Assembly: GCA_024277205.1 (NCBI GenBank) | Contig: JAJRVP010000015.1 | Span: 1,645 to 65,644 of the forward strand | Reading direction: 5' to 3' | DNA from: an archaeon | GTDB taxonomy: Archaea; Nanobdellota; Nanobdellia; CSSed11-243R1 | DNA length: 64,000 bases | Part shown: one piece after another, positions 1-64,000 of the stretch | Layout: each line of letters opens with the position of its first letter | Position numbering within the stretch: position 1 is the stretch's first letter | Notes under the pieces: generated by a model | Databases searched by the model: none | What the model was told of the DNA's origin: nothing | Seen by the model: only the letters and a program-made list of their open reading frames with translations | Translations under genes and position numbers: made by a program

Positions 1-460
1 TATACTTTGCTTCTTTTGGATTTGCCCTACTAAGCAACCCAGCAATTATAGAAATCTTTTGATCAACTGCACCAACGCCAGAAACTTTTGCTGTTTTTAA
101 AAAACCATCATAAACTTCTGCAAGAGTTAATTCTTTTGGTTTTATCAATTTGTTTTTGAATTTTCCAGAAAGAGCTTCAGCAACTAATCCTAAATCTCCT
201 TTTTTCTTATAAAGTTCTTTTACTTTTTTAATATCTGTTCCTGTTGCTCTTGCAATTGCTTTTTCAAGCATTCTCTCTGCCATCCCAATCTCAATTCCCT
301 CATAAGCGGGTTTAATCCTCTCCTGGCAGATGTAAATTAACTTGTCAATATCAGAATGTGGGGTTTTCTTAAAAAGCTGGGAAAGAATTTCAAACATCTC
401 TAATCTTTTTGTAGTTTCCTCAAGCTTTTCAAAGTGCTCTGCAACAATTGCAAATTTCAT
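1..460 (-). CDS. ATP-dependent DNA ligase, N-terminal fragment (gene continues beyond window start)
   Basis: Reverse-strand translation from ATG at 458-460 gives MKFAIVAEHFEKLEETTKRLEMFEILSQLFKK..., the typical N-terminus of archaeal/eukaryotic ATP-dependent ligases. The frame runs off the window edge. It lies below the ORF-track cutoff region, so it is not in the provided track. Confidence 0.5.
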   Translation of the reverse strand, partial: MKFAIVAEHFEKLEETTKRLEMFEILSQLFKKTPHSDIDKLIYICQERIKPAYEGIEIGMAERMLEKAIARATGTDIKKVKELYKKKGDLGLVAEALSGKFKNKLIKPKELTLAEVYDGFLKTAKVSGVGAVDQKISIIAGLLSRANPKEAKY

Positions 461-499
461 AATAAAATAAAAAGAAAAATAGATATATTAAACTGTTGT

Positions 500-1018
500 T
501 TAACTATCAAAATTATATCTTTGACTTAATTCAATATCTTGTTTATTAAGTTTGTCCACTTTATTTTGATTCTTAGATAAGATAAGTTCTTTTAAGGTTG
601 GATTCATACCAGAATATATTTGTGCAACAAATTTTCCAACATTTTTTGGTTTTAATATATAGGCATTTGAACTACCGGGTGGATTAGTTAAACAGCTTTG
701 ATTTAACCCATCTGGGGGACAGCTTATAACTGGATATACAGAATGATAAGATAATGTTCCAGATAAAGCATCTGTTCCACCTGCAACAGCAATGTACACC
801 AAAGAACCATCTAATTGATTTAATTCCTCAATTATGCCCATTAACTTCTCTGGTTGTTTATGTGCTGAGCAAATCATAACTCTATGTGGAATTTCATAAT
901 CATCTAATGATTTAAGAATTTTTATTATGTGCGGTTCATCACTTCCAGAACCAGCCATAATAACAGCACAACCAGTCTTAGATTTTATAATTTCCTTAAA
1001 ATAGGAATCGATTGCCAT
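500..1018 (-). CDS. purE: N5-carboxyaminoimidazole ribonucleotide mutase (AIR carboxylase catalytic subunit)
   Basis: 172 aa. AVIMAGSGSD...YIAVAGG motifs are typical of the PurE fold. Sits in a pur cluster. Confidence 0.85.
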   Translation of the reverse strand: MAIDSYFKEIIKSKTGCAVIMAGSGSDEPHIIKILKSLDDYEIPHRVMICSAHKQPEKLMGIIEELNQLDGSLVYIAVAGGTDALSGTLSYHSVYPVISCPPDGLNQSCLTNPPGSSNAYILKPKNVGKFVAQIYSGMNPTLKELILSKNQNKVDKLNKQDIELSQRYNFDS

Positions 1019-1040
1019 CTCAACACCTCTTTATTCTTAA

Positions 1041-2438
1041 TTACTCCAAAATTAATTTATCAACTATATACTCAGCTTCACCAGTATAAGATGATGGACC
1101 GAATCTAATAATATTTCTCAATTCATCTTTAATCCTCTCTGGAATAACAAGATTATCAACAAATTTTAATAATTCCTCTATGGTTACTTTTCTTCCTCTT
1201 GTTAACTCTTTTAATCCTTCATATGCGCCAATATACCCTTCTCGTCTCAGGATTGTTTGTATTGGTTCTGCAAGTACTTCTGGATGTTCTTCAATGCATT
1301 TTTGCAAATAATCATAATTGGGTTCGATTCTGCTTAATCCTTTTAATGTGTTTTTCCATGCAATAAGCGTATGTCCAAATGCCTCTCCCATTGCTCTTAA
1401 CATAGTTGAGCCAGATAAATCTCTTTGCATTCTAGTAGTTGGCAATTCACTTAATGCTTCAAATATTGCATTTGCAATTCTTATATTCCCTTCGCTATTC
1501 TCAAAATTAATCGGGTTAACTTTGTGTGGCATTGTTGAAGAACCCACTTCTTCTTTTTTCTTTTTTTGTACGAGATAATCATAACTAATGTAAAGCCACA
1601 TATCTAAATCAAGTTTTTTAATTATTGTATTTGTCTCTTTTATTAAATTAAATAACTCAGAATATTCTGTATACCCATCTACTTGTGTTGTTACTAATTT
1701 TGGTTCCAATCCAATTGCTTCTAAAAATTTAACAGAAAATTCAACACCATCTATTATAGGATACGCTGCTACAAGAGCACTGTAATTACCAGTAGCCCCA
1801 TTTAACTTTGCTGGAATTTGGAATTTTTGTAATTTTTCTAATTTTCTGGAAAGTTCATTTGCAAAAACTGCAAATTCTTTACCAAGTGTTGTTGGAGATG
1901 CTGGTTGTCCATGTGTTCTTGCAAGCATTGGTAAATCAGCATATCTATGTGCATAGTCTCCTAATTTTTCAACAATTCTTTTTAACTGAAGTGCAAAGAT
2001 TGTTTGCATTGCTGTATTTAACATACTAGCATATGCAATGTTTGTACAATCCTCTGAAGTTAAAGCAAAATGTACACTTTCTACAACATCTTCTAAAGAA
2101 GCATTCTCTATATTTTCTTTAATAAAATATTCTACTGCTTTTACATCATGATTAATTTTAGAATCTATTTCTTTTATTTTTTTCATAGAATTTAAATCAA
2201 AGTTAAGATAAAGTTGCCTGAGATATTCTTTTTCTTCTTTAGTAAACTCTCTAACATGGGTTATGTCTGGGTGCTCTGATAAAAATATTAAATAATTTAC
2301 TTCCATCCAAACTCTACGCTGTTGTAAACCATATTCTGAAAAGTAATCTCTTAATTCTTTTGTATCTTTAGCATATCTCCCATCAACAGAACTTACTGCA
2401 GTAAAAGAATTCAACAGAAGTTCGTCCATCGTATCCAC
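1041..2438 (-). CDS. purB: adenylosuccinate lyase
   Basis: 465 aa. Fumarate-lyase superfamily signature region (SSxMPHKxN-like GSSTMPHKVNP). Length and context match PurB. Confidence 0.85.
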   Translation of the reverse strand: MDTMDELLLNSFTAVSSVDGRYAKDTKELRDYFSEYGLQQRRVWMEVNYLIFLSEHPDITHVREFTKEEKEYLRQLYLNFDLNSMKKIKEIDSKINHDVKAVEYFIKENIENASLEDVVESVHFALTSEDCTNIAYASMLNTAMQTIFALQLKRIVEKLGDYAHRYADLPMLARTHGQPASPTTLGKEFAVFANELSRKLEKLQKFQIPAKLNGATGNYSALVAAYPIIDGVEFSVKFLEAIGLEPKLVTTQVDGYTEYSELFNLIKETNTIIKKLDLDMWLYISYDYLVQKKKKEEVGSSTMPHKVNPINFENSEGNIRIANAIFEALSELPTTRMQRDLSGSTMLRAMGEAFGHTLIAWKNTLKGLSRIEPNYDYLQKCIEEHPEVLAEPIQTILRREGYIGAYEGLKELTRGRKVTIEELLKFVDNLVIPERIKDELRNIIRFGPSSYTGEAEYIVDKLILE

Positions 2439-3176
2439 CTAAAACCTTCTTACTAGTTCCAACATTTGTTCATATCCTACTTTTGCTTTTTTAACATCTC
2501 CTGTATCTCTATAAACTTGTTTGTCAATCATGTGCTCTTCTATCCCGCCTGGCCATACTCTCCAAGAATCATTTGTTAATTCATCTGCCAGAACTATTTG
2601 TCCATCAGATGTTATTCCGAATTCTACTTTGTAATCTACAAGAGTTGCACCAACATTTTCAAAGGCATCTCTTAGTATTTTGAAGGCCTTTATAGTAATC
2701 CCGTGAATTATCTTATACTGCTCATTTGTTAAAAGCCCTCCAGCAACTGCAAGACTCTTATTTATTGGTGGGTCGTGCTCTGCATCATTTTTGAAATGAG
2801 TTTCAAAAGTTACGTATGGTAATTGCTCTCCTTTTTTGAAAAATGGAAATCTCCTAACTAAAGAACCATATGCAATTTGCCTTGATATGCACTCCAAAGG
2901 AATCATGTCAACTTTTCTAACAAGCTGAGTATTTTCATCTATTTGTTCTACAAAATGAGTTGGTACTCCATGCCTATTTAGGCATCTCATAACTAAACTT
3001 GAAGTCTCACAATTTATTGCACCTTTTCCTTTCATCACATCATGTTTTGCACCATCACCAGCTGTTATATCATCCTTAAAGTATAACAGAGAAAGTTGTG
3101 GATTTTCTGGATGTGCATAAACAGTTTTTGTTTTTCCTTCAGCAATAATCTCCAATTGGCTTAAATCCCATTTCAT
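2439..3176 (-). CDS. purC: phosphoribosylaminoimidazole-succinocarboxamide (SAICAR) synthetase
   Basis: 245 aa with the EGKTK motif and SAICAR synthase-like organisation. Start is adjacent to the purB stop (2438/2439), consistent with an operon. Confidence 0.85.
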   Translation of the reverse strand: MKWDLSQLEIIAEGKTKTVYAHPENPQLSLLYFKDDITAGDGAKHDVMKGKGAINCETSSLVMRCLNRHGVPTHFVEQIDENTQLVRKVDMIPLECISRQIAYGSLVRRFPFFKKGEQLPYVTFETHFKNDAEHDPPINKSLAVAGGLLTNEQYKIIHGITIKAFKILRDAFENVGATLVDYKVEFGITSDGQIVLADELTNDSWRVWPGGIEEHMIDKQVYRDTGDVKKAKVGYEQMLELVRRF

Positions 3177-3260
3177 AAAAACACCCCCAAAACTTAAAAG
3201 AAAAGAAAATAACCAAATATAAATCTTTTGTCACCTTAAAGTTTATAAAAATCAACCCCT

Positions 3261-4616
3261 TTGAAACAGATATGTTTGGGGGTGAAATTTGTGGCTAGTG
3301 TTCTTGTTATAGGTAGTGGAGGAAGAGAGCATGCTCTTGCTTGGAAGCTTGCTCAAAGTCCAGAAGTTGATAAAGTTTATGTTGCTCCAGGAAATGGGGG
3401 AATTGCTACTGAATTTGAAAATGTTCCAATAAAACCAACAGATTTCAAAGCTCTTGCTAATTTTGTAGAAGAAAAAGAAATTAATTTAACAGTTGTTGGA
3501 CCAGACGCTCCTTTGGCAGAAGGAATTGTAGATTACTTTAACGAAATAAAACTAAGAATTTTTGGTCCAACAAAGAATGCAGCTCAAATTGAAGCAGATA
3601 AATATTTTGCAAAAAAGTTAATGCTTGATGGACACATTCCAACTGCATTCTATGTTCCAGCAAGGCTTGACAGTATTGATGTAGCAATTGAGGCAGCGTA
3701 TAACTTCATAGAACAATTTGGTGGTGTTGTTATTAAATACCCCTATCTTGCAGCTGGTAAGGGAGTATATGTCTGTAAAACAAGATGTGAAGCAGAAAAT
3801 GCAATTAAAGACATAACAGATGGTAAGTTTGGCAAAACCAATATAATCCTACTTGAAGAATTACTAAAAGGGGAAGAAGCATCATTCTTGGCTTTTGTAG
3901 ATGGAGAAACAGTGGTTCCTCTTTTGCCCGCACAAGACCATAAACCAATCTATGATGGAGATAAAGGTCCAAACACAGGAGGTATGGGTGCTTATGCACC
4001 AGCACCAATTGTAGATGAAGAAATGCAAAAAAGGATTATGAAAGAAATTATGAAACCAATGATTGATGAAATGAAAGAGGTTGAAATTGGATATAAAGGA
4101 GTTCTTTATGCGGGATTAATGATTACAGAAGATGGTCCAAAAGTTTTAGAATTTAACTGTAGGTTTGGCGACCCAGAGACCCAACCATTAATGGTATTAC
4201 TCGAATCTGATTTATATAATATAATGAATGCTGCAGTTGATAGAAGATTAAATAAAATTGATAAATTAAAATTCAAACCTGGCTATGCAGTAACTGTTGT
4301 TATGGCATCGCAAGGATATCCCGGGAGTTATGAGAAAGGAAAACTAATAACAGGATTAAATGAAATTTCAATAAAACAAACTGGAACACCATTTGACAAA
4401 TATAGGGGTGTTAATGTTTTCCACGCTGGGACAAAACTTGGTGAAGAAGGAAACTTACTTACCAATGGTGGAAGAGTTCTGGGAGTGACAGCATGGGATG
4501 CGACTCTTTCTGGAGCACAAGGAATTGCATACGACAATATTGCAAAAATTAACTTTGATGGTGTATTCTATAGAACAGACATTGCAGACAAAGGCATCAG
4601 GAGGATAAGAAGTTGA
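3261..4616 (+). CDS. purD: phosphoribosylamine-glycine ligase (GAR synthetase)
   Basis: 451 aa. N-terminal VLVIGSGGREHALAWKL matches the PurD signature and an ATP-grasp region follows. Divergent from purC across an AT-rich spacer. Confidence 0.85.
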   Translation: MKQICLGVKFVASVLVIGSGGREHALAWKLAQSPEVDKVYVAPGNGGIATEFENVPIKPTDFKALANFVEEKEINLTVVGPDAPLAEGIVDYFNEIKLRIFGPTKNAAQIEADKYFAKKLMLDGHIPTAFYVPARLDSIDVAIEAAYNFIEQFGGVVIKYPYLAAGKGVYVCKTRCEAENAIKDITDGKFGKTNIILLEELLKGEEASFLAFVDGETVVPLLPAQDHKPIYDGDKGPNTGGMGAYAPAPIVDEEMQKRIMKEIMKPMIDEMKEVEIGYKGVLYAGLMITEDGPKVLEFNCRFGDPETQPLMVLLESDLYNIMNAAVDRRLNKIDKLKFKPGYAVTVVMASQGYPGSYEKGKLITGLNEISIKQTGTPFDKYRGVNVFHAGTKLGEEGNLLTNGGRVLGVTAWDATLSGAQGIAYDNIAKINFDGVFYRTDIADKGIRRIRS

Positions 4617-5713
4617 ACTACGAGCAAATTCATGAGGGGCGCTTAGAATTAATTAGGGCTTATGCGAAAAAGATTTGGGAAGTTTTAATTCCGAAGATGG
4701 AGGTGTGGGATGAAGAAAACCCACTCTTTGATGTGTTTAACAATGCACCATTTTTAAGCAAGGCTGATGTATATTGGGGTGACATTAATGTCATATTGTG
4801 GGGTTCAGGAAGTTTTTCAACAGGAAGGATAGAACTAGAAGAGTGGAGACGAGCAAAAAATGAAATTCCAAATCTCCCGGTTGAGTACTTAGCTGTTGTT
4901 TCAAATAACAAAAAATCGAATGCACGAAAAGTTGCGGAAGACTTTGACCTACCACTTGTGGAAATAGATTTTAAAGAATGGTATAGGGAAAATTATGACA
5001 AAAATTCAAAAAACCCTATCAAAGAAACAGGTTTATTCTTTCCGCCAGGAAGCGAGCTACCAGATGATGTTGAGCATCGATTCAAAATTCGGGAAAAATT
5101 TGAAGAAGGATTAGTAGAGTTACTTCATGAGAAAGCCAAAACATATGCAGACACAATTTTATTTAACTCCCTTCGTGGATATAACTTTCCAATAATTCAT
5201 TCTTATGGCATGTTTTTTGACGACACCCATCCAGCAGATTTGTCATATGTAGATGAAAATGGAATTCCGCTTTATCCTGGCTGGCAGTCTGGCGCAACAC
5301 AGAAAATGATTAAAGATGGACACAAGATATTTAGAAGCAGTTTGATTTGGGTGCATTCAATTGGAGATATCAAAAATATTCAAAATGTTGATTCGGGGGA
5401 ACTTTTGGCATTAAGCGAGGGCATCAGTTACAATGGAAGGGATGCAAAAGAAATTCAAAACATAATGAAAATTACAGAAGATTCTATGCTTGTTGCCTTA
5501 AAAGCGTGGGGGTTATTCCCTCTGTTATGGAGCTATATATCTCATAAGGTGAAAATTCCATATAAGATGTTAGACGATACGGTAGTGTGGAGAAAAGAAC
5601 ATAATATTATCGTTGGAAAAAGGGAGAGGGGTGGAGCAAGGGCTTTTGGCGGCCAGAACTTTAGGTTACATTTGGAAAATCTTTTGGATGATGTTAAATC
5701 TTTAACAAAGTAG
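4613..5713 (+). CDS. formyltransferase-fold protein, divergent PurN-like N-terminal half plus uncharacterised C-terminal extension
   Basis: 366 aa. Start overlaps the purD stop by 4 nt (ATGA coupling). AVVSNNKKSNARKVAEDFDLPLV resembles the PurN nucleotide-binding region. SLRGYNFPIIHSYGMFFDD resembles the catalytic N...H...D segment. The C-terminal 150 aa have no recognisable domain. Confidence 0.4.
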   Translation: MNYEQIHEGRLELIRAYAKKIWEVLIPKMEVWDEENPLFDVFNNAPFLSKADVYWGDINVILWGSGSFSTGRIELEEWRRAKNEIPNLPVEYLAVVSNNKKSNARKVAEDFDLPLVEIDFKEWYRENYDKNSKNPIKETGLFFPPGSELPDDVEHRFKIREKFEEGLVELLHEKAKTYADTILFNSLRGYNFPIIHSYGMFFDDTHPADLSYVDENGIPLYPGWQSGATQKMIKDGHKIFRSSLIWVHSIGDIKNIQNVDSGELLALSEGISYNGRDAKEIQNIMKITEDSMLVALKAWGLFPLLWSYISHKVKIPYKMLDDTVVWRKEHNIIVGKRERGGARAFGGQNFRLHLENLLDDVKSLTK

Positions 5714-5718
5714 AAAAG

Positions 5719-5937
5719 TTAATTATTTATCTTGCTGAGCATAAGAATCATAACCACTGATATCCCTGTTACTATTACTGCTGAAGCTGTAAGTGCAATT
5801 GCACCACTACCTGTTGTAATTATTGGTTTTAACCATTCTTTTATTGCTTCATTCCATTGCAAAGCTGCAACAAAACCAAATGCTGATGCCACAAGTGTAG
5901 CTATTTGCTTTTTAAATTCAGACATAATCCTTGCCAT
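5719..5937 (-). CDS. small membrane protein (two predicted transmembrane segments), conserved hypothetical
   Basis: 72 aa, hydrophobic and protein-like. The antisense ORF 5732..5950 is rejected. Confidence 0.35.
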   Translation of the reverse strand: MARIMSEFKKQIATLVASAFGFVAALQWNEAIKEWLKPIITTGSGAIALTASAVIVTGISVVMILMLSKINN

Positions 5938-5982
5938 AGAACTAGCATAAGGTTTTTAACTTATAAGAATTTCTAAAATGGT

Positions 5983-6216
5983 ATGACATACAAAATAATT
6001 TTACCAGATAAAACTGAAATGAAATTTGAAGATAAAAACGGTGCTATGAAATCTGCAAAAGAAAATGCCACAAGACAAAATAAAGTCATATCAGTACATA
6101 TGGAGAAAGGTGGCGAATGGGTTCAAATAGCACTTGTTTATCCAAATGGGTTCATCCAAGAGGGCACAGGTGGATTTGGATTTTTCAAAAACTTGCCAGT
6201 TGGAAGAAGAAGGTAA
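5983..6216 (+). CDS. small hypothetical protein, DUF2188-like (KGG-W motif)
   Basis: 77 aa. VHMEKGGEWVQ resembles the HEKGGW core of DUF2188 mini-proteins. Confidence 0.3.
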   Translation: MTYKIILPDKTEMKFEDKNGAMKSAKENATRQNKVISVHMEKGGEWVQIALVYPNGFIQEGTGGFGFFKNLPVGRRR

Positions 6217-6354
6217 ACAAAATCTTTAAAATCCATAACTATTTCTTTTTTCTTAATGAAAAATGTTTTTAAGTGGTTGATATATTATTCACGAAAAAGA
6301 AGAAAGGGAGTTCCATTTCTGGATTTTTGCATCTAAAATTGAGAGGGATGTTGA

Positions 6355-6591
6355 ATGGTATCTGAGTGGCAAAAAAATTATGAAACCGAAGCAAAAGAAA
6401 TAATTAAAAAATCTGTAGAAGAGTACGAAGATATGGTAAGAATGAGTAACATAGCTGCTGCAAAATTTTGTGAATGTGGTTCTCACCATACCGAGTTTAA
6501 ATTAAGATTTTGTAAAAGGTGCAAAAAATCTTTTTGCAAAGAGCATGGAGATTTAAAAAAGGGAATCTGTTATGAATGTGAAAGGTTATGA
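6355..6591 (+). CDS. AN1-like zinc-finger mini-protein (paralog A)
   Basis: 78 aa. Cysteine/histidine pattern is C-x-C-x11-C-x2-C-x4-C-x2-H-x7-C-x2-C, close to AN1-type zinc fingers. Paralogous to ORF 8429..8632. Confidence 0.5.
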   Translation: MVSEWQKNYETEAKEIIKKSVEEYEDMVRMSNIAAAKFCECGSHHTEFKLRFCKRCKKSFCKEHGDLKKGICYECERL

Positions 6592-6842
6592 AAAAAGAAA
6601 TTCTTGAAGATGTATTAAAATATTTAATTCCATACTATAGATTTGTTATAAATAATGTTCTTAAAGGCAATAAAATAAATGTTAAAGAAATCATTGAAAA
6701 TGGGATTAAAACAGGAGAAGTTATTTTTAATGAATCTTTAAAAATTAATTTAAAAGAACTTGAAAAGCAGAAGGGTAAGAAATGGGTAATTGCTTTAAAA
6801 AAACAACTAAAAATATTTTCAGAAACTATTGAAAAGATTTAA
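6588..6842 (+). CDS. hypothetical small protein, translationally coupled to zinc-finger paralog A
   Basis: 84 aa. The ATGA overlap with the upstream gene indicates coupling. Its 3' end overlaps the convergent ATPase gene by 17 nt. Confidence 0.3.
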   Translation: MKKEILEDVLKYLIPYYRFVINNVLKGNKINVKEIIENGIKTGEVIFNESLKINLKELEKQKGKKWVIALKKQLKIFSETIEKI

Positions 6843-8397
6843 TAAATTTCCCACTAACAGCATCCATAATAACTTCTTTTTTAGAATTTTTAAAAATTAA
6901 TGTGGCTTTATAAAAAGGATAATATATTTTCCTCTCATTCACAATATCTACTTTTTCTCCTAAACTCCTAACAAAAGCACCTAACTCCTTTGAGTCAATT
7001 TTTGATTCCAATCTCTTAGCACTTACTTTTAATCTATTAGCTTCAATTTTTTTCTTTGCAATCTTCTTAAGAGGTGGAAGTCTCAATTTTGTAAATGGGA
7101 AATAAATTCTGCTTCTTCCAATTTTTTTATCTCTTATCAACCCTTTTTCTAAAAGTTTTTTAAGGGACAACCTAATAGACTCGGGAGAGCGTTTAAGTAA
7201 ATAAGCAATTTCTGTGGTTGTTGCTTTTTTCTTTTTTGTTATAATATTAAAAACCTCCAAATCGTTTGTGTCTAATCCTAAAAGTTCATGTATATCAAAT
7301 AAAATTGAAAAACCTTTATCTAATGAAATAATATTTCCTGTGATTCCATCAAAATAAGCATGGATTGTTAAAAATTCATGCCCAATAATTTTTTTCTTAA
7401 GATATTTTATATCACAACTAAATATTGGACGAAGGATTAAATGAAAACCTGAAATAAGAGCGCTCCTTCCGAAGAATTTGAATCTTCTAGTACTCTTTTT
7501 AATCTTTTGAAATGCTTCTTCTTTGGAGATTTGTGGTTTTATACCTATTGTGCTAACTTCTTCAACTTCAGGTGTGGTTTCTTCTTTTTCTTTTAATTCT
7601 GCTTCTAATTCTTCTAATTCTTTTGTTCTTATTACACGACGGCCAAGTATTCTTGGGGTAATTGCCCGATGTCTTGTCTCTCTTTTTCTTATTTTTACAA
7701 GTTTTGGTGAGGATATATCTCCTTGAATAAAAAATTGTCCTGGTTTAAGTTGTGGTAGCTTTTCTAAATCTTCTTTATTTGGAAAAAATAGTTTAACTGC
7801 ATCAATATCATTCCGAATTGTTAATTTTCCAATTATTTGATTTCCACATTGGGATAAAATATTCTTGCTGACAAGCGCAGGTCTTTGCGTTGCGATTATT
7901 AACCCCAATCCTCTTTTTCTTCCACGCCTACTTATTTCCTCAATTTCTTTTAGAATATTTCCTCTTTGTGGTGCAAATTTGTCAATTTCTTCAATTATAA
8001 TGAGATACGGCTGTTTAATTTTACTACCTATTTTATAAATGGCTCTTAAAAATTTAGAAACTGCCTCTCTTGGATTATCCACTTCTGATACATCAAAGAT
8101 TATGGGAATTCCTTTTCTAAGGGCCTTTTCTGCCAGTTTTTTATAATCTACATTTTCAATAGACAGCTCACAATTCTCTCCAGAGCCCACCCAAAGTATT
8201 GGATACTTATCTTTTAAGCTGAAATATTCTCCTTCTGTATCTATTATGCAAAATCCAATATTATTTTTTGCAAGCTCTTCACATATAACTGCAACAGTAT
8301 AACTTTTACCAGAACCGCTCTGCCCAATTATGCAAGTCCTTCCAGTAACTAATTTATCTGCATCTATTCCTGCTTCAGGAGAGATTGCTAATTCCAT
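6826..8397 (-). CDS. HerA/FtsK-superfamily (DUF87-like) P-loop ATPase with C-terminal winged-helix domain
   Basis: Walker A is GQSGSGKS and Walker B is LIIIEEID. The ATQRP motif is typical of HerA/VirB4-like ATPases. C-terminal TTEIAYLLKRSPESIRLSLKKLLEKGLIRD is wHTH-like. Start chosen at Met25 (8397), downstream of the upstream zinc-finger gene stop; the track ORF extends to 8469. Confidence 0.55.
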   Translation of the reverse strand: MELAISPEAGIDADKLVTGRTCIIGQSGSGKSYTVAVICEELAKNNIGFCIIDTEGEYFSLKDKYPILWVGSGENCELSIENVDYKKLAEKALRKGIPIIFDVSEVDNPREAVSKFLRAIYKIGSKIKQPYLIIIEEIDKFAPQRGNILKEIEEISRRGRKRGLGLIIATQRPALVSKNILSQCGNQIIGKLTIRNDIDAVKLFFPNKEDLEKLPQLKPGQFFIQGDISSPKLVKIRKRETRHRAITPRILGRRVIRTKELEELEAELKEKEETTPEVEEVSTIGIKPQISKEEAFQKIKKSTRRFKFFGRSALISGFHLILRPIFSCDIKYLKKKIIGHEFLTIHAYFDGITGNIISLDKGFSILFDIHELLGLDTNDLEVFNIITKKKKATTTEIAYLLKRSPESIRLSLKKLLEKGLIRDKKIGRSRIYFPFTKLRLPPLKKIAKKKIEANRLKVSAKRLESKIDSKELGAFVRSLGEKVDIVNERKIYYPFYKATLIFKNSKKEVIMDAVSGKFIKSFQ

Positions 8398-8428
8398 AAA
8401 AATCCCAAGAAACTTTATGGTTAAATAT

Positions 8429-8632
8429 TTATTCGTGTTCTTCTTGTTCCATATCTTGTATGTCATCAATTATGTCTGCTTCCTCTTGTTTTTTCTCTTC
8501 AAGTTCATAATTTCTGCAATCATCGCAGAGTTCTGTATCTACATCTCCATGTTCTCTGCAGAAACTAGCACCACATTCTTTACATATAAATACTTCTTCA
8601 ACTTCCTTTTCACATATATTACATTTTGACAT
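8429..8632 (-). CDS. AN1-like zinc-finger mini-protein (paralog B) with acidic C-terminal tail
   Basis: 67 aa. Pattern is C-x2-C-x9-C-x2-C-x4-C-x2-H-x7-C-x2-C, followed by a D/E-rich tail. Lies immediately upstream of and co-directional with the ATPase. Confidence 0.5.
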   Translation of the reverse strand: MSKCNICEKEVEEVFICKECGASFCREHGDVDTELCDDCRNYELEEKKQEEADIIDDIQDMEQEEHE

Positions 8633-8684
8633 ACAATAGTTAGGATTCTAATTATTTTTAAATATTACACTTCTTAAATTTAGC

Positions 8685-9590
8685 ATGGAAATTGTATTTC
8701 TCGGAACTGGCAGCATGTTCCCAACAAAAAAAAGAGCACACCCGAGCATTTTTATCAGAGATGAAAAGATTAAATTTTTATTTGATTGTGGAGAAGGGAC
8801 TCAGCGACAAATGCGTATTGCTGGAATAAGTCCAACAAAGTTAGATTACATATTTATAACTCATTGGCATGGAGACCACACATTAGGGCTTGCTGGCATA
8901 TTTCAATCTCTATCTGCAAGCCAAAGAGAAAGAAAATTAATTGTTTATGGCCCTGTTGGAACAAATGCAAGAGTATCTCATTTACTAAAAGCATTTGCAT
9001 TTGATTTAAAATATCCAATTGAAGTTAATGAAATAAAAATCAAAGAAGGTAAGGTATATAGAATAATTGATGAAAAAGAATTTGCAGTTGAAGCAATGTA
9101 TGTCAAGCATATAATCCCATGTGTTAATTATGCATATATTAAAAAAGGCAAAAGAAAAATAAATCTTGAATATACAAAAAAATTTGGGCTTGTGAGACAC
9201 AAAATTCTTGGAAAACTGCAAAAAGGAGAAACAATTGTTTACAAAGGACACAAAATTACACCTGAAAAAGGAACATACTTAACACCAGATAAAAGAATTA
9301 CGTATATAACGGATACAAATTACTTCAAAGGATTAGAAAAGCTTGCAAAAGATGCAGAAATCCTCATTTCAGAAGGAACTTTTTCAGAAGATTTAGAAAC
9401 AAAAGCTCGTGAATACACCCATATGACTGCTAAAGAAGCTGCAAAGCTTGCTAAAAAGGCAAAAGCAAAAAGATTGGTTTTAACCCATTTCTCACAAAGG
9501 TATAAGGATGTCTCAAAGTTAAAAGAAGAAGCTCAAAAAATTTTCAAAAATGTAGAAACTGCAAATGACTTTGATAAGATTATGATTTGA
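8685..9590 (+). CDS. rnz: ribonuclease Z (tRNA 3' endonuclease), metallo-beta-lactamase fold
   Basis: 301 aa. The HWHGDH motif and the length are typical of short-form RNase Z. Confidence 0.8.
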   Translation: MEIVFLGTGSMFPTKKRAHPSIFIRDEKIKFLFDCGEGTQRQMRIAGISPTKLDYIFITHWHGDHTLGLAGIFQSLSASQRERKLIVYGPVGTNARVSHLLKAFAFDLKYPIEVNEIKIKEGKVYRIIDEKEFAVEAMYVKHIIPCVNYAYIKKGKRKINLEYTKKFGLVRHKILGKLQKGETIVYKGHKITPEKGTYLTPDKRITYITDTNYFKGLEKLAKDAEILISEGTFSEDLETKAREYTHMTAKEAAKLAKKAKAKRLVLTHFSQRYKDVSKLKEEAQKIFKNVETANDFDKIMI

Positions 9591-9672
9591 AAAAATTAGT
9601 TTGCATCAATATTGTATCTGATCGGACATATTTTCTTACAGAAATATATATAAGAAATGGTAAAGTATAAAC

Positions 9673-9894
9673 ATGAACAATGAAGAATATTATGAAATAG
9701 ATATAAAATTGATAAAATCTATTGGAATAGGATTATTTTTAGGAATAATTTTCACAGTTATTGGTGGTGGAATAAATTCTATAGATCCTGTTGTTAGATT
9801 GGAAGCTATTCTTAGATTTATAACTGTTTTTGTGGTTGCAACTCTTATATCATACTCCTCATTAAAATCAATAGAGAAAAGGAAGAATAAATAA
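9673..9894 (+). CDS. small membrane protein, hypothetical
   Basis: 73 aa with two hydrophobic helices. Confidence 0.25.
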   Translation: MNNEEYYEIDIKLIKSIGIGLFLGIIFTVIGGGINSIDPVVRLEAILRFITVFVVATLISYSSLKSIEKRKNK

Positions 9895-9900
9895 ACATTT

Positions 9901-11775
9901 TTAACTCTCTTTAAAAAATTCCTTTATCCTTCTCACAGGTTCTTTTGTCACAATTATATTCCAATCTAATGGGAGGCATTTGAAATAATTTTTCCAGATA
10001 AAACGCTCATCCAAAAGAACAATCACACCCCTATCTGTTTCTGAGCGGATTACTCTACCACACGCCTGAATTGTTCTATTCATTGCAGGATAAATATAGC
10101 CATAGTTCCATCCAGCTCCAAAAAGTTTATCGTAATAATTAATTAAAGCTTGGGTTTCCAAATCTGGTGTTTCAAGAGGGATGCCAACAACGATTACCCC
10201 ATTTAAAAATTTGCCAGGCAAATCAATACCCTCTCCAAAACTTCCACTAATTACACCAAGAAAAACAGCACCCAAATCAGAATATTCTTTAAATTGATTT
10301 AAGAACTCTGCTTTTTCTTTTTTCTTCATGCCAGGTCTTTCCACAAAAATTGTTTTCAAACTTTTTCTTTCAAATGAGTTTAATACTTTGTCCCTAAAAT
10401 TATAAGATGGAAAAAATATTGCAACATTCCCCTTGACTGCATTTGATATTTCTGAGCACCATTCTGCTATTTTTTCATATTCTTCTTTTTTTCTTCTTGT
10501 AAACTTTGTAGTTGTATCTGGAACAATCAAAGAAAGTTGATTTGATTTTGGAAATTGTGGTGGGTATTCCCTACAAATAGTTCTCTCCTCTTCTAATCTT
10601 AATAAATCCCTATACATTCTAGTGGGAGTTAAAGTGCCACTCATTAAGATTGCAGAATGACAAGACTCAAAAATTTCTTGAGATGAAACTCCAGGATCTA
10701 AACAAATCAATTTCAATTCAATTTTTTCTTTTTCCTTCCAATACCCTAATTTTATAATTCCAACATAACCTTCTTCTGCATTTATCCATTCTTGTAAAAA
10801 AGAACCAATGCTTCCAACAAAACTTCTTTTGTTTTCTGCACGTATGTGTTCGCCCACAAGAATCAAATCTCCAGCAAGTTCTTCATAATCTTTATTTGTT
10901 TTTTCAGAAACTATTCTTATGAAATCTTCTTTTCTTACATACATCTCTTTATTTTCTTTTAACTCATTTGAGAGCTCTTCTAAAACTTCACCTATCGAGC
11001 TTATATCACTTGCAATTTCTAAATCCTCAAATTTGCGTGCTTCTCTTATTGCAGAATTTATAGAAAAATTAGAAATCTTTGAAGAAAGCACATTTCTTAT
11101 CCTATCTGGAAGATTTTGGGCTTCATCTATAATTATAATACAATCCTCTAATTCTTTTTTTATTCTTAATAGAAAAGCTTTTCTGACATTTGGATGAAAA
11201 AGGTGATAATAATCAGCAATGATAAAATTTGCATCTTTTGCAAATTCGGATAAAATATAATAAGGGCAAATCTCCTCTTTTGCAGCCATTGCCATTGCTT
11301 GTTCAACATGAAGTGGAGAATTCTCTTTTAACCTTTTAATTAATTCTTTTGCCTCATTAGTTAATTGATTTTTCTTCCATAATTTATTATAAAATGGGCA
11401 TCTCTCTTCTTTTCTTACATCATGACAGTACTCATTAAAATCCTTGCTTGTAAGAGAATTAACACCTGGCACTAAACACATCCATCTTTTGCCAATAAAA
11501 TCTGCAGCAATAATTCTCTTGTTAAACTTTTCTTTAATTTTTTGAAGAGTTTCAACAACAATTTGGTGTTGTGTGTGTTTTGGTGTTAAAAAAATAACAT
11601 TTTTTCCATTTTCAAGAGCATAAGTTAATGCAACAGAGATTACAGCAGCACTTTTTCCAATTCCTGTTGGTGCGTGAGCGATAAGGTGCTTTTTATTTTT
11701 GATTATTTGTTTTAAATCATTAATCATTTTTGATTGTACTGTTCGCATCTCTTCAAAAGGAAAAAGTAATTGCAT
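9901..11775 (-). CDS. XPD/Rad3-family (DinG-like) 5'-3' DNA helicase with FeS-cluster cysteines
   Basis: 624 aa. Walker A is APTGIGKS and the DEAQNL (DEAH-like) box is present. Four Cys are in the XPD FeS-domain arrangement (WMC, C-x.., CPFY, CPYY). Confidence 0.8.
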   Translation of the reverse strand: MQLLFPFEEMRTVQSKMINDLKQIIKNKKHLIAHAPTGIGKSAAVISVALTYALENGKNVIFLTPKHTQHQIVVETLQKIKEKFNKRIIAADFIGKRWMCLVPGVNSLTSKDFNEYCHDVRKEERCPFYNKLWKKNQLTNEAKELIKRLKENSPLHVEQAMAMAAKEEICPYYILSEFAKDANFIIADYYHLFHPNVRKAFLLRIKKELEDCIIIIDEAQNLPDRIRNVLSSKISNFSINSAIREARKFEDLEIASDISSIGEVLEELSNELKENKEMYVRKEDFIRIVSEKTNKDYEELAGDLILVGEHIRAENKRSFVGSIGSFLQEWINAEEGYVGIIKLGYWKEKEKIELKLICLDPGVSSQEIFESCHSAILMSGTLTPTRMYRDLLRLEEERTICREYPPQFPKSNQLSLIVPDTTTKFTRRKKEEYEKIAEWCSEISNAVKGNVAIFFPSYNFRDKVLNSFERKSLKTIFVERPGMKKKEKAEFLNQFKEYSDLGAVFLGVISGSFGEGIDLPGKFLNGVIVVGIPLETPDLETQALINYYDKLFGAGWNYGYIYPAMNRTIQACGRVIRSETDRGVIVLLDERFIWKNYFKCLPLDWNIIVTKEPVRRIKEFFKES

Positions 11776-11871
11776 AATGCACCTTACTTATTCTTTGTTT
11801 TTAAGTTTTGAGGTAGTGTCCATTGTCCACTAAAAGCAAATGTTAAATAATAAAGCATTTTAAAATATATC

Positions 11872-12462
11872 ATGGAAAAAGTAAAACCTATGGATGAAGA
11901 AGTTTGCAAGGATTTACTTGAAACACTAAAAGAGATTAAAAAAGCACTTACTCTAAAAGATGCCGAAGAACTAAAAGAATTAAGTGACCATACTATCCAC
12001 TGTTCTACTCTTCATCATGAAAAGAGGGCAATTTATATTGCTATGATAACCTATTCTTTAAGCAAGATAATTGAGAAAGGAGAGCTTCAAAGAAAACATA
12101 GCGAAGAATTGGAGGATTTTATCAATGGCATGATAGAAAATTTTGGAGCATTGATTGATTTTTTAGAAAAAAGAGATTTTGCAAAATTTGAAAATGCAAT
12201 TAAAAACATGTTAAAAGATATTTCAGAATTTGACGCTTCATTTGGAAAATATGTTGAGGATGTTCTTGAATTCTCAAAAATTCAAAAAGGCACCAAAATA
12301 TATGAACATGGATTATCCTTATCAAGTGTTGCTGAAATGATTGGGGTCTCTAAATGGGACTTAATGAAAAAAATAGGAGAAACAAAAGTTCACGAAGAAA
12401 TAAAACCTTTAACAAATGTTAAAGAAAGATTTGAAAAATTAAAAAAACTTTTAGAAAAGTGA
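11872..12462 (+). CDS. hypothetical protein with C-terminal HTH-like segment
   Basis: 196 aa. GLSLSSVAEMIGVSKWDLMKKIG resembles a helix-turn-helix. Confidence 0.3.
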   Translation: MEKVKPMDEEVCKDLLETLKEIKKALTLKDAEELKELSDHTIHCSTLHHEKRAIYIAMITYSLSKIIEKGELQRKHSEELEDFINGMIENFGALIDFLEKRDFAKFENAIKNMLKDISEFDASFGKYVEDVLEFSKIQKGTKIYEHGLSLSSVAEMIGVSKWDLMKKIGETKVHEEIKPLTNVKERFEKLKKLLEK

Positions 12463-12465
12463 TAG

Positions 12466-13173
12466 ATGATGGCAGTAATAGTAGTTGACTCATCAACAAT
12501 AATTTCATGTGCAATGAATTGTTTATTGTGGATTTTTGATGAGTTAACCAAAAAAGGCATTACATTTATTGTTCCAAAAGGAGTGAAAAAAGAGGTAGTT
12601 GATAGCGGACTCCGTTCAAAAAAATTCAAATACGAATCAATTAGAGTTATAAGACATTTCTCAAATGGAACTTTTCAAGTTTATGAAGGAGATTTAAGAA
12701 AAGAGGCTTCAAAGCTCCTTAGTTATTCTAATTCAAGTTTCTACATAAGGCATAATCCAATGCGAATTTTGCAAGAAGCAGATGCAGAAGTGGCTGCGCT
12801 TGCCAAGAAAATAAAGGCTGATGCAATTCTAACAGATGAAAAGACATTAAGGATGTTGATTGAAAGTCATGACTTTGTAAAAAAGATGTTAGAGAAAAAA
12901 TTTGGTGAAAAAATAAGAATGAATGAAAGTGCATTACATTCATTTGTTAAAAATGTGGGTAATATTGAGATAATTCGTTCTGTAGATTTAATAGCATTAG
13001 CATATTCTCTTGGTGTTTTTGATGAAATGCTAAAAAAATGCTTTGAATCAGGCGAAATCGCATCTAAAAAAGATTTAATAGAGGGTTTACTATTCGCCCT
13101 AAAATTCTCTGGATGTGCTGTTTCATTTAAAGAAATAAATGATTATGTCAATATACTTTTAAAGGAGAGATAA
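12466..13173 (+). CDS. PIN-domain-like protein (putative nuclease), hypothetical
   Basis: 235 aa. N-terminal IVVDSSTII and later ILTDEKTL resemble PIN acidic motifs. Only 3 nt separate it from the upstream gene. Confidence 0.3.
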   Translation: MMAVIVVDSSTIISCAMNCLLWIFDELTKKGITFIVPKGVKKEVVDSGLRSKKFKYESIRVIRHFSNGTFQVYEGDLRKEASKLLSYSNSSFYIRHNPMRILQEADAEVAALAKKIKADAILTDEKTLRMLIESHDFVKKMLEKKFGEKIRMNESALHSFVKNVGNIEIIRSVDLIALAYSLGVFDEMLKKCFESGEIASKKDLIEGLLFALKFSGCAVSFKEINDYVNILLKER

Positions 13174-13175
13174 AA

Positions 13176-13397
13176 ATGCCAGAAGACATAAGCGTAAAGC
13201 AAGAAATAGAAAAAGAAAAACACCACGTAGTGCACAAAGCAATTCAATTTGAACCATTACACCCAAAACATGAAGAGTATAAAAAAGCGCCAAAAAAACA
13301 TATGCAAGCACATTTGGCCCTTTGGATAATTGCACTAATAATATCTGTTATGTTTATTGCATCTGCAATGATATATCTATTCAGTTTACTCAAGTGA
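13176..13397 (+). CDS. small membrane protein, hypothetical
   Basis: 73 aa with a C-terminal transmembrane helix. Confidence 0.2.
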   Translation: MPEDISVKQEIEKEKHHVVHKAIQFEPLHPKHEEYKKAPKKHMQAHLALWIIALIISVMFIASAMIYLFSLLK

Positions 13398-15761
13398 TTC
13401 TTCTTCTGCAATTTCAATAAATTTCTTTCTTTTTTCAGCAGCAGCTACAATTCTTTTTGTTTTTTCAACAACATCTGGATTTACAGAAATAGAATCTATC
13501 CCAGACATGACTAAAAACTCTGCAAACTCTGGATATGTGCTTGGTGCTTGTCCACAAATTGAAACTGATTTTCCATGCTTATGGAACCCTTCTATAATCC
13601 TTTTTATTCCATGCAAAACAGCAGCATTTCTTTCATCAAAATATCCCATCTTCCCAAGAAGTTCTGAATCTCTATCTACTCCCAAAATTAATTGTGTCAA
13701 ATCATTTGAACCAATAGAAGCACCATCAATTTCAAGTTTTGCAAACTCTTCTGGCATTATTGCAACAGCAGGAACTTCAGCCATAATAAAAATCTTGAAT
13801 TGTTCATCTCTAATTAAACCTTCATTTTGAATTATTTTTATTACTTTTTTAACTTCGCTTGTTTTTCTAACAAAAGGAAGCATAACCCACACATTTTTGA
13901 ATTGTTCTCGAACTTTTTTAATAGCTCTGCATTCTAATCTAAATGCTGGCTCAAAAACTTCAGAAACATATCTTGAAACTCCTCTCCAACCTATCATTGG
14001 ATTATCTTCTTTTGGCTCATATTTATCTCCACCAATAAGATTCTCATATTCATTTGTTTTAAAATCGCTAAATCTCACAATAACAGGACGTGGATAAATT
14101 GCTGATGCAACTTTTTTAATTCCTTCAGCAAGTTTATCAATGTATTCTTGCTCTCTTCCTTGTTCAATCATGTGCAATGGGTGCTCTTTAATATCATCTG
14201 CAATTATGAATTCAACTCTCATTAAACCAATTCCATCAATTGGCAAATCTTTGTAATCATCTATTTTTTCAGGAATTCCAAGATTCATATAAATCTTAGT
14301 TGCAGTTTCAATTTGTTCAATGGGCACTTTTGGTTTTTGTTCAACAGGCTTTGCTTCAGCAGCTTTAAGAGACTTAACTTGTTCACCTTTGTAAACTAAT
14401 CCATTAATTGCATCAACAGTAATTAAATCTCCATCTTTCAGGATTTGTGTTGCTTTTTCAGTTCCAACAACACAAGGTATTCCCATTTCACGACTTACAA
14501 TTGCTGCATGGCTTGTAATACCCCCTTCATTTGTAACAATTGCTGCTGCTCTTTTCATTGCAGGAACAAAATCTGGGTCTGTCATTTTTGTTACAAGAAT
14601 GTCTCCTTGTTGCACTTTATCGAGTTCATTTACATCGTGAACAATTTTTACTCTTCCAGAAATTATACCATGGCTTGCAGGCAAACCTTTGAGAATTGGT
14701 TCCCCACTTGGCTCTGGAGCAGTTTCAATCTTTTCCTTTTTAAGAGTTGTAATGGGTCTGCTTTGAACAATGAAAAGTTTCTTGCCTTCATATGCCCACT
14801 CAATGTCCTGTGGGAAGTTGTAATGGTCTTCTATTCGCTTAACCACTTTTGCCAATTCAATTATTTCTTCATCTGCTAAAACTTGAGAGGAACGTTTTGG
14901 TTCATCCAAAATGATTTTTTTATTTTTTCCAGAAGGATCTCTAATAATCATAAAATCTTTTTTCATAATTTTCTTTTCAATTATTTTCCAATCATCTTTG
15001 TCAACAACATAATGGTCTGGATTAATTGCCCCGGAAACAATTGCTTCTCCAAGCCCCCAACCCGCTTCTATAACTATTTTATCAGGTTGTTCTGTAATTG
15101 GGTCAACACTAAATGCAACACCACTTTTTGTAGAATCTACCATTTTTTGAACAATAACACAAATTTTTACTTTGAAATGGTCGAATTTATTTTTTTCACG
15201 ATAAAAAATTGCACGGGCAGTAAACAAAGAAGCCCAACAGTCTTTAACTGCTTCAAGCAAATCATCTCCGCCCTTCACATTAAGAAATGTTGCCTGTTGT
15301 CCAGCAAAACTTGCACCAGGTAAATCTTCTGCTGTTGCACTTGAACGAACAGCTACAAAGGGTGGCTCTCTTGCAGCATTAATAAACATACCCACTGATT
15401 TTGGCAAATCATAACTACTTTTATACATGGACTCATATGCTTTCACTATTGCAGAAGAAATCTCATCTGGAATTTGTTCAGCTCGTATTATTGTCTGAAC
15501 TTGTTTTGAAGCTGATTGCAAAGAATCATTATCATCAACATTCAAATCTGACAAAACTTCTTTAATCTCATCTTTAATCCCTGTTATTTCAAGAAATTTT
15601 TCATAAGCATATGCTGTAACAGCAAACCCAGGGGGCACTGGGAACCCAGAATTATACATTTCACCCAAATTAGCTCCTTTTCCACCAACATAGGGAATGT
15701 CTTCTTTGTTAATCTCTTTAAAATTTAGTATTAAAGCATGTTTTTTATCCAATATCCTCAC
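13386..15761 (-). CDS. ppsA: phosphoenolpyruvate synthase (pyruvate, water dikinase)
   Basis: 791 aa. GGKGANLGEM is the ATP-grasp signature. GGITSHAAIVSREMGIPCVVG is the phosphohistidine domain. A C-terminal PEP-utilising TIM barrel follows. Confidence 0.85.
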   Translation of the reverse strand: MRILDKKHALILNFKEINKEDIPYVGGKGANLGEMYNSGFPVPPGFAVTAYAYEKFLEITGIKDEIKEVLSDLNVDDNDSLQSASKQVQTIIRAEQIPDEISSAIVKAYESMYKSSYDLPKSVGMFINAAREPPFVAVRSSATAEDLPGASFAGQQATFLNVKGGDDLLEAVKDCWASLFTARAIFYREKNKFDHFKVKICVIVQKMVDSTKSGVAFSVDPITEQPDKIVIEAGWGLGEAIVSGAINPDHYVVDKDDWKIIEKKIMKKDFMIIRDPSGKNKKIILDEPKRSSQVLADEEIIELAKVVKRIEDHYNFPQDIEWAYEGKKLFIVQSRPITTLKKEKIETAPEPSGEPILKGLPASHGIISGRVKIVHDVNELDKVQQGDILVTKMTDPDFVPAMKRAAAIVTNEGGITSHAAIVSREMGIPCVVGTEKATQILKDGDLITVDAINGLVYKGEQVKSLKAAEAKPVEQKPKVPIEQIETATKIYMNLGIPEKIDDYKDLPIDGIGLMRVEFIIADDIKEHPLHMIEQGREQEYIDKLAEGIKKVASAIYPRPVIVRFSDFKTNEYENLIGGDKYEPKEDNPMIGWRGVSRYVSEVFEPAFRLECRAIKKVREQFKNVWVMLPFVRKTSEVKKVIKIIQNEGLIRDEQFKIFIMAEVPAVAIMPEEFAKLEIDGASIGSNDLTQLILGVDRDSELLGKMGYFDERNAAVLHGIKRIIEGFHKHGKSVSICGQAPSTYPEFAEFLVMSGIDSISVNPDVVEKTKRIVAAAEKRKKFIEIAEEESLE

Positions 15762-15803
15762 CTAAATAATTAGAAATTAAAGAACTTTATATGGGTTTTG
15801 AAA

Positions 15804-16325
15804 TTATTTTTTAACAATTTCTATCTGTGCTTTCAATGGGAATTTGTATGTTGCTTGCTTAATTGCTTTTTTTGCAGCATTAATGTGCTTTTCGTCAGTA
15901 TCAACATACATTATTTCTTGTCCTTTTCTAACTTGGGCTGCTAAGCCAATTGGTTTTCCAAAAGAATGGCTCATACCTGTTTGGAACCTATCTGCACCAG
16001 CACCTGCTGCAAGAGGATTTTCTCTTAAAACATGGTGTGGATATGTCTTTATCTTAAAATAATAGTTATTGGTGCCAATATTTTCTGATAATTTCTTGTT
16101 AACAGCGATTCTTGCAGATTCTAACGCATTGTGCCTTATTTGAACATTATTTTTTGAAATCAATTTGATTCTATATGGAAAGTTGGCTCTCCTATTGCCC
16201 ATGTCAAACATTACAATTTTTGAATATGGCGCCCCACGCACATAAGATTTTTCTCTCTTCTTAGATTTACGAGTATATGGGCGTTCAATCTTCCTATAAC
16301 AAGATGCTTTTCTTAACTTTGCCAT
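15804..16325 (-). CDS. rpl10e: 50S ribosomal protein L10e (uL16)
   Basis: 173 aa. MAKLRKASCYRKIERPYTRKSK... is the canonical L10e N-terminus. Confidence 0.85.
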   Translation of the reverse strand: MAKLRKASCYRKIERPYTRKSKKREKSYVRGAPYSKIVMFDMGNRRANFPYRIKLISKNNVQIRHNALESARIAVNKKLSENIGTNNYYFKIKTYPHHVLRENPLAAGAGADRFQTGMSHSFGKPIGLAAQVRKGQEIMYVDTDEKHINAAKKAIKQATYKFPLKAQIEIVKK

Positions 16326-16411
16326 AGCCTAAGATAAATTTCATGTATTTTTAAAGCTTACTATGCCAAAAAAGGCAAAATTTAAGGGTTTTAAATACCT
16401 TATAATTAGTA

Positions 16412-16897
16412 ATGGGTTATAAAGAAATCTTTTCAGAAGCTAAGAAAGAACTAGGCTTAGCAGACCATATTTTTATGGTTGCATTACCCTTAGTTAAAGA
16501 TAAAAATGTTTTTCTAAGTGTGCTTGAACATCTTAACAAAAGTGTGAACTTAGCAATGCGTGCTTATATCAAAAGACAGCGGGAATTAAAAAAAATTAGG
16601 ATTCTTCCTGAAAGCGAAGACTTATCTCGCAGATTATTTTTAGAAGAATTTACAAAATCTCTTGGAATAACAACAAGTGAACGCCATATAATAAATGAAC
16701 TTAACTTACTTGTTAAAGCCCATAGAAAAAGTCAGGCAGAAATAAAGCGTGGTGAGGATTATATCATCTTCTTGCCAAATTTTGAAACTGTAACTGTAAA
16801 TGAATCCAACATAAAAAGATATTTAAGCATAGCAAGGAATTTTATTAATAAGATAGAGAGGTGTCTAAATGGAGCAACGCGAATTGGCACAGCTTAA
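16412..16897 (+). CDS. hypothetical protein
   Basis: 161 aa with no recognisable motif. Confidence 0.25.
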   Translation: MGYKEIFSEAKKELGLADHIFMVALPLVKDKNVFLSVLEHLNKSVNLAMRAYIKRQRELKKIRILPESEDLSRRLFLEEFTKSLGITTSERHIINELNLLVKAHRKSQAEIKRGEDYIIFLPNFETVTVNESNIKRYLSIARNFINKIERCLNGATRIGTA

Positions 16898-17171
16898 AAT
16901 TGATAGGGCAATCAGATTAAGTGAAAGATTTGAAGAAATGGATGAAGAAGAATTCAAAAGACTTCTCTCTTTTTTAGAAAATGTATTAAGCATAATACCA
17001 AACAATAAAAGAGAAAAAGAAGAATTACAAGCATATCTTGGGCTTCTCAATAGTATGGAATTTAAAAAATATGGATTTATCTTCAAAGGATTTTCAAAAA
17101 AGGGTTCAGTAATACTAACTAAACGAGATGTAGAAAATCTTGTTTGGGGTGCGCGCTCTCTTCTTTTTTAA
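16869..17171 (+). CDS. hypothetical protein
   Basis: 100 aa. Overlaps the upstream ORF end. Confidence 0.2.
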   Translation: MEQRELAQLKIDRAIRLSERFEEMDEEEFKRLLSFLENVLSIIPNNKREKEELQAYLGLLNSMEFKKYGFIFKGFSKKGSVILTKRDVENLVWGARSLLF

Positions 17172-18286
17172 AATCTCAATAAAGACCTAGCAATTTGCTT
17201 TGCACCTTCACCCTTAAATCTAATTCTTTTAAGATTGTCTTTAATCTCATCTTCTCTCTTAAAGAATTTTTCAATTGATTGCTTGAGAACTTTAGCACTG
17301 ACTCTTTTTTCAAAAAAGCATGCTTCACCAAATCCTTCTTTTTTAAGCAATGCAGCATTTACAAGCTGCTCTATGTGATTTCGAACAGGTATGGCAAGAA
17401 TTGGTTTCTTAAACACAATTGCTTCAGAAATTCCAGAATGTCCTGCTGGAGAAATTACACCCTTTGATAAGGATATATATTCAAGCGCATTTTTAATAAA
17501 AGGATAAACAATCATATTTTCTTTTTTAATCACTTTTTTTGTGGCATAGTTGCTTGAAATTATAAAAAATTTATCTGGGAATTTTGAAAGCACATTTTCA
17601 AAAATATGATATATATACCTCTCTATGTCTGCTCCTCCGACATGCACATAATAGAATTCCCTATCAATTCCTAACTTTTTCTTTAACTTAGATTTGGATT
17701 TTAATTCTGATGGTTTTTTCCTTATTATCAAATCAGTATACTCCACCTTTTCAATATATTGCAGTCTCCTTTCAAAAGAAGGGACAAAAAATCTATCTCC
17801 TCTCTTAAGCATAAATTTCATAAGTCTTTTAAGAAGGACATTCTGCAATGAAATTGCTCGTGTTTTAAGTTTTTTTGGAATTATGTCATAATGTGTAAGT
17901 GTGGTAATAAGATTAGTAAGGATTGAATTTGGGATTCCTCTTTTTGTAGCATAAAAAAATGCATTTGGCTCTGAATCAGAAAAAACATAATCTGGTTTGA
18001 ATTTATCTGCCGATCTTCTAAATCTTGTGTAATCAGCACCCAATTTCGTGGGATTCTTAAAAAATTCAGTTATCTGCAACATTATATTAAATGTAAATTC
18101 TTCTCCTTTGTATTTGTGTCCGCCAAAATCAAAGGTTGGAATATTTATTTTTTTATAATATCTATACGCATCCCCGTATGAGAAAACTTTAACTTTTGAT
18201 TTTTTCTTAAGATGGTTATAAATAGATTCAGACCTAGTTGCATGCCCCAGTCCAATTCCTACAACCGACATCAAAATTTTTTTCAT
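17168..18286 (-). CDS. glycosyltransferase, GT1/GT28 (MGT/UGT-like) family
   Basis: 372 aa. N-terminal GIGLGHATR loop and C-terminal nucleotide-sugar binding region. Confidence 0.55.
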   Translation of the reverse strand: MKKILMSVVGIGLGHATRSESIYNHLKKKSKVKVFSYGDAYRYYKKINIPTFDFGGHKYKGEEFTFNIMLQITEFFKNPTKLGADYTRFRRSADKFKPDYVFSDSEPNAFFYATKRGIPNSILTNLITTLTHYDIIPKKLKTRAISLQNVLLKRLMKFMLKRGDRFFVPSFERRLQYIEKVEYTDLIIRKKPSELKSKSKLKKKLGIDREFYYVHVGGADIERYIYHIFENVLSKFPDKFFIISSNYATKKVIKKENMIVYPFIKNALEYISLSKGVISPAGHSGISEAIVFKKPILAIPVRNHIEQLVNAALLKKEGFGEACFFEKRVSAKVLKQSIEKFFKREDEIKDNLKRIRFKGEGAKQIARSLLRF

Positions 18287-18291
18287 TTTCC

Positions 18292-18933
18292 TTAATTACT
18301 ATAAAAGTATTCTGCAAATTTAAAACCATGTTTTTTTCCATAAAGTATACCTTTGAGGATAATTAAGGGACCTAAGATAAGCCAAGATATAATCTGAGAT
18401 TTAAAACACAAAAGCGCTTTTATCTTTAGTGGGAATTCTTTGGATACATCAAATATAATCTTTGGTTCATGATTCCCGATTTCAAAGGTGTTAATCTGAT
18501 ATGTATAAACAGTTGGGTTATAGTTCAATTCAGAAATAATCTCATTCATAATCTTATTAACAGCTTGATGATGTGGATGTGCATCTTTTAATGAATGATA
18601 AAAAATTTTATCTGGCTTATATTTCCGTATTATCTCCAAAATCTTTTCTTTTTTCTCAGAATCGAATTCAGATTCGATATCTGATGTTATATCCAAAAAA
18701 ATAGTTTCGTGAACTCCGAGAATTAAGCCAGCACGTTTGGATTCATAAATCCTTCTTTTTCTAAGTTTTTCTTCAGACATAAATAAAGGCCAAGAAGTGG
18801 CAGCGCCAGCACTACCCGAGCCATATGAGAAAATTACCACTATGACTTTCTCTTTTTTTGCAAGTTTTGCAATTGTAGCACCGCAGCCAATTACTTCATC
18901 ATCTGCATGTGCTGCACAAACTAAAGTTGTCAT
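18292..18933 (-). CDS. PIG-L/LmbE-family N-acetylglucosaminyl deacetylase
   Basis: 213 aa. AHADDE near the N-terminus corresponds to the AHPDDE zinc-binding motif. Confidence 0.6.
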   Translation of the reverse strand: MTTLVCAAHADDEVIGCGATIAKLAKKEKVIVVIFSYGSGSAGAATSWPLFMSEEKLRKRRIYESKRAGLILGVHETIFLDITSDIESEFDSEKKEKILEIIRKYKPDKIFYHSLKDAHPHHQAVNKIMNEIISELNYNPTVYTYQINTFEIGNHEPKIIFDVSKEFPLKIKALLCFKSQIISWLILGPLIILKGILYGKKHGFKFAEYFYSN

Positions 18934-19478
18934 GTTCTCAAAAAAGAATGGGTAAATTTAATAATCTTTTTGCCCAAGATATATAATTCGTTTTCTTTGT
19001 ATATTGCCAATTTTCCAATAAGGATTCCCAATATCATACCAACTAGTATATCACCGAGATAATGGACGCCAAGATATAGTCTTGAAATCCCCGCCAGTGC
19101 TGCAATAATGTAGAATGCATAAGTGTATTTTGGATAATACCTAGAAAAAATAACTGCAAAAAGAAATGCCATTGCAGTGTGCCCTGATGGAAAAGAATGT
19201 TGGCTATATGGCAACATAGGTAATGATATCACATAATCTGGGCGTGGTCTTGCAATAATCTCTTTTAAAATTGTTAAAATTGCAAAATTAGCAAAGATTG
19301 ATGAAATTAATATGAACAACTTTTCTTGTTTTTTAATTAAAAATAATATTATTAGAAAAATAGTAAAAACACCAATAACTGTTGTAGAAAATAAATAAGA
19401 TAAAAACAAAGCTACAAAATCAAAAAATGGATTTCTAAAAGATTGTAAAAATATAATGACTAAGCTATTAATGTCCAT
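18930..19478 (-). CDS. PAP2-family membrane phosphatase
   Basis: 182 aa. Carries RP, PSGH and GVHYLGD, the three PAP2 motifs. Overlaps the next gene by 4 nt. Confidence 0.6.
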   Translation of the reverse strand: MDINSLVIIFLQSFRNPFFDFVALFLSYLFSTTVIGVFTIFLIILFLIKKQEKLFILISSIFANFAILTILKEIIARPRPDYVISLPMLPYSQHSFPSGHTAMAFLFAVIFSRYYPKYTYAFYIIAALAGISRLYLGVHYLGDILVGMILGILIGKLAIYKENELYILGKKIIKFTHSFLRT

Positions 19479-19479
19479 A

Positions 19480-19710
19480 TTACTTCAATGCAATCATCGT
19501 GGATGTCCTTTCAACTTCATCCATAGCACGTATCTTCTTAATTAAAAAGTTCTGAAGTTCTTCCATGCTTTCTTTTTCTACTTTTGCAACAATGTCATAT
19601 TCACCATATACAACGCTTATGTCCTTTACTTCTTTCATTTGTTTTAATTTTTCAGCAACTGTGCTTTCTTCTCCTGGTTTTACAATAAGTAAAACATATG
19701 CTGTTACCAA
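19480..19710 (-). CDS. stand-alone Lrp/AsnC C-terminal (RAM) domain protein
   Basis: 76 aa. Small beta-alpha-beta fold pattern typical of the AsnC-type ligand-binding domain without an HTH. Confidence 0.5.
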   Translation of the reverse strand: MVTAYVLLIVKPGEESTVAEKLKQMKEVKDISVVYGEYDIVAKVEKESMEELQNFLIKKIRAMDEVERTSTMIALK

Positions 19711-19722
19711 ATCTCACACCTC

Positions 19723-19974
19723 CTATCCTTTCACACCAATCATAGTGACAGTTTTTTCTATACCTTTTATTTTTCTTAAATTTAATATGAACTTTTGCAA
19801 ATCATCCATATTGGGTAAAACAACTTTTAATACCATATCATATTCCCCATAGACTTCAGCAAAATCTTTTACACCCTTCATCTTGAGAATAGTTTCTTTA
19901 GACAGATATTCTTTGCTTCCTGGTTTTGTTATAACAAAAATATATGCTATTACCATTTTTACCCATTTTTTCAA
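19723..19974 (-). CDS. stand-alone Lrp/AsnC C-terminal (RAM) domain protein, tandem paralog
   Basis: 83 aa, paralogous to 19480..19710. Confidence 0.5.
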   Translation of the reverse strand: MKKWVKMVIAYIFVITKPGSKEYLSKETILKMKGVKDFAEVYGEYDMVLKVVLPNMDDLQKFILNLRKIKGIEKTVTMIGVKG

Positions 19975-19982
19975 GCAATTAC

Positions 19983-20546
19983 TTATTTAATAGCTTTCCT
20001 TTTACTCCTCTTCTTTTTTGGGATTTCTTTGATGATTTCTCTTTTAACAACATTTGAATTTGGTATAATTGTTAATCTTCCTGCCTCATCCTCAAGAGTT
20101 ATGCTAACTAAATCCATATCTACAACCTTGCCATAGTAATTTCCTATCCTAAGTATATCTCCCTTTCTTATGGATTTTACAGTATTCAGGTATATACCTG
20201 CTGCAGCATTTGGAACAAAATCCTTTAAACTAAACAAAATTAGGATTACCACGAATAATGCAATTAATATGATGATGATATTTAATACAAAAGTTGCAAA
20301 TCCAAATTGCGCTAAAGCAATTATAAATGTAACAAAATAAAATACATATCGGATTACAAGGACGATAAATTCTATTATGGGTTCTTCATATCCCATTTTT
20401 GAAATCAATCTTTTCATCTCTGGGCGTCTTAAAAAGTGAGAAAGAAATTCTGTTGCTATCTTTGTAACAATAACACCTATTGCTATAACTATTGCAAATT
20501 GCAAAATACTAATAACCTGGACTTGCAATAATTCTTTTAATACCAT
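19983..20546 (-). CDS. small-conductance mechanosensitive channel (MscS-like) protein
   Basis: 187 aa. Three transmembrane helices followed by a beta domain (GDILRIGNYYGKVVDMDLVSITL). Confidence 0.5.
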   Translation of the reverse strand: MVLKELLQVQVISILQFAIVIAIGVIVTKIATEFLSHFLRRPEMKRLISKMGYEEPIIEFIVLVIRYVFYFVTFIIALAQFGFATFVLNIIIILIALFVVILILFSLKDFVPNAAAGIYLNTVKSIRKGDILRIGNYYGKVVDMDLVSITLEDEAGRLTIIPNSNVVKREIIKEIPKKKRSKRKAIK

Positions 20547-20573
20547 TATTAAAAATAAAAGAATGTAATATTA

Positions 20574-20990
20574 TTAAACCTTACTTAAAATCTCATGGGC
20601 TTTTTTTAAGATACTTTTTGCATTTTCAAAAGTTAATTGTTTTAATGCATCTTCGTATGGAAGCCAAATATATCCTATATGTTCATGAGAAAGTTTGACT
20701 TTATCTTGATTTGTTTGAGCAAGATAGAATATAACCTCTTTATAAACTACCTCCTTACCCCTTCTAAAAAAGTATCTAATCCTCTCCTTAAACCCAGGAA
20801 TTACTTTCAAATCAGTTATCCCAGTTTCTTCTGCAGTTTCCCTTTTAACCGTAGTGATTTCATCTTCGCCTTCTTCTATATGTCCCTTAACAAAGTCCCA
20901 GTGTCCACTACCATAATGAAGAAGTAGATATACTGGCTCTCCATGTACTCTCCTAAAAATAACTGCACCAGCTGAAATCTCACGAACCAT
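20574..20990 (-). CDS. NUDIX hydrolase
   Basis: 138 aa. The NUDIX box is GHIEEGEDEITTVKRETAEETGI. Confidence 0.7.
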   Translation of the reverse strand: MVREISAGAVIFRRVHGEPVYLLLHYGSGHWDFVKGHIEEGEDEITTVKRETAEETGITDLKVIPGFKERIRYFFRRGKEVVYKEVIFYLAQTNQDKVKLSHEHIGYIWLPYEDALKQLTFENAKSILKKAHEILSKV

Positions 20991-21008
20991 AAAAGTTGTA
21001 AAAAATTC

Positions 21009-21653
21009 ATGATTTATATATTGCTACAGTCACCACAAGATGAATTCTTATTTTTAGTAACATTTAAAAACCATAAAAAAATAGGTGAATCTACCCGAGA
21101 TGATAGGGCTTTAAGCTTGATGGGGGGTAGAGATATGGGAATGTATAAATATTTAACAAAACTTTGGCAGGATGCCAAAGAAAAGATTAAACCTATTCAA
21201 AAAGAAAGATTGATTAAATGGAGAAAACAACCTTCTATTGTAAAATTAGATAAACCCACTAGAATAGATAAAGCAAGAAGATTGGGATATAAAGCTAAGC
21301 AAGGTTTTGTTGTTGCAAGAATTAGAATTAAGAAGGGTGGAAGAAAAAAACGTTCTATACCAAAAGGAAGGCGACCAAAAAGATATGGAAGGACTAAATT
21401 CTCAACAGTAAGAAGTCTTCAAGCAATAGCAGAACAAAGAATAAACAGGAAGTTTCCAAATCTAGAAGTTCTAAATAGTTACTATGCTGGAGATGACAGC
21501 CAATATGTATGGTATGAAGTAATAATGGTTGATAAAAATCATCCTGCTATTAAAAAAGACAAGGATATTAATTGGATAACAACTCAAAGAGGAAGAGCAT
21601 ATAGGGGGCTTACCTCTGCTGGTAAAAAATCTAGGGGGTCGAGAAGGAAATGA
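21009..21653 (+). CDS. rpl15e: 50S ribosomal protein L15e
   Basis: RLGYKAKQGFVVARIRIKKGGRKK is characteristic of L15e. The true start is probably an internal Met (MGMYKY...). Confidence 0.75.
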   Translation: MIYILLQSPQDEFLFLVTFKNHKKIGESTRDDRALSLMGGRDMGMYKYLTKLWQDAKEKIKPIQKERLIKWRKQPSIVKLDKPTRIDKARRLGYKAKQGFVVARIRIKKGGRKKRSIPKGRRPKRYGRTKFSTVRSLQAIAEQRINRKFPNLEVLNSYYAGDDSQYVWYEVIMVDKNHPAIKKDKDINWITTQRGRAYRGLTSAGKKSRGSRRK

Positions 21654-21970
21654 TGCCTGGAATGGATATGAAAAAACTTCAAAAAATGATGAAAAATGTA
21701 GAGGACATACCAGCTGAAAGAGTTATCATCGAAGGGCCAAAAAGAATCATAATTGAAAATCCAAAAATTATGAAGCTTAATGTAATGGGGCAGGAAACAT
21801 TTCAAATTATTGGAGAAGCGCATGAAGAGGAATTAAAAGAATCGCTATTCACAGACGAAGATGTTCATCTTGTAATGGAACAAACTGGAAAAAATGAAGA
21901 TGAAGTAAAAGAAGCATTGATTAAAAATGAGGGCGACATTGCAAAAACAATTCTTGAACTAAAATCCTAA
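21650..21970 (+). CDS. nascent polypeptide-associated complex protein (NAC alpha homolog) with C-terminal UBA-like domain
   Basis: 106 aa with a NAC domain N-terminus and a UBA-like C-terminus. Overlaps rpl15e by 4 nt. Confidence 0.65.
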   Translation: MMPGMDMKKLQKMMKNVEDIPAERVIIEGPKRIIIENPKIMKLNVMGQETFQIIGEAHEEELKESLFTDEDVHLVMEQTGKNEDEVKEALIKNEGDIAKTILELKS

Positions 21971-23415
21971 GCACTTTCTATTGTTTTAATAAATAAGGAT
22001 TTGGTTAAAACTAAGATTATGATTAATTGAATCAAAATTGGAGAAATAAAACTTGAAAAGAAGAATACTAATGCAAATGAAACAATTATAGCAATAATCA
22101 TCCATTTATTTATTTTCTTGGATAGTCCAACAATCTTGCTTTTAATTATGCCTTCTTTTTTGAGTTTATATGTTATATAATTTTGATATCCAAATGTGAT
22201 TAGACTTACAATTATTAAAGAAACCAATGTTGAGATAGTAATCATCATATTCAGTCCAGTAATTGCACCAATAACAATAACTATTTCAGAAAAGCCCAAT
22301 AACATCCCTGCGAAGAGTATTTTTATCTTTCTTAAGAAAACAAAAGAAACTATTGCACTTGCTATCACAATTCCAATCATAACATAAACAATTAATCCCA
22401 TTGGATTTTGTTTTTCTTTTACTGGAACTATCTCTTCAACTTTGGCATCTAATCCTCCTTTTAGCATGGCTTGGGTAAAATAAAGTGCTTTCATTGCATC
22501 TTCTTTTGTTAATTTTGCACCGCCAACAATTGGCCTATCATAAGGCAATTCTTTGTTGCTTGCATAAATTTCTTCAGAACCAATTAGCTTCCCATCAATA
22601 TAATAATCAATAGTGGCATTCAAGGTACATCTTTCTCCTTTACAAGATGCAATACTTAAATCCTTTGTCAAATTTGCAAATCTCTGAGATGCTTCTTTTG
22701 TTAGAGAAACCTCAAAACCATATCTCCAAATAATTGTACTTTCTTCTTTGCTTTCATTCATATACGGATATAAATTTAGTGCACAATCAACTCCTGTAAT
22801 ACAAATATTCTTAATGTCTTTTGTTGTGAAAAAGATTTTATTGTCTACTTTTGCATAAAATTCTCCTTTTGTCTCTAGTAATGGAACAATTTCTTCTCCA
22901 GCAGTTGTGATTAATATGATTTTATCTCCTTCTTTAGAGATAGAATAATCATGAACCTTATTTATCTCCAATCTTTCTTTGATAATCTCAATTGCATTTG
23001 ACTGATTTGTGGATATGATAAATTTATTTCCACCAATTAATTTATGACTAAATCTAAGATTTGAAAAATGAGTTTTATCTGCAACAATACCTAAAAAGGT
23101 TTTATTGTCTCTTTCTTCTGCAACAAATAGATGTGATATCTCTCTATAAGTATATGGAAATGTCTCTCTTAAAACAACAATTGAAACAGTATCATTAGGT
23201 TCTATTTGCGAAATTGCATTTTCATAATCTTCAAGAGTGAGGATATTATTTCCATTTACAGAACTTATTATGTCTCTTTCCCTAAGAACTAAGGAAGCTG
23301 GAGCCTCTACCTCAGTTATAACAACTCCTTCTTTAGTAAATGGATGTATCAGCAATAAAAACCATATTGCAAGTACGATTAAAATTGCTGGACGCGCATA
23401 TTTCAAATAACCCAT
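21967..23415 (-). CDS. multi-pass membrane protein with large extracytoplasmic domain, possibly SecD-like
   Basis: 482 aa. N-terminal transmembrane helix, then a roughly 300 aa soluble domain, then 4-5 C-terminal transmembrane helices. The SecD assignment is topology-based only. Confidence 0.3.
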   Translation of the reverse strand: MGYLKYARPAILIVLAIWFLLLIHPFTKEGVVITEVEAPASLVLRERDIISSVNGNNILTLEDYENAISQIEPNDTVSIVVLRETFPYTYREISHLFVAEERDNKTFLGIVADKTHFSNLRFSHKLIGGNKFIISTNQSNAIEIIKERLEINKVHDYSISKEGDKIILITTAGEEIVPLLETKGEFYAKVDNKIFFTTKDIKNICITGVDCALNLYPYMNESKEESTIIWRYGFEVSLTKEASQRFANLTKDLSIASCKGERCTLNATIDYYIDGKLIGSEEIYASNKELPYDRPIVGGAKLTKEDAMKALYFTQAMLKGGLDAKVEEIVPVKEKQNPMGLIVYVMIGIVIASAIVSFVFLRKIKILFAGMLLGFSEIVIVIGAITGLNMMITISTLVSLIIVSLITFGYQNYITYKLKKEGIIKSKIVGLSKKINKWMIIAIIVSFALVFFFSSFISPILIQLIIILVLTKSLFIKTIESA

Positions 23416-23450
23416 AGAGTTTCACAAAATATCACAATTTAAAAACCTTA

Positions 23451-23526
23451 TGGGGTTGGCAGGATTTGAACCTGCGACCTTCGGCGCCCGAGGCCGACGC
23501 TCTAATCCAAACTAAGCTACAACCCC
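23451..23526 (-). tRNA. tRNA-Pro (anticodon CGG)
   Basis: 76-nt cloverleaf on the minus strand: acceptor GGGGUUG/CAACCCC, U8, D-stem GCUU/GAGC, anticodon stem UCGGC/GCCGA with loop CUCGGGC (G37), T-arm GCAGG-UUCAAAU-CCUGC, A73. No encoded CCA. Confidence 0.8.
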
Positions 23527-23570
23527 GCAACCTTTCTTTAAAAAGAAAGCGTATCCAATGAAAAAGATTT

Positions 23571-24143
23571 CTATATCTGCCAATTCAGGTTTTTAAGAAG
23601 TTCTTCAGCACGTGCATAAAGTTCTATTATAGATTGGTTATTATCAACAACATAATCTGCTAATTCTTCACAAGCATCATACAAATCAAAAAGTTTTGCT
23701 TCTCGCAACTCTTGCCTTATGAAATCCGCAAAGATTTCAACATCTTTCAGGCTTTTTCTTTGTTTAACTCTTTTAAATCTTGTTTCTTTATCTGCTTTAA
23801 CACAAACCAAAACAAAATCATTTCCAAGCGTTCTAAAAAACTCGAGCTCTGCACTATCTCTTATTCCAGAGATTACAACGCGACGAATTTGGTTTTTTCT
23901 TGCATATTCAATGCAAGCTTTTGCCCAAATATCCTTTCCATATTTTTCTTTCATCTCTCTTGAGAAGTCCTGAATTTTAATCCTATCAATATCTTTAATT
24001 CCTTGAGATTCCATTTCTTTTATTATTATATCACTCATTGTTATTTTTACAAAGCCGTGCTTTCTAACTAAATAGTCTGCAAAAGTATCTTTCCCACTTC
24101 CAAGTTTTCCACAAAGTCCAATTACTTTCATATTCAAAACCAA
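23571..24143 (-). CDS. P-loop nucleotide kinase (dNMP-kinase / dephospho-CoA-kinase-like)
   Basis: 190 aa. Walker A is GLCGKLGSGKDT. Confidence 0.45.
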   Translation of the reverse strand: MVLNMKVIGLCGKLGSGKDTFADYLVRKHGFVKITMSDIIIKEMESQGIKDIDRIKIQDFSREMKEKYGKDIWAKACIEYARKNQIRRVVISGIRDSAELEFFRTLGNDFVLVCVKADKETRFKRVKQRKSLKDVEIFADFIRQELREAKLFDLYDACEELADYVVDNNQSIIELYARAEELLKNLNWQI

Positions 24144-24181
24144 AACTTTTGTTACAATAATCCCTTTTAAGCATTGCTAAG

Positions 24182-24682
24182 TCAACTTTGATTATGGGGT
24201 TTTTCTCCTTGCCAATGTCCCTCGTAGAGTTGATTAACTTCTCCTTTTGTGTCAAAAAACATCATTTGAAACCAATATTCATCTTTATGAACGCGAAGCT
24301 CTTGAACTGTTATTCTAACTGTCTGTGTTCCATGTCCAGAATAACCTGAATCCCAAACAGCGCTTTCTGATTTGATTACGCCAAGACGATTAAATGTGGA
24401 GCGAGGAAACAAAAGCCCAACTGCATTTTTTGGAATTGTAATTTTGTTTGCAATTCTAATTTCATATGTTCCTTTTGGCAAATAATAAAATCCATCTTCA
24501 TCAACATCAATTTTCATTTTTTCAGGTTCAATTTTTCTTTCTTTTCCGTTTATAGTTACAATTCCTTCTTCAGGAAGTTTCCAAATTTCAGAAACTTTTA
24601 AGTCAACACCATTGGGATTTATTTTAACCTCTGGTGGCTGTTCAATATATTTTGCAACTTCTTCACCAATCCAAACACTCAT
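24182..24682 (-). CDS. dCTP deaminase/dUTPase-family protein
   Basis: 166 aa. Beta-rich dUTPase-like fold with PNGVDLKVSEI near the N-terminus. Overlaps the upstream gene by 4 nt. Confidence 0.65.
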   Translation of the reverse strand: MSVWIGEEVAKYIEQPPEVKINPNGVDLKVSEIWKLPEEGIVTINGKERKIEPEKMKIDVDEDGFYYLPKGTYEIRIANKITIPKNAVGLLFPRSTFNRLGVIKSESAVWDSGYSGHGTQTVRITVQELRVHKDEYWFQMMFFDTKGEVNQLYEGHWQGEKPHNQS

Positions 24683-25104
24683 TTTTTCACCTCATTGATA
24701 ATCCTTTTAATTTCTTTTATTAAACCTTTGCATTTGTTTATTGTCTCTTTGCATATGTCAAACTCCATCCTCTTTCCATAATAGGTTAACATGTTTCGTT
24801 TATATCTTAAATCATCAAATATGTGAAACAAATCCTCTCTTTTTAAAAAGTCTTTGAGAAAGAAGCCCAAGCACAAATGATTAGAAATTTTAAATCCATT
24901 AATAAGAGCCAACGCTTGGATTAATTCAAGCACTGAAGTATAGTAATCTTCAAAAACAAAATTGCAGTTTCTTTCATTTATATCAGCTACAGAATTTATT
25001 CTATCCATAGATACTTCTATAAGAGATTCAGCCCTTAATATGTCAGGTGTGATATTTCTGCTATTCCCACTTTCAATGCATTCTTTCCAAGACGATTCTT
25101 TCAT
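24679..25104 (-). CDS. HEPN-domain protein (toxin of HEPN/MNT pair)
   Basis: 141 aa. The Rx4H motif (KREDLFH) sits in a helical protein. Overlaps the MNT gene by 4 nt. Confidence 0.55.
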   Translation of the reverse strand: MKESSWKECIESGNSRNITPDILRAESLIEVSMDRINSVADINERNCNFVFEDYYTSVLELIQALALINGFKISNHLCLGFFLKDFLKREDLFHIFDDLRYKRNMLTYYGKRMEFDICKETINKCKGLIKEIKRIINEVKK

Positions 25105-25634
25105 TCAAATACCCTCAAAAACCCATTTAGCGTAATCCCATTTATTATGCTATCTGCCAGCTTTTTATTTCCAACTTGTTTTATATTTTTAAATTTAAAC
25201 AATTGTATATTCCGATGCAGAGCCTTCTCAAATTTAGAAACATCTACTTTTTTTGTAGATGGTGACTCTATGTAAATATCAACATCACTTTCTTCAACAT
25301 CTTCGCCTCTTGCATATGAACCAAACACAATAATTGTTGGATTACTAAACTCCTCTCGCAAATATCTAACCAACCCAGATAAATATATTTGCTTTATGTT
25401 AAATAGTCTCTTTTCAAGCAAGAAAATTTCACTGCTTCTATCTGCAGTATAAAAATTAACATCTCCAATTGTTATCTTCTTCAGAATACCCTCTTTAGTT
25501 AGCTCTTTGCAATATCTAATAACAGAAGGTAGCGAAAGATGGAGTTTCCTCTCTAGTTGTCTCACCCTCATTTTCGAGGTTGGATGCAGAAAGAAATATT
25601 CTTTCAGTTTCTGTTTGGTATCCATAGATATCAT
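25101..25634 (-). CDS. minimal nucleotidyltransferase (MNT) with N-terminal wHTH (antitoxin of HEPN/MNT pair)
   Basis: 177 aa. GSYARGE...SDVDIYIE is the pol-beta NTase motif. Confidence 0.6.
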   Translation of the reverse strand: MISMDTKQKLKEYFFLHPTSKMRVRQLERKLHLSLPSVIRYCKELTKEGILKKITIGDVNFYTADRSSEIFLLEKRLFNIKQIYLSGLVRYLREEFSNPTIIVFGSYARGEDVEESDVDIYIESPSTKKVDVSKFEKALHRNIQLFKFKNIKQVGNKKLADSIINGITLNGFLRVFE

Positions 25635-25667
25635 ATGATAATTATAAATATCAACTGATATTTAAAG

Positions 25668-26045
25668 TTATCGATTTCTCACCTCAATTAAATTAAATTC
25701 ATTTCCGTCTGGGTCAACAAAAACAGCTTTGTACTCGCCCCAAGGCCTTTTTGAAGGCTCTTCGTCAAATTTAACCCCTTTCTCTTTTAATTCTTTTACA
25801 GCTTTGAATATATCATCTGTTTCAAAGAAAATATTTGCTCTCCCACCAATTTTTACTTTTTCCCATCCTTGTCCCCAACTTAGGTTTGGAACACCAATAT
25901 CAAATTCTACGTCTCCAAGCTTCATAAGAATACATTGGAATTCTGGATATTCTTCTATTAATTCCATACCTAAAATTTTAGAATACCATTCTTTTGCTTT
26001 TCCTATATCATAAACAAAAATTTGTATTGGCCCAACCCTTAGCAT
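25668..26045 (-). CDS. VOC-family (glyoxalase/bleomycin-resistance-like) protein
   Basis: 125 aa with a beta-alpha-beta-beta-beta module. Confidence 0.6.
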   Translation of the reverse strand: MLRVGPIQIFVYDIGKAKEWYSKILGMELIEEYPEFQCILMKLGDVEFDIGVPNLSWGQGWEKVKIGGRANIFFETDDIFKAVKELKEKGVKFDEEPSKRPWGEYKAVFVDPDGNEFNLIEVRNR

Positions 26046-26206
26046 TGTCTCACCTTTATTATAATATCAGTTTAACTTTTTCTTAATGGTTTCGTTATAT
26101 ACCTCTTTAATATCAATAGATATCTAAAGGTTTTTGACTTTAGTGCCAATATATTTTCACTACTAACGAGGAACAAGTAATCGAAATCTTTATAAATGCG
26201 CTATTC

Positions 26207-26473
26207 TTGGGTATAGTTATGGCAGAAGTCGATGAGAAGTTAATACCTCTAAGTTTTGGTAGATCTCTGGTTGTAAGAGGACCAGAGGAATTTGAGCTAA
26301 GAAAAAGAGATGGCAGTAGTGTAAATTTCCATGCGATAATTTATAAAGGAACAATTTTTCCTAGATTGTATAAAGGAGGAGAATTAATAGCGTATCTGAC
26401 GTGGGGAGATATAGGGAGAATAATGGAGGGACTTGGAGAAGACTATGAACGACTATGTTTTTTCCGTCACTGA
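26207..26473 (+). CDS. hypothetical protein
   Basis: 88 aa ORF. Confidence 0.2.
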   Translation: MGIVMAEVDEKLIPLSFGRSLVVRGPEEFELRKRDGSSVNFHAIIYKGTIFPRLYKGGELIAYLTWGDIGRIMEGLGEDYERLCFFRH

Positions 26474-27195
26474 TTGTTATCGGACTTTTCATAAACATCA
26501 AGCCAACCTTGCCAGTAGGGTGCGGGTTTTCTTTTCACAAGTTCCCAGCCAGATAGATTCATTATCGACTCAAGTATAAATGGTGACCAAACTGCGTGGG
26601 CAAATCTAATTTTTTTCTTAAGAGTTTCATTAAATGCTTCTTTGATTATTTCTCCCCTTTTTGTATCAAATGCTTTTGTTATGCTAATAACTTTTTCATT
26701 TCTCTTTTTTTCAATCATCTTATCTTTCCACTTTTTCTCAAATAGAATCGTGACTACATCCCTATAATCTATGATGAAGTAAGTTCCTTTGTGAGTATTC
26801 TTTTCAATATTTTTTAATAATTTCATGAGGTCGAATGTTGTAAAGTGTCCCAAGCTGTTTCCAAGAAATGTGATTGTGTCAAAACTACCAGTAATTTTTT
26901 TCTTTGTTATATCACCGAGAATGAATTTGTTTTTTGATTTTAGTTCCTTCGTGTGCTTTTTTGCGCTTTTTATCATATCTGGATTGATATCAATTCCAAC
27001 ATAAGTGTGTCCTTTTGGTTCAATTATAAATCCTAAAACTCCACCCCCACAAGCAATATCTAAAACTTTTTTGCCAAAGAATTTTTTGTTTGAGGAGTAA
27101 AGTTTTTTGAGAGCATCGACTCTCTTTTTGTCGCTTGCTAAATACCTCTCAAAATCTTCAGAGGTTCTGTAAAATTTTTTGATGTCTGTTTTCAT
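26467..27195 (-). CDS. class I SAM-dependent methyltransferase
   Basis: 242 aa. VLDIACGGG is the SAM-binding motif. Confidence 0.7.
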   Translation of the reverse strand: MKTDIKKFYRTSEDFERYLASDKKRVDALKKLYSSNKKFFGKKVLDIACGGGVLGFIIEPKGHTYVGIDINPDMIKSAKKHTKELKSKNKFILGDITKKKITGSFDTITFLGNSLGHFTTFDLMKLLKNIEKNTHKGTYFIIDYRDVVTILFEKKWKDKMIEKKRNEKVISITKAFDTKRGEIIKEAFNETLKKKIRFAHAVWSPFILESIMNLSGWELVKRKPAPYWQGWLDVYEKSDNNQ

Positions 27196-27335
27196 ACACT
27201 TATTTTCAAAACATTATTTTTTAATTACTTATGGAAATTTATTTAAACAACTATTAAGTAGTAATATAGGGCATTTTAGACACTTAGTTGAAAAGAAAGA
27301 GCCAATTATTATTAATTATATAACGGAGGTGGATT

Positions 27336-27872
27336 GTGGTAGTTGTTATTTTAAAAGGGGATTGTGAACTCAGTCCCGAGCAAAAAAGATGTGTGGATAA
27401 GATTAATCAAAGAAAATACCCTGTTGAAATAAACAGAGAAAAATATCTTCCTTTTCATAACGATGTAAATAAAAAACTCTTATATTATGATAGGATAAAC
27501 TTTGCTAGAGAGATATATAATGTATTAAATAATCACATTGAAGATTTATTTTTAGTAATTAAAAACAATACCCCAATTCAAAATTATGAACGGATAGAAG
27601 TAGCACCATTAGATGTTAGCCTAAACAGTTTATCTGATATATTGAACGAAAATGGGTTTGAGTCAAATACGGAAGAAGACAAGGTTAATGTTAAATCTGG
27701 ACAAGAGTATGTAATAATAAAGATAATTCCTGAAGACAATTTAAAGCACATACATCTCAACTGGAGAATAATGAGAAATTACGATGGCCTCCTCGCAAAC
27801 TTAGTAATGATAAACTCCAATGCAAATGAAAGACTTGGAATTGGAAGTTCATGGAGAGTATACCCTCTCTAG
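27336..27872 (+). CDS. hypothetical protein
   Basis: 178 aa. Confidence 0.25.
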   Translation: MVVVILKGDCELSPEQKRCVDKINQRKYPVEINREKYLPFHNDVNKKLLYYDRINFAREIYNVLNNHIEDLFLVIKNNTPIQNYERIEVAPLDVSLNSLSDILNENGFESNTEEDKVNVKSGQEYVIIKIIPEDNLKHIHLNWRIMRNYDGLLANLVMINSNANERLGIGSSWRVYPL

Positions 27873-27876
27873 ATAT

Positions 27877-28368
27877 CTATTTCTTCTTCAGCTTTTTCTT
27901 AAATTCCTTTGGTAAGTCCTTTATGTCAGCTATAAAGTCAATTGTTTTTTCCTTTTCATTAAAATGGACAAAGCCAATTGTCTTGCCTTTCTTTTTTAAT
28001 TCAAAAAGATTTTCTTTAGCAGCTGGCAGTCCTAACATCTTCCCTATCTTTGCATCTTGCAATTCATCAAGTTTAAGCATTTCAGCAATGCTAGAAGTAA
28101 ACATTTGATGATATCTTTCCATTTCTCTTTTATACTTTTCAGGAATTAACTCAGGTTTAACTTTCTTTTTAGATAAAATTTCATGAAATTCTTCTAAAGT
28201 AAGAAATCTTCCTTTTTTCTCCATAAATTCTAAATCTCTTTCAAGAGCTGCTTTTTTTGCTTTTTCATTAAGAATAGTTATTCCAGAATAAAGCCATTTT
28301 AGTTTTTCAATATCCTTTTTCTTAATTGGTTTTTCAATAATTTTCTTAAGCTTCATTCTCCCCACCAC
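27877..28368 (-). CDS. hypothetical protein
   Basis: 163 aa, lysine-rich. Confidence 0.25.
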   Translation of the reverse strand: MVGRMKLKKIIEKPIKKKDIEKLKWLYSGITILNEKAKKAALERDLEFMEKKGRFLTLEEFHEILSKKKVKPELIPEKYKREMERYHQMFTSSIAEMLKLDELQDAKIGKMLGLPAAKENLFELKKKGKTIGFVHFNEKEKTIDFIADIKDLPKEFKKKLKKK

Positions 28369-28768
28369 CTAAAAGAATCATGGCTTTTTCAGCCATTTCA
28401 ATCATTACAGGATTAATCAACTTCATTTTTTTCAAATCTTTTACAGAAACCCATTTATAATCTGTGTGCTCTTTGCATAATTTAATTTTTTTTCCTTTTG
28501 GACGGCATAAATAAGCAACAGTTAAAACTTGTTTTCCATCAACTGTTTTTATCATACTTGAAAAAAATTGATAGACAATGTCAATATCCAAACCAGTCTC
28601 TTCTTTTACTTCTCTTTTTAAAGCGTCTTCATATCCTTCATTTTTTTCCAATCTGCCAGATGGAAATGTCCATTTTCCTTTTGTTTCTTTACCATAGATA
28701 CCTGAATATTTTAAGACCAAGAACTGATCTTTTTGATTAAATATGAGTGCTTGTTGTATTGCTTCCAT
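28346..28768 (-). CDS. NUDIX hydrolase (second copy)
   Basis: 140 aa. The NUDIX box is GRLEKNEGYEDALKREVKEETGL. Confidence 0.7.
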   Translation of the reverse strand: MEAIQQALIFNQKDQFLVLKYSGIYGKETKGKWTFPSGRLEKNEGYEDALKREVKEETGLDIDIVYQFFSSMIKTVDGKQVLTVAYLCRPKGKKIKLCKEHTDYKWVSVKDLKKMKLINPVMIEMAEKAMILLGGGENEA

Positions 28769-28798
28769 AAGAATACGAACACCATTGTTATTTATAAA

Positions 28799-29536
28799 TT
28801 ATAACTTCTTTTTAAAAAACTCTGCCAAATCATCAACAATGAGTCCATTGCTGCTCTTTACATAATCAACAAGTTCTTTTGGAGAATCGCTAAAAGTAAA
28901 TGGGATAATCTTTTTGTGTGCACTAAAAAGCCCAATGTCTGCCATAGAATCTCCAATTGCATAAATGTGTTGGTATCCCTTTAAGATAATTTCTTGCATT
29001 CCTAAGTACTTACCTCGAACCCCAGCAAATAGATTTACTCTCTCAAATCCTGTAATGATTCCATCTTCAACTTTAAATTTTGTACCATAAATCTTTTGAA
29101 TATGTTCTTCAAGTCCAACATTTTTAACAATTTCTTCGATTAGTTGCACTGGTTCTGCAGAAACAATGTAAATATCATCATTGCATTTTTTAAATTCAGC
29201 AACATGTCTTGGTTCTATCCATCTAGAATATTCTTTTGCGCGTTCTCTAACAAAATCCATTGGCATTCCTGCATCTTTGAGCATTAGTACTTCAAAGAGT
29301 TCCAAAGAAGTAGTTTCCCCAGTGATTTGTTCATCTCCAAAAATTTTCCCAATACATGAAGAAAGAGATTTATAAGATTTAATTACTAAATAGCGAATAG
29401 CCAAATCAATTTTTCTTTTTACATCTTGTTTCTTGTAAAAATCAAGCATTAGAGTTTCTAATAATGTTCTCTCTGCTTTTTTGATTATGGTTCCATCACA
29501 ATCCAGAACTCTTGCATCAGTCATGATAATAATCAA
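28799..29536 (-). CDS. HAD-superfamily hydrolase (phosphoserine-phosphatase-like subfamily)
   Basis: 245 aa. Motif I is LDCDGTI. The C-terminal GDSMAD motif IV is present. Confidence 0.55.
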   Translation of the reverse strand: MIIIMTDARVLDCDGTIIKKAERTLLETLMLDFYKKQDVKRKIDLAIRYLVIKSYKSLSSCIGKIFGDEQITGETTSLELFEVLMLKDAGMPMDFVRERAKEYSRWIEPRHVAEFKKCNDDIYIVSAEPVQLIEEIVKNVGLEEHIQKIYGTKFKVEDGIITGFERVNLFAGVRGKYLGMQEIILKGYQHIYAIGDSMADIGLFSAHKKIIPFTFSDSPKELVDYVKSSNGLIVDDLAEFFKKKL

Positions 29537-29613
29537 AAAGTAACAATATTTAATTGTTTCTGTTTTGTCCCTTTTTAGTTAAAAATAAAAAGGTTTATCT
29601 TATAATTATTAAC

Positions 29614-30261
29614 ATGGCAAGATATTCGCCTTACTCTCCAAGTGCAGGGCTATATCTAATAATACAACGCAATATTCCTATTGGAACATATAACAAAGAA
29701 GAATTAATAGAATTAATTAAATTCCATGGACCCCCAAAAACAAGAAGCCCAAATGTAAAAAGATTAATCAATTTTCTAAAAGAAGCAGGAGTTATAATAG
29801 AATCTGAAAACGAATATCAAATTGTTGAGTACATACCTCTTCAAGAAGCACTTATGCGAGCTGATGAAGTTGCTACAAAAAGAAGAAAATATAGAAGTAT
29901 TCAAAAAGCAGTTAGTACTCTTTCAACAAGTTTAAAATTTGGAGATACAACATTACATGTAACTAAACATTGCGAATCATATAGATGGGCAATAGAAGCT
30001 GGGTTGCTCATAGCAAATTTTGATGGATATAAAATAAACAGAGATTTGGTTCTCACCTACTCAAAAGCACTTGCATTAAAACGAGATTATCCGCCAATAT
30101 GGGAATGGTTTTCAGAAATAGTTAAAAATAATGGATTGCCGATTAATAAAATTGATGAAATTGCATTAAAAAAGCTTCTAAAAATTGAGCTTGTTAAAGT
30201 TGAAGATAATTTTGCTGTTCCAACTACCAAATTAGAAGATTTAATATTTGAAGAATTCTAA
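29614..30261 (+). CDS. hypothetical protein
   Basis: Start moved to an internal Met (MARYSPY...). The stop codon abuts the left direct repeat of the integrated element. Confidence 0.25.
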   Translation: MARYSPYSPSAGLYLIIQRNIPIGTYNKEELIELIKFHGPPKTRSPNVKRLINFLKEAGVIIESENEYQIVEYIPLQEALMRADEVATKRRKYRSIQKAVSTLSTSLKFGDTTLHVTKHCESYRWAIEAGLLIANFDGYKINRDLVLTYSKALALKRDYPPIWEWFSEIVKNNGLPINKIDEIALKKLLKIELVKVEDNFAVPTTKLEDLIFEEF

Positions 30262-30273
30262 AGCCTCGGGTGG
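30262..30273. repeat. att-like direct repeat (left copy) AGCCTCGGGTGG
   Basis: Exact 12-mer identical to the tRNA-Thr 3' end. Confidence 0.5.
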
Positions 30274-30433
30274 AACGAGAGACTGAGATTCATGTCACAT
30301 TTTGGCTATTCTTCCCACCTTTTTTATTTTTTATAGATATTGATCAAATATAAATTCTATGGTAACGAATAATATACTTTCAGATATCAAATAAAATAAA
30401 TACTGCGACTTGATTGCCTTATCGGTGATTTAA

Positions 30434-31018
30434 ATGGACAAACCAAATTATGAATATTTTACCAACTCGATTAGATATGTACTCGGGCTGAACAAACAAA
30501 CAATGGGTATAACCTCTCTATTTGAGATTGATAAAAAGTATTTAATTGAAGATTTCATGAAATGGATAAACAAGATAAAAAAGAGAGTCGTAGAGATAAC
30601 TAATTTAGATATAAATCTTAGAGAAAAACTACTATTTGAATTAGAATTATTAGAAAATAAAATCAAACTAATCAAAAAATCAGACATGGAATGGGAGATA
30701 ATTCCATCTTTGATGAATGTTATATCTAATCTTGTAGGATTTGAACATGGAGATATAAATCGAAACTGTCTATTTTACCAAAATTTCAGTCAAGAAATGA
30801 AGAGTCTTAAAAATAAAGGAAAATATCCTACGTATGAGGATATGGCTAAGTTTAGTAAATACAGAATTGAAGAGATCAGCCATATAGTTAACGAACTGCA
30901 CAAGAAGGGATACACCATCTATCAAATACATACAATCGTAAGACTACCACAACTTCAAATTAGAAAGATGCTACAAAAAAGCAGGCTTAAACGCCCGCCT
31001 GCTTCGCTGCTTCCCTGA
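30434..31018 (+). CDS. hypothetical protein (element cargo)
   Basis: 194 aa. The C-terminus runs into the GC-rich island. Confidence 0.3.
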   Translation: MDKPNYEYFTNSIRYVLGLNKQTMGITSLFEIDKKYLIEDFMKWINKIKKRVVEITNLDINLREKLLFELELLENKIKLIKKSDMEWEIIPSLMNVISNLVGFEHGDINRNCLFYQNFSQEMKSLKNKGKYPTYEDMAKFSKYRIEEISHIVNELHKKGYTIYQIHTIVRLPQLQIRKMLQKSRLKRPPASLLP

Positions 31019-31223
31019 GCAGCTCTGAAGCAATCCCTTCTGGTGTTTTCTGCTTTATGCCGAACGCGCTTCTGTAAAGGAAGAATATTGCTTTGCTGAT
31101 GTCCCTGCGAACGAAGGCGTCAACTCTCTCGTCAGAAGCTATCTTGGCGAGGTATCTTGCCTTCGCAAGAATCCTCCTTGCCCTTTTCGTATTTTCATCT
31201 AAAGCAGATTTTTTGTTTTCCAT
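30987..31223 (-). CDS. small helical hypothetical protein encoded with GC-rich codons (compositionally foreign)
   Basis: 78 aa, protein-like amphipathic helices. Codons are GCG/CGC/GGC-rich, unlike the rest of the window. Confidence 0.3.
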   Translation of the reverse strand: MENKKSALDENTKRARRILAKARYLAKIASDERVDAFVRRDISKAIFFLYRSAFGIKQKTPEGIASELLREAAKQAGV

Positions 31224-31224
31224 T

Positions 31225-31345
31225 TAAACCACCTCCGGTGGCGTCTCGGGAGCGTGGTCTCTTAATGCTTTTAGCGAAAGCGCGGTTGCCAACCAAAAGC
31301 TTTAAGTTGGACCAAGCGACAGCCACAAAGGAGGTGGTTGGAAAA
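31225..31345. other. GC-rich structured region upstream of the GC-rich small gene (possible leader or small RNA)
   Basis: Ten-base-pair closing helix AACCACCUCC...GGAGGUGGUU. Internal hairpins include CCAAC-(AAAGCUUU)-GUUGG and GCG-AAAG-CGC. Confidence 0.2.
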
Positions 31346-31398
31346 CAAATTAAACATTAGCAATAAATTATATAAACTCTGAATATGTTTAGTCAAAC

Positions 31399-31794
31399 AT
31401 GAAATACAAACACAGTAATCGTGATTTATTGTCTCTAATATTAATGTTTACATTTGTGATAACCTCAATATTGTTCTTTGTATCGACTGAAGGTAGTTAT
31501 ATGATCAAATATGACATGAATAATCCTTGGAGTCCAACTACAGAAGGTATTATGATGATATTCATCATAGGCACTCCAATAATTCTTGGTATTTTTGATT
31601 TATATTTTATCATATATTACATTGCTAATAACAAAGATGTTCTTTATACGCTAAATGCAGTAGTCAATATTATCTTTGGTATACCTACAGGGATTATTTT
31701 AATATCTAACCTAGGCCCAATAGTTAAACTATTATTTATGTTTATTGGGATATTTACACCAATTATAACTTTAGTTTTTCTCTTTGAAAAATGA
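31399..31794 (+). CDS. multi-pass small membrane protein, hypothetical
   Basis: 131 aa with four hydrophobic helices. Confidence 0.3.
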   Translation: MKYKHSNRDLLSLILMFTFVITSILFFVSTEGSYMIKYDMNNPWSPTTEGIMMIFIIGTPIILGIFDLYFIIYYIANNKDVLYTLNAVVNIIFGIPTGIILISNLGPIVKLLFMFIGIFTPIITLVFLFEK

Positions 31795-32143
31795 CTACTT
31801 AATAAAGATATCCAAATCCCCCAATTTTAGCGTTGAATGAAGAAATGAATAATTTTCTGAGTAAAAGAGCTGAAATTTATGAAAAAGGATTAAAAAAACA
31901 AGATTAAGATTTATACAACTTCTCAACAGCTTCAATAATCAAATCTCCCTTAACCTTTTTCTTAAAAAGTTCTTCAATCTCCTTTATTTTCTTTTCATTT
32001 AGATTTTGTTTGTACATCCTCATCGCCCTCCATAACTTCTCTTATCTCCTGCCTACCATTCAGGCATTTTTTCAAGAATTTCTTTCTTCATTTTAACCAA
32101 TAAGAATTAGATTAAGAAGTATAAAATGTGTTTAATAGTATTA

Positions 32144-32719
32144 TTATTTATAATTTGGATTTCTGCACACATGCCACATGTTGATTGCTCTTTCTTCTAC
32201 AAAGTTTATTTTTCCTTTCTTTTTAAAATCTTCAAGTATTTGTTTTAGTATCTCATATGTCTTTGGTTTGTTAATTCTAAGCCATTCAAAAGGTATATCA
32301 AATGCTTCTCCCTTACAATGTGGGTCCTCTTCTCCAAGCAAAGGATTTGCTAATTTCAAATCCTCAATTGTTCTTGTCATACTAACAATGACTATAAATT
32401 CGGTTTCTGGTGCTTTCTCTTTAAATTGTTCAACTATCTCCCTAAGAATATCAGCCATTTTAACCGACAATACAGGATGCTCTACTGTTTTGGCAATGTA
32501 TACATATTCATTATATCCCACTCTAACTAATTCTCCTCTTTTTAAAGCAGACTCTAAATCTTCTTTAGTTCGATACGCTTTTTTATTCTTGTACCACTCT
32601 CTTTCATTAGCTATTGCTTCTTTCATTTTGATTAGAACATCTTCAGGAACATCTTTTGGTCTTAGAAAATCTTGCTTAGTTGTGAATTTATTCAACTCCG
32701 CTTTTAAAATCCGTGGCAT
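32144..32719 (-). CDS. hypothetical protein (element cargo)
   Basis: 191 aa. Confidence 0.25.
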   Translation of the reverse strand: MPRILKAELNKFTTKQDFLRPKDVPEDVLIKMKEAIANEREWYKNKKAYRTKEDLESALKRGELVRVGYNEYVYIAKTVEHPVLSVKMADILREIVEQFKEKAPETEFIVIVSMTRTIEDLKLANPLLGEEDPHCKGEAFDIPFEWLRINKPKTYEILKQILEDFKKKGKINFVEERAINMWHVCRNPNYK

Positions 32720-32831
32720 AATTAAACTTTATCTGTTATTCGATTTAAAACTTTCTATGTTTCCTCAACAACCTCTTCTTTAATTGGCTCTATTTTGGTC
32801 TCTATATCTTTTTCAACCTCCTGCTTAAGAA

Positions 32832-33617
32832 TTATCCACCACTCTGGTAGCCTTTTTTGGATTTCCATGTCCATAAAATCACCAGCAATAGAACTAGTGA
32901 GAAGGGTTTATTAAAGTTGGAAGAAATTTCAAGTTTTAGAAACAAAAATAAAGGAGAATTTGGATCATCCCTGTTTGGATGAATTTCAAGCCAATTAGCA
33001 AGATAAGGAGTTGATGTAATTAATCTTATTCTTCTCATGCCTGTTTTTCCACTCACAATTATTTTTGCTCCATATTTGTCAAAATTTAAATGTTTAATCT
33101 GCATTGTTGCTAATTCACCAATTCTGCAACCAGATTCATAAAGTGTTGAAATGAGTGCTTTGTCCCTAACATGCCCTGCTGCTTCTATCAATCTTTTTAC
33201 TTCTTCAATTGTCAGGATTTCCTCTGGCAATCTGCTTTTTCCATTTTTCATAGTTGTTTTTAACCATTTGATTTTTTCTGGATACTCTCCATTGTTTAGC
33301 CATTTGTAGAATTTCTTTATAGAAATCTTGTGCAACTGCTTTGTCCATTCTGCATAATCCATTCTTTCTATTTTTTGAACCAAATCCAACAAATCTTCTT
33401 TATTTGCTTTGTCCAAATCTTTGTTCAGCCAAGATATTATGTTTTTCAAAAGATAAAGGTATCGCTCCACTCTCACAATGCTGAGCCCTTGTGCAAAGCA
33501 ATCCCTTTGAAATTTTAAAAGCAGTTCCTTGTTTCTCTTTGAGATTTTTCTAGACTTTTTAATTTTCTCAAGAACTTGTCTAAGCCTTTTCTCAGATTCA
33601 TGAATGTCCTGCTTCAT
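32832..33617 (-). pseudogene. tyrosine recombinase/integrase (XerC/XerD-like), C-terminally truncated
   Basis: N-terminal SAM-like core-binding domain and box I with catalytic Arg (ESGCRIGEL) are present. After NSPLF the frame degenerates, and the HxxR and Tyr motifs are absent. Confidence 0.55.
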
Positions 33618-33685
33618 GCTTTCACCTTCTTAACAAGGCGAGAAGACTTAATTAAGGCTCTAAGGGACACGAATCTGAGATAGAC

Positions 33686-33697
33686 AGCCTCGGGTGG
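33686..33697. repeat. att-like direct repeat (right copy, inside tRNA-Thr 3' end)
   Basis: Exact 12-mer AGCCTCGGGTGG. Confidence 0.5.
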
Positions 33698-33806
33698 GAT
33701 TTGCACCCACGACCTTCGCCTCTTTGCAACCTTTTCTTTGGTTGAGCTTTCTTTTCCAAAGAAAGGTCATACCAAGGCGACGCGCTACTAGCTACGCCAC
33801 CGAGGC
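33686..33806 (-). tRNA. tRNA-Thr (anticodon GGU) with about 47-nt intron in the anticodon loop
   Basis: Acceptor GCCUCGG/CCGAGGC, U8, D-stem GCGU/GCGC, anticodon stem UCGCC/GGCGA, T-arm GUGGG-UGCAAAU-CCCAC, U73 (archaeal Thr identity). Exon junctions give loop UUGGUA|A. The exact splice sites cannot be fixed by eye. Confidence 0.55.
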
Positions 33807-33847
33807 TTAACTAAATTATTAAATATTTCATTTAAATATATATTGCT

Positions 33848-34795
33848 ATGGCGCATCCCCTCTTTTTGATTATTGGGCTTGTTGGACTATGGATTGGCTC
33901 AGGACTAGTAGTCGATGGGGCAAAGGGTTTGGCTAGAAAATTTGGCATATCTGAATTATTCATCGGACTTACAATTGCATCAATTGGAACATCTATTCCA
34001 GAAATATCTGTAAGTCTAATTGGTGCACTTGACAGGTTAAAAGGCATAGAAACATCAGGTGTGGTTGTTGGAAATGCATTAGGTTCAATTCTAAATCAAG
34101 TGACATTAATTATCGGATTAGTTGGGCTTTTTACAGTTTTAACAATTAGCAAAAGAGAATGGAAACGGGAAGGCTTTTCTCTTTTAGCATCTTTAGGAGT
34201 ATTCGCATTAGTTGCATGGGATGGCTACATAAGTCATCTTGAAGGATTCTTCATGATTATTGTATTCATAATATATTTCTTCATCTTAATAAGTTCAGAA
34301 AAAAGAGCTGGAGTAATTCACAATTCAAAAGAAAAAAAGATTAGCGCATTTTTAATGATTCTATCTATAATATTTGGCCTTGCAATTGTTATTTTCTCCT
34401 CAGAATTTACTATTGGTGGTGCATTAGAACTTGCAGAAATGTGGAATATAAAGGAATCATTAATAGGTATTGTAATTATTGGTTTAGGAACAGGACTTCC
34501 AGAACTTATGGTTTCTTTGCGTGCTGTATTAAAAGGTTCTATATCTTTCTCAGTTGGAAATTTGCTTGGAAGTAATGTTGTAGATTTACTCTTCTCTCTT
34601 GGATTAGGCGCCTCAATTTCTGGATTTTTAGTTAACTCCAACATAATTTTATTTGACTTACCTATGTTAATATTAATGACAAGCGTCATGCTGTTGTTAT
34701 TCAGGACAAATCTTAAATTAGAGCGAAAAGAATCTTTAATTTTGATTTTAATCTACATAACCTATGTTGGCATCAAAATATTTTTGAGGTTATAA
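33848..34795 (+). CDS. Na+/Ca2+ exchanger (CaCA / YrbG-like) family transporter
   Basis: 315 aa. Two alpha-repeats carry GTSIPE and GTGLPE. Confidence 0.7.
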   Translation: MAHPLFLIIGLVGLWIGSGLVVDGAKGLARKFGISELFIGLTIASIGTSIPEISVSLIGALDRLKGIETSGVVVGNALGSILNQVTLIIGLVGLFTVLTISKREWKREGFSLLASLGVFALVAWDGYISHLEGFFMIIVFIIYFFILISSEKRAGVIHNSKEKKISAFLMILSIIFGLAIVIFSSEFTIGGALELAEMWNIKESLIGIVIIGLGTGLPELMVSLRAVLKGSISFSVGNLLGSNVVDLLFSLGLGASISGFLVNSNIILFDLPMLILMTSVMLLLFRTNLKLERKESLILILIYITYVGIKIFLRL

Positions 34796-35011
34796 ATTAA
34801 TCTCAACAATTTTGGTTTTTGAGGTTTCCCCTTTTAGAATCTTAATGTCTGATTTTTTAACATTATAATGTTTTGCTAAAATTTCAATTAATTGTTTATT
34901 TGCTTTTCCTTTTTCTGGAGGAGAAGTCAATTTAACCCTCAAGCTTCCATCCATTTCTGTTTCAACTAGATTCATGCTTGATTTAGGAACAACTTTTAGT
35001 TTAATTTGCAT
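34790..35011 (-). CDS. DUF167 (YggU-like, UPF0235) small protein
   Basis: 73 aa. The GKANKQLIEILAK core matches the YggU family. Confidence 0.5.
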   Translation of the reverse strand: MQIKLKVVPKSSMNLVETEMDGSLRVKLTSPPEKGKANKQLIEILAKHYNVKKSDIKILKGETSKTKIVEINL

Positions 35012-35069
35012 AATTTATAAAATAATAAGAAATATAAATTAATTACTACTTTAAAATAGATAGATAGGG

Positions 35070-36071
35070 GTGCTATACATGAGTGTGACTAATGGATTAA
35101 AAAGTGCACTTGAAGCAATATATGACATAAATAACTTAGAAGAAATTCTCATTGTATGCGACAAAAGCAAGGAATTTGTTGTTAAAGCTTTTGAAAATGC
35201 CATATTTAAAAGTAATTTTAATGGAGTGTCAAGGAGATTTTATCTAGATGATTATGAACGGCCTCTTAAATGTGTGCCAAGCGATTTAAATCAAATGATT
35301 GAGGATATGGCTCCAGAATTAACAATCACTTTATTTGAAGCCTATCCTGAAGAAAGACCCATGAGAATAGAATTATTAACTAAGTTAGAAGAAATTGGCA
35401 GAATAGCACATTGCCCTGGAATAACAAAAGAAATGCTAAGAGATGGTGGACCATTTGACATTGATTACAATCAAATGAAACAAAAAGCAATCAAACTAAA
35501 AAAAATATTAAGTCAATATAAAATGTTTGAAATTCGTTCAGGTCCAAATAAAGAGTATAAATTAAATATTTATGTTGGAGATAGAAGATGGCTTGATGAT
35601 TTAACTGTTGCAGAAAGAGGTTTTGGAAATCTTCCTGCTGGTGAGGTATTTGCAGGTCCTATAGAGGACATGGCAAACGGTAAAATGTATGTGGAATACA
35701 GGGCAGGAGAACATCTTCTAAAAAAACCAGTTATTATTACATGGACGCATGGAGTTATCAGAGATATAACAACCAAGGACAAAAAAATGGAAAAAATTCT
35801 AAAAAAAGGATTAAAAATGCATAAATATGGAGATATAATCGGAGAGCTTGGGATAGGATTTAATATAAATGCAGACCCCCAAGCTGAGATTCTAGAAAGT
35901 GAAAAGAAAGGATTGCATATTGCAAGAGGTCCAAGTCCTGAATTTGGTTCACCTTATCACTGTAGCGACCATGAAGATTATTTATTGATAAATGCAGAAT
36001 TAACAGCAATTAAACAAGGAGAAAATGGGGAAAGCGTTCAAATCTACAAAGATGGAAATGTTTTGATTTAA
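35070..36071 (+). CDS. M29-family (aminopeptidase T/PepS-like) metallo-aminopeptidase, tentative
   Basis: 333 aa. NLPAGEVFAGP resembles the conserved M29 motif. Confidence 0.4.
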   Translation: MLYMSVTNGLKSALEAIYDINNLEEILIVCDKSKEFVVKAFENAIFKSNFNGVSRRFYLDDYERPLKCVPSDLNQMIEDMAPELTITLFEAYPEERPMRIELLTKLEEIGRIAHCPGITKEMLRDGGPFDIDYNQMKQKAIKLKKILSQYKMFEIRSGPNKEYKLNIYVGDRRWLDDLTVAERGFGNLPAGEVFAGPIEDMANGKMYVEYRAGEHLLKKPVIITWTHGVIRDITTKDKKMEKILKKGLKMHKYGDIIGELGIGFNINADPQAEILESEKKGLHIARGPSPEFGSPYHCSDHEDYLLINAELTAIKQGENGESVQIYKDGNVLI

Positions 36072-37273
36072 TTAAAATCAAAAATTCTTTTTTGATTCAA
36101 CATTTTACTTTTCTTCTTATATCCTTCAATTGAAATTTTTAATTTTGAATTAATATAACTTAGTGCATCTTGCAGAGTTTGAAATTTCTTTGGACATGAT
36201 TTCATTGCATTTCTTGCATTTTCTCTAACTTGCCAAACACCAAGTGGAACAATATATCCTTCAGAAATCTCTCTAAAAACAATTACTCTTGCTTGCTTTT
36301 TCATTTTGTCCAAAGCTTCGCAAACAGCAAATCTTGCAGCATAATATCCACCACCTTCTTTGTCTGCATATGTTTTTCTTCCTTCGAATGGCTCATATTC
36401 TTCAAGAATAAAAGTTTCTTTAGCATCTTTTGCCCAAGAAGAACCAGGCGCCCATGCTTCGAAATTTTCATATTCCCATTTTCCAGGCATTAAAAGAATT
36501 ATAAAGTGATTATCAAGATATTTTGATTCATAAATAAAGTAGGAATCTATTTGCTTGTATTCGCGAATTCTTTTCATCATCTCTTTTGCAAGAATGTCAT
36601 CAACTGCTGTAATGCTCCATCTTGTTGGAACAAGTTTTTGATTTTTATATTGTCCGAGGGCACCACTTGTGAAAATATTTGTTATATAATAAATATCAAA
36701 ATTTTTGTAAAGAACATTTACTTGCTCAACAGCTTTTAATTCGTCATCAACAATTTTATCAACTTTTTGAGGTATCTTTGGATTTTCAACAATTTTCATT
36801 TTTTCAATTGGTGCTGAGGGGCCCATTGGCTGAGTAATGTCTGAGAAACTTATTTTGTAACTTGGCTTTTTTGCAAATTTTAAATCAACATCTGTTGGCT
36901 TTTTTGACATTGCCAGAAGCTGATTTTCTTCAACAAACCTATTTTTTGATTTAACATTTTGAATTGATTTCGAACGAATAGTCAAAGAACGCATCTCTAT
37001 TATTTTGCTGTATTCCATACCAAACCATTTATTTGGAGAATCAACTAAATTCTCATTTTCAACAGCGCCAATTGGTCCAACAAAAACATTTGGATAATTT
37101 GAATGTCCAACAAAAACAGAGGTAGATGGACCAGAAAATTCTTTTCCAATTTCTAACTTTGGCTTAACATTAAATTTAGCAAGAAGTGGGCAGGGATTAT
37201 TCCCACACAAATGTTTTCCACCCTTACATATAACACAAAGATTTGCAGAAGATACCATTTTAATTAAAATCAT
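36068..37273 (-). CDS. Nre-family (COG1602-like) archaeal DNA-repair-associated protein with N-terminal zinc ribbon
   Basis: 401 aa. The N-terminal motif is CVICKGGKHLCGNNPCP (C-x2-C-x5-C-x4-C-P). Confidence 0.4.
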   Translation of the reverse strand: MILIKMVSSANLCVICKGGKHLCGNNPCPLLAKFNVKPKLEIGKEFSGPSTSVFVGHSNYPNVFVGPIGAVENENLVDSPNKWFGMEYSKIIEMRSLTIRSKSIQNVKSKNRFVEENQLLAMSKKPTDVDLKFAKKPSYKISFSDITQPMGPSAPIEKMKIVENPKIPQKVDKIVDDELKAVEQVNVLYKNFDIYYITNIFTSGALGQYKNQKLVPTRWSITAVDDILAKEMMKRIREYKQIDSYFIYESKYLDNHFIILLMPGKWEYENFEAWAPGSSWAKDAKETFILEEYEPFEGRKTYADKEGGGYYAARFAVCEALDKMKKQARVIVFREISEGYIVPLGVWQVRENARNAMKSCPKKFQTLQDALSYINSKLKISIEGYKKKSKMLNQKRIFDFN

Positions 37274-37291
37274 TCTTGGTGCAGCTTCTTC

Positions 37292-37885
37292 TTAAGAAGG
37301 TGCATCCAGTAATTCCTTTATTGCTTCAACAGGCTTAGTGATTGCTTCCTCATAAGTTGCTGTTGTATTATCAAATAAGATATCATAAATGCTTTTATCA
37401 TTAATATCAATGCCATAAAGTTCTTTATATCTTTGGGCATCAGCATTATCTCTCTCTTCAATCCTTATTTTTGCTTCCTCCTCAGAAATATTTTCTCTCT
37501 TAGCAACTCTTTTTATTCTAACATCCTCTTCGCAATCAACCCAAAGTTTTATATCAGCATTATCTCCCGCAACCCAACCAGTTAATCTTCCAACCAAAAT
37601 AATTTTACCTTGTTTTGCCAATTCAATTGTTTTCTTATCAAGAAGTATGTCTGTATCTTCATTTCTGGTTTTTGAAAATTCTTCAATTGTTATGCCTTTT
37701 TCTTTTGCAAATTCTCTAAATATATCACCCATGCTCTTTAATTCTAGATTAAATGCTTTTGAAATTGCTTTTGCAACAGTTGATTTTCCAGAACCAGAAA
37801 GCCCAGAAACTGTAATTGTTATTCCTTCTTTTTTAATTTCTAATTGTTTTTCAAATTCTTTTAATTTCTCAATATAAGTTCCCAT
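37292..37885 (-). CDS. cmk: cytidylate kinase (archaeal type)
   Basis: 197 aa. The P-loop is ITVSGLSGSGKSTVAKAI. Family and length match archaeal CMP kinases. Confidence 0.65.
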   Translation of the reverse strand: MGTYIEKLKEFEKQLEIKKEGITITVSGLSGSGKSTVAKAISKAFNLELKSMGDIFREFAKEKGITIEEFSKTRNEDTDILLDKKTIELAKQGKIILVGRLTGWVAGDNADIKLWVDCEEDVRIKRVAKRENISEEEAKIRIEERDNADAQRYKELYGIDINDKSIYDILFDNTTATYEEAITKPVEAIKELLDAPS

Positions 37886-37936
37886 TAAAAATTCAACATA
37901 TGAAACAAATTTAAAGTTTTAGAATTTTAAATTATC

Positions 37937-38191
37937 ATGGTTACAATTATTGAATTATTTGGCATGGCTGGAGCAATTCTACTAATTGTGGCTTGGATAC
38001 CTGAACTTATTGAAATAATAAAATCAAAACGCTCTAAGCTTGATAAGAGATTTAGCAGCCTCTTGCTTATAGCAACTATTATATTGTTTATATATAGCGT
38101 ACTAATTAATGATAATGTTTTCACTTTTATTAACGCATTTCTTATGTTTGAGATTGGAATCAGCTTTTACTATAGTGTATTAAGAAAATAA
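37937..38191 (+). CDS. small membrane protein
   Basis: 84 aa with two transmembrane helices. Confidence 0.25.
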   Translation: MVTIIELFGMAGAILLIVAWIPELIEIIKSKRSKLDKRFSSLLLIATIILFIYSVLINDNVFTFINAFLMFEIGISFYYSVLRK

Positions 38192-38237
38192 TTTCTTATA
38201 AGAAAAGTTTATAATATTTTAACTATTAAGTAGTTAC

Positions 38238-38810
38238 ATGAAATTAGAAGAAAAACTAAACATGAAAGTAAAATCAAGGGGGTTAATTCGATTTCTTGAA
38301 AAATTAGATGCTACTATTCTAACACCAAGAGAAATAATTGCGAAATTCAAAAAAAGATATCGCAAAGAAGAACCACACTTAGAAATTGAAAGAGATATTT
38401 ACAAGATATATAACACCCTCAAAGAGTTAGATTATGCAGTGGACATAAAAGATTTCACAAAACCATTCCTATCTCTTGAATCTCTTGAAGATGGAGTAAT
38501 ACCCCAATATGATTTTGGAGAGGATATTGTAGCTGCAAAAGCAATTGGAGATGGAAAAAGACTTCATGCAAGAATGTGGAAATCCAAAACACAAAATGGT
38601 GAGAAATGCTACAGAGTAGAAGCCCACACAGAAATTTATCCTACAACAGGAAAATTAAATTATCCCAAGACATTATGGCAATGGTTGACAAGAGCTAGCC
38701 TTCATATTCGTGACCCAAAAGCAGATTATAACAAAGGCGCACAAATGCTATTAAATGAAATAATGGGATATATAGAAGTATATAATATTCAAACTCTCAT
38801 TAAAGCTTAG
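38238..38810 (+). CDS. hypothetical protein
   Basis: 190 aa. Confidence 0.25.
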   Translation: MKLEEKLNMKVKSRGLIRFLEKLDATILTPREIIAKFKKRYRKEEPHLEIERDIYKIYNTLKELDYAVDIKDFTKPFLSLESLEDGVIPQYDFGEDIVAAKAIGDGKRLHARMWKSKTQNGEKCYRVEAHTEIYPTTGKLNYPKTLWQWLTRASLHIRDPKADYNKGAQMLLNEIMGYIEVYNIQTLIKA

Positions 38811-41067
38811 CTTGTATTTCCTTCCCAAAAAACTTGCTTGCCTTCTTCGCATTTTTTATTGAGATTTTTGTTATTTTTCTCAATTCTATTACGTTTTCTT
38901 TTGCTCTTTCAATAGCATATTCTACTTGGGGCAAACTGTGCGCAAATACAATCAATGCATTTTCTGTCTTTTTTAATTCTCCAACCAACCTATTCGCATT
39001 TACTAATATCTCCTTGAGTTCAGTTATCATTCTTTTTTCTTCTTCTCCAAAAAGATCTGTATATTTTAACATAACCGCTTCTAAATTACTTATTCCTCTT
39101 TCTATATCTATCATGCATTTCTCTGATTTTCTAACCTCAGCACTAAAATCTTTTTCCATCAAAGCCAAATTTCTGTAGTATGCAATAAGTTTGTATAGCA
39201 TCAATCCTTCATCCTCAAATCCCCTTCTTAATGTATTTATAAAAGCAACATATTGCATCAAATCTGTCTTGTTTTCAATCCACTTTTTCAAGCGCAAAAT
39301 CTCCATAGATTCTTCCTTTTCTTCTTTGCTCAGATAATGTTCTGCCATAACAATATCTTTAATCATTCTATCTTCCACATTCTTCCCAAAAATTCCAAAC
39401 AATCCTTTTTTTGTAAAATTAAAATGGGGTGCTTCGCTTATTGCCTTTTTAATAGCATTTATTGCAGGAAGAAATTCGCGCTTCATATCTTTGTGCTTGG
39501 TTTGCAATTCTCTAATTCTCATTCTAAGTTCTGCAATCTTGGCTCTTGTTTCTGCTTCTTCTTGAGTTGTTTTTGGGGCTCCTGCTTGGGCTTCCTCTTT
39601 AACAATTATCTTTTCCTCTTTTAGTGATTCTTCTAGTTCTCTTATGTCTGCTCTTAAATCACGAATCGCTCTTTTAGTTCCAGCATCAACAGATTTTTCA
39701 ATGCCTAAGAGATTTTTATCCAATTTCTTTAGATTTTTTAAAAAACCCTTGTTTTCCAATATATACATCATTTGCATATCTCTCTCTAAATTTTTAATTA
39801 TTCCTTCCTCTCCTGCAAACTCCTTGAACAATTCTCTTCTTTCTTCATCTATGTGCTGTAATGCTGGTATCAATGCTTTCTGAGAGAATTGCGCAACTTT
39901 TTCAAGAAAGTTTAATGCACCAGATGGATTTTTCTTTGCAATCTTATATGCGCTTAAAAGAGCATTGTTTATCCACATTATCTGTGGTTTTAATCTTATC
40001 TCTGCAGTAGAAATATTATTAATAAATCTCGAAATCATGGTAGAAAATCTTTGCATATTCTCAAATAATCTGTCCAACCTGGCAAATTCTTTTTCCAAAT
40101 CTTCTTCTTCTTTAAGTAATGCTCGTTCTTCTGCATTTATCATTGAAACTGTTCTGCTTACTTTTACTCCATATTTTGCAGCTCCTTTTTTGACTTTTTC
40201 TAAATGTTTTTGGATTTTCTGCAGGGATTTCATCAATTTTTTAATCCGTTTAGAAACTCTTGCTTCTTTTTTTGCTTTTTGTTCTTCTCTTCTAAATATT
40301 CTTGGTCTGCCACCAATGAGTTTTTCTATTTTTTCATGGTCTTTTATTAGCTTAAACATAAGTTTCATGTCGAGGGCAATTGCATCAACAATCCAATTTT
40401 CTTCTTTCATAAATTTGGCAAAAAAAATCTCTTCTTTTTCAAAAACCAATTCAAGTTTTTTCAAATACATTGGTGCTAAAAAAATACGAGTTAATCCCCT
40501 TGCATAAACTCCTTCTTTCATAGACAAAGAATGTGCTTTTCTCAATGCTGCAAGTTCTTTATTTGTAACAGAAATCAATTTTTTATCTCTTGCTGCTTCC
40601 CTAGAAAGAATTTTTTCGCATTGTCTTGTTAGCTTTTCCACTTTTTTAATTTTGGCTCTTAACTGTTTGGGCATCTTTTTTTCTTCTGCTTCTTCTTGGT
40701 GTAACTCTAAATCTGTGGTTCTTAGTGTTGAGTATAAAAAACGTGCTTGTTCAGATGCCAACTTCCTTTCTGTTCCTATAAAGTGCATAAGCATACTTAA
40801 TGTCCATGTTTTTTCAGAAAGGTATTGCACAATGCCCTTACCAAACCTTTTCCTCAATTTACCATATACTGTTCTTTTGCTCGCCCTTCCTCTGGATTCT
40901 ATCTCAGCTCCTGCTGCTTCTACAAGTGGTTTTGCTATTCCTGCAACTTCAACATATTTTGCAATTGCAGAAGACAATTTTTCTAAGAATTCTTCGTGCT
41001 TTGCAAAAATTTGCTCTAAAACATCCATATTACGCCTAAGCTGGTTTTCTAATCCTTGAAGTGGCAT
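38800..41067 (-). CDS. large K/E-rich coiled-coil protein, hypothetical
   Basis: 755 aa and almost entirely predicted helical or coiled coil. No Walker motifs. Confidence 0.4.
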   Translation of the reverse strand: MPLQGLENQLRRNMDVLEQIFAKHEEFLEKLSSAIAKYVEVAGIAKPLVEAAGAEIESRGRASKRTVYGKLRKRFGKGIVQYLSEKTWTLSMLMHFIGTERKLASEQARFLYSTLRTTDLELHQEEAEEKKMPKQLRAKIKKVEKLTRQCEKILSREAARDKKLISVTNKELAALRKAHSLSMKEGVYARGLTRIFLAPMYLKKLELVFEKEEIFFAKFMKEENWIVDAIALDMKLMFKLIKDHEKIEKLIGGRPRIFRREEQKAKKEARVSKRIKKLMKSLQKIQKHLEKVKKGAAKYGVKVSRTVSMINAEERALLKEEEDLEKEFARLDRLFENMQRFSTMISRFINNISTAEIRLKPQIMWINNALLSAYKIAKKNPSGALNFLEKVAQFSQKALIPALQHIDEERRELFKEFAGEEGIIKNLERDMQMMYILENKGFLKNLKKLDKNLLGIEKSVDAGTKRAIRDLRADIRELEESLKEEKIIVKEEAQAGAPKTTQEEAETRAKIAELRMRIRELQTKHKDMKREFLPAINAIKKAISEAPHFNFTKKGLFGIFGKNVEDRMIKDIVMAEHYLSKEEKEESMEILRLKKWIENKTDLMQYVAFINTLRRGFEDEGLMLYKLIAYYRNLALMEKDFSAEVRKSEKCMIDIERGISNLEAVMLKYTDLFGEEEKRMITELKEILVNANRLVGELKKTENALIVFAHSLPQVEYAIERAKENVIELRKITKISIKNAKKASKFFGKEIQAKL

Positions 41068-41104
41068 AATACTCTAAGAAAATATACGTTAATAAAATTA
41101 TGGA

Positions 41105-41373
41105 TGCGGGGGAGGAGATTTTCACCAACCCTTTCTTTTGGTCGAGCTTTTCTTTTTAAGAAAAGGTCGTTTTGAACTCCCGCAGGGATTGGTCACCAAA
41201 GCGCCAAAGGGCACATTAGCTCTAACCCACCAGGTATCCACGACCCCTTCTTTTGGTCGAGCTTTTCTTCCAAAGAAAAGGTCGCCTAAGCCTGGCCCGT
41301 TTGACCGTACCGTGCTCTTTCTTTCCCGAGGGTTTCTTTCTCACGAGAAAGAAGAGCTCTCCGGCACCCCCGC
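41105..41373 (-). tRNA. tRNA-Leu (anticodon UAG), class II, with at least three introns (D-loop, anticodon loop, T-loop region)
   Basis: Acceptor GCGGGGG/CCCCCGC with A73. D-arm CCG-GAGCGGUCAAA-CGG appears after removing a 50-nt D-loop intron. Anticodon stem CCAGG/CCUGG with loop CUUAGG|A. T-stem GGGAG/CUCCU is split by an intron after UUCAAAA. A 48-nt stretch in the variable region is unresolved. Confidence 0.45.
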
Positions 41374-41416
41374 ATAAAACAATAGAAAATAATCCACTAT
41401 AAAAAAGTTGTGAAAA

Positions 41417-42055
41417 TTAATCTCTTATACTTCTAATTTTTTGAGCTAGTTTGTATGCAAAGAGGTAATTAGCTCCAGATAACATAGCACCAACCAACAT
41501 TGTATTTGTTGGAGCAATTTGAGAAGCAATTAAAGACATATCTCCATAATCTAAAAAGAAAGAACCTGCATTTAACATAATGGCGCTAACTCCAACACCA
41601 AAAGATTTCATATCCTTATTTTCAATTCCTTCAGCAGCCATATAAAATCCAAATGTGGGTATAACAAAATTTGGCAATAATGCCGAAATTGAAACTGCAA
41701 GAAGATTTGGTGCAGTTAAGAGTGTGTATGCTCCTTTTGAGTTTACTCCAAATCCAAGAACGTCTCCTCCACACAATTTAGCACCAATAGCATGCAATGT
41801 TTCATGAAGAACAGTAAGTGGTAATATGCTTAAATATGCTGCAGCAAAATATTGTTTTGCCCCATTATTAACTTCAATATTTAATGAGTCCTTATTTTGT
41901 TCTTCTTCAATAAAATCCAACCAATATCTGAACATATCAATGTTAGATTCGTCTAAATTAGAAACATCGATGTAATCTGGAAGTTTGTCTTTTGAACTCA
42001 ATAATTCTTCTAATTCCATTTGTTTAATTTCACTGATACTTAAGCATTCACTCAT
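41417..42055 (-). CDS. membrane protein with HExxH motif (putative zinc metalloprotease)
   Basis: 212 aa. HETLH lies in a hydrophobic context. Confidence 0.35.
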   Translation of the reverse strand: MSECLSISEIKQMELEELLSSKDKLPDYIDVSNLDESNIDMFRYWLDFIEEEQNKDSLNIEVNNGAKQYFAAAYLSILPLTVLHETLHAIGAKLCGGDVLGFGVNSKGAYTLLTAPNLLAVSISALLPNFVIPTFGFYMAAEGIENKDMKSFGVGVSAIMLNAGSFFLDYGDMSLIASQIAPTNTMLVGAMLSGANYLFAYKLAQKIRSIRD

Positions 42056-42124
42056 ATGGTAATCACTATGTAATTATGACTAAAAATTATTTAAAAAGAT
42101 TGCGAATAAAAAAGAAAAAGAAGA

Positions 42125-42655
42125 CTAAGCTTCAGAATAAGCTTCGCCAATTACACTCATGTAAAAAATTCCTGCTATTGCTGCTCCCAATATATTTCCA
42201 ATTATTGGTATAAATCCCAATACAAATTTTATTACCCCTGCAATAACTATTGAGATTATCCAACCCCCAAAGAATTTTTGTGTAAAAATTTTCTTTGTAA
42301 TCTGTTTAAAATTAAATGCCTCTGAAAATTTTCTTTTTTCAGCATATCTTAAAACTGCTCCTGTTGCTATATAACCAATAACTAATCCAACAATAATTAG
42401 TAGTATCAATGTTATTGTTATTTCACCAAAACCTATAGCTGCTGAAAATCCAGTAATTAATGCTAAGATTATCACAGGTATTAAGTATATCAACAATATA
42501 ACAAACTGCTTTATTCCCTCAACAAACAATTTCACATAATCTTTGAACTCTGGTAGTTTCTTTTGTTTTTTCATTGAGGTTTGTGCCACATCTAATAAAT
42601 AGCCCATCCCAATAAAGTTAACATTTGGTATTATGCTAACAATGATATAAATCAA
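42125..42655 (-). CDS. multi-pass membrane protein, hypothetical
   Basis: 176 aa with four or five transmembrane helices. Confidence 0.3.
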   Translation of the reverse strand: MIYIIVSIIPNVNFIGMGYLLDVAQTSMKKQKKLPEFKDYVKLFVEGIKQFVILLIYLIPVIILALITGFSAAIGFGEITITLILLIIVGLVIGYIATGAVLRYAEKRKFSEAFNFKQITKKIFTQKFFGGWIISIVIAGVIKFVLGFIPIIGNILGAAIAGIFYMSVIGEAYSEA

Positions 42656-42779
42656 TAATTTACTAAGTCACTAAATGGTCTTTTTAATGCTTCTGAATAG
42701 TTTACCACATGTTCACCTCCGACTTTTGATAAAAATAAAAATCGTTAGATTTATAAAAGAATTACTACTCTAAGATATT

Positions 42780-43121
42780 ATGACTACTGACGAGGAGTTA
42801 AATAAAATCCTTGATGGATTGAAAAAAGAAGGTAAAGTAAAAGATAACTCTGAGATAGAAAAAATGCTAAGTAAAAAAGCATGGCATACAGCAATTAGGG
42901 TTGAAAAAGGTGGACAACTATCCATCTTTTATAATATGCCTGGCTTAGGGATAGGAGTATCCCATATTAATATGGATATATCAATAGAAGAAATTGAAAA
43001 AAGAATAAAGGATTCTTCGTATGGGCTACCTCACCAAACAAGAGATGACTACAGAATAGATGGTAACGTAATTTATCTAAGATATGGTACAGATAGTATT
43101 GGTACACTACTAAAAGAGTAG
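42780..43121 (+). CDS. hypothetical protein
   Basis: 113 aa. Confidence 0.25.
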   Translation: MTTDEELNKILDGLKKEGKVKDNSEIEKMLSKKAWHTAIRVEKGGQLSIFYNMPGLGIGVSHINMDISIEEIEKRIKDSSYGLPHQTRDDYRIDGNVIYLRYGTDSIGTLLKE

Positions 43122-43296
43122 GTGCCAAATTGAAAAAGGATGCAAAAAAGAATGTAATTGCACTCCATAACTATCTCTTTTTTACTAATTACGGCAAACA
43201 AAGCATTATAATTGTGGAAAGTTGATTGATATAATTAAAAAATGGCTTGAATACAAAAGATGTTTAGCTGTAACTATTGCTAATTAAAACTATAGA

Positions 43297-43524
43297 TTGT
43301 ATCAGATGGAGCATTGTATTGATTACGAATTATTTCCAGAGGATATTAATGAATTTCATATAAATAAATCTTTAATTAAGAATTCCATGGAAAAAATTTT
43401 AAAGAAAGAAGAATATCGCGAAAACGCAGTGTATCATGCAAAATTATCAAACTCAAAAGTTAAACTAATTTTAATACCAAAGTCTAAACTAGAAAAAATT
43501 CTTAAATGTCTCAATGAAGATTAA
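43297..43524 (+). CDS. hypothetical small protein
   Basis: 75 aa. Confidence 0.2.
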   Translation: MYQMEHCIDYELFPEDINEFHINKSLIKNSMEKILKKEEYRENAVYHAKLSNSKVKLILIPKSKLEKILKCLNED

Positions 43525-43556
43525 TATACATAGTGGGTAAGAGTTACAAAAAATCA

Positions 43557-43985
43557 TTAGTGAAACTGCTTTCGCATGTGGATCTCCTTGTGTCTAATTC
43601 TAAACCCCATCTTCTTATACAGCGCAATTGCGCTTTCATTGTCTTCTACTACATGAAGATCCAAAGCAATCACCCTATCCTCTTTACAAATACTCATCGT
43701 TTTTTCTATTAATGCTCGCGCAATTCCTTTTTTACGATGGTTTGGCAGAACAATAAGTCTTCTGAGATATCCTATCTTTTCACTATCACCCCTAGTTCCT
43801 ATGATTAACTCTATCTTTCCAACTATCTCCAAATCTTCAACAGCAAGGAGGATTAATTTTCTTTCTACTTTAGATGGATCTATAGGACATATATATTTCT
43901 TTATTAAACGCTCCTTAAATCCCCCCTCATCATCAAGCTGTAAGATTGCATTTGTATCTTTTTCTGTTGCAATACGTATTTCCAT
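43557..43985 (-). CDS. GNAT-family N-acetyltransferase
   Basis: 142 aa. The acetyl-CoA binding motif is RRLIVLPNHRKKGIARAL. Confidence 0.7.
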   Translation of the reverse strand: MEIRIATEKDTNAILQLDDEGGFKERLIKKYICPIDPSKVERKLILLAVEDLEIVGKIELIIGTRGDSEKIGYLRRLIVLPNHRKKGIARALIEKTMSICKEDRVIALDLHVVEDNESAIALYKKMGFRIRHKEIHMRKQFH

Positions 43986-44061
43986 CTAAATCATTATTAA
44001 TCAAAAAAGCATTATTTAAATTTATTTAGCTAAATAAAAAATTAACTTCAAGAATTAATTA

Positions 44062-45357
44062 TCAATGTCTCAACATTGGTGGGGGCTTCCTATGTGGCGG
44101 ATGGCGTATGTGGGTTACACGACTGCGGGCCGCCCGTATATTGCTTGCAGCAAATGAACGTGGTGAAGGATCTCTTGATGGTTTATTCAATTGATAACTT
44201 AACATACTGCTTGGGGGACCTGGTGGCCTTACTGACGAGTTTCTCCTGTTGTAACTATCTGTATTCCCTTGAGAACTATCCGACGAAATGTTACCAAATT
44301 TACCAGACGAATAATTACTGGTATCCGGAGACGTCGAAATAACATTTTGTGGCAATCTTTGAGCATAAGCAATTTCATGAAATCTTTCTTTCTCCTTAAT
44401 TAGTGAAGGCAACCTTTGTTTATAGAAAGTATCTCCTGAATCTCCAAGAATCTTGTAGTAATCTATGGCAATAGATATCAAACCCTCAGCTGACTTGAAA
44501 TCTTTTTCATCAACAGCCATGTATGTCATAGAAAGGAGTATTTCAGGAATGACTAATAGAGTATCATAATCAACATCCTTAGCATCCATCTTCCTGCGCC
44601 AAACAGTAAGAGCGTGATCCATATCATTAATAGCATCTTTTCTACTGCCAATTTCTTCGTAAATACTTCCCCTTATGTACAATGAAGTAATATCATCTTT
44701 CCTGAATCCAAGCGCAGAGTTAATTGAGGATAAAGCAGAATTTAAATCGCATCTTTCCATGTTAACATATGTAAGCAAATACATCAAATTAAGATACTCC
44801 TTACTATTCCTACTTTGATGTATTGTCTTTCCAGCCATATAATCTCTACCATAATCCAAATATCTCTTAGCACTTAATAATTCACCTTTGTTATATCTAA
44901 GTCCCCCTAGGTAACTAACAGTTTTCATAAGCACATTCATAACATCATCATCATTAGAATTGGGTATAGCCAACAATAAATCTTCCAATCCTTTTATTGA
45001 ACTAGAAGAACCAAAATTCTCAAAACTAATCGTATAAAAATCATAAAAAAATTCCATAGCAGCAGGATAATCCGCAAGGCGATTTAGATTTATTGTATCA
45101 TCTGAAAGAAGAATATTCATTGAGTCTGCAAGTAATTGTATTCCCCTATTTTTACTTTTGAGTTTTTGCACTTCATTAGTTTCTTGCATACCCGCAAGGT
45201 ATTCATACTTTCCGACAAGGTATGTTATTTCCCCACTATTATCCATCCTTGCTGCAGTTTCAAGATAGCTTATAGCATCACTTGCCCTCTCTGCCCTCCT
45301 AACTGCATCAGCATAAGGTTTCGCTTTTGCATTCGCTTTCCATCTCGCCATAATCAA
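44062..45357 (-). CDS. TPR-like repeat protein with GC-rich, Pro/Ser/Arg-rich C-terminal extension
   Basis: 431 aa. The helical repeat region is followed by a low-complexity tail, encoded by 44062..44340 at markedly higher GC. Confidence 0.4.
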   Translation of the reverse strand: MIMARWKANAKAKPYADAVRRAERASDAISYLETAARMDNSGEITYLVGKYEYLAGMQETNEVQKLKSKNRGIQLLADSMNILLSDDTINLNRLADYPAAMEFFYDFYTISFENFGSSSSIKGLEDLLLAIPNSNDDDVMNVLMKTVSYLGGLRYNKGELLSAKRYLDYGRDYMAGKTIHQSRNSKEYLNLMYLLTYVNMERCDLNSALSSINSALGFRKDDITSLYIRGSIYEEIGSRKDAINDMDHALTVWRRKMDAKDVDYDTLLVIPEILLSMTYMAVDEKDFKSAEGLISIAIDYYKILGDSGDTFYKQRLPSLIKEKERFHEIAYAQRLPQNVISTSPDTSNYSSGKFGNISSDSSQGNTDSYNRRNSSVRPPGPPSSMLSYQLNKPSRDPSPRSFAASNIRAARSRVTHIRHPPHRKPPPMLRH

Positions 45358-45423
45358 ATCAAATAGGTTATGTTTTAAAGACTTTTTCTTTATAATGTTA
45401 CAAATTATTATTTAAAGAAAAAG

Positions 45424-45601
45424 TGCTCCCACCGGGATTTGAACTCCCGCAACCTTTCCTTTCTTTTGGTGCAGCTTTTCTTTTTGAAAGAAAAGGTGTC
45501 CCGGGTCATCGGCTTTCTCCAGATTTCTTTGGTGCAACTTTCTTTTTAAAGAAAGGTGCTTCGAGAGGCCGACATCCTTGACCGGACTAGACTATGGGAG
45601 C
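45424..45601 (-). tRNA. tRNA-Glu (anticodon CUC) with two introns (anticodon loop and T-arm 53/54)
   Basis: Acceptor GCUCCCA/UGGGAGC with A73. Anticodon stem UCGGC/GCCGA with loop CUCUCGA. T-stem CCGGG/CCCGG is interrupted before UUCAAAU by a 55-nt intron. Overall pattern matches archaeal tRNA-Glu. Confidence 0.5.
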
Positions 45602-45693
45602 GTCCAGTTCTTCCGCCAGCGCTTCTTTTTAAGAAGGGCTGATGGGAGCACAATAAGAAAATAATATAAATATATTAAAAGCTTTACTAATGT

Positions 45694-46800
45694 ATGGATT
45701 CGAAGTTAATTATTGCAATTGCACTTATGGTTAGTACAGTTGCTGGGGCTTCTGTATTGGGTTTTCCATATGTTTTTGCAAAAGTTGGTTTTCTAACTGG
45801 AGTTACAACAATTGTAATTGTTGGTATTGCAACCACCCTAATGACTCTCTATATTGCTGAATTATCTTTAATGGAAAAAAAAGAACATTTACTATCTGGA
45901 TTTGCTAAGAGGTATTTTGGGCAAAAGGGAAAGTTATTCACTCTATTAATTGAAACTTTTGGCATATATACTGCAATAATTGCATATCTAATTGCAATTG
46001 GTTTGGCATTATCTAATATTTTTGGCGGAAGTCCATTAATTATGGGTACTCTATTCTTTGTAATTGCTGCATTTTTGATATTGTTCAAATTTAAGAGATT
46101 TAGTAAATTAGACATAAGTGTTGCCATTGCTAAAATTTTCATTTTATTATTTTTCATTATAGTATTCTTTTCAACAGCAAAAACATCTAATGTCTCCAAT
46201 TTTGAAATATCAAAAGTTTTTGCGCCATTTGGTATTGTATTATTTTCATGTTTGGGTTATAATGTAATTCCTGAGATGAAAAAGATTTTAGGAAAACAGA
46301 AAGAGAAACTTATGACTGCAATTGTTGGAGCTATGGCAATTGTAATGACTATCTATATTTTATTCTCCTATGTTTTCATTGGAAATTTTGGCTCTCAAAT
46401 AAATGAAGTTGCTGTTGTAGGACTTCCAGTTTATACATTACTGGGCAATCTATTCGTTTTAATTGCAATGGCAATACCATTTATAGCCCTTACAGATGCA
46501 ATCAAACATATTTATGTAAAAGATATTGGCTTGGATAGAAGAATCTCTTGGTTCCTTTCTGCATTTATTCCATTTTTAATCTATGTCTATGTCAAACTAG
46601 GATTTGTTACATTTCTTCAAATATCAGGTACTTATGCTGGTGGATTACTTGGAATACTAACAATGCTAATTGTTCTAAAAGCAAGAAAGAAAAAAGTAAA
46701 AACCAAATTTAGAGTTCCTGGTGGAAACTTCCCAATTTACTTTGCAATTGCTATTTTTGTAATTGGAATATTTTATCAAACAATATCTATCTTCTTCTAG
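45694..46800 (+). CDS. amino-acid permease (Trp/Tyr-permease / AAAP-like family)
   Basis: 368 aa with about 11 transmembrane helices. The N-terminal Gly-rich helix is typical of amino-acid transporter families. Confidence 0.45.
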   Translation: MDSKLIIAIALMVSTVAGASVLGFPYVFAKVGFLTGVTTIVIVGIATTLMTLYIAELSLMEKKEHLLSGFAKRYFGQKGKLFTLLIETFGIYTAIIAYLIAIGLALSNIFGGSPLIMGTLFFVIAAFLILFKFKRFSKLDISVAIAKIFILLFFIIVFFSTAKTSNVSNFEISKVFAPFGIVLFSCLGYNVIPEMKKILGKQKEKLMTAIVGAMAIVMTIYILFSYVFIGNFGSQINEVAVVGLPVYTLLGNLFVLIAMAIPFIALTDAIKHIYVKDIGLDRRISWFLSAFIPFLIYVYVKLGFVTFLQISGTYAGGLLGILTMLIVLKARKKKVKTKFRVPGGNFPIYFAIAIFVIGIFYQTISIFF

Positions 46801-47032
46801 TTCCTGTTACTTGTCCAATTAATTCTCCAATAAACATTCCTGCTATTGCATATGCTATAACCATGGTAATTCCAACAGTTCCCAAAGAAATATTTGTTGC
46901 TTTCCAATCAGACAAGTATGGAATCATTATTCCACCAATTCTAAGTATATACAATACAGCTCCAATTGCAAATCCAATTATTCCATCTTTCATCCAAGGT
47001 TTAAGTTCTTTCCATTCCATAACAAGTATCAA
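46787..47032 (-). CDS. small membrane protein
   Basis: 81 aa. Confidence 0.2.
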   Translation of the reverse strand: MILVMEWKELKPWMKDGIIGFAIGAVLYILRIGGIMIPYLSDWKATNISLGTVGITMVIAYAIAGMFIGELIGQVTGTRRR

Positions 47033-47144
47033 ACTTTTTTCATTTAAGAATATTTGTTTTTCACACAGAAGTAGTTCTTTAAATGATTAAATTCCCTACA
47101 AAAAGTCCAACACGGCTCTTTTAGCACCCTCAGAATTTGATTAG

Positions 47145-47270
47145 TTCATCTTCCATGACAGTACCGCATTTTTGGCAATACATTTCAATCCTATCAGTGG
47201 TGCGTGCTATTTTATTTGAACCGCATTGTGGGCAAATAAGATTCAGTTCTAATTTAGTTTTACTTGCCAT
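47145..47270 (-). CDS. zinc-ribbon mini-protein (CPQC...CQKC)
   Basis: 41 aa reverse-strand ORF: MASKTKLELNLICPQCGSNKIARTTDRIEMYCQKCGTCHGR. Below the ORF-track size cutoff. Confidence 0.3.
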
Positions 47271-47385
47271 TGAACACCACCAAAATAGTATTAATCAATC
47301 CGTTCTTATAAGGATTGTTGCAAGTCCAATATATAGTTTAGAATAAATAGAAAATGTTTTCAAAGGCAAATTTTTTCTTTAATAC

Positions 47386-48444
47386 ATGAGGATTTTAAAA
47401 CAAGATAAGAAAGAAGGCGTAATCACATTAAAAATTGATACCCTAGATGATATTTGGATACTTTCAAGAATTCTTTCTAAAGATGATGTTGTAATTTCAG
47501 AAACAACAAGGGTTGTTAAAAAAACAGAAGAACAAGAAGGAAAAAGAATAAAACTAAAAGTTACTCTCAAAGTTGAAAAAGTAGAATTCCAAAAAAATAC
47601 ATTAAGAATTCTTGGTACAATTATCGAATCTTCAAATCCAAATGTTCCTCATGGTGCATTTCATACAATCACAATTGAAAGGGGAAACATATTAAGCATT
47701 AAAAAAGAATGGCAAAAATGGCAAATTGAAAGGATAAGAGATGCAGTAGAATCCACTAAAAAACCAAAATTAATTCTTTGTGCAGCAGATTATGGAGATG
47801 CCACAATCGCTTTACTAAAAGAATTTGGCATTGAATACATAACTGACTTTTCAAAATCTTTGCCTGGAAAAAAGAAGGAAACTCAAAAGATTTATGAGAG
47901 TAGCAGAGAAGAATTTTTAGTTGAATTAGCAAAACTGCTTGAAGAAACTTCTAAAAATAAAAAAGTAGATAAAATCATTTTTGGTGGTGTTGGATTCCTT
48001 TCTGAAAACTTTAAGAAAACTCTTGAAAAATTTCCTGAACTAAAAAATAAAATTTTCCTTTTCAAAATTTCAACTCATGGAAAACCCGGGATTAATGAAT
48101 TAATTAAAAGGGGCATTATTGAAAAAGTTTCAAAAGGAGGAAGAATCTCTGAAGAGACAAAATTAATTGAAAAATTCTTTGAAGAAGTTTCAAAAGATGG
48201 GCTTGCAACATATGGATTTAATGAAGTTAAAAAAGCAATTGAATATGGTGCTGTTGAAACTATTCTTGTCTCAGATAGTTATATACAAAAGCTAAAAGAA
48301 GAAAATAGATTTGAAGAATTAAATAAGTTGATTGATTCTGCTGAAAAAGTTGGTGCAAAAGTAATTATAATATCTGAAGAACATGACGCTGGTGAAAGAT
48401 TCTCAAAAATGCAAATTGGTGCTTTACTCAGATACAAAGTATGA
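47386..48444 (+). CDS. Pelota/Dom34 mRNA surveillance protein
   Basis: 352 aa. The N-terminus MRILKQDKKEGVITLKIDTLDDIWIL and the eRF1-like domains 2 and 3 are present. Confidence 0.8.
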   Translation: MRILKQDKKEGVITLKIDTLDDIWILSRILSKDDVVISETTRVVKKTEEQEGKRIKLKVTLKVEKVEFQKNTLRILGTIIESSNPNVPHGAFHTITIERGNILSIKKEWQKWQIERIRDAVESTKKPKLILCAADYGDATIALLKEFGIEYITDFSKSLPGKKKETQKIYESSREEFLVELAKLLEETSKNKKVDKIIFGGVGFLSENFKKTLEKFPELKNKIFLFKISTHGKPGINELIKRGIIEKVSKGGRISEETKLIEKFFEEVSKDGLATYGFNEVKKAIEYGAVETILVSDSYIQKLKEENRFEELNKLIDSAEKVGAKVIIISEEHDAGERFSKMQIGALLRYKV

Positions 48445-49152
48445 ATTTAAAACAAACATCGCATTTTCTATTTCTCTTCTTAAAACATGCACATTCTCAC
48501 TATTAAGTGCATTATTAACAACGTATGTGCTGTATTCTGGGGCTACCTTAAAAATTTGATTAAATCTGTCTTTTCCAAGACGTTCATGCAATTCAGAGTA
48601 AAATATCTCAACAATTCCCTCCTTATTATCCAACTCTGGTGGGAATTCCAATCTAAAAACCTCTCTCACTGCCTGCTGCCAAAATTTTGATGAAACAAGA
48701 TATGGTTGGCTCTGTTCTTTTTTTAAACACTCTTTTCTAATGGACAAAGAATCCCCAAGTTCATTCCAATAACCCTCTGCTTCATTTAATTCTGCATACC
48801 TCTGTGAAATCAAACTTTCCAGATCAATAGAATCATAAATAATATATGCTCTATTTTTAAGATGTTGAAGAAATCCTCTTGAAAGAGAAACCAAATTTTT
48901 AGATTCAAACTCCTTGGTTGTTTTTATGACTATATCAAGTGGTGGGTATGTTGTAATCTCTTTAATTAAATTTGCTATTTCTTTATAGTCTTCATCTTTT
49001 GTTAAAAATGAATTTGATTCTAAAACAAGTAAAATATCTATATCTCTAATTCCATGATGTGGTTTTTCGTAATTTGTATAAGAACCAAATAACACTACAC
49101 TCTTAACACTAGATATATCTGTAAAACTAGCAAAGTGATTAATATGCTTCAT
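48424..49152 (-). CDS. nucleotidyltransferase-domain protein (pol-beta superfamily) with C-terminal helical domain
   Basis: 242 aa. LFGSYTNYE...RDIDILLV is the NTase motif. Confidence 0.45.
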   Translation of the reverse strand: MKHINHFASFTDISSVKSVVLFGSYTNYEKPHHGIRDIDILLVLESNSFLTKDEDYKEIANLIKEITTYPPLDIVIKTTKEFESKNLVSLSRGFLQHLKNRAYIIYDSIDLESLISQRYAELNEAEGYWNELGDSLSIRKECLKKEQSQPYLVSSKFWQQAVREVFRLEFPPELDNKEGIVEIFYSELHERLGKDRFNQIFKVAPEYSTYVVNNALNSENVHVLRREIENAMFVLNSYFVSE

Positions 49153-49170
49153 AACATAAGAAAAAAGTTA

Positions 49171-49389
49171 CTACTTTTTAAGCGTTACGAACTGCCAGAT
49201 TAAAAATCCTATTAATGAAATAACAAATGCCAGCTCACCAACAAAATCCATTCTAATTCTTAACCAATATGTAAAAGTCCAACTAACGCTCTCAGGATGC
49301 GCAATTTGCATTGCGATTACATAGAACCAAACAAGCAGCCCAAATAAAAATGCTGTTTTTGAAAAGGTTACTACCAATTTGTTATCCAT
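49171..49389 (-). CDS. small membrane protein, hypothetical
   Basis: Start moved to an internal Met. The upstream part of the track ORF overlaps a GC-rich hairpin island. Confidence 0.2.
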   Translation of the reverse strand: MDNKLVVTFSKTAFLFGLLVWFYVIAMQIAHPESVSWTFTYWLRIRMDFVGELAFVISLIGFLIWQFVTLKK

Positions 49390-49554
49390 AAAAATTTTAA
49401 ATGTGGAAGTACTATATATATTTTGATAAAACTTTTCCAAAAAGTTTTGTGGAATGTGATCTTGTGAGCTCTGCGTTGCCTCTTCGGAGGTGATGCATTG
49501 GGCACGCAGATTACCCACAATAACATTCTTCTAAAATTAAAATGTTTTAAATGT

Positions 49555-50691
49555 CTATCTAAACAAAACAAAGTAAAGAGAAGCCAGAGATGCAATTAAA
49601 AGCCCAACTTGTATTTTAATAATATCTGAAAAGATTAATAAAAGAAGTACAAAAAAGACTCTTCCAGCACAAAGACCCATTTCTCTGAGCATCATAAACT
49701 CTGTTTCATTATATTTTTTAGAAATCAAAGATGAGATTGCAAAAATTGGAAGATAAATCATCACAATACCAATGCCCACTATAAATGATGCAAAATAAAG
49801 TATAATTGGGTTATTTGCATACAAAAGAATCAATAAAATAGCAGAGAGGATTAATCCACCAAGCCTAATAATTCTTTTTCCTTCAAAACTATCAGTAAGT
49901 TTACCAACAATTAAAATAACAATAAAAGAACCAACAAGCAAAACTGATGAAATAAGCCCAATTGAAATATATGTTTTAAGTAAAAACAATATGAGAAATG
50001 GAATCACAAAAAGAGTTGTATTTGAAAGTATTCCTTGGAAAAAATAAGCAAAAAAGTATTTTTTGTTTTCTTTTAATATTTTAAACCAGTTATCTTTTTT
50101 CCTACAACTATAATCTTTTGATAAAAATAAAGGAACTAAACTCAATGAAAGCAATATCCCAACAATTAAAAACAGATAATTAAATGTTAATTCTGTTAAA
50201 ATAAATCCACCTATTAATGGAGCTAAGACACTTCCAAGTCTTGAGGATATCATAAGATAACTAACTTCTTTTCCAGGAGACTTTTTGTGAGAATTTCGGG
50301 CAAAAATCCCATTAGTTGAAACCCAATAAAGTCCATTAGAAAATGCAATCAATGGTGCGACAAAGTAAATTGCTAATGGCATATTCCATTTTGGAACTTC
50401 ATAAAGCAACCAAAAGAATAAAATTAAAATGGGTACGCTTATCATAATTGTGTGCTTTGTACCAATTTTATAATTAATCCTAGATGCAACATAAGATGCT
50501 ATTGCCTGAAATAAAAACCAAATTGCTATAAAAATCAAAATATTGTTTAGAGAGTATCCTATAGTGTAGAGATAGATTGGAATAAAAATATTAATAAGGG
50601 AAATTGCAAATTTTCTAAGATACAATGTTAGATAAACCTCATTCAATTCTTTGTTTGTTTTTTGCAACCAATGTAAATGTGTAAATGGCAA
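49555..50691 (-). CDS. MFS-family transporter
   Basis: 378 aa with 12 predicted transmembrane helices. Confidence 0.6.
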   Translation of the reverse strand: MPFTHLHWLQKTNKELNEVYLTLYLRKFAISLINIFIPIYLYTIGYSLNNILIFIAIWFLFQAIASYVASRINYKIGTKHTIMISVPILILFFWLLYEVPKWNMPLAIYFVAPLIAFSNGLYWVSTNGIFARNSHKKSPGKEVSYLMISSRLGSVLAPLIGGFILTELTFNYLFLIVGILLSLSLVPLFLSKDYSCRKKDNWFKILKENKKYFFAYFFQGILSNTTLFVIPFLILFLLKTYISIGLISSVLLVGSFIVILIVGKLTDSFEGKRIIRLGGLILSAILLILLYANNPIILYFASFIVGIGIVMIYLPIFAISSLISKKYNETEFMMLREMGLCAGRVFFVLLLLIFSDIIKIQVGLLIASLASLYFVLFR

Positions 50692-50716
50692 GGTTTCACC
50701 TCTCCATTTTTTGGTG

Positions 50717-52042
50717 CTATGGATACAATCTTGTCATGGTTCTTGGAAATGGAATTGTTTCCATTATGTGTTCTGCTCCTGAAAGCCACATAACTAATCT
50801 TTCTATTCCAAGTCCAAAACCTGCATGTGGAACTGTTCCATATCTTCTCAAATCAAGATACCATTCATAATCTTTCTTATCGAGCTTGAAAATTTTTAGT
50901 GACTCTTCAAGTTCTTTTAAGTCATAAACTCTTTCACTGCCACCTGTTGCTTCTCCAACTCCTGGAATAAGTAAATCTGCTGCTAAAACAACTTTTTTGT
51001 CTTTTGGGTCTGGCCGCATATAAAATGCTTTCATCTCTCGTGGAAAATGTGTTATGAAAACTGGCGCCCCAATTTCTGCAACAAGTTTTCTTTCATCAGC
51101 ATCTGTTAAATCATATCCCCATTTCTTGCCAAGCTTTTTAATTACTTCCTCGTATTTCATTCTCTTAAAAGGTGGTTTTATCTTCTTTAATTCATCAACA
51201 TCTCTTCCAAGCTCTTTTAATTCTTTTTTACATTTTTCAGCAACATAATGTGCAACAAAAGTTATGAATTCCTCTTGAAACTTCAAAAGCTCATCAAACT
51301 GCATCCATGCAGTTTCCATTTCATGGTGCCAGTACTCTGCAAGATGCCTTCTTGTTCTACTTTTTTCAGCTCTAAAGCTTGGAGCAATACAATAAATTTT
51401 CTGAAGTGCAAAAATCATTGCTTCTGCATATAGTTGCCACGATTGTGTCAGGTATGCTTTTTTATCAAAGTACTTTACTTCAAAAAGAGTCGAACCCCCT
51501 TCACAAGCAGAGCCAGTAAAACTTGGAGATTGGATTTCATAATATTCTTTCTTTTTGTAAAATTCGTGAATGGCTTCAAAAACAGCACTACGCACTTTTA
51601 GGATTAAAGTCATTCTTCTGCTGCGAATCCACAAGTGTCTAACATCTCTTAAGAATTCTTCACTTTTGTCTTTTGTAATTGGAAATCTTTCTGCAAGCCC
51701 AACAATTTCAAGTTTTTCAATTTGGATTTCATATCCTCCTGGAGCTCTTTTGTCTTCTTTAACAACACCCCAAATCTTTACAGAAGATTCAATTGTTAAT
51801 TTTTGTGCATCATCCCAGTACTTGGAATCTGGCTTAATTGCTGTTTGCACAATACCAGAATCATCTCTGATTAAAAAGAAAGAAACTGTTTTTTGCTTTC
51901 TCTCTCTATACACCCAACCCCTAATAGCAACTTTTTCACCTGTATGTTTTCCATCTAAAATCTCTCCAATTTTTACAAAATCCATAGAATAAGTCAATCT
52001 CTCTTCCTTAAAATCCTTTTCTTTAAAGATTCCGGCCATCAC
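50717..52042 (-). CDS. class IIb aminoacyl-tRNA synthetase, AsnRS-like (AspRS not excluded)
   Basis: 441 aa. Motif 2 region FRAEKSRTRRHLAEYWHHEMETAW resembles the AsnRS RHLAEFW more than the AspRS RHLNEAW. C-terminal motif 3 is GFGLGIERLVMW. Confidence 0.65.
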   Translation of the reverse strand: MMAGIFKEKDFKEERLTYSMDFVKIGEILDGKHTGEKVAIRGWVYRERKQKTVSFFLIRDDSGIVQTAIKPDSKYWDDAQKLTIESSVKIWGVVKEDKRAPGGYEIQIEKLEIVGLAERFPITKDKSEEFLRDVRHLWIRSRRMTLILKVRSAVFEAIHEFYKKKEYYEIQSPSFTGSACEGGSTLFEVKYFDKKAYLTQSWQLYAEAMIFALQKIYCIAPSFRAEKSRTRRHLAEYWHHEMETAWMQFDELLKFQEEFITFVAHYVAEKCKKELKELGRDVDELKKIKPPFKRMKYEEVIKKLGKKWGYDLTDADERKLVAEIGAPVFITHFPREMKAFYMRPDPKDKKVVLAADLLIPGVGEATGGSERVYDLKELEESLKIFKLDKKDYEWYLDLRRYGTVPHAGFGLGIERLVMWLSGAEHIMETIPFPRTMTRLYP

Positions 52043-52200
52043 CTTTTAGAGTTTTTTCTCTAGACATTTTTATCACCTCTTCTTTTTTTAAAGAAATACC
52101 TCTAAGCAAATGAGAAAAAGTTTCAGTTCCGGCAATCGCCTTTTGCTTTCATTTTAATCAATAAATTAACTAAATTTTATTTTATAAGTATTTCTAAAAA

Positions 52201-52760
52201 TTAACTCAATAATTCCCTTAAAAAAGAGGTTTCTTCATGAATTAATTCTCTATTTATTGGGATACCTTCATCATTACATTGTTGAATATATGCTTTTAGA
52301 ATACCACCATAGATTTTCCAAATATTAGATAAATCTTCTTGTTTGGTCAAGGCATAAACACTATCTATCAATGCCTCATCTGCTGGAATAATATCTGATC
52401 CTTTTCCCCTCGCATGAGAAATCATTCTAAATCCATATGTAATTAAATCAGGTGGTGTTGTATTGCATGCTTGTAGAGCATCTCTCCTGCTGTAGCTTCC
52501 CCTTTCTTCTCTACAATTTTCAAAAGATCCTGAATGTGGTGTGGTTTTGCTGCCCATTTTATCACCCTCTTAAAAGTGGCTATTCCCCTTTCTTTAACTT
52601 TTCTTGCCTCTTTCACTTTTTTTGCAAGTTCAACAATTTTATTCCAATACTTTTTAGCTACCCCATCAATGGGATCGAATAAAACATGTTTTTTCCTTAC
52701 TTCATAGTAGTCAAATGGAGCACTTATAAATGTTACGAAAAATAAAGCTCTTGGGTTCAT
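52201..52760 (-). CDS. hypothetical protein, two overlapping reading frames (possible frameshift or pseudogene)
   Basis: ORFs 52443..52760 and 52201..52557 overlap by 115 nt in different frames on the same strand. Confidence 0.2.
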
Positions 52761-52777
52761 TAGTCTTCACCTGCCAT

Positions 52778-52978
52778 CTATAGTTTTTTCTCAAGTTTTT
52801 CTTCTTCTTTTGTTAGTTTTACCCCAAGTTTCTGAAGAGCATCAAAGTGTAATTTGATTAGCTGGTCCACAATGGTTATCAACCTATAAAGCTCTTTTCT
52901 TTCATTAATCAAAGTTTCAATCGACCCTTTATGATATCCTATTTGTTCTTCTTTACTTACTTTTGATTGTCTTGCCAT
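52778..52978 (-). CDS. hypothetical small protein
   Basis: 66 aa, helical. Confidence 0.2.
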   Translation of the reverse strand: MARQSKVSKEEQIGYHKGSIETLINERKELYRLITIVDQLIKLHFDALQKLGVKLTKEEEKLEKKL

Positions 52979-52979
52979 T

Positions 52980-53477
52980 TTATCCCCCCTCGATTACTTC
53001 TATTCCAATTATTTTAAATTTATCTGGATCAAAAACAAGAAAATTCATCGGAAATCTCTTTTCATGTTCTTTGAAAAGAGTAAGAGTTTCAAGTTCTCTT
53101 AACTGTTCAGGATTAATTATTGCACAATTTGGATATAACTCTTTGATTATTTCATTTGCAACTTTTTTTGGCACATTTGTATCTTTTATTTTTATTAATT
53201 TTCCAATAAACATCTTTTTAAGAACATCATTTTCTATTAGGATAACGTCTTCTCTTTTTTGAGGCAAGCGTTCGTTTTCAAGTTTTACTTTTTCTTCTGC
53301 ATACTTTGAAACAACCTTTTTGATTTTTTGAATATCGCTTTTTGATAATCCTATTTCTTCAAGCCACTTTTCTTGAACATCTGGAAAATAATTTAGAAAA
53401 ACTGGCAAAAGTTTAAGCTCTTCAATAAATTCTTCTGCACATTCTTTGCATGTTTTTTCAAGAGTTTCAAATTTCAT
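52980..53477 (-). CDS. hypothetical protein
   Basis: 165 aa. One-nt spacer to the downstream gene. Confidence 0.25.
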   Translation of the reverse strand: MKFETLEKTCKECAEEFIEELKLLPVFLNYFPDVQEKWLEEIGLSKSDIQKIKKVVSKYAEEKVKLENERLPQKREDVILIENDVLKKMFIGKLIKIKDTNVPKKVANEIIKELYPNCAIINPEQLRELETLTLFKEHEKRFPMNFLVFDPDKFKIIGIEVIEGG

Positions 53478-53510
53478 AATAAAAATTAAAGAATCCCGTG
53501 TTTATATCTT

Positions 53511-54503
53511 TTAGTTTTCAAAGAAACTCTTTAAATTTTCAACATGTTGATAAAGATTAAGTATTACTCCACTTTTTTGTTCTTGAAGATTATTTGTTGT
53601 TTTGACATAGTCCTTAATGATATTTATTTTTTCAGGGTTTTCTACAAGTGGAACAAGGTATTTTGCCCAGCTTGAAGCTGAAGCAAAACTATCCCTTTGG
53701 GCTTCAGATAACAATCCCAGTTGATTCATCAAATCTTGAAAAGTATTATTGTATTCAACAGCCTCATCTAATCTTTCATTACAATATGTTAAAACACATC
53801 TAACAATTTCATCTATTTGATCATGAATTGGCACTCTAGAACGTATGTACTTTGTCGGCCCTTCACCCGCCTTTCTCTTTCTCTTCTGTTTTTTAAGTGT
53901 AGATTCTATCCCCAACTTTTCAATCAAATTCCTTCTTTTTGACAATAACCTACTTACAAAACTTTCAAATAAGTTATACGCCTGGATTTCTTTATATGAA
54001 ATCTCTTCTGGCATATTTACTGATTTTATTTTTTCATCTACTCCTTTAAGTTCATCCAAATAAGTTTGTGATTTTTGAAGCCACAAATCTAATTGTTGAG
54101 CATAAGATTCTAACTTTCCTTTTTCTTCAACTAATGTTTTTTGTTTACTTTGTACTTTTTTTCGTTCTTCTAATAAATGGGAAATCTCATTATGTGTTTT
54201 TACATATGGTGTTCCTACTTCATTAATCATATCGGTATATTCATCTGCTTGTGGAGAATTAAACGCATCTTCAATGCAAGAATCAGTACTATCAACAAAT
54301 TCTTTAGCATGCTTAACTAATGCTGCTCTTTTTGTGGTTAATTCCAAATCCAATTTATCTAATTTCTTTTGTAGCCCAAATATCTCATCTTCGAGTTGTG
54401 GAGGTTTGATATAACATTCTACAATTTTCTCTCGTATATCTTGTATTGAAATTACATGTACAGAAATTCCATTTAATATTCTCTCTAAGTCTTGTGGTTC
54501 CAT
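53511..54503 (-). CDS. hypothetical coiled-coil protein
   Basis: 330 aa. Confidence 0.3.
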   Translation of the reverse strand: MEPQDLERILNGISVHVISIQDIREKIVECYIKPPQLEDEIFGLQKKLDKLDLELTTKRAALVKHAKEFVDSTDSCIEDAFNSPQADEYTDMINEVGTPYVKTHNEISHLLEERKKVQSKQKTLVEEKGKLESYAQQLDLWLQKSQTYLDELKGVDEKIKSVNMPEEISYKEIQAYNLFESFVSRLLSKRRNLIEKLGIESTLKKQKRKRKAGEGPTKYIRSRVPIHDQIDEIVRCVLTYCNERLDEAVEYNNTFQDLMNQLGLLSEAQRDSFASASSWAKYLVPLVENPEKINIIKDYVKTTNNLQEQKSGVILNLYQHVENLKSFFEN

Positions 54504-54538
54504 GGAATAACATAAATAAAATCTATTTATAAATATTA

Positions 54539-55162
54539 CTATTTAGTAGTAAATTTCCAAAGAGTAATTTTTACAGGATGTTTGAACTCTTCATGAAATT
54601 CCATTGTTGGTTTTAGAATTAGTGTTTTATCAGATAATTTTATTGCTCTAAAGTTATGTTCGTCTGCAAATTTTTCAATAAATTTTTCAGTCCTGAATTT
54701 ATGAATGGAGTAAATATTTTTTGAAATTTCAAATGCTTTTTCAAGAAATACCCTATCGGCCCCTTTCTTTTGAATTCCAAATGGTGGGTTCATTATAACT
54801 GTATAGCATTTTTGTTCAATCTCTTTTACATCCTTACGAATAAATTTGATATCGCACATTGGAATCTTTGTCCCTTCCACAATTTTTTCATTTTTCTTTG
54901 CAATTGCTAAAGCTTTGTTATCAATATCATACCCAACAACAGATTTTGCTCCAAGAAGTGCAGCACCAAAAGAAAAAATTCCGGTACCACAACCAAGATC
55001 AACAACATCTTTACCTTTAATATTTCCATCCATATAAGCTATCCATAACAATTCTGCTGCAATTTCAGAAGGGGTTACATACTGCTCCCATTCTGCAACT
55101 GGCTCTTCAAAACCTTCAATTGCAGATAATATAATTGCCAAATCTTTTTTTGATGGTATCAT
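54539..55162 (-). CDS. SAM-dependent methyltransferase with NPPF motif (COG2263 / METTL5-like)
   Basis: 207 aa. SAM-binding motif VVDLGCGTG and catalytic motif VIMNPPFG. Confidence 0.6.
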   Translation of the reverse strand: MIPSKKDLAIILSAIEGFEEPVAEWEQYVTPSEIAAELLWIAYMDGNIKGKDVVDLGCGTGIFSFGAALLGAKSVVGYDIDNKALAIAKKNEKIVEGTKIPMCDIKFIRKDVKEIEQKCYTVIMNPPFGIQKKGADRVFLEKAFEISKNIYSIHKFRTEKFIEKFADEHNFRAIKLSDKTLILKPTMEFHEEFKHPVKITLWKFTTK

Positions 55163-55167
55163 AATAA

Positions 55168-55974
55168 TCAGTTAAAAAATTCAATATTTATCTTTTTATC
55201 TATGTTAATTAAAGCAAATTGTCCAGCTCCACCATATCCAGAATTAATAACCACCGTCTTTCCAATTCTTGTTTTTCCTTGTGTTTCATGTATATGCCCG
55301 CAAATGTGAAGAATGGGTTTATATTTTTTATCAATAAAATTGTATAAATCTACCCCAATATGTTTAGCATGCATTGGTGATTTTGGGTTATCTATTTTAT
55401 CTAACTTCGTTCTATACGGTGGAATATGTGTTAAAAAAATTGTTCTTCTTTTTGATTTTGAAAATAACCTTTTAAAAACATTTAGTGGTTCTTTTAAGTA
55501 AGAGTATATCGAAAACCCAATCAAATCAAAATCTCTAAATTTAGCCCTTGAATAAAATAAAAGTTTTAGATTTTTTGTTTTTCTAATCATCTCTTGCAAA
55601 GTAGGATAATCCCCAGATAAACCATACTCTCTCAAAACCTTTTTCTTAATCCGCATTTCTGTAAAATCATTATTTCCAGGGACAATATAAACTGGCTTTC
55701 CAATTTTATCCAATTCTTTTACTACAAATTTCATGCTTTTCAAATTTTGCTTAAAAAGATTTGAAAGTTTTTTCTTTGAAATAAAATTAGTTAAAGGGAT
55801 ACCCATTCCAAGTTCCTGCGCATATTTGAATAAATATTTCCTTTCTTTTCTATCTGCTAAATCTCCAGGTGAAAAAATGACATCTGCTTCTTTAGCATAT
55901 TTTTTCACTTTTTTTGGAAATCTCCCATGAAAATCGCCAACTGCAAGTATTTTCATTTTAATGTACCTTTGCAA
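55168..55974 (-). CDS. calcineurin-like metallophosphoesterase
   Basis: 268 aa. Carries ILAVGDFHG and GHIH motifs. Confidence 0.6.
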   Translation of the reverse strand: MQRYIKMKILAVGDFHGRFPKKVKKYAKEADVIFSPGDLADRKERKYLFKYAQELGMGIPLTNFISKKKLSNLFKQNLKSMKFVVKELDKIGKPVYIVPGNNDFTEMRIKKKVLREYGLSGDYPTLQEMIRKTKNLKLLFYSRAKFRDFDLIGFSIYSYLKEPLNVFKRLFSKSKRRTIFLTHIPPYRTKLDKIDNPKSPMHAKHIGVDLYNFIDKKYKPILHICGHIHETQGKTRIGKTVVINSGYGGAGQFALINIDKKINIEFFN

Positions 55975-57121
55975 TCTTCCATCTTACGAGTAGGTGTGAA
56001 AACAAGAATGGAACTACAAATCCAAATAAAATACTAGATGCAATTAATACTGAAAATAAACCATTTGTTATTATTCCATTGTCAAACAAAAGTTTAACAA
56101 TTACAATACTTGTGCTAAATCTAACAAGCAAACCAATACCAAGTAGTACTGATTTTTTGGTGCCAAATCTCTTTCTCGCTACTAAATATGCACTTGAAAT
56201 TTTTGCTAAGCTAACAACTCCGATTACTATCAAGATAAGTAAAGGATATGTTATAAGATAATTAATATTCATTTTTAATCCAACATCCAAAAAGAAAAGT
56301 GGGGCGAATAGTCCATAACAAATGGATTTTATTGTTGTCTCAATCGTTTTATACCTTTTCTTTGGCAAAAATGTTTTCAAACTTACTCCAGCAAGCAAAG
56401 CACCCAAGGATGTGGCTTCTGCATAACTACCAATGCCTATAAAAAAGAATAAAATGAAAATTGCGAATAAAAATAAAGTTTCTACATCAAATAACTTAAA
56501 TCTTTCTCCTTCTTTTCTAAAATATCTAAATGTAATAGCAAGTATAAAAATTGTTAATAATGAAACTAAAACCACAAATAAATCTATGTGTGTTTTTTGT
56601 TGAGAGCCAATCAATAAAACTGCTAAAACAAGAGCTAAAATTTCTAAACCATCGTCTAAAATCCCTATCCCAATTATTGCTCTTCCTAATGAAGTACCAA
56701 TCAATTTAAATTCATCAAGTATTGGAATTAAAATTGCCTCACCAACTGTTGCAAAGGATAATGCAACAATTATTGAAACTACCCAATCATAATTGAATAT
56801 GTAATGAAGGACTAATCCCCCAAATAATGCTTCAAGAAGTATTATAGATAAAGTTGAGTTGATTATAAATTTTCCCTCTCCAAATATTTTTTTCAAATCA
56901 ATCTCAAAACCAATAACAAAAAGTAGTAAATATAAACCAATACTAGCCATAAATTCAAATTGTGGAGATGAAGTTATTAGTGAAAAAGGATTCTTAATAG
57001 CCAGAAAAAAACCTAATATTAACGCACCAAAAATCCAAGGAACTCTAAATTTTTCAATAATTCTGCCGATAATAAATGTTACTGCAAATACTGCTGCTAA
57101 GAATAAAAATAGGTTCATCAT
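55958..57121 (-). CDS. monovalent cation:proton antiporter (CPA/NhaP/KefB-like)
   Basis: 387 aa with 11-12 transmembrane helices typical of CPA family members. Confidence 0.65.
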   Translation of the reverse strand: MMNLFLFLAAVFAVTFIIGRIIEKFRVPWIFGALILGFFLAIKNPFSLITSSPQFEFMASIGLYLLLFVIGFEIDLKKIFGEGKFIINSTLSIILLEALFGGLVLHYIFNYDWVVSIIVALSFATVGEAILIPILDEFKLIGTSLGRAIIGIGILDDGLEILALVLAVLLIGSQQKTHIDLFVVLVSLLTIFILAITFRYFRKEGERFKLFDVETLFLFAIFILFFFIGIGSYAEATSLGALLAGVSLKTFLPKKRYKTIETTIKSICYGLFAPLFFLDVGLKMNINYLITYPLLILIVIGVVSLAKISSAYLVARKRFGTKKSVLLGIGLLVRFSTSIVIVKLLFDNGIITNGLFSVLIASSILFGFVVPFLFSHLLVRWKIAKVH

Positions 57122-57193
57122 ATAATATTATCTCATTTAGCTGCTTTTAACTTTTTCTAAACATTTTTTAATTAGGATGATTTAGAAATAGTT

Positions 57194-59854
57194 ATGTACC
57201 ACTCTCTTTCAATTAAAGAAACCTTAGAAAAATTAAAAACTTCATCGAATGGACTATCTGAAGAAGAAGCTAAAAAGAGAATAAAACAATATGGTGCTAA
57301 TGAATTAATAAAAAGAAAGAAAATCAGTTTATTAAAAATAATCCTCAATCAGTTTAAAGATGTCTTTGTTGGATTACTTATTTTTGCAGTTATTGTTTCA
57401 GTTTTATTTGGGGATACTACAGAAACAATTATGATTGGAGTTATTATAATTCTAAATGCTTCAATAGGTGCATTCCAAGAATATAAAGCAGAAAGAGCAT
57501 TAGAGGCATTGAAAAAATATATGTCTCCCAAGGCAAAAGTCATTAGAAATAACAAATTAAAAGTGATTGATGCCAAATTCTTAGTTCCTGGTGATATAGT
57601 TGTAATCGAAGAAGGAGATAGAGTTCCAGCAGATGGACGATTAATCAAAGTTTCAGAATTGGAAATTGATGAATCAATCTTAACAGGGGAATCCACCCCT
57701 GTTAAAAAAAATGTTTCTAAAGTAGGTATCAAAACAATTGTTCCAGAAAGAAAAAACATGGTTTATAGTGGAACATATGTAACAAAAGGAAGGGGAATTT
57801 TTGTCGTTTCATCAACAGGGCAAACTACTCAAGTGGGTAAAATCGCAAAGATGACATATGAAATAAAAGAAGAGGTTTCTCCATTAAAAAGAAAATTATC
57901 AAAATTTGCAAAAAAATTGGCGATTGGGATTGCAGTAATAACCATGTTAATATTTTTAGCAGAAACCTGGCGGGCACTGCAAGCTGGAAATTTAACCACA
58001 TTTAACATCACTAGTTTTTTTATGATAAGTATTGCATTAGCAGTATCTGCAGTTCCAGAGGGGCTTCCAGCAGTAGTTACTATATCCTTAGCACTTGGCG
58101 CAAAGGAGATGGTAAAAAAGAAGGCATTAATAAGAAAACTCTCATCTGTTGAAACCCTTGGTTCTGTAGATATTCTTTGTGTTGATAAAACAGGAACCCT
58201 AACAAAAAATGAAATGACAATAACTAAAATATACACAAATGGAAGAAGAATAGAAGTAAGTGGGATAGGCTATAAACCTCATGGCAAATTTCTTTACAAA
58301 GGAAAAGAATACAAAGGCAAGGACTTAGAAAAACTACTTTTAGCAGGAGCATTAGCAAATAATGCCAAATTAGTAGAAGAAGGGGGTTGGAAGATTATTG
58401 GAGACCCAACAGAAGGTGCATTAATTGTTGCTGCCAAAAAGTATGGCCTTAATTATGAATATCCTGAAGTGATAGAATTTCCTTTTAGTTCAGAGCTAAG
58501 AATGATGTCAACAATAAATAAAATTAATGGAAAAGAATTTATGTTCTCAAAAGGAGCTGTAGAAACCATTCTTGAAAAATGCTCTAAAATTCTTAAAAAT
58601 GGGATGGAACTTCCCATTACAAAAAAAGATAGAGAAAGAGTATTAACTGTTACTGAAAAATTTGCTCATGAAGCTCTTAGGGTTCTTGCAATAGCATACA
58701 AAAAAGGAGATTCTCATAAAGAAGAGAATTTAACCTTTCTTGGACTTGTTGGAATGATTGATCCACCAAGAGAAGAAACTTTTAGTGCTTTTAAGAAGTG
58801 TGAAAATGCTGGTGTAAAAACAATTATGATTACTGGAGACCACAAAATTACAGCAATGGCAATTGCAAAAAAAATTGGAATTCTAAAAAAAGGAAAGGTA
58901 ATTACGGGCGAAGAATTAAAAACAATCAAAGAAGAGGAATTAGCAGAGATTATAGAAGAAATAGATGTTTTTGCAAGAGTGCTTCCAGAGCAAAAACTAA
59001 AAATTGTAAGGGCTTTGAAAAAGAAAGGACATATTGTTGGTATGACTGGGGATGGAGTTAATGATGCTCCAGCTTTAAAAGAAGCTGACATTGGAATTGC
59101 TGTAAATTCTGGAACTGATGTTGCAAAAGAGGCAAGCGACTTAATCTTATTGGACGACAACTATGCAACAATTGTGGCTGCTATTGAAAAAGGAAGAGAA
59201 ATATATGCTAATATCCGCAAATTTTCATTTTTCCTTTTAAGAAGTAATTTTGATGGAATTGCGGTAGTAGGAACTTCAGCATTAATAGGAATCCCTATCC
59301 CTTTTACAGCTTCCATGATTCTTTGGACTAATGTGGCAACAGACGGAGGGCCTGCAATTTCATTAGCAGTTGATCCCCCATCAGATAATCTTATGAATCG
59401 TCCACCAAGAAAAATCAGTGAGGGTTTGCTTGATGGGTACTGGTTCATGATTATTGCTTCTTTTCTTTCTCAATATCTCTCCTCCTTAGGTGTTTTCTTA
59501 TTTGGACTATATACAACTGGAAATCTTGCTGTTGCAAGAACAATGGCTTTTGCGCAAGCAACTTTGAGAGAAATGGTGGTTGTGTGGAATTGTAGAAGTG
59601 AGAAAAAGGGAATATTCAGATTAAACCCATTATCAAACAAATATCTCCTATTAACTGTGGCCTTGTCAGTAATTGGGACAATTTTAATAGCAATAACACC
59701 ATATTTTGCCAAATTTTTTGGTGGTGCTGCATTAACTCTTAATCAATTATCCATTTCTGCGGGTGTTGCAATGCTTGGTGTGTTAATTATGCCAGAATGG
59801 TTTTATGGAAAAAAACTACCAAACCCATTAAAATGGTTTAAAAGATTAAGATAA
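57194..59854 (+). CDS. P-type cation-transporting ATPase (type II, Ca2+-ATPase-like)
   Basis: 886 aa. Phosphorylation motif [13 protein letters not shown] motif and hinge [12 protein letters not shown] are all present. Confidence 0.85.
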
Positions 59855-61711
59855 TCTTTTCTTTAATTCCCCTGCAACAATTTCGCCGTCGATTCTTCCG
59901 CGCACTTTTCTCATTACAAATCCCATAAGAACACTAAATTGTTTTTCTTTTGCAAGCTTTTCATTTTCAGAAATAATTTTATCAATTATTTTTCTTAGTT
60001 CGTGGATTGATATTTTTTGAAGCTTTAGTTTTTTCATAACTTGTTCAGCAGTCATTTGTGGCTTTGCCGCTAAATGAGCAAGAATTTCAACAATTGCCTC
60101 TTTTGCTATTTTTCCTTTATTTAACAATTCAAAAGTTTCCTCAAAATGGTGCTTTTTAATTGAGGAAGTATCAAGTCCATATCTCCTTCTTATCTCATCC
60201 TTTGTTGAGACAAGGCTTGATGCAATAATTGTAGGCGAGATGTTTTTAAATTTCTTGACAAGCTCTTCAAATGTAATTAATCCCTCACTATGAAGAATTT
60301 GATTTGCTAAATCTTCAGAAAGCCCCCATCTTTTAAATTTCTTTAATCTATTTTCTGGCTTTTCAGGAATTTTTATCTTTTTCAACAATTCTTTTGAAAC
60401 AGGAACAGGGATTTCATCTGTCTCTGGATACATCCTTGCAGCACCAGGCATTGGACGAAGAAATCTTGTTGTACAATCTTCGCTTACATCTCTAACATCT
60501 TTTGGAACTCCTTTGATATATTGCTCACACCTATCAATTAAAAATGAAAGTGCTTTTTCTGCAAATTCCTTTTCTGCAATTACAAAGGCAAACGCATCCT
60601 CATTTTTGCAATTCAAAAATTTCTTAATTTGAAAAACTTCGTTTTCAGAAATTCCATAATTTGGAAGTTCGTCAGAATGGATAAATCCGCGAATTCCAGT
60701 AAAGTGTTTAACATATTCAACTAAGTCGCGGGCAAGATGTTTTTCTCCTTGAAGTTTTTTCTTTAGAATTGTTGAAAATCCAGAAAGTTTTACAGCAATT
60801 AGATCGTCTTCTCTTTCAATTGCTTTCTTGATAAGATTTGATTCTGTTTTCTCAAAAATTTTCTTTATGTCATAAAATTTCTTTTTTAGTTTTGCTTTTC
60901 TTTGCTTAAGCTTTTTTGAAATTACAATTAATTTTTGCTGTCTTTCAATTTCAAAATCAATTATTTTTGGAATTTCCCTTAAATCTTGCACACCTTTTAT
61001 TTCAACTCTTGTTCCACCTTTAATAGAAACATTTATGTCCTGGCGAATCGTACCAATTCCTCTTTTTACTTTTCCAGTCATTCTCATTAATAAACCAATT
61101 CTTTCTGCTGCATCTTTCGCCATTTGTGGTGTGAAAATATCTGGTTCTGTTCTTAATTCAACAAGGGGAATTCCTAATCTATCGAGCCTAAAAGTAACTG
61201 AATTTGTGGTTTCGCTTATTCTTCTCGCAGAATCTTCTTCAAGAGCAATCATATTAACTCGGACTCTTCCATCTTTAGTTTCTATATAACCATCTTCTGC
61301 AATTAATGCTGTTCTTTGAAATCCAGAAGTATTTGAACCATCTATAACAGTTTTTCTCATTATTTGAATTTCATCAAAAGGTTTCATGTTAAGCAAAAGT
61401 GCAATTTGAAGTCCAATGATTAATGCTTCCTCATTTAGCTTGTGTGGTGGCTCTTCATCCAATTCAACCAAGCAAGTTGTATCATTGTAACCTTGATAAA
61501 TAAACGTTCTTTCTCTTTGTTGTTCTGAAATCGCAGCAATATCTGTTCTTCCCAATTCTCCAGCCACTGCTTTTAATTTTCGCTTAATTTCAAAATTAGG
61601 TTTATCATCTCTTAAACTAGAAGGACAACTACAAAAAAGCTTATGAGTATCAAGCTGCTGATGAATTTCAAGCCCGCATTTCAAGCCAATTTTTTTATAA
61701 TCCATAATCAC
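59846..61711 (-). CDS. gatE: Glu-tRNA(Gln) amidotransferase subunit E
   Basis: 621 aa. N-terminus MDYKKIGLKCGLEIHQQLDTHKLFCSCPS is the GatE signature. Confidence 0.85.
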   Translation of the reverse strand: MIMDYKKIGLKCGLEIHQQLDTHKLFCSCPSSLRDDKPNFEIKRKLKAVAGELGRTDIAAISEQQRERTFIYQGYNDTTCLVELDEEPPHKLNEEALIIGLQIALLLNMKPFDEIQIMRKTVIDGSNTSGFQRTALIAEDGYIETKDGRVRVNMIALEEDSARRISETTNSVTFRLDRLGIPLVELRTEPDIFTPQMAKDAAERIGLLMRMTGKVKRGIGTIRQDINVSIKGGTRVEIKGVQDLREIPKIIDFEIERQQKLIVISKKLKQRKAKLKKKFYDIKKIFEKTESNLIKKAIEREDDLIAVKLSGFSTILKKKLQGEKHLARDLVEYVKHFTGIRGFIHSDELPNYGISENEVFQIKKFLNCKNEDAFAFVIAEKEFAEKALSFLIDRCEQYIKGVPKDVRDVSEDCTTRFLRPMPGAARMYPETDEIPVPVSKELLKKIKIPEKPENRLKKFKRWGLSEDLANQILHSEGLITFEELVKKFKNISPTIIASSLVSTKDEIRRRYGLDTSSIKKHHFEETFELLNKGKIAKEAIVEILAHLAAKPQMTAEQVMKKLKLQKISIHELRKIIDKIISENEKLAKEKQFSVLMGFVMRKVRGRIDGEIVAGELKKRLS

Positions 61712-62985
61712 ACCAAAAATACTTTTGGACTTAATGAGGGATTTATCTCTCCAGTCATGTTTTTCTTCATTAATTCCTTAACCTTATCCAACTTCTTTGT
61801 TTTTCCCAAAACATGCATAAGTTTTACATAAGCAACTTCTGGAAGCATATCCTCGCAAAAAATTGCACCAGTGTTTTCTAATTTTCTAAGATTAGAATAA
61901 ACAAATTCATGTGTTCTTCCATAAAGACATTGAGATGTTATGCAAACAGCAATTCCTTTTTTAATAGCACTTCTTATTTTCAGAATCAAGGAATCCTTTC
62001 CTGTTGTAGGTATATGTCCAAGCCCTGTTCCCATTAAAATAATACCATGATATCTTTGCTTGATGTAATAATCAATTATTTTTGGATTCATTCCAGGATA
62101 GATGTAAACAAGTGCAACTTTCTTGTCAATTTTTGTATCTAATTCATTTTTTCCATCTAGTTTTTTATAATCAATTAAAATTTCTATTCTTCCATCTGGA
62201 AAAACTTTTGCAATTGGAAATTGATTTATAGAACGAAAAGCATCTCTCCTGCTCGTGTGCATCTTTCTTACTTTTGTTCCACGATGTAAATAGCAGAAGT
62301 CATCATTTGGAGTCGCATGCATACAAACCATAACTTCCCCAATCCTTTGAGTTGCAGCAATCACAGAACAAATTAGATTCATAAAAGTGTCGCTACTTCC
62401 TCTGTCAGTTGAACGCTGCGCACCAACCAAGACAATTGGTTTTGAAAGCTTTGGAAACATAAATGAAAGCATAGCAGCTGTGTAATGAAGAGTATCTGTG
62501 CCATGTGTTATAACAACTCCAGAAACATCTTTTTTGTTCAATTCTTTGTAAACTTCTTTTGCAAGTTTAACCCAATCATCTGGATTAACATCCTCACTCA
62601 TTATCTGTAATACTTGTTTTGCTCTTATGTTTGCAAATTTCAAAATTTTTGGCTCAAGCTCTACAAAATCTTCTGCAGTTAAAGAAGCATAAGTTCCACC
62701 AGTAGTATAGTCAACTTTTGAAGAAATTGTTCCGCCTGTTGAAAGAATAGAAACTGTTGGAAGTTTTTTATTTTGTTTTATCTTTTTTCTCCTTGCTTTT
62801 TTCTTTTTTGCTTTCTTGATTACTTTTATTTTTTTAATATTTTTTTTGTCAATCCCAATGTTATAACCAGAATTAAGTTTGATAACAATTGTGTTGCTCT
62901 TTAAAATTTCTGGCTTTGGCATTAAAATTCCTTTATAGGTTTTGTTTTTTGTAATTACTTCTACTAAATCTCCTGGTTTAGCCAT
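61708..62985 (-). CDS. gatD: Glu-tRNA(Gln) amidotransferase subunit D (asparaginase-like)
   Basis: 425 aa. The asparaginase fold TGGTI motif is present. Overlaps gatE by 4 nt. Confidence 0.85.
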   Translation of the reverse strand: MAKPGDLVEVITKNKTYKGILMPKPEILKSNTIVIKLNSGYNIGIDKKNIKKIKVIKKAKKKKARRKKIKQNKKLPTVSILSTGGTISSKVDYTTGGTYASLTAEDFVELEPKILKFANIRAKQVLQIMSEDVNPDDWVKLAKEVYKELNKKDVSGVVITHGTDTLHYTAAMLSFMFPKLSKPIVLVGAQRSTDRGSSDTFMNLICSVIAATQRIGEVMVCMHATPNDDFCYLHRGTKVRKMHTSRRDAFRSINQFPIAKVFPDGRIEILIDYKKLDGKNELDTKIDKKVALVYIYPGMNPKIIDYYIKQRYHGIILMGTGLGHIPTTGKDSLILKIRSAIKKGIAVCITSQCLYGRTHEFVYSNLRKLENTGAIFCEDMLPEVAYVKLMHVLGKTKKLDKVKELMKKNMTGEINPSLSPKVFLV

Positions 62986-62993
62986 ACAAAAAT

Positions 62994-63196
62994 AAAAGAA
63001 AGAGCAGTTTATTAATTTAGTCCTTTAACATTTTCTTTTAGTGCAGGTTTTCTTTCTAAAAGAAAAAGTGCAAAGAAAGAGCAGTTTATTAATTTAGTCC
63101 TTTAACATTTTCTTTTAGTGCAGGTTTTCTTTCTAAAAGAAAAAGTGCAAAGAAAGAGCAGTTTATTAATTTAGTCCTTTAACATTTTCTTTTAGT
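62994..63196. repeat. 77-bp tandem direct repeat, 2.6 copies, each with an 11-bp-stem hairpin and TATA-like box
   Basis: Unit caaagaaagagcagtttattaatttagtcctttaacattttcttttagtgcaggttttctttctaaaagaaaaagtg is repeated at about 62994, 63071 and 63148 (partial). It contains ttttcttttag/ctaaaagaaaa as an inverted repeat. Confidence 0.7.
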
Positions 63197-63473
63197 CTTT
63201 TAATAAGAATTCTTGAGGATTCCTAAACATATATCTTATTCTTCCCATTGGAGTAAGACGCCTATATATTTCAATAGATGTACTTTGTCCAACTCCTTCA
63301 GAAACTACGGGTTTCTCAACATAGTCATCTAACGCACTTCTACCTAATGCACTTCTAACTACTTCATTAGCTCTCATACCTTTTAAAACTGCATCAATTG
63401 GTATTGGTTCTTCTGGTTGATAAGGAGTTGTAGGAAATTCCACTCCTCTTTTTATATATTCATTTCCACTCAT
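63192..63473 (-). CDS. hypothetical small protein
   Basis: 93 aa. Stop codon lies inside the third repeat copy. Confidence 0.25.
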   Translation of the reverse strand: MSGNEYIKRGVEFPTTPYQPEEPIPIDAVLKGMRANEVVRSALGRSALDDYVEKPVVSEGVGQSTSIEIYRRLTPMGRIRYMFRNPQEFLLKD

Positions 63474-63497
63474 TTTTTATTTCACCTCTTGGTAGTT

Positions 63498-63860
63498 TCA
63501 GTTTGATGATTTATCGGCTTTATAAAGCTTTTGGTCTATTGTTGGGAGATATTTCCCTATCTCGTGACACATCTCCAACAAGTAGGGTTCCAAATCAGCA
63601 TTTGGGTTGGAATTAGGAACTTGTAATATTCCATTTATGCCAATCATCTCAAAAGATTTTTCAGTCAAATTTCTATATTCTGGTTTTACAGTTATTATTC
63701 TTATTTGACCTGGAAACTGTTCATCAGCTATTCTCTCAAGAGTAGATTTAATAACTCTTGCTGCTTTTAATGGACCTAACATCTCTGCAGCGTCAAGAAA
63801 ATAATCACTATGTAGCTCCTTTTCAAATCTTATATATGCAATTATGTCAATTGCTTCCAT
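63498..63860 (-). CDS. hypothetical protein
   Basis: 120 aa. Confidence 0.25.
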   Translation of the reverse strand: MEAIDIIAYIRFEKELHSDYFLDAAEMLGPLKAARVIKSTLERIADEQFPGQIRIITVKPEYRNLTEKSFEMIGINGILQVPNSNPNADLEPYLLEMCHEIGKYLPTIDQKLYKADKSSN

Positions 63861-63868
63861 AAACTCAC

Positions 63869-64000
63869 CTAATTATTTTGCCTTATTCCATAACTTCCAA
63901 GAGTGGCTAAATATTGTTTAGCCATTCTTCTTGCATCCTCTTTATTCCCATTTTGTGCAGCAATTTGTGTTAATGCACATAATCCCCAAACATCCTCAAT
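63869..64000 (-). CDS. C-terminal fragment of a hypothetical protein (gene continues past window end)
   Basis: Open minus-strand frame ends with ...YLATLGSYGIRQNN and a stop at 63869. Confidence 0.15.
   Translation of the reverse strand: MEDVWGLCALTQIAAQNGNKEDARRMAKQYLATLGSYGIRQNN

Follow-up and report, generated by a model that had tools for sequence, protein, structure and literature searches.

The 366-amino-acid open reading frame that follows purD in the 64,000-nucleotide stretch of archaeal DNA analyzed here (hereafter the window), referred to as X and located at positions 4613..5713 of the + strand with a TTG start, is a strongly divergent representative of the PurN-type formyltransferases as a superfamily and belongs to a small family without annotation. 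We predict X to be a divergent PurN-type GAR transformylase, with a probability that we place at about 0.65, on the basis of its fold, its homology to PurN mediated by a group of intermediate sequences, the conservation of a His/Asp pair, a Gly/Ser loop and a Gln/Asp pair, and its repeated linkage to purine synthesis (pur) genes. A non-canonical GAR transformylase had already been put forward in a sequence-only reading of this DNA, and it is the best reading of X because of the PurN-like fold, the homology through the intermediates and the pur linkage, while the architecture and the motif assignment given to the protein at that time were wrong.

Results

X is surrounded by a pur cluster in which purE-purB-purC diverge from purD-X, an arrangement proposed earlier and borne out here by the Pfam and NCBIfam matches of the neighbors. 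The - strand carries a divergent purE-like gene of the AIR carboxylase family (500..1018; PF00731, E 3.4e-21; 72 bits against TIGR01162, under the 149.6-bit cutoff of that model), purB for adenylosuccinate lyase (1041..2438; NF006764, E 4.8e-172) and purC for SAICAR synthetase (2439..3176; PF01259, E 5.6e-67). The divergent intergenic region between purC and purD (3177..3260) contains the TATA-like TTTATAAAAA at 3242-3251, a putative promoter element, and is followed on the + strand by purD for GAR synthetase (3261..4616; TIGR00877, E 5.7e-148; Pfam GARS_N/A/C), whose true start is probably the GTG at 3291, with GGGGGTGA upstream at 3278-3285. The junction of purD and X (4599..4616, + strand) reads as a site of translational coupling, with AGGAGG at 4599-4604, 8 nt upstream of the X TTG (4613-4615), and the purD TGA at 4614-4616. 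The overlap of the X start with the end of purD, already described at first, is 4 nt long. The closest relative of X (locus L009, 77% identity) has the identical 4-nt purD/X overlap, in the form of ATGA. X is a real gene, since 88 homologues of 350-400 aa share 18 invariant columns and the predicted fold is confident.

No match was obtained for X against Pfam and NCBIfam (hmmscan at E<=1, PF00551 and TIGR00639 included), nor for nine further family members against Pfam, the Pfam scan covering 10 members in all and the NCBIfam scan the window protein only; PDB sequences likewise gave no match to X or to the X-family profile (phmmer/hmmsearch). An exhaustive HMM search of 1.84 billion representatives with the family profile reached proteins of 200-300 aa at E-values of 1e-11 to 1e-3, and 68 of these divergent PurN-like proteins constitute the group here called A2. 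They are metagenomic, some of them from Lentisphaeria/Victivallaceae, and match Pfam Formyl_trans_N (53/68) and the TIGR00639 PurN model (62/68); two are fused to PurD, and fusions to 5-formyl-THF cyclo-ligase also occur. Profile alignment connects the X family to A2 (hhalign, 99.8% probability, E 3.5e-28, 210 columns) and A2 to E. coli PurN (99.7% probability, E 3.4e-25, PurN residues 1-202 covered), and X scores 98 bits against the HMM built from A2. By such profile comparisons the homology of X to PurN is demonstrable transitively, through the A2 intermediates; the X-family profile aligned to the single E. coli PurN sequence has the motif register correct at an E-value (0.12) that is not significant alone. 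HPADL, D-(I/F)-x-x-(F/W)-Y, RSS(V/L)(H/I), VDxG and Q...K...D are common to the X family and A2. Unlike X, A2 keeps the catalytic Asn, within an NVHPADL motif, is devoid of the insertion and of the N- and C-terminal helices described below, and is still matched by the PurN and Formyl_trans_N models. A search of the 64-kb window and of 97 fetched loci found no PurN-like ORF besides X, and no ATP-grasp PurT was present among the window ORFs scanned.

The AF2 model of X (pLDDT 91.9, pTM 0.91) contains the formyltransferase N-domain fold, with its Rossmann-like half and its catalytic half, and the top 17 Foldseek matches were all PurN (E 9e-9 to 9e-7; target-normalised TM 0.64-0.77). The structure prediction advised at the outset did yield a formyltransferase-fold match, the nearest structures being PurN GAR transformylases. 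The sequence-only reading had described a PurN half followed by a 150-aa C-terminal domain, which is wrong: the PurN fold extends over residues ~58-335 and the additional residues are distributed among four parts of the protein, namely an N-terminal extension, an insertion at ~128-150, loops that are enlarged, and a helix at the C-terminus. The N-terminal extension (residues 1-57; 4613..4783, + strand), with a long helix at 3-30 in the DSSP assignment of the model, is not found in PurN and does not align to A2 or PurN. The insertion (4994..5062, + strand), seen as a gap in the hhalign comparison of the X family (A1) and A2, is absent from A2 and PurN and includes the nearly invariant P135, and the C-terminal helix (residues 350-366; 5660..5710, + strand; DSSP H350-365) lies outside the PurN fold. 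These two helices and the insertion are X-family-specific decorations, and a role in oligomerisation or in reshaping the cofactor pocket would be a guess.

Column counts over 66 sequences of the family, together with the alignments to A2 and E. coli PurN, locate the active-site equivalents. The loop G64-S-G-S-F-S-T-G71 (4802..4825, + strand), in which G66, T70 and G71 are invariant and G64 and S65 nearly so, lines up with SGSG-N in A2 and with SGNGSN in E. coli PurN, the S-G-x-G-S-N loop which we take to function in GAR phosphate binding. A helix further downstream (5456..5482, + strand) bears Q282 and K286, both invariant, and D290, which is nearly so; in the chained alignments (A1-A2, A2-PurN) Q282 (66/66) corresponds to PurN Q170 and D290 (64 Asp, 2 Glu) to PurN E173, presumably helix positions in contact with GAR. 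Aligned via A2, the equivalents of the catalytic His108 and Asp144 of PurN are H206 and D260. The latter, present in 65 of the 66 sequences and replaced by a gap in the remaining one, belongs to D260-S-G262 (5390..5398, + strand), the counterpart of PurN D144-G-G, which aligns to VDxGPIL of A2 and LDGGPVIL of PurN. The former stands in D203-D204-T-H206-P-A-D-L-S211 (5219..5245, + strand), equivalent to PurN L-N106-I-H108-P-S-L-L-P, where DDTHPADLS aligns to A2 NVHPADL and PurN NIHPSLL, D204, T205, H206 and P207 are invariant (66/66) and position 203 is either Asp or Asn. The catalytic triad of PurN is Asn-His-Asp (PMC4786211, PMC4887040), and its Asn106, two residues before the His, is an Asp (D204) in every one of the 66 sequences; the SLLP motif, which in PurN has been linked to tetrahydrofolate binding (PMC4786211), is ADLS in X. 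The segment D119-F-x-x-W123-Y...P135 is highly conserved as well. As for the PurN-like segments recognized from the letters, AVVSNNKKSNARKVAEDFDLPLV lies at residues 94-116 and matches the strand-2 'V-x-S-N' region of PurN, and N-x-P-I-I-H (residues 191-196) is not the catalytic motif, H196 not being conserved and the catalytic equivalent being D204-T-H206-P. The earlier description of the locus thus stands for the ORF, the purD overlap, the pur cluster and the former segment, and fails for the C-terminal domain and the latter motif.

The tie between X and purine synthesis that the window had suggested recurs elsewhere, pur clusters containing X being found here and in four other lineages, mutually divergent at 49% identity or less. 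Their arrangements are purD-X with the 4-nt overlap in the window clade, purD-GYD-X in a WOR-3 bacterium (L018), purL-purQ-X with abutting genes (L008 and L096), purA, guaA-like, X, purM, purL, purQ and purC-purE (L041), and X followed by a purC-purE fusion and purB (L051). Pur neighbors occur in only 10 of the ~69 assessable X loci, one of which (L016) has only a purB-like match ~8.5 kb from X, and are lacking in Asgard and most WOR-3 members. In Asgard archaea, in most WOR-3, in Bathyarchaeia and in one Nanoarchaeia genome, X is flanked by non-pur genes, including those for V-ATPase, tRNA endonuclease, SecA, PBP, ribosomal proteins, enoyl-CoA hydratase and DUF362, and these neighborhoods are uninformative. 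A position next to purD does not in itself single out step 3 of the pathway; purH-purD operons exist in bacteria, and purD is often located beside purH.

Discussion

In the mechanism that we favor, X would carry out step 3 (GAR transformylase) of the de novo purine pathway of this archaeon, most likely formylating the GAR made by PurD, whose gene lies upstream and is translationally coupled to X, and the resulting FGAR would be the substrate of PurL/PurQ. GAR is accordingly the predicted acceptor, the donor would be a 10-formyl-folate-type cofactor, and the invariant Asp in place of Asn106 is expected to still support formyl transfer. The reference enzyme is PurN (EC 2.1.2.2; PF00551, TIGR00639; e.g., E. 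coli 1c2t, Aquifex 2ywr), the folate-dependent GAR transformylase, with which X shares the equivalents of His108, Asp144, the Gly/Ser loop, Q170 and E173, besides its location in pur clusters. Unlike PurN, X is ~150 residues longer, has Asp for Asn106 and ADLS for SLLP, and is missed by the PF00551 and TIGR00639 models. Other formyltransferases differ from X: PurU, the formyltetrahydrofolate deformylase, has an N-terminal ACT domain absent from X and ranks under PurN in both structure searches, while Fmt, ArnA and the sugar N-formyltransferases act on tRNA or nucleotide-sugar acceptors and possess at the C-terminus a substrate domain, OB-like or of another kind, which X, found in a purine-synthesis gene context, does not have. 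Membership of X in PurU or Fmt was rejected because of the architecture and the structure-search ranking.

Since most family members, the Asgard and most WOR-3 ones included, have no pur neighbors and the catalytic Asn is replaced, X might be a formyl- or acyltransferase for an unrelated acceptor, or an altered or regulatory PurN paralogue whose pur linkage is incidental; the differing pur arrangements in five divergent lineages, several of them abutting or overlapping, and the very strong conservation of the active-site positions make this unlikely. That X is instead an AICAR transformylase (step 9) with a PurN fold, replacing PurH or PurP, appears distinctly unlikely. This reading would be compatible with a formyltransferase within pur clusters, with the frequent proximity of purD and purH in bacteria and with the lack of purH/purP in the window and in the pur-linked loci, but the nearest structures are all GAR transformylases, the residues aligned to the GAR side of PurN (loop, Q170, E173) are conserved, the immediate neighbors of X are step-2 and step-4 enzymes, and we know of no PurN-fold AICAR transformylase. 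Nothing speaks specifically in its favor, and X gave no PurH-like (AICARFT/IMPCHase) structure or Pfam match, its fold being PurN-like. We hold it very unlikely that X is a PurU-like formyl-folate hydrolase whose formate would feed a ligase of the PurT or PurP type encoded at another locus: although 21-24 of the 68 A2 members also match PurU models and archaeal pur clusters do contain PurU genes (PMC3261824), the structure-search ranking mentioned above favors PurN, the N-terminus of X has neither an ACT domain nor a Pfam match, the Gly/Ser loop is PurN-like, and the examined pur-linked loci contain no ATP-grasp PurT/PurP gene.

A further possibility retains the PurN fold and GAR as acceptor and changes the chemistry, with a different one-carbon donor (methanopterin-type or other non-folate) or a modified mechanism. 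Such a change would account for the invariant D204 where PurN has Asn106, for the missing SLLP and for the conserved insertions that lie toward the cofactor side, among which the D119-F-x-x-W123-Y...P135 region is highly conserved. Many X hosts are moreover Lokiarchaeia or Bathyarchaeia, which carry methanopterin-type C1 pathways, and archaea with complete purine pathways yet without purN or purT have been described (Brown et al., 2011; PMC3261824). On the other hand, the related A2 proteins share HPADL and D-I-x-x-F-Y, keep the Asn and include the cyclo-ligase fusions, all of which point to folate chemistry; the X family is also present in WOR-3 bacteria and DPANN archaea, has no named member from Archaeoglobi, Methanopyrus or Methanobacteriales, and formyl-methanopterin is not considered a competent donor (PMC3261824). 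Another donor or mechanism is for these reasons improbable. There is equally little chance that the family as a whole represents a mechanistically distinct GAR formyltransferase, with the PurN scaffold adapted, through the invariant Asp for Asn, the missing SLLP and the conserved insertions, to a non-canonical (non-folate or modified-folate) one-carbon donor of Asgard, Bathyarchaeia and DPANN archaea; if true, this would add to PurN and PurT a third way of making FGAR.

If X is the predicted GAR transformylase, its function is the expected one, and the result is therefore mainly an advance in annotation and family definition rather than a new kind of system. Wherever X is the only GAR transformylase, automated metabolic reconstructions would record no enzyme for step 3 of purine synthesis, and such calls could falsely imply purine auxotrophy, a matter of relevance to the physiology of DPANN and Asgard archaea. 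A simple enzymological question is posed in addition by the Asn-to-Asp change, which nature has fixed in a catalytic triad that is well studied. The 2011 gap of a 'missing GAR formyltransferase' in Archaeoglobi, Methanopyrus and some methanogens (PMC3261824) was considered as a place for the family, which is not supported, no named member occurring there; members from these groups may still exist, since most matches are metagenomic sequences without an organism name. Nothing was found in the literature on a new archaeal GAR formyltransferase, nor on the purN/purT status of Asgard archaea. The hosts comprise Asgard archaea, among them the cultured Promethearchaeum syntrophicum MK-D1 and Lokiarchaeum ossiferum, together with Bathyarchaeia, one Thermoplasmata MAG, DPANN Nanoarchaeota and WOR-3/Stahlbacteria. 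By synteny, the MK-D1 gene would be DSAG12_01688, to which no COG, arCOG or KO is assigned. COG0299, COG0027 and COG0138 do not occur in the portion of the MK-D1 gene table that was covered, which says nothing about their absence from the genome. NCBI sources name the family members 'hypothetical protein', and one of them (P0089) bears in JGI/IMG the name 'folate-dependent phosphoribosylglycinamide formyltransferase PurN'.

Gene X and its purine cluster

The gene X, a 366-aa ORF at 4613-5713 on the plus strand, lies behind purD (3261-4616, +), which is divergent from purC (2439-3176, -), purB (1041-2438, -) and a purE-like gene (500-1018, -). The sequence-only reading had described this cluster, this ORF and its coupling to purD, and all three hold: the TTG start of X (4613) and the TGA stop of purD (4614-4616) overlap by 4 nt and AGGAGG occurs at 4599-4604, 8 nt 5' of the start, which makes translational coupling plausible. 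The nearest relatives are DPANN Nanoarchaeota, the closest being a Nanoarchaeota MAG (locus L009; 77% identity), where the same overlap with purD reads ATGA. The window has a G+C content of ~31%, contains archaeal genes including those for Nre, GatD/GatE, aRF1 and ribosomal protein L15e, and starts inside an ATP-dependent DNA ligase gene downstream of purE.

The neighboring pur genes have peculiarities of their own. The mechanical start of purD, TTG 3261, is probably too early: GGGGGTGA stands at 3278-3285, ahead of a GTG codon at 3291, and residue 13 is the first to be matched by GARS_N; a TATA-like TTTATAAAAA is located at 3242-3251 in the spacer between purC and purD. The purE-like product is divergent (Pfam AIRC, E 3e-21; TIGR01162 only 72 bits vs. 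a cutoff of 149.6), and the window showed no purK, so that the protein may be either a mutase or a carboxylase. PurC (245 aa) is only ~30% identical to that of L009 (336 aa; 7548-8558, -), which is nearer to the PurC-PurE fusion of locus L051 (43%), whereas the flanking purB and purD products share 70 and 78% identity with their L009 counterparts; this looks like a replacement of purC between close relatives. PurE is missing from the L006/L009 cluster.

Fold and relationship to PurN

No match to X was found in Pfam and NCBIfam, even at E ≤ 1, and nothing significant among PDB sequences; a profile of 66 members of its family (family X) likewise matched no PDB sequence, nor did nine other members give a meaningful Pfam match. 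The structure prediction that the sequence-only reading had proposed as a check gave a confident AlphaFold2 model (66-sequence alignment; mean pLDDT 91.9, pTM 0.91), for which the best 17 Foldseek matches were all PurN (E 9e-9 to 9e-7, target-normalised TM 0.64-0.77), ahead of Fmt and PurU. In the structure-search ranking, PurN was followed by PurU (14.8), the formyl-THF dehydrogenase hydrolase domain (13.4), Fmt (13.3) and sugar N-formyltransferases (~12).

A sequence bridge was provided by ~80 proteins of 200-300 aa ranking below family X itself in an exhaustive HMM search (whole-library E 1e-11 to 1e-3), 68 of which were aligned (A2). TIGR00639 PurN matched 62 of the 68 and Pfam Formyl_trans_N 53, while two members are fused with a complete PurD and three with 5-formyl-THF cyclo-ligase. 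Profile-profile comparison connected family X with A2 (99.8% probability, E 3.5e-28, 210 columns) and A2 with E. coli PurN (query identical to 1c2t_A; 99.7%, E 3.4e-25, covering residues 1-202), and X scored 98 bits with the A2 HMM. Fold matches and these transitive links together establish the homology of X and PurN, though no curated model detects X.

The A2 group (P0112-P0193) is itself loosely defined, with some members from Lentisphaeria/Victivallaceae and the motif NVHPADL where PurN has NIHPSLLP. Its fusion proteins include P0121 and P0170 (PurD), and P0120, P0175 and others (cyclo-ligase). Scores lie far under the TIGR00639 cutoff, and A2 proteins may be under-annotated too.

The PurN fold of X extends from about residue 58 to a C-terminal beta-hairpin (306-334), opening with a strand (58-64) and the GSGSFSTG loop. 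The 150-aa C-terminal domain previously supposed does not exist: the excess of ~150 residues over PurN is spread along the protein, as an N-terminal extension (1-57) that carries a long helix (3-30), an insertion missing from A2 and PurN (~128-150), longer loops (~193-200, 211-220 and 248-259) and a C-terminal helix (350-365). Nor was the N-x-P-I-I-H segment (191-196) catalytic; it lines up with the stretch that follows LAGF in PurN, and its H196 is not conserved. The catalytic motif has its equivalent in DDTHPADLS (203-211).

Active site

Residues were equated by chaining the alignments of family X with A2 and of A2 with E. coli PurN. The SGNGSN loop, Q170 and E173 of PurN, which we take to touch the phosphate and ribose of GAR, correspond to the conserved GSGSFSTG loop, Q282 (66/66 sequences) and D290 (64 Asp, 2 Glu). 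All 66 sequences keep the His108 equivalent (H206) and 65 that of Asp144 (D260), while at D204 Asp occupies, in all 66, the place of Asn106, the remaining member of the PurN catalytic triad (PMC4786211, PMC4887040). Since A2 retains Asn here, Asp is a derived feature of family X, and by homology D204, H206 and D260 would cluster in space. The SLLP motif, tied to tetrahydrofolate binding (PMC4786211), is replaced by ADLS in family X and A2 alike. Among the 18 invariant columns of family X are G66, T70, G71, N98, D119, W123, R160, S186, R188, G189 and F192, together with D204-T-H206-P207, Q282 and K286.

Distribution and gene context

A word-indexed search returned 88 homologues, each 350-400 aa long and almost all either nameless or called 'hypothetical protein', and the family is small, with only 27 matches at E < 1e-30 among 1.84 billion cluster representatives (exhaustive HMM search). 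Its hosts are Nanoarchaeota, Asgard archaea (Lokiarchaeia/Promethearchaeota, Hodarchaeota, Sigynarchaeota), Bathyarchaeota, one Thermoplasmata MAG and WOR-3/Stahlbacteria; the carriers include the cultured Lokiarchaeum ossiferum and Promethearchaeum syntrophicum MK-D1. Synteny identifies the gene of MK-D1 as DSAG12_01688, a 'hypothetical protein' without COG, arCOG or KO in its supplementary-table entry, purM and purB being present among the entries listed there (Imachi et al., 2020). One member, P0089, is already called 'folate-dependent phosphoribosylglycinamide formyltransferase PurN' at JGI/IMG.

Neighbors were examined at 97 loci. Family X genes occur within pur clusters in five lineages, at most 49% identical to one another: overlapping or 4 nt from purD in the window clade; after purD and a GYD-domain gene in a WOR-3 bacterium (L018); as purL-purQ-X in L008; in the same order, abutting, in L096; and in a lineage comprising L041 (purA, guaA-like gene, X, purM, purL, purQ, purC-purE), L051 (X, purC-purE fusion, purB) and L091 (only a guaA-like gene adjoining X). 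X thus repeatedly stands directly after the enzyme making GAR or consuming FGAR. No second PurN-like gene was found in the window or in these pur clusters, and no ATP-grasp PurT-like gene among the ORFs scanned in the window and pur-linked loci.

The L018 PurD (8049-11116 region) is 49% identical to that of the window (3261-5713 region) and is likewise encoded just 5' of X, the GYD-domain gene intervening, a hint that purD and X travelled together between DPANN archaea and WOR-3 bacteria. The purine clusters of L041 and L051 share a conserved DJ-1/PfpI-family gene (14522-15058 and 2670-3206), which separates the purC-purE fusion from purQ or from X. Divergent and directly 5' of X in three related contigs is a gene for an unusually long (742 aa) protein combining a class-I glutamine amidotransferase with a GMP-synthase C-terminal domain (L041 5586-7814, -; L051 2-520, -; L091 3695-5278, -).

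Predicted function

The best reading, with a probability of about 0.65, is the non-canonical GAR transformylase already suggested from the sequence, which now has the support of the fold, of the transitive homology and of the recurring gene neighborhoods: X would be a divergent PurN-type enzyme working between PurD and PurL/Q and converting GAR to FGAR. The exchange of Asn for Asp, the missing SLLP motif and the insertions, which are conserved, would also suit an enzyme that accepts GAR with an unusual donor or mechanism; this we consider improbable. Any pur neighbor was present at only 10 of ~69 assessable loci, including L016, whose sole one is a purB-like match ~8.5 kb off, and the Asgard and most WOR-3 copies are surrounded by unrelated genes, as might be expected of an unrelated or regulatory role; set beside the five pur-linked lineages, this too is unlikely.

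PurD also adjoins purH in some bacteria, so that a place beside purD would not by itself settle which step X catalyses; a PurN-fold AICAR transformylase nonetheless seems quite unlikely, X being found after purL-purQ as well. A PurU-like formyl-folate hydrolase, the fold next to PurN in the structure ranking, is slightly less probable still. Seven archaea with otherwise intact purine pathways have neither purN nor purT (Brown et al., 2011, PMC3261824); none of the named family X members comes from their groups, and we therefore do not claim that the family fills this gap.

As a novel, unannotated form of an enzyme whose kind is known, family X is of value mainly for annotating metabolism in the genomes of Asgard archaea, DPANN archaea and WOR-3 bacteria, and its altered triad is an enzymological curiosity. 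Elsewhere in the window, large ORFs without a Pfam match (E ≤ 0.001) are found at 38800-41067 (-, 755 aa), 44062-45357 (-, 431 aa), 53511-54503 (-, 330 aa) and 12466-13173 (+, 235 aa), and a tyrosine recombinase gene of the phage-integrase family (32832-33617, -) could mark an integrated element nearby.

Follow-up and report, generated by a model that had tools for sequence, protein, structure and literature searches.

The stretch of archaeal DNA analysed here (64 kb, referred to as the window) contains two convergent gene units that meet at the 3' end of a HerA-like ATPase gene. On the reverse strand, the mini-protein ZnF-B precedes the ATPase, and on the forward strand, a second mini-protein, ZnF-A, is followed by the gene of an 84-aa basic protein. 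All four open reading frames lie where an earlier note on this DNA had placed them, and the convergent arrangement and its overlaps are as that note described. At this locus, 31 nt separate ZnF-B from the start of the ATPase, the ZnF-A stop and the start of the 84-aa gene share 4 nt (ATGA, 6588-6591), and a tail-to-tail overlap of 17 nt joins the 84-aa gene (to 6842) with the ATPase (from 6826). The ATPase start is assigned to the ATG at 8397 (MELAIS), in agreement with the orthologues; a longer TTG open reading frame, reaching 8469, would run into ZnF-B. A TTTAAAAA box precedes the ZnF-B ATG by about 26-33 nt, and the intergenic region that contains it (8633..8684) is a putative promoter region. 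A promoter/terminator scan using a sigma-70 model, which is not applicable to archaea, returned no enrichment. The flanking genes encode purine biosynthesis enzymes, tRNase Z, XPD and PEP synthase, and the G+C content is flat. We surveyed one Nanoarchaeota clade whose ATPases are about 47% identical or more (12 loci; hereafter the clade) and 89 loci with more distant members of the ATPase family.

Table 1. Genes and predicted parts of the two convergent units and their immediate surroundings, with positions in the window.
Feature	Position	Strand	Basis and remarks
77-aa protein, first gene of the convergent unit, C-terminal end GTGGFGFFKNLPVGRRR	5983..6216	+	kept in 11 clade loci
Remnant of a 178-aa membrane-protein gene	6256..6370	+	tblastn with the L027 protein
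ZnF-A, 78-aa mini-protein	6355..6591	+	ORF; 16 orthologue clusters; convergent with the ATPase, downstream of it in 11/12 clade loci
ZnF-A parts: N-terminal helical segment, aa 1-37; C/H8 zinc-finger core, aa 39-75		+	
84-aa basic protein gene	6588..6842	+	start overlaps the ZnF-A stop (ATGA); 3' end overlaps the ATPase 3' end
HerA-like ATPase-wHTH fusion, 523 aa, pI 9.7	6826..8397	-	PF01935 and PF01978; homologues; AF2 model
Basic linker and second alpha/beta domain of the ATPase, aa 437-523, net charge +14	6829..7089	-	pLDDT about 90
Winged helix-turn-helix, aa 373-436, TrmB/ArsR/MarR type	7090..7281	-	
First alpha/beta domain, aa 279-372, helix then long beta-hairpin sheet	7282..7563	-	AF2, pLDDT >90; hhalign
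Charged linker of the ATPase, aa 237-278	7564..7689	-	low-confidence model, pLDDT 55-69; length and sequence differ by lineage
ATPase core, aa 1-236, RecA-like HerA-type P-loop domain	7690..8397	-	
ZnF-B, 67-aa mini-protein	8429..8632	-	ORF; 16 orthologue clusters; upstream of the ATPase in 12/12 clade loci
ZnF-B acidic helix and tail, aa 41-67	8432-8512	-	net charge -11; AF2 helix 37-65; motif DIIDDIQDMEQEE
ZnF-B zinc-finger core, aa 1-40	8513-8632	-	AF2 pLDDT about 90
Divergent intergenic region, 52 nt, A+T-rich, common to ZnF-B and tRNase Z	8633..8684	.	
tRNase Z	8685-9590	+	

The ATPase core carries a Walker A motif (GQSGSGKS, aa 25-32), a Walker B motif (LIIIEEIDKF, region aa 131-141) and the sequences RRGRKRG (aa 157-163) and ATQRP (aa 169-173). 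The Walker A, Walker B and ATQRP motifs are invariant in 16 sequences from several phyla, and the HerA-type motifs and winged helix previously claimed for the protein are confirmed. The match to PF01935 (DUF87) reaches 59.5 bits against a gathering score of 23.2 (E=6.6e-16), with only aa 9-64 aligning to the model, and the match to PF01978 (TrmB) is above threshold at 28.9 bits against 25.6. An N-terminal HAS barrel is missing from the protein, and so are transmembrane segments, with no hydrophobic stretch visible in the sequence or in the AF2 model (pLDDT 86 overall). The two alpha/beta domains that bracket the winged helix-turn-helix (wHTH) are homologous to each other and represent an internal duplication (hhalign 96.7%, E=3e-10). 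The second of them contains the motif IYYPFY...DAVSGK, with Y492 nearly invariant and Y493, P494, D512 and G516 invariant; it may weakly resemble PepSY (PF03413), which scores 15.9 bits against a gathering score of 24 (E=0.017) in one of the three orthologues tested. The earlier note had described everything past the winged helix as a basic tail of about 130 aa; the segment is indeed basic, but it comprises 87 aa and includes this confidently folded domain. Overall, aa 279-523 carry a net charge of +27. The recognition helix of the wHTH is poorly conserved between lineages, which speaks against a universal DNA motif.

Relatives of the ATPase were collected by a genome contig scan (at least 26 among the matches listed) and a metagenome scan. 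Full-length homologues with 37-70% identity occur in Nanoarchaeota, Aenigmarchaeota, Methanomicrobiales, Marsarchaeota and Hadarchaeota, Methanoperedens also has a member of the family, and orthologues occupy syntenic chromosomal positions across many MAGs. The ATPase belongs to an uncharacterised family of HerA-type ATPases that is both ancient and widespread in archaea. Public databases name the family merely "DUF87 domain-containing protein". An exact-sequence look-up of the window's ATPase returned no record, and full-text literature searches of the searchable library, along with PMC4158269, retrieved no description of the ATPase architecture or of a ZnF-HerA pairing, in keeping with the earlier note. 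Across about 100 loci, in which recurrent neighbours were clustered and ten of the largest clusters identified by Pfam, neither NurA, Mre11 and Rad50 nor a Sir2, nuclease, methylase or other effector gene is adjacent to the ATPase; the lack of end-resection partners noted at the window locus is confirmed. In other lineages, the neighbours include a DRG GTPase, a beta-CASP RNase, an amidase and, as read from their sequences, an apparent MutL and KsgA. No partner of the ATPase recurs across lineages, and the contexts are housekeeping ones.

The ligand layouts of the two mini-proteins, C-x2-C-x9-C-x2-C-x4-C-x2-H-x7-C-x2-C in ZnF-B and C-x-C-x11-C-x2-C-x4-C-x2-H-x7-C-x2-C in ZnF-A, belong to a pattern with just two occurrences when the 64-kb window is translated in six frames; 200 shuffles produced none. 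ZnF-A and ZnF-B align with 50% identity over 24 aa (BLASTP, E=2e-8), and their HMMs match each other at 1e-4 to 1e-8. The proposed layouts and paralogy are borne out by these comparisons: the two are predicted two-zinc fingers and paralogues of each other, and both are probably cross-braced. The orthologues of ZnF-A have C-x4-H instead of C-x-C as their first zinc knuckle, and the invariant ligands are C39, H44, C53, C56, C61, H64, C72 and C75. The sixth-ligand "His" of ZnF-B can be H, D, C or N among its orthologues. The whole ZnF-B protein has a net charge of -17, and the motif in its tail is conserved within the clade. All 16 orthologue clusters of ZnF-B fall within this one clade, as do those of ZnF-A.

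With the AN1, FYVE, B-box, HIT and PHD cross-brace fingers, the two mini-proteins and their relatives share eight ligands (C-x2-C-x9-11-C-x2-C-x4-C-x2-(H/C/D/N)-x7-C-x2-C), and their motif CxxCGxxFCxxHG resembles the cores of both AN1 and FYVE; in the model, a helix follows the core. Unlike all of these, they occur as free-standing archaeal proteins, 45-100 aa in length, whose tails are poly-acidic. The AN1 ligand pattern is C-x2-C-x9-12-C-x1-2-C-x4-C-x2-H-x5-H-x-C; the first six ligand positions fit, but the last pair does not, the H-x5-H-x-C ending of AN1 being replaced by x7-C-x2-C. ZnF-B scores 19.2 bits against the AN1 gathering score of 27.9 (PF01428) and ZnF-A has no match, and structure searches rank FYVE and PHD fingers above AN1, the best matches being FYVE and FYVE-related. 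An assignment to AN1 is therefore not supported, and neither, specifically, is the label used in the earlier note. No other zinc-finger family threshold is reached by the Cys/His pattern either: among 101 relatives, the sub-threshold matches are to B-box (20), HIT (15), AN1 (12) and FYVE (6). FYVE domains bind phosphoinositides through the motifs R(R/K)HHCR and WxxD, both of which are absent from ZnF-A and ZnF-B. PDB profile searches with the finger alignments gave nothing significant and were dominated by spurious C2H2 "CKECGKxF" matches. ZnF-B and its relatives make up a larger family of acidic-tailed eight-cysteine mini-proteins, and the relatives turn up in unrelated contexts, in other archaea beside AFOR and FtsX-domain genes or beside RNase P subunits.

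Within the clade, ZnF-B is located directly upstream of the ATPase in all 12 loci, and the short gap (2-31 nt in 11 of them) indicates that the two genes are probably co-transcribed; ZnF-A is located downstream in 11. In one locus (L037), the gene of a 181-aa membrane protein is inserted between ZnF-B and the ATPase; another (L039) lacks ZnF-A. Neither finger is adjacent to the ATPase in any of the 89 distant loci, and a search of these for a non-homologous Cys-rich neighbour yielded a single rubredoxin-like ORF (L014), which we take to be due to chance. The pairing expected from the window locus is thus found in other genomes of the clade but not beyond it. Because the co-occurrence is confined to one Nanoarchaeota clade, the fingers were added in this lineage and are not a defining trait of the family; the ATPase is an uncharacterised HerA/FtsK-superfamily variant with lineage-specific zinc-finger partners. 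Homologues of the 84-aa protein are present in eight clade loci and absent from L029, L031, L038 and L040, and the 84-aa protein, the 77-aa protein and ZnF-A have nothing credible in Pfam, NCBIfam or PADLOC. In relatives, an intact 178-aa membrane-protein gene lies between the 77-aa gene and ZnF-A; at the window locus, it has suffered an internal deletion of about 390 nt, and tblastn with the L027 protein recovers only the N-terminal 24 aa (79%) and the C-terminal 15 aa (80%), the L028 protein giving weaker matches.

Comparison with characterised motors bears on what kind of ATPase this is. HerA of Sulfolobus solfataricus (PDB 4d2i), the archaeal end-resection helicase/translocase, possesses a HAS barrel and has nothing like the alpha/beta-wHTH-alpha/beta half that takes up the C-terminal part of the ATPase, which scores 64.7 and 63.5 bits with the curated HerA models NF040819 and NF040937 and thereby fails their cut-offs of 970 and 800. 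With NurA, Mre11 and Rad50 next to the ATPase in none of about 100 loci, the least probable of the explanations we considered is a canonical HerA whose partners in double-strand-break end resection are these three proteins, encoded elsewhere in the genome. From FtsK/SpoIIIE, the ATPase differs in its HerA-type core (PF01580 reaches just E=0.0056, below its threshold), in starting directly with that core with no N-terminal membrane domain before it, and in its predicted TrmB/ArsR-like wHTH, which sits between the duplicated alpha/beta domains and is not terminal. It is very unlikely that the protein is what is left of a system for plasmid transfer, conjugation or DNA import (a VirB4, TraG or CedB-like ATPase) or of a viral packaging ATPase, since the VirB4 model TIGR00929 scores 24.2 bits against 643, plasmid and phage matches span only aa 15-250 with no record covering 80% or more of the protein, transmembrane segments are missing, no T4SS, Ced, pilin, relaxase, integrase or capsid genes are found nearby, the composition fits the genome, and orthologues hold the same chromosomal slot in many MAGs. 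The core finds its best sequence matches in defence proteins, namely those of Sir2-HerA (Nezha), HerA-DUF4297 and MADS mad8, the last of which is similarly small (314 aa): PADLOC HerA models match at 3.8e-30 to 1e-13, mad8 at 1.2e-18 over the whole core, and the best PDB sequence matches (9c1m, 8xau) are defence-system HerA proteins. Even so, an anti-virus module of this type, with the fingers as sensors or effectors, seems improbable. The matches are limited to the common ATPase core and miss every curated NCBIfam cut-off by tenfold or more, no partner gene matches PADLOC, about 100 loci show no adjacent effector, nothing at the window locus indicates a defence island, and the family is conserved at full length over several archaeal phyla, unlike patchy defence genes. 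Housekeeping flanks, flat G+C, synteny and the lack of effector and T4SS genes speak against both origins suggested in the earlier note, a defence module and a plasmid-derived VirB4-like remnant.

A weightier alternative concerns the fingers. They may be functionally unrelated to the ATPase, ordinary lineage-specific mini-proteins held in the inherited gene order of a compact-genome clade. Throughout the clade, synteny extends over the entire block, tRNase Z and XPD included, so inherited gene order alone could account for the finger-ATPase adjacency; the fingers are no more syntenic than tRNase Z, XPD and the 77-aa gene. The 89 ATPase loci without fingers are consistent with this account, and the insertion at L037, the loss of ZnF-A at L039 and the ZnF-B relatives in unrelated contexts both favour it and count against the explanation that we prefer. 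However, the fingers and the short intergenic gaps are kept down to about 47% ATPase identity, and ZnF-A still adjoins the ATPase where the genes beyond the 77-aa/ZnF-A side are reshuffled from locus to locus (purD, DNA ligase, pyrB, purC, purM). The clade-specific acidic motif of ZnF-B, moreover, suggests a specific partner. We consider a lack of functional connection a credible but less probable account. The best explanation, to which we give about an even chance, is a chromosomal block in a housekeeping context, built around a HerA-type nucleic-acid motor with clade-recruited zinc-finger partners.

HerA, FtsK and VirB4 assemble into rings. In the explanation that we prefer, the HAS-less RecA-like motor, followed by a linker, an alpha/beta domain, the wHTH and a second alpha/beta copy, would likewise form a ring and spend ATP on translocating or remodelling nucleic acid, with dsDNA as the likeliest substrate. 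Loading the motor onto this substrate, or orienting it there, would be the task of the strongly basic C-terminal module with the wHTH at its centre, a design logic like that of the FtsK motor with its gamma wHTH, except that the core is of the HerA type and a membrane anchor is lacking. In one clade only, two paralogous two-zinc mini-proteins would have been recruited beside the ATPase. The acidic amphipathic C-terminal helix of ZnF-B may dock on the basic C-terminal half of the ATPase; the calculated charges of the two (-17 and +27) appear complementary, which we count in favour of this explanation. ZnF-B might thus serve as a regulator or adaptor, e.g., by competing with nucleic acid. ZnF-A, which shares its convergent unit with the 77-aa and 84-aa proteins, would have a weaker link to the ATPase. 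We also considered, as unlikely, that the protein is a soluble archaeal counterpart of FtsK, a site-directed DNA translocase for segregation, unlinking or nucleoid clearance in which the fingers are regulators and the acidic helix gates the DNA-binding module, or else a HerA-type motor that works on RNA or ribosomes. The former, if true, would serve archaea without FtsK. Neighbours with links to RNA or ribosomes recur (tRNase Z, beta-CASP RNase, DRG GTPase, apparent KsgA) and make an RNA substrate conceivable; together with a stalk-tail neighbour, they are the grounds for considering a motor that works on RNA or ribosomes.

Motors of the HerA/FtsK superfamily act in chromosome segregation, DNA repair, conjugation, viral packaging and several recently described defence systems. 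The ATPase described here represents an archaeal branch conserved at full length from DPANN to Methanomicrobiales, and we found no description of its combination of a HAS-less core and a bracketed wHTH. The association with the fingers is narrower, yet it gives a natural starting point in the search for a regulator, and it brings to notice an unannotated archaeal family, of considerable size, of eight-cysteine mini-proteins with acidic tails. Since, to our knowledge, most archaea lack FtsK, a HerA-type motor with a predicted DNA-binding domain in a housekeeping context would be a reasonable candidate for chromosome handling.

All four open reading frames claimed for the block by the earlier note, encoding two zinc-finger mini-proteins (ZnF-A and ZnF-B), an 84-aa protein and a HerA-like ATPase fused to a wHTH, are present, and its observation is largely correct. 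The ATG start of the ATPase is backed by orthologue N-termini (MELxIS). The ZnF-A stop and the 84-aa start share an ATGA, the 3' ends of the 84-aa gene and the ATPase run 17 nt into each other, and 31 nt separate the end of ZnF-B from the start of the ATPase. G+C content of the window is about 31% and flat across the region, and housekeeping genes, some named by reading their sequences, surround the block (purB, purC, purD, a DUF5654 protein, tRNase Z, XPD helicase, PEP synthase and ribosomal protein L10e). Beside ZnF-A lies a decayed gene for a membrane protein of 178 aa, of which an internal deletion of about 390 nt has left just the N-terminal 24 and C-terminal 15 aa; relatives (L027, L028, L035) have an intact copy whose last 49 or so nt overlap the start of ZnF-A. 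Pfam, NCBIfam and PADLOC gave no family for the neighboring 77-aa protein, and a Gly/Phe motif in its conserved C-terminus (EGTGGFGFFKxLPVGRRR) loosely recalls ribosomal stalk tails.

Features of the window, of its ATPase and of related loci (L, fetched loci)
Feature	Position	Strand	Remark
77-aa gene	5983-6216	+	77 aa
Decayed membrane-protein gene	6256-6370	+	
ZnF-A	6355-6591	+	78 aa
84-aa gene	6588-6842	+	84 aa
ATPase	6826-8397	-	523 aa, counted from ATG
ZnF-B	8429-8632	-	67 aa
tRNase Z	8685-9590		
Charged linker	ATPase aa 237-278		low confidence
First alpha/beta domain	ATPase aa 279-372		well folded
TrmB-type wHTH	ATPase aa 373-434		
Second alpha/beta copy	within last 87 residues of ATPase		after wHTH
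Intact membrane-protein gene	L027 4300-4836		
Intact membrane-protein gene	L028 6000-6536		
Apparently split or frameshifted ATPase	L005 6001-8145		
beta-CASP/RMMBL RNase	L105 1472-2869		
About-100-aa protein	L033 5663-5965		
About-100-aa protein	L034 5985-6485		
About-100-aa protein	L041 3204-3503		
About-100-aa protein	L047		
About-100-aa protein	L049 4355-4657		
About-100-aa protein	L061 3806-4108		

The ATPase belongs to the DUF87/HerA-like superfamily. Against Pfam it matches DUF87, the HerA central domain (59.5 bits), and, above threshold, the wHTH (28.9 bits); curated NCBIfam models for HerA, VirB4 and CedD match partially, at a small fraction of their cut-offs, and the PADLOC HerA and mad8 models match the core only. 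Because Walker A begins at aa 25, a HAS barrel is absent, and neither the sequence nor the model shows a hydrophobic segment that would span a membrane. The enzyme is presumably active, since Walker A, Walker B, an RRGRKRG motif and TQRP do not vary from phylum to phylum. What had been read as a 130-aa basic tail is instead an 87-residue segment holding a second copy of a folded alpha/beta domain (hhalign probability between the copies 96.7%, E=3e-10), itself weakly PepSY-like (E=0.017), and the net charge over the C-terminal half is +27.

Full-length homologues are numerous (about 510-550 aa, 37-70% identity, 97-100% coverage) and come from Nanoarchaeota, Aenigmarchaeota, Methanomicrobiales (including Methanoculleus isolates), Methanoperedens, Hadarchaeota and Marsarchaeota, with shorter relatives (about 450-460 aa) in Micrarchaeota; the closest are from MAGs labelled Nanoarchaeota or Nanoarchaeia by their sources. 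In a peat-methanogen lineage (L005, L089, L090, L092, L104) the gene appears split or frameshifted: a 546-aa ORF is followed, as in L005, by separate ORFs that encode the C-terminal alpha/beta and wHTH module. Neighborhoods are of housekeeping type and vary by lineage: the window clade has tRNase Z and XPD, Methanomicrobiales have what read from sequence as MutL and KsgA, another large group has a DRG GTPase, and others have a beta-CASP RNase, amidase or DeoC. A second DPANN group (ATPase 37-41% identical) has a protein of about 100 aa near the ATPase at six loci, in four of them (L033, L034, L041, L061) convergent and 1-2 genes downstream. It matches no Pfam family, and its C-terminus (EE-x-AAA-x-G-x-GGIFG) resembles the tail of archaeal ribosomal stalk protein P1, a tail that binds translational GTPases.

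The defence and plasmid origins raised in the earlier note are both unsupported. Across the ATPase-family neighborhoods there is no recurrent NurA, Mre11, Rad50, Sir2, nuclease effector, T4SS component or integrase, and in plasmid and phage collections the relatives align to the core alone (aa 15-250, at most 35% identity), with no entry covering 80% of the protein. Two haloarchaeal plasmids (L115, NZ_CP090374.1 1-1656; L116, NC_013747.1) carry genes for DUF87 proteins, about 550-600 aa long, whose 35% identity to the ATPase is confined to its core; one such gene is the first of a 34-kb plasmid and another adjoins a ParA gene. At least one tested defining feature sets the ATPase apart from each of canonical HerA, FtsK, VirB4 and the known defence systems based on HerA, and the literature searched describes neither this architecture nor the finger association.

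HMMs built for ZnF-A, ZnF-B and the 84-aa and 77-aa proteins were scanned against six-frame ORFs of 114 fetched loci. In the close clade (Nanoarchaeota loci with an ATPase about 47-70% identical), ZnF-B lies upstream of the ATPase in 12 of 12 loci with upstream flank, and ZnF-A lies downstream and convergent in 11 of 12 with downstream flank, L039 being without it; 11 loci also keep the 77-aa gene, and 8 the 84-aa gene. The gap between ZnF-B and the ATPase is 2-31 nt, except in L037, where a 181-aa membrane-protein gene is inserted. A word-indexed search of 5.8 billion sequences returned 16 clusters for each finger family, all sharing contigs with close ATPase orthologues. The 89 other ATPase-family loci (81 distinct ATPase sequences, 43% identity or less; at least 400 nt upstream in 80 and downstream in 75) gave zero matches to the four HMMs, and the sole other small Cys-rich ORF adjoining an ATPase among them is rubredoxin-like. 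The association is thus real yet clade-restricted: the proposed paired module recurs in the close clade but in none of the 89 other loci. General synteny partly confounds the association. On the ZnF-B side tRNase Z and XPD are constant, and past ZnF-A and the 77-aa gene the neighbors differ (purD, DNA ligase, pyrB, purC, purM).

Six-frame translation of the window yields exactly two occurrences of the Cys/His pattern and 200 shuffles yield none, and the claimed paralogy of the mini-proteins is borne out by BLASTP (E=2e-8, 50% identity over 24 aa) and by HMMs that match each other. ZnF-A orthologues keep eight ligands (C-x4-H-x8-C-x2-C-x4-C-x2-H-x7-C-x2-C); those of ZnF-B keep seven Cys, have H, D, C or N in the sixth place and carry a long acidic helix after the finger with a clade-specific motif (D-I/V-x-D/H-D/E-hydrophobic-Q-D/E-hydrophobic-E-Q-E). 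The suggestion of AN1-like adaptors finds no support: zf-AN1 is the top Pfam match of ZnF-B but below threshold (19.2 bits vs 27.9), ZnF-A has no zinc-finger match in Pfam, PDB profile searches gave nothing significant, and sub-threshold Pfam matches of 101 relatives scatter over B-box (20), HIT (15), AN1 (12), DZR, MYND, Prok-RING and FYVE. Both are therefore classed as generic two-zinc fingers, probably cross-braced, and not as AN1 members.

An exhaustive profile search of 1.84 billion representatives returned 171 clusters at E of 1e-3 or better, mostly stand-alone proteins of 44-100 aa (MPxCEICGxxVxxVYxCKxCGxxFCxxCGDxxxxLCxDC, then a poly-acidic tail). These archaeal eight-cysteine mini-proteins form a sizeable unannotated family (clusters at 50% identity; P0153-P0297, loci L117-L122), no member of which reaches threshold for a Pfam model. 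Three sampled relatives lie between AFOR and FtsX-domain genes or adjoin RNase P subunits. At L121 (3001-6177) a finger mini-protein and a secreted, repeat-rich DUF87/HerA_C-domain protein of 3106 aa lie two genes apart, the mini-protein upstream, with a 111-aa protein in between; outside the close clade this is the only zinc-finger/DUF87 proximity found.

By homology, the ATPase core would form a ring coupling ATP hydrolysis to nucleic-acid translocation, and the basic alpha/beta-wHTH-alpha/beta module is the evident candidate for substrate binding or loading, a layout like that of FtsK but built on a HerA chassis and lacking a membrane anchor. ZnF-B (net charge -17), tightly linked to and probably co-transcribed with the ATPase, most plausibly acts as a regulator or adaptor peculiar to the clade and would contact this module. 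ZnF-A and the 84-aa and 77-aa genes form a separate convergent unit whose link to the ATPase is less certain. A metallo-beta-lactamase-fold RNase is the divergent upstream neighbor in two unrelated lineages (tRNase Z in the window; beta-CASP/RMMBL RNase in L105 and nine similar loci), the DRG GTPase takes the same slot in another, and KsgA apparently lies downstream in Methanomicrobiales; these neighbors may hint at an RNA-related role. Several lineages have the gene beside RNA-processing or ribosome-related genes, and RNA could take the place of DNA as its substrate. Of greater interest than the paired module, a lineage-specific elaboration, is the far more widespread orphan ATPase on which it builds.

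Follow-up and report, generated by a model that had tools for sequence, protein, structure and literature searches.

Results

Features of the locus

A 64-kb stretch (64,000 nucleotides, henceforth the window) of a 78.6-kb archaeal contig was analysed; all positions are those of the window. The host is an AT-rich archaeon, probably of the DPANN type. The segment from 30262 to 33697 lies between two copies of a 12-bp sequence, one of which is the 3' end of a tRNA gene. The following features were annotated; those given without strand are border sequences. L101, L102 and L103 are contigs with homologous modules.

29614-30261, plus strand: hypothetical 215-aa gene, chromosomal flank on the attR side (B'); its TAA abuts the repeat
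30262-30273, no strand: candidate attR core, displaced exact copy of the 3'-terminal 12 nt of tRNA-Thr
30283-30296, no strand: candidate border half of an attP inverted repeat (CTGAGATTCATGTC), 9 nt inside attR
30434-31018, plus strand: orf194, hypothetical, weak helix-turn-helix signal; the last ~35 nt enter the GC-rich cassette
30984-31348, minus strand: GC-rich 366-bp cassette with 47% GC (blastn, alignment, composition)
30987-31223, minus strand: ORF78, conserved 78-aa three-helix protein of unknown function
31224-31348, minus strand: structured leader, a long imperfect hairpin which pairs the GGAGGUGG ribosome-binding site and the ORF78 AUG
31399-31794, plus strand: orf131, small membrane protein; the hydropathy scan shows about four hydrophobic segments
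31904-32017, minus strand: sORF-B, 37 aa, conserved with L101/L102
32144-32719, minus strand: DUF5715 protein, absent from the L101 module
32755-32874, minus strand: sORF-A, 39 aa, conserved N-terminal RLPEWW motif (L101, L102, L103)
32832-33617, minus strand: truncated tyrosine-recombinase gene (int), 261-aa ORF (Pfam, PHROG, NCBIfam, tblastn, alignment)
32899-32916, minus strand: promoter-like motif CTTTAATAAACCCTTCTC, where L101 homology begins and the family resemblance of the int ORF ends
33666-33679, no strand: candidate border half of an attP inverted repeat (GACACGAATCTGAG), inside attL by 6 nt; the int ATG follows after 48 nt
33686-33697, no strand: candidate attL core, 3'-terminal 12 nt of the intact tRNA-Thr
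33686-33806, minus strand: tRNA-Thr(GGU) with a 48-nt intron, putative integration target (Rfam, ARAGORN -i, own T-arm/acceptor scan)

A 12-bp repeat delimits the segment

The tRNA gene was identified by Rfam (33686-33806, minus strand, 51 bits) and by ARAGORN with introns allowed, which reported tRNA-Thr(ggt) with a 48-nt intron. At default settings ARAGORN misses this intron-bearing gene. The window contains exactly two copies of the repeat, AGCCTCGGGTGG: one covers 30262-30273, the other 33686-33697, and both are on the plus strand. On the tRNA strand the repeat reads CCACCCGAGGCT and covers the final 3 nt of the T stem together with the 3' acceptor strand and discriminator. The copy at 30262 begins right after the TAA stop (30259-30261) of the neighbouring gene. 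Its similarity to the tRNA ends with the 12 nt, and a 20-mer extended into the tRNA is unique in the window. Further copies with up to one mismatch are absent from the 64 kb; at up to two mismatches a single extra match was seen at 24626, with 0.61 expected by chance. From the base composition about 3e-5 copies are expected within 10 kb, and none of 100 dinucleotide shuffles contained two matches. A preliminary description of this DNA had reported the exact repeat at the end of an intron-containing tRNA-Thr and after a stop codon, and had judged a chance recurrence very unlikely unless the 12-mer were a common word. The tRNA, both copies and the shuffles agree with it. The segment has direct repeats at both ends and one of them overlaps the 3' end of a still-intact tRNA gene, as described for classical integrases. 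In the literature, archaeal att sites can have as few as 8-13 bp, and cryptic integrated elements can measure as little as 2.6 kb (PMC8371274, PMC6563490).

The gene at 29614-30261 was assumed to be a host gene. It had no match in Pfam, PHROG, NCBIfam or PADLOC and formed a singleton cluster. The genes beyond 30262 include ordinary enzyme families, i.e. a HAD hydrolase (Pfam) and a NUDIX-like protein (recognised by eye). All proteins of the source contig were singletons at 90% identity. The best genome relative, found via a Na/Ca exchanger scan of genome contigs, was 43% identical and showed no synteny.

The integrase gene is truncated

Inside the segment a tyrosine-recombinase gene lies beside one att site, and its start is 68 nt from the attL core. 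Only the part from 33617 to about 32946 is integrase-derived. It corresponds to residues 1 to about 225-240 of a ~395-aa family (residues 3-239 in tblastn with family member P0002) and is 55-57% identical to intact ~395-aa integrases, with scores of 8e-10 (Pfam Phage_integrase) and 3e-17 (PHROG_1). The SAM-like N domain, the catalytic Arg (RIGEL) and the Lys (GKTGMRR) are retained. According to the alignment HxxRH, the Tyr and the C-terminal zinc ribbon are missing. Of the catalytic set R-K-H-R-H/W-Y, R and K alone remain; therefore the element was filed as a decayed remnant and not as an active element. The N-terminal 225 codons are free of stops, and a promoter-like motif and the ribosome-binding site are intact.

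The absent half was looked for in several ways. An HMM of the C-terminal integrase half detected nothing in the 64-kb window. Three-frame translation and tblastn with five intact homologues gave no C-terminal integrase sequence after ~32900, and a second integrase of the same family is lacking in the window. An apparent 'INPSH' in another frame was dismissed as coincidence, the spacing being wrong. According to the preliminary description the recombinase loses its frame before the HxxR/Tyr motifs, and its C-terminal part might reside elsewhere as in split SSV-type genes. The motifs are indeed missing. A frameshift was ruled out because the 3' half is absent in every frame, and the C-terminal part is absent from the 64 kb searched with the HMM. 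Instead of being frame-shifted, int is cut at about 32945 by a junction to an unrelated small-ORF module.

At this junction the first block of homology to L101, a Nanoarchaeota MAG contig (JAGGYW010000006.1), begins at 32914. The CTTTAATAAACCCTTCTC motif recurs about 40 nt before the int ATG, at 33657, and before two L101 genes. We considered CCTTAATAAACCCTTCTC as a recombination site and dropped it. Its position at about -40 of several genes that are unrelated to each other makes a promoter the better reading.

Relatives of the integrase adjoin tRNA genes

A same-strand tRNA gene precedes int in about 28 of 75 related loci, with Thr as the commonest isotype; an independent T-arm/acceptor scan found one in 25 of 76 loci. 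Between the tRNA end and the int start there are 45-70 nt in most cases and about 190 nt at most; the 68-nt gap in the window is in this range. The closest relatives with an adjoining tRNA, L009 and L048, are both located at tRNA-Thr(GGU); the intact integrase of L009 has 394 aa. Intact int genes of the family are unbroken beside their tRNA. The family is further characterised by a C-terminal CxxC...CxxC zinc ribbon plus tail (alignment), and a Nitrosopumilaceae protein is among the integrase matches. Terminal repeats derived from the tRNA 3' end were detected in two other members, L034 (16 nt, 5.7-kb element) and L056 (12 nt, 3.9 kb). In most family loci a flanking repeat was not found within 10 kb, hence many of these elements are larger than 10 kb.

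The element ends can be joined to an attP-like site

When the ends of the segment were joined in silico, 14-nt arms with 2 mismatches and a 27-nt spacer flanked the core, 48 nt before the int ATG. Among random flanks 12 of 1500 scored as well, so that by itself this test reaches a significance of only about 1%. In 21 of 34 tRNA-less relatives (counted by eye) an inverted repeat surrounds a word resembling a tRNA 3' end, and the distance from the end of these repeats to the ATG is 36-59 nt. The same layout results when the ends of the element in the window, of L034 or of L056 are joined. Thus, the element ends yield an attP which resembles those of free relatives. CTGAGAT words beside both cores were initially taken as direct repeats; this was dropped, as they constitute the centre of the inverted repeat.

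The interior is a mosaic

The preliminary description had listed a recombinase fragment, a membrane protein with four helices and a gene of atypical GC content between the repeats. This content was borne out: a recombinase fragment, a protein with about four membrane segments (orf131) and an ORF with 47% GC in a 32% GC background. Apart from the cassette, the base composition of the element equals that of the host. orf131 had no family match in Pfam, PHROG or NCBIfam and is absent from the homologous L101 module. sORF-B shares 90% amino acid identity with L101/L102 over residues 6-36. orf194 is a singleton with a Pfam HTH_36 match under the cut-off (E 0.003), and its C-terminal 10 amino acids are encoded antisense to the cassette. 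The DUF5715 protein is a candidate LAS/M15-type zinc peptidase; the closest known systems for its product are the LAS / MEROPS M15-M74 zinc peptidases (MepA, VanX/VanY, phage L-Ala-D-Glu endolysins). A sequence search of the PDB with DUF5715 gave no match, and its weak AbiEi and JetB matches were disregarded. Its homologues elsewhere are in chromosomal-looking contexts.

Searches with the cargo against PADLOC (defence), PHROG and NCBIfam returned nothing meaningful, and no cargo ORF had a structural match to virion or packaging genes in PHROG or Pfam. A provirus of the pleolipovirus or tailed type was therefore rejected. The preliminary description had pointed to viral and element databases; ORF78 and DUF5715 have no relatives in IMG/VR. 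The tRNA 3' end and the leader motif had no match there, nor had P0002 when scanned singly. Because the cargo genes recur neither in about 90 other integrase loci nor in IMG/VR, the present interior may differ from the original cargo.

The GC-rich cassette is 97.3% identical to the L101 contig. Accordingly, two archaea which otherwise lack any common protein at 90% identity share it at 97%. A fold search with ORF78 returned generic helical bundles only. The leader upstream of it folds with an MFE of -65 kcal/mol (z -7.8), and none of 200 shuffles folded as well. Across three near-identical homologues its stems are invariant and its apex is variable; the stems are more conserved than the coding sequence of the cassette. 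Rfam contains no match. Tentatively, DPANN mobile elements may exchange the cassette independently as an RNA-protein module, in which a hairpin leader of ~125 nt that sequesters ribosome-binding site and start is combined with a 78-aa protein. The leader would then be an undescribed cis-regulatory RNA which keeps translation off until the hairpin opens. Such predicted control may be likened to type I toxin or copy-control leaders.

Discussion

Very probably a small archaeal integrative element of the 'cryptic integrated element' type has decayed here and left the segment from 30262 to 33697 as its remnant. The preliminary description had proposed a small decayed element which used a tRNA 3' end as attB. 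The repeat, the geometry of the integrase family, the similar repeats in L034 and L056 and the border inverted repeat all argue for this.

We infer the following history. The circular element would have carried attP about 50-80 bp upstream of its own tyrosine-integrase gene, with 14-nt inverted repeats around a 12-bp core that matched the tRNA-Thr(GGU) 3' end exactly. The integrase would have recombined this core with the last 12 bp of the tRNA. This would have left the tRNA intact (attL, 33686-33697) with int 68 nt downstream, and a displaced 12-bp copy at the far border beside the stop codon of the neighbour (attR, 30262-30273). Later, int probably lost its catalytic C-terminal ~170 codons by a rearrangement with a breakpoint near 32945, which may have fused it to the small-ORF module that is also present in other DPANN contigs. 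The interior is now a mosaic of sORF-A, the putative LAS-type peptidase gene, sORF-B, the membrane protein gene, the leader and ORF78 cassette, presumably a recent exchange, and orf194. Such an element should not be able to excise by itself.

How does this compare to known systems? The cryptic integrated elements of Thaumarchaeota (Krupovic et al. 2019, PMC6563490) similarly have a XerC/XerD-like tyrosine integrase and mostly ORFan cargo, and they are inserted into tRNA genes, including intron-bearing ones, with sizes from 2.6 kb. Their att sites have a median length of 17 bp, down to 8 bp (PMC6563490). Here the host is DPANN-like, the integrase is truncated and the interior is rearranged. The archaeal pleomorphic proviruses GacPV1 (BK065156) and ThalV2 (BK065158) (PMC10919331) have homologous integrases, 42% and 37% identical to P0002 over 93% of its length, and GacPV1 has its integrase gene in first position at the provirus border. 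In contrast, the element in the window is about 4 times smaller and lacks VP3/VP4-like virion genes and Rep. The XerA dimer resolvase (PDB 4a8e, 5hxy; NCBIfam NF040815) provides the best-scoring curated model and the closest solved structures, with the same two-domain fold. With 81 bits for the fragment and 110-127 bits for intact homologues, the scores are far below the cut-off of 220 bits, and identity with this chromosome-dimer resolvase was rejected. Unlike XerA, the family has an extra C-terminal zinc ribbon plus tail and is located beside tRNA genes with attP-like repeats, not at dif.

The SSV-type, pTN3 and pT26-2 'suicidal' integrases (PMC7253208, PMC8371274) are likewise archaeal and tRNA-targeting, and their int is inactive after integration. 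There, the att site of 40-50 bp or more is within the int ORF; here, the core has 12 bp and is upstream of int, which would have been inactivated by a later truncation. An incomplete int gene could suggest that this element too was split, with the C-terminal part at the other end or elsewhere, and such splitting is common in some archaea (PMC7253208, PMC8371274). Yet the core is 68 nt upstream of the start codon and outside the ORF, and intact family members are unbroken beside their tRNA, so the scheme is not applicable. In addition, the fragment has its own start and is read inward from there, no att or tRNA-like sequence is present at the break point (~32945) and the C-terminal HMM found nothing in 64 kb. 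The probability of an SSV-type split thus is practically nil. Could the repeat be a chance match, with the integrase fragment as an unrelated leftover among ordinary chromosomal genes? Twelve bp are short, most of the segment is host-like in composition and DUF5715 homologues occur in chromosomal-looking contexts. The shuffles and the expected copy number speak against this, and so do the border inverted repeat and the family geometry, both of which are independent of the repeat. Chance therefore is an extremely improbable explanation.

If the element were larger or tandem, the 12-mer at 30262 could be an internal or secondary site and the true far border could be elsewhere. Elements of more than 10 kb are numerous in the family, and archaea are known to have tandem arrays at a single tRNA (PMC6563490). 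Such a layout is very unlikely here considering that the 64 kb hold no other att-like copy at up to one mismatch and the two-mismatch match is at chance level, that ordinary enzyme families start just beyond 30262 and that an inverted-repeat half is right beside this copy, as a true border predicts. Finally, the remnant might still be mobilised or excised in trans if a full-length integrase of this family were encoded on a co-resident element or at another place in the genome. Both att cores have the same sequence, the border arms have been preserved, int has kept its promoter-like motif, ribosome-binding site and 225 stop-free codons, and the 97% identical cassette points to recent exchange with other elements. 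Against this, the window contains no second integrase of the family. We consider mobilisation in trans unlikely, and a decayed remnant is the preferred reading.

By itself this remnant, cleanly delimited and now dead, is a routine fossil which adds a new tRNA-targeting member to an already known kind of tRNA-integrated element. With it, site-specific integration at tRNA-Thr(GGU) is documented for a DPANN-like archaeon; the mobile elements of this group are still poorly characterised. The remnant also carries a recently exchanged leader and small-protein cassette, maybe with a new regulatory RNA. The comparison reveals the common design of a large family of Xer-like integrases with a C-terminal zinc ribbon, spread across many archaeal lineages and some proviruses: attP has a core of 12-16 bp from the tRNA end, enclosed by inverted repeats, and lies 36-59 nt upstream of int. 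This design provides a simple rule for locating the borders of such elements in metagenomes.

Borders of the element and its tRNA target

The 12-mer AGCCTCGGGTGG occurs exactly twice in the 64-kb window, and no third copy is present there at one mismatch. None of 100 dinucleotide-preserving shuffles contained two copies. When two mismatches were allowed a single extra site appeared (24626), which matches the chance prediction.

30262-30273: far copy of the 12-mer
33686-33697: copy of the 12-mer within the tRNA gene
33686-33806, minus strand: tRNA (Rfam)
33617-32832, minus strand: integrase ORF (int), 261 aa; Phage_integrase, PHROG_1; archaeal XerA below cut-off

With introns allowed, ARAGORN identified the tRNA as tRNA-Thr(GGU) with a 48-nt intron; the default run did not call it. 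The preliminary description had placed one copy of an exact 12-bp repeat at the 3' end of this tRNA and the other right behind the stop codon of the gene ending at 30261. Both placements hold. In the orientation of the tRNA its sequence is CCACCCGAGGCT, covering the last part of the T stem, the 3' strand of the acceptor stem and the discriminator; the far copy directly follows a TAA stop. Outside of these 12 nt no similarity between the two sites was found.

The T-loop of this tRNA, TGCAAAT, has a G in place of the near-universal U55, and the same unusual T-loop is present in the tRNA-Thr(GGU) of a Woesearchaeota MAG (L001, 5740-5826). A Na/Ca exchanger gene adjoins the tRNA in both genomes (L001, 4799-5826; window, 33686-34795). 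In L001 the tRNA 3' end abuts the exchanger stop codon, whereas in the window it is the 5' end of the tRNA that lies towards the exchanger start. The differing orientation points to a local inversion or rearrangement around tRNA-Thr.

The integrase family at other loci

Relatives of int were collected from 80 loci in metagenomes, 10 in IMG/VR and two further contigs. A same-strand tRNA gene lies upstream of int in about 28 of the 75 loci with enough upstream DNA; an independent T-arm/acceptor scan found one in 25 of 76. Most often the target is tRNA-Thr, with Leu, Glu, Ala and Ser used as well; int starts 45-70 nt behind the tRNA end in most cases and about 190 nt behind it at most (68 nt in the window). 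The closest relatives with an adjoining tRNA, L009 (57% identity) and L048 (56%), are both located at tRNA-Thr(GGU), which in L009 bears an intron. Where far borders were within reach they are short repeats of the extreme tRNA 3' end: 16 nt in L034 (element about 5.7 kb) and 12 nt in L056 (about 3.9 kb, integrase intact, few small cargo genes). The literature concurs: att sites of only 8-13 bp are known from archaea, and the cryptic integrated elements of Thaumarchaeota span 2.6 to 98 kb (PMC8371274, PMC6563490). Homologous integrases are found in ThalV2 (37%) and in the Geoglobus pleomorphic provirus GacPV1 (42%), whose integrase gene comes first at the border of the provirus.

The L056 element (4174-8081) is complete and resides inside an intron-bearing tRNA-Thr(GGU). 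By the look of the translations only, its cargo seems to comprise a GNAT-type toxin with a small partner resembling an antitoxin, and a TPR-like protein.

An inverted repeat as border test

Relatives of int without an upstream tRNA presumably are free or attP forms. Upstream of int, 21 of 34 such loci examined (counted by eye) show an inverted repeat whose arms of 10-20 nt are separated by a spacer of 17-47 nt; the spacer holds a word resembling a tRNA 3' end, and 36-59 nt remain between the repeat and the ATG. In this Xer-like family (about 395 aa, zinc ribbon at the C-terminus; loci L010-L100) the attP design is recognisable. Integration of such an attP would be expected to leave one arm within attL and its partner within attR. 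When the ends of L034 were joined, and likewise those of L056, a comparable inverted repeat was rebuilt. Joining the window ends gave 14-nt arms with 2 mismatches, GACATGAATCTCAG (reverse complement of 30283-30296) and CTCAGATTCGTGTC (reverse complement of 33666-33679), separated by a 27-nt spacer which includes the 12-bp core; 48 nt lie between this repeat and the int ATG. As a control the far flank was swapped for random 60-mers of the same sequence in 1500 trials. The score was reached by 12 (window), 9 (L034) and 14 (L056) random flanks. The test is independent of the 12-mer itself, and it links 30283-30296 and 33666-33679, 3.4 kb apart, as putative halves of one site.

The integrase lacks its catalytic half

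Homologues of int are very numerous and almost all have 390-420 aa; they have R...K...HxxRH...Y and, C-terminally, a CxxC...CxxC zinc ribbon. The window int aligns only to family residues 1 to about 225-240 and retains Arg (in RIGEL) and Lys (in GKTGMRR). A profile built on the absent C-terminal part had no match in any reading frame across the 64 kb; the gene is thus truncated and not frame-shifted. Family homology ends right after PLF, near nt 32946, and the sequence from 32914 downward is homologous to another module, found in a Nanoarchaeota MAG; the last 35 or so codons are read-through into a promoter-like region. The loss of frame proposed earlier is thereby corrected to a truncation.

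A mosaic interior

The cargo ORFs do not recur in the other integrase loci collected; therefore, the interior does not represent a backbone conserved among such elements. Over a short distance it is collinear with the Nanoarchaeota MAG contig L101, with its near-identical counterpart L102 and with L103, in the order promoter-like motif, sORF-A (RLPEWW motif), sORF-B, hairpin leader, ORF78. Two genes are intercalated in the window: a DUF5715 gene between sORF-A and sORF-B and, between sORF-B and the leader, an other-strand gene for a four-segment membrane protein, the four-helix protein noted previously. The promoter-like motif C[CT]TTAAT[AT]AA..CTTCTC is located as follows.

33640-33657 and 32899-32916: window
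572-589 and 1231-1248: L101

It precedes the ATG of four different genes on two DPANN contigs by 30-45 nt, each copy being followed by a GGTGA-type ribosome-binding site.

The GC-atypical gene noted previously lies in the leader+ORF78 block (30984-31348), which has 47% GC in a 32% GC genome and is 97.3% identical to L101, against 73-75% in neighbouring blocks. The leader is predicted to form a single extended hairpin (-65 kcal/mol, z -7.8) pairing the GGAGGUGG site and the AUG. In the comparison with L103, whose copy is 80% identical, the stems hardly vary, whereas 23% of positions differ in the coding part. The leader matched no Rfam family, and a fold search with ORF78, a three-helix protein, gave no informative relatives. 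Tentatively, the cassette might be an undescribed, horizontally exchanged regulatory RNA-protein module. The end of orf194 (30434-31018) lies 35 nt within the cassette, on the strand opposite to the last part of ORF78, so that orf194 has probably not kept its original C-terminus.

Host and other features of the window

All window proteins looked up were singletons at 90% identity, and the best genome relative of the neighbouring exchanger, from the Woesearchaeota MAG L001, has 43% identity. Together with the unusual tRNA-Thr T-loop shared with that MAG, this argues for a DPANN-like host without a close sequenced relative.

The minus-strand segment 41106-41372 (start GCGGGGGTGCCGGAGAGC, end CTCCTCCCCCGCA) resembles one or two tRNA genes interrupted by at least two introns; neither ARAGORN nor Rfam called a tRNA there. 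Window 41247-41117 matches L101 11255-11387 at 81%. Two stretches of about 40 nt (41128-41170 and 41243-41285) closely resemble the tRNA-Thr intron core (33733-33775), suggesting a family of related tRNA introns in the host genome. The intergenic region 26046-26466 (36-39% GC against 32% for the genome, strong positive GC skew of +0.4) is possibly a non-coding RNA; Rfam returned nothing at gathering threshold.

Origin of the element

The data support that 30262-33697 is the remnant of a cryptic integrated element of known kind. Very probably it arose by classical, non-suicidal integration: an attP located shortly before int would have recombined with the last 12 bp of tRNA-Thr(GGU), after which the integrase would have lost its catalytic half and the interior would have been rearranged into a mosaic. 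The preliminary description of a small decayed element using a tRNA 3' end as attB is thus supported, with frame-shift and split integrase corrected.

A remnant mobilised in trans by an intact integrase elsewhere is improbable, a second integrase being absent from the window. Still less likely is a larger or tandem element with its true border elsewhere, because no further att copy was found and an arm sits at 30283-30296. That the repeat is pure chance is contradicted by three independent lines and deserves very little credence. Least credible is the SSV-type split int suggested earlier, which is excluded by geometry.

Within the integrase family, the L056 element shows how small intact members can be. 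The attP design could serve as a rule for locating the borders of archaeal elements in metagenomic sequence.

Follow-up and report, generated by a model that had tools for sequence, protein, structure and literature searches.

A GC-rich island in the 64-kb stretch of archaeal DNA analysed here (hereafter, the window) is, in our reading, a translationally locked mini-gene which is placed under a new cis-regulatory RNA motif and moves horizontally among DPANN archaea, an explanation to which we assign a probability of about 0.6. The cassette is a single compact unit on the minus strand, composed of a TATA-like box, a 132-nt leader hairpin, a 78-aa open reading frame (ORF) and a hairpin at the stop codon followed by a T-run (Table 1).

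Table 1. Features of the cassette and of its surroundings (positions are those of the window).
Feature	Position	Strand	Basis or remark
Whole cassette	30984..31348 (365 bases)	minus	blastn and alignment A1: block shared with JAGGYW010000006; flanks unrelated
TATA-like box TTTATATA	31369..31376	minus	sequence only; the first paired base of the hairpin lies 22 nt downstream
Rod-like leader hairpin, helices P0-P6	31215..31346 (132 nt)	minus	folding, RNAalifold, covariance model
P1 5' strand AACCACCUCC, anti-Shine-Dalgarno	31330..31339	minus	replicates the conserved CCUCC core found at the 3' tail of 16S rRNA
P1 3' strand GGAGGUGGUU	31227..31236	minus	holds GGAGGUG (31230-31236), the Shine-Dalgarno sequence, at a spacing of 6 nt from the AUG downstream
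P0 3' strand GGAAAAC (G of AUG and codons 2-3)	31215..31221	minus	pairs with GUUUUCC at 31340-31346
CDS, 78-aa orphan protein	30987..31223	minus	11 homologues, codon-position differences, dN/dS, AF2
3' hairpin GCAGGC/GCCUGC, then U6 run	30975..31004	minus	repeat search; stop UAA (30987-30989) in the loop
39-aa context ORF	31904..32023	minus	tblastx, translations

Across positions 30950-31349 the GC content is 0.44-0.50 (in 100-nt windows), against 0.22-0.35 on either side. The leader has a GC content of 0.51 and the coding sequence (CDS) of 0.47, with a value of 0.52 at third codon positions (GC3), the remainder of the window being at 0.32 and its long host ORFs (n = 7) having a GC3 of 0.20-0.31. 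The peak noticed in a preliminary description of this DNA is real, but its measured value is about 48-50% (the genome being at 32%) and not the 50-60% given there. Other GC islands, of the tRNA type, are located at 23451-23526, 33686-33806, about 41104-41376 and about 45423-45650; the stretch 30984-31348 is the sole GC-rich protein-coding island found in the window, not its sole GC island. Klein, Misulovin and Eddy reportedly screened AT-rich archaea for GC-rich non-coding RNA islands in 2002. As in such islands, the local GC peak marks here a structured RNA (which holds for the window's tRNA islands too), but in the cassette it also spans a genuine CDS, whose composition reflects horizontal origin and not any RNA structure.

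Throughout the homologous loci the GC content of the leader is 0.49-0.61, and the GC3 of the CDS is 0.36-0.65, the flanks being at 0.24-0.38 in 10 of 12 loci. In two contigs of 49-53% GC, one of them Nanoarchaeota-like as judged by its Kae1, the composition of the cassette matches that of its surroundings. The GC richness of the leader would be functional, because stable helices are needed, and that of the CDS historical, owing to a recent horizontal arrival from relatives of ~50% GC and to incomplete amelioration. The island is in this respect a clear example of one GC peak in an AT-rich genome having two simultaneous causes (a structural leader and a recently imported CDS).

The minus-strand ORF was recovered with the very sequence first quoted for it. 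The source record has no annotation for it, and gene callers wrongly translated through the leader in two further records. Its homologues (n = 11, 76-93 aa) have intact frames, the differences between the window and locus L003 are distributed as 16/9/30 over the three codon positions (the third being the richest), dN/dS is 0.11-0.30 and homology at the protein level extends down to 31% identity. Judged by this pattern of substitution, the ORF is a real gene under purifying selection. The alternative raised in the preliminary description, in which the island is wholly non-coding RNA and the ORF a by-product, draws on the fact that GC-rich RNA genes of the window do yield spurious ORFs of ~50-80 aa (for example, at 41138-41377 and 45423-45581). 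It is rejected in view of this selection, of the codon-position-biased divergence and the depth of homology, of the lack of an Rfam family match, and of a CDS that is not consistently more structured than its synonymous shuffles (z from +1.3 to -3.6, and within +1.3 to -1.6 in 8 of 9 loci), a result that also leaves the idea of the CDS itself being a structured RNA unsupported. The other version, an ordinary gene that is locally biased in GC and lacks a functional RNA structure, is contradicted by the strong covariation of the leader (see below), and we give either version almost no chance of being right.

In the AF2 model the protein is a three-helix bundle (pLDDT 91) made of three amphipathic helices, and it is predicted to be soluble; GRAVY ranges from -0.32 to -0.68 across the family, with no transmembrane helix. 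The window copy has a pI of 10.2, and a net charge of +6 to +8 is found only in its subgroup, the other subgroups being neutral. Besides the 11 homologues, the searches returned no family or fold match (Pfam, NCBIfam, PADLOC, PHROG and PDB), no tblastn match in plasmid and phage collections, and nothing when viral_contigs was scanned with the protein profile. Two strong-looking profile matches (P0004 and P0005) were translated tandem repeats and were discarded as artefacts. The family, hereby defined as an orphan protein family, is extremely rare, as a search of 1.84 billion representatives yielded only 5 clusters at 50% identity.

A structured leader directly upstream of the ORF had also been proposed from the sequence, and the comparison bears this out, as a covariation-supported hairpin lies upstream of every homologue (12 of 12 loci, including the window). 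Its mid-stem (GUCGCUUGGUCCAACUUAA / UAAGAGACCRCGCUCCC) is invariant, its internal loop is asymmetric and the length of its apical part varies, with ~12 nt fewer in L003 and ~30 nt more in L017. In the window, a 140-nt stretch has a minimum free energy of -65 kcal/mol (z = -8.3, equalled by 0 of 200 dinucleotide shuffles), and each copy folds on its own to the hairpin, with energies of -48 to -65 kcal/mol and z from -4.4 to -8.3. RNAalifold, applied to a MAFFT alignment fitted to no structure, gives 42 pairs, 14 of them compensatory, and in the covariance model (CM) alignment A7, which is fitted to the model, 96.5% of the cells are paired (versus 42-54% for slid partners, with 0 of 500 shuffles reaching the observed value); these counts come from only 11-12 related sequences and partly reflect shared ancestry. 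The covariance model R1 scores 107-157 bits in 11 loci, and the divergent locus L011 is without the conserved 5' arm and helix P0. On these comparative grounds, the leader is an RNA structure that has been conserved on the coding strand. The antisense strand can form a stable hairpin as well; a sense RNA is favoured over an antisense RNA or a DNA cruciform because of the ~29 G.U cells in the CM alignment, one pair being U.G in 9 of 11 sequences.

The leader is also the slowest-evolving part of the unit, slower than the non-synonymous sites of the protein. Between the window and L003, the p-distance of its arms is 0.04, versus pN 0.16 and pS 0.49, and between the window and L014 it is 0.20, versus pN 0.25 and pS 0.73. 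Arm divergence amounts to 1-11% of sites among members of the window's subgroup and reaches ~35% family-wide, and the leader variants fail to track the protein subgroups cleanly. In particular, the sequence of the mid-stem and of the asymmetric loop (UG(G)UC / UCCC...) is conserved to a far higher degree than occluding the Shine-Dalgarno (SD) sequence would require, the loop geometry in the consensus being UUU/C, 8-9 bp and then a 5-7-nt bulge on the 3' side.

The preliminary description had recognised no SRP-RNA or RNase-P consensus, and Rfam 15 likewise gives no family match for the leader. At gathering thresholds only two tRNAs were returned for the whole window, at E<=10 the region 30800-31500 gave four chance-level matches of 13-15 bits (miRNA, snoRNA and lncRNA models), and at E<=1 there was no match in the 11 homologous loci. 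No C/D box, H/ACA, K-turn or BHB motif and no hairpin or hammerhead ribozyme core was recognised by eye in the leader, the two 3-nt bulges and 4-bp helix of a BHB intron or processing stem being absent. As regards riboswitches, no known class matches, and the sole associated gene encodes the orphan protein. A full-text literature search with a conserved 12-mer returned only unrelated primers, and keyword searches nothing specific to the cassette. An upstream ORF inside the leader, coupled via a TAAATG overlap in L001, was considered and discarded: its frame, start and stop are not conserved, and the leader substitutions are pair-compensating, not codon-like.

The 10-bp closing helix noted in the preliminary description does exist, within the longer hairpin, but it had gone unrecognised as the gene's own SD paired with an anti-SD, with the AUG enclosed as well. 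In this helix (P1, helix 2), 7 of 10 pairs are invariant and the pairing is 98%; the anti-SD CACCUCC pairs with the strong SD GGAGGUG, and across the copies the SD helix is either unchanged or restored by compensation. Locus L011 sequesters GAGGUGG by a different 5' arm. In 11 of 12 loci the AUG is flanked by a second helix of 6-7 bp (P0), the AU of the start codon lying in the bulge between P0 and P1. Through covariation in P0 (GUUUUCC/GGAAAAC versus GGUUUCC/GGAAACC), residue 3 becomes Thr instead of Asn. In the nearest-neighbour model, the predicted probability of an unpaired SD is <0.02 up to 85 °C (0.012 at 80 °C and 0.037 at 90 °C), and the SD is only ~30% unpaired at 100 °C.

These predictions bear on the idea of an RNA thermometer, a hairpin that melts when hot and allows a heat-responsive small protein to be translated. 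Hairpins occluding SD and AUG are a known thermometer design (ROSE, FourU), and some of the loci may come from hot places: L001 and L002 presumably derive from Auka (Pescadero Basin) hydrothermal sediment, as read from isolate or sample names, and the sample code of L003 may, we assume, indicate deep-sea vent material. The idea is nevertheless highly improbable. Thermometers have short, weak helices, whereas the cassette has ~44 bp, -50 to -65 kcal/mol and a hairpin predicted to stay closed to at least 85 °C (with the SD >98% paired up to that temperature), the SD helix not melting in the physiological range in silico. Additionally, sequence conservation in the mid-stem is unexpected for a thermometer, and the same hairpin is present in L017, whose sample set we take, by its code name, to be possibly non-thermal.

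A different role would be that of a stand-alone small RNA, processed from the transcript and acting in trans or in an RNP with the co-encoded protein, the occlusion of the ribosome-binding site being a side effect. The slow evolution of the leader arms relative to the protein's non-synonymous sites would suit such a role, as would the constant co-inheritance of RNA and protein and the combination of sequence-conserved internal loops with an apex of variable length, which is typical of protein-bound rod-like RNAs. We consider it rather improbable as the main function, given that the SD is part of the structure in every case, joined in 11 of 12 loci by the G of the AUG and codons 2-3, and that the covariation even alters residue 3, which ties the structure to translation initiation. 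Moreover, no leader RNA without the ORF was found in the window or in any homologous locus examined, and none of the BHB, K-turn, C/D or H/ACA processing signals was seen by eye.

In the translational lock that we favour, the mRNA would be switched off when made, remain so to >85 °C in silico and carry a protective hairpin at either end. P1 would hide the SD and P0 would clamp the start codon, with translation occurring only after some event in trans has opened the 5' arm or taken it away. Simple SD occlusion leaves the sequence conservation of the mid-stem unexplained. Because of this conservation, and because the cassette presumably works after transfer between hosts, the recognising factor would most likely be either the cassette's own protein, binding the leader in a feedback, or something that all hosts possess, such as a nuclease or the ribosome. 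Autoregulatory leaders (E. coli S15 and L20, Methanococcus L1 operon) likewise overlap the ribosome-binding site with a structured RNA that is co-inherited with its gene, and the sequence-specific internal loops of the cassette suggest a candidate protein-binding site. However, the protein is not ribosomal (no ribosomal-protein family match in Pfam or NCBIfam, and no rRNA-model match on the leader) and its positive charge is not conserved family-wide. The self-binding idea is weakened by this limitation of the basic charge to the window's subgroup, as well as by leader variants that do not follow the protein subgroups.

The cassette is best explained as a self-contained transcription unit. In the window copy, transcription probably starts at the base of the hairpin, given the distance between the TATA-like box and the first paired base. 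A canonical TATA box is evident in this copy alone, the other loci having a T-rich tract of the CYTTTTC type. An equivalent stop-codon hairpin is found in 12 of 12 loci and the T-run in 10 of 12; together with the U6 run, this hairpin may resemble a terminator or protect the 3' end.

The cassette is 97.3% identical over 366 nt to positions 1484-1849 of L001 (Nanoarchaeota MAG contig JAGGYW010000006), with unrelated flanks (blastn). The 39-aa ORF is homologous to a small ORF located directly upstream of the leader in L001, L002, L003 and L015, and in the window ~550 nt, which contain an opposite-strand membrane ORF, lie between it and the cassette. Compared with its L001 counterpart, it has 88% amino acid but 67% nucleotide identity, and a GC3 of 0.30 versus 0.73. 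A probable tRNA gene common to the window and L001 genomes is 80.7% identical. The near identity of the cassette, set against the 67% of the neighbouring gene and the unrelated flanks, points to horizontal movement among DPANN (Nanoarchaeota-type) archaea, in agreement with the horizontal origin first suggested for the island.

The genomic contexts differ by locus (an integrase fragment and a tRNA; TrmB, a Zn-ribbon and PD-(D/E)XK; a UG21 reverse transcriptase and PIN; Kae1 and UDG in L012), and they are typical of mobile or defence regions. In the window, a truncated XerA-like tyrosine-recombinase fragment adjoins a tRNA, 1.5 kb from the cassette, and L001 1233-1321 weakly matches (74.7%) the 3' end of this integrase ORF. 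Cassette and integrase were not seen to be conserved together; no complete integrase is annotated in the available flanks (mostly short) of the other loci. When the boundaries of an integrated element were sought, the tRNA 3' end was not found repeated, and no direct repeat was convincing. With leader DNA patterns, the L001 contig was the sole one recovered from genome_contigs, and four such patterns gave nothing in viral_contigs; four matches in metagenome_contigs were dismissed as chance matches in high-GC bacterial genes.

The palindrome could instead act in DNA, as a recombination site (attC-like), a MITE/REP-like repeat or a replication origin, with the pairing taking place in single-stranded DNA. 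The element is an imperfect palindrome of ~125 bp, bulged and with a variable apex, both strands of which fold well, and the differing contexts and the nearby recombinase fragment would be in line with such a function, which we nonetheless judge very unlikely. Each locus has a single copy, invariably joined to the ribosome-binding site of the same ORF, with no second copy in the 64 kb (at up to 3 mismatches or by CM search), which is not what defines a MITE or REP element. The homology block shared by the window and L001 begins outside the hairpin and not at a crossover inside it, and the G.U wobbles would be A.C mismatches on the opposite strand. Sites of the attC type are imperfect palindromes located 3' of promoterless cassettes, with an R-box GTTRRRY, and form arrays next to IntI. 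They conserve structure, whereas the present hairpin is highly conserved in sequence, lies at the 5' end, contains the SD and has neither a GTTRRRY box at its base nor an array.

The mRNAs of the type I toxin-antitoxin (TA) systems hok, tisB, zorO and aapA1 have their SD sequestered by an upstream anti-SD in a very stable 5' structure, complemented by a 3' protective hairpin. The cassette has the same architecture, namely a stable 5' structure with a CCUCC-type anti-SD pairing with the SD (a sequestration predicted in 12 of 12 loci) and a presumably translationally inert primary transcript, in a compact monocistronic unit with a 3' hairpin and in mobile or variable regions. By analogy with hok/sok, it might be the mRNA of a harmful protein (a toxin or defence effector) silenced by its leader, possibly with an antisense RNA, and activated by processing or infection, with a role in the stabilisation of mobile elements or in abortive infection. 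A lock predicted to be too stable for spontaneous opening would fit this proposal, together with the rare, patchy and horizontally exchanged distribution, with neighbours including the integrase, the PD-(D/E)XK nuclease, the UG21 defence reverse transcriptase and a PIN pair, and with the stable folding of the antisense strand. We regard it, however, as unlikely. Type I toxins are small, hydrophobic and membrane-active (usually <60 aa, with a transmembrane helix), whereas the cassette is archaeal, has no sequence relationship to them, is not known to have an antisense RNA or an activating processing site, and encodes a soluble three-helix protein of 76-93 aa with no transmembrane helix. Furthermore, no antisense promoter or antitoxin RNA was recognisable by eye across the loci, there is no PADLOC match, and the L012 copy adjoins the housekeeping genes Kae1 and UDG. 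In type III systems (ToxIN), a tandem array of ~36-nt RNA repeats lies upstream of an endoribonuclease toxin. In the cassette, which likewise lies on mobile DNA, a structured RNA directly precedes a small protein gene, but there is no tandem-repeat RNA array (TRF) and no terminator between RNA and gene, and the protein is unlike ToxN in fold and size.

A further scenario, just as tentative, is that of a selfish or defence module of a new kind in DPANN archaea, consisting of a long-lived, translationally dead mRNA whose conserved hairpin would serve as a sensor. Once this hairpin is opened or cleaved by a specific event in trans, whether by a nuclease, by an invader-derived RNA or protein, or because a labile partner is lost, a three-helix protein with a harmful or regulatory action would be set free. 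If true, Archaea would have their first counterpart to the hok-type (type I-like) systems of post-segregational control or abortive infection, based on an unrelated RNA and an unrelated protein.

Few cis-regulatory RNAs are known in archaea, and we know of none from DPANN lineages. The comparative support for the leader of the putatively locked mini-gene is unusually clean (12 loci, 14 covarying pairs and an invariant SD occlusion), and the motif could enter RNA-family databases directly. If the lock controls a toxin or defence effector, RNA-locked addiction modules would be extended to Archaea.

When the region upstream of the 78-aa ORF is folded, it forms a single long hairpin: the stretch 31209-31348 (140 nt) reaches -65 kcal/mol (z = -8.3), a stability attained by none of 200 dinucleotide shuffles. 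The 10-bp closing helix proposed in the preliminary description is borne out by this folding, which additionally reveals what had been overlooked there, namely that its 3' strand is the gene's own Shine-Dalgarno sequence (SD; GGAGGUG, 6 nt 5' of the AUG) and its 5' strand an anti-SD copy (CACCUCC). Another helix, of 7 bp, is formed by GUUUUCC and the segment made up of the AUG's G and codons 2-3, so that the entire initiation region is enclosed. Up to 85 C the SD has a predicted unpaired probability of less than 0.02, and this stability of the hairpin makes an RNA thermometer, opened by heat, very unlikely. At its 3' end the cassette carries a GC hairpin with the stop codon in the loop, followed by a U-run, and a putative promoter, predicted from this one copy, is marked by a TATA-like box upstream of the leader.

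The DNA of every homologue was fetched (contigs mostly of 0.6-3 kb), and the same hairpin was found 5' of each; folded separately, the individual copies adopt the same rod (-48 to -65 kcal/mol, z from -4.4 to -8.3). In this comparison, which covers just 11-12 related sequences, RNAalifold predicted 42 pairs from a plain MAFFT alignment, and compensatory double changes occur in 14 of these; in the model-fitted alignment the share of paired cells is 96.5%, falling to 42-54% when partners are slid by 1-3 columns, with none of 500 column shuffles matching the observed values on any measure. In particular, UGGUC/GACCR becomes UGGCC/GGCCG in one homologous locus (L009) and CCGGC/GCCGC in another (L013), GUGGC/GCCAC becomes AAGGC/GCCUU, GCUUUU/AAAAGC becomes GCCUUU/AAAGGC and, in the basal helix at the AUG, GUUUUCC/GGAAAAC becomes GGUUUCC/GGAAACC, with residue 3 changing from Asn to Thr. 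About 29 cells hold G.U pairs (at one position 9 of the 11 sequences have U.G); on the opposite strand such pairs would turn into A.C mismatches, and thus the structure is read as RNA, from the coding strand. A palindrome acting at the DNA level is, in our judgement, quite unlikely.

Apical length differs among the copies, being about 12 nt less in L003 and about 30 nt more in L017; hardly any change is seen in the mid-stem (GUCGCUUGGUCCAACUUAA / UAAGAGACCGCGCUCCC) or in an asymmetric internal loop. Not even the non-synonymous sites in the CDS evolve as slowly as the leader arms, either between the window and L003 (arm p = 0.04; CDS pN 0.16, pS 0.49) or between the window and L014 (arm p = 0.20; CDS pN 0.25, pS 0.73). 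We consider it unlikely that this leader is a processed stand-alone RNA or RNP. In the predicted folds the SD is base-paired in every copy, with the start codon clamped too in 11 of 12, and in L011, the most divergent locus, the conserved 5' arm is lost and the SD still pairs, now with other nucleotides upstream. Searches against Rfam 15 gave no family for the window copy or for any of the homologues, even with the threshold relaxed to E<=1 to 10, and neither the window nor any of the fetched loci contains the motif a second time.

The 78-aa minus-strand ORF of the preliminary description was found as well. Such an ORF alone proves nothing, since spurious ORFs of 50-80 aa arise from GC-rich RNA genes in the window; it is a real gene on three lines of evidence, namely its homologues, a protein-like evolution and a confident predicted fold. 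To two close homologues, an exhaustive profile search of 1.84 billion representatives added four further 50%-identity clusters (two additional matches were rejected as tandem-repeat artefacts), and after a second profile search the family totals 11 proteins of 76-93 aa. The 55 nucleotide differences between the window and L003 (72% amino acid identity) are distributed 16/9/30 by codon position, and the Nei-Gojobori dN/dS is 0.11-0.30 in all pairs with unsaturated dS and 0.47 in the most distant pair. AF2 (with 12 sequences) predicts a three-helix bundle with a pLDDT of 91. Given hairpin and protein together, the two trivial readings (an island that is all RNA, with a spurious ORF, or an ordinary gene without RNA structure) are extremely unlikely. 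The gene is uncalled in the window's own NCBI record; in two homologues (P0007 and P0013) the gene caller added N-terminal extensions, which are in-frame translations through the leader hairpin and annotation artefacts, because the conserved MEN/MET start has its SD.

The host genome of the window has about 32% GC; the window is archaeal, as its tRNA with a 50-nt intron implies, and a Nanoarchaeota MAG is its nearest relative among the loci fetched. The 100-nt GC fraction is 0.44-0.50 across 30950-31349 and 0.22-0.35 on either side. The leader has a GC of 0.49-0.61 in every family locus, and the GC3 of the CDS is 0.36-0.65 across the family, with flanks at 0.24-0.38 in 10 of 12 loci. At locus L009 the composition of the CDS, not that of the leader, has shifted part-way to the host, and the cassette matches its surroundings on two contigs whose GC is about 50% (one Nanoarchaeota-like, judged by its Kae1). 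Since synonymous shuffles of the CDS are not consistently less structured than the CDS itself, the GC richness of the leader is functional and that of the CDS historical.

Between the window and L001 (Nanoarchaeota MAG contig JAGGYW010000006) the cassette is 97.3% identical, with unrelated flanks; the two genomes have diverged far more elsewhere, with 80.7% identity in a probable tRNA gene common to both. A small ORF lies directly 5' of the leader in L001, L002, L003 and L015; its window counterpart is 88% identical to L001 in protein and 67% in DNA and is fully AT-adapted (GC3 0.30 vs 0.73). The synonymous sites of the cassette CDS vary freely in distant copies, as the pS against L003 attests, so constraint cannot explain the 97%, and the sequences indicate that the cassette was exchanged recently. 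The last 11 codons of a convergent host ORF are antisense to the cassette terminator; this overlap fits insertion or replacement, and the end of the ORF probably marks the insertion or swap point. A second conserved peptide, E(I/L)xE(R/K)(L/M)PxWW, is readable farther upstream in L001, L003 and L015; the version in the window breaks off at a stop codon after ...MPEW. The GC-rich block of L001 has the look of a small foreign element; in the window, just its leader and ORF have been kept in GC-rich form.

Co-conservation of the cassette with the integrase, raised in the earlier reading, did not hold: contexts vary among loci (Table), tending towards mobile or defence-type neighbourhoods. UG-type reverse transcriptases often use an adjacent structured RNA; the UG21 association, limited to one of the 12 loci, probably reflects no more than a common location in a defence island. 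Genome and metagenome collections were scanned for the leader by exact DNA patterns, and the cassette was not found in the viral, plasmid and phage collections searched.

Table. Features of the window and of homologous loci.
Locus	Feature	Coordinates (strand)	Remarks
Window	Cassette	30984-31348 (-)	L001 1484-1849
Window	TATA-like box TTTATATA		22 nt 5' of hairpin base
Window	Leader hairpin	31215-31346 (-)	
Window	78-aa ORF	30987-31223 (-)	
Window	Convergent host ORF	30434-31018 (+)	194 aa; weak HTH similarity; ends 35 nt within cassette
Window	Membrane ORF	31399-31794 (opposite strand)	131 aa; between small ORF and cassette
Window	Small conserved ORF	31904-32023 (-)	...NEKKIKEIEELFK..VKGDLIIEAVEKL...; L001 1348-1458
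Window	Truncated XerA-like integrase (tyrosine recombinase)	32832-33617 (-)	Adjoins tRNA, starting 69 nt past its 3' end; XerA profile positions 3-184 of 263 only; last 80 nt resemble L001 1233-1321 (74.7%)
Window	tRNA, 50-nt intron	33686-33806 (-)	
Window	GC island	41104-41376 (-)	41117-41247 matches L001 11255-11387 (80.7%)
Window	GC-rich stretch	44062-44240	GC 0.42-0.47; 3' end of following ORF
Window	ORF	44062-45357 (-)	
Window	GC island	45423-45650 (-)	
L001	GC-rich block	600-2000	About 1.4 kb; 42-50% GC (contig 27-38%); TrmB/Sta1-like wHTH, CxxC...CxxC zinc-ribbon, then DUF4365/PD-(D/E)XK nuclease genes
L009	P0007	583-966	50-residue extension
L012	Kae1 and UDG		Cassette context
L013	Divergent UG21-class defence-type reverse transcriptase	3-1445 (-)	Flanks cassette; PADLOC E = 1e-130
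L013	74-aa ORF, then PIN-domain gene	2093-2781 (+)	Other side of cassette
L014	P0013	2247-2588	22-residue extension

The integrase ORF lacks the catalytic C-terminus, as the extent of its profile match implies, and the 3' end of the neighbouring tRNA is not repeated anywhere else in the window, as would be expected of a candidate att site bounding the presumed integrated element. The two other GC islands, both missed by Rfam (at gathering thresholds) and ARAGORN, resemble tRNA genes with about three introns each and recognisable acceptor and T-arm halves. With the presumed introns removed by hand, 45423-45650 is called tRNA-like by ARAGORN (Glu/Arg-type; anticodon loop irregular); 41104-41376, treated likewise, yields no call, and its tRNA identity comes from reading the sequence by eye. 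An intron motif, ACCTTTCTTT...AAAGAAAGCTC.ACCAAAGAAA.GG, common to both islands and the 50-nt intron, suggests that the tRNA introns of the window are a related family, possibly mobile. The GC-rich stretch at 44062-44240 has no Rfam match at E<=0.1 and may be another unrecognised RNA gene; the C-terminal 60 residues of the ORF that it ends are Pro/Arg/Ser-rich and look like read-through.

We propose, with a probability of about 0.6, that the leader acts as a cis-acting translational lock. The hairpin would close once its 3' arm is transcribed, leaving the mRNA off from birth, the hairpins at both ends, 5' and 3', should make this mRNA long-lived, and translation would have to be actively switched on, whether the 5' arm is cleaved or removed, or a helicase or an RNA or protein in trans intervenes. 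That the mid-stem and loop are conserved in sequence suggests that some factor recognises them; as the cassette functions after transfer between hosts, this factor would be either the cassette's own protein (feedback) or a universal host component. Within the lock, feedback binding by the cassette's own protein is our first choice, as a guess, weakened because positive charge is not conserved in the protein family and leader variants do not follow the protein subgroups. The main alternative, a hok-like locked toxin or defence effector, we consider possible though unlikely: it is consistent with the architecture of the cassette and with its genomic neighbourhoods, but the protein is soluble (at 76-93 aa) and an antisense RNA is not visible.

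As in type I toxin mRNAs, the SD is sequestered in a 5' structure, but the cassette protein is not hydrophobic; the leader works similarly to the autoregulatory leaders of RNA-binding-protein genes, but, unlike in ribosomal-protein leaders, the protein is not ribosomal. The cassette, which has no repeat array, belongs to none of the type I toxin mRNA, autoregulatory-leader or thermometer families. We class the leader as a new family within a known kind, the cis-regulatory leaders that occlude ribosome-binding sites; on this small mobile cassette of DPANN archaea it is coupled to an orphan protein family that is likewise new.
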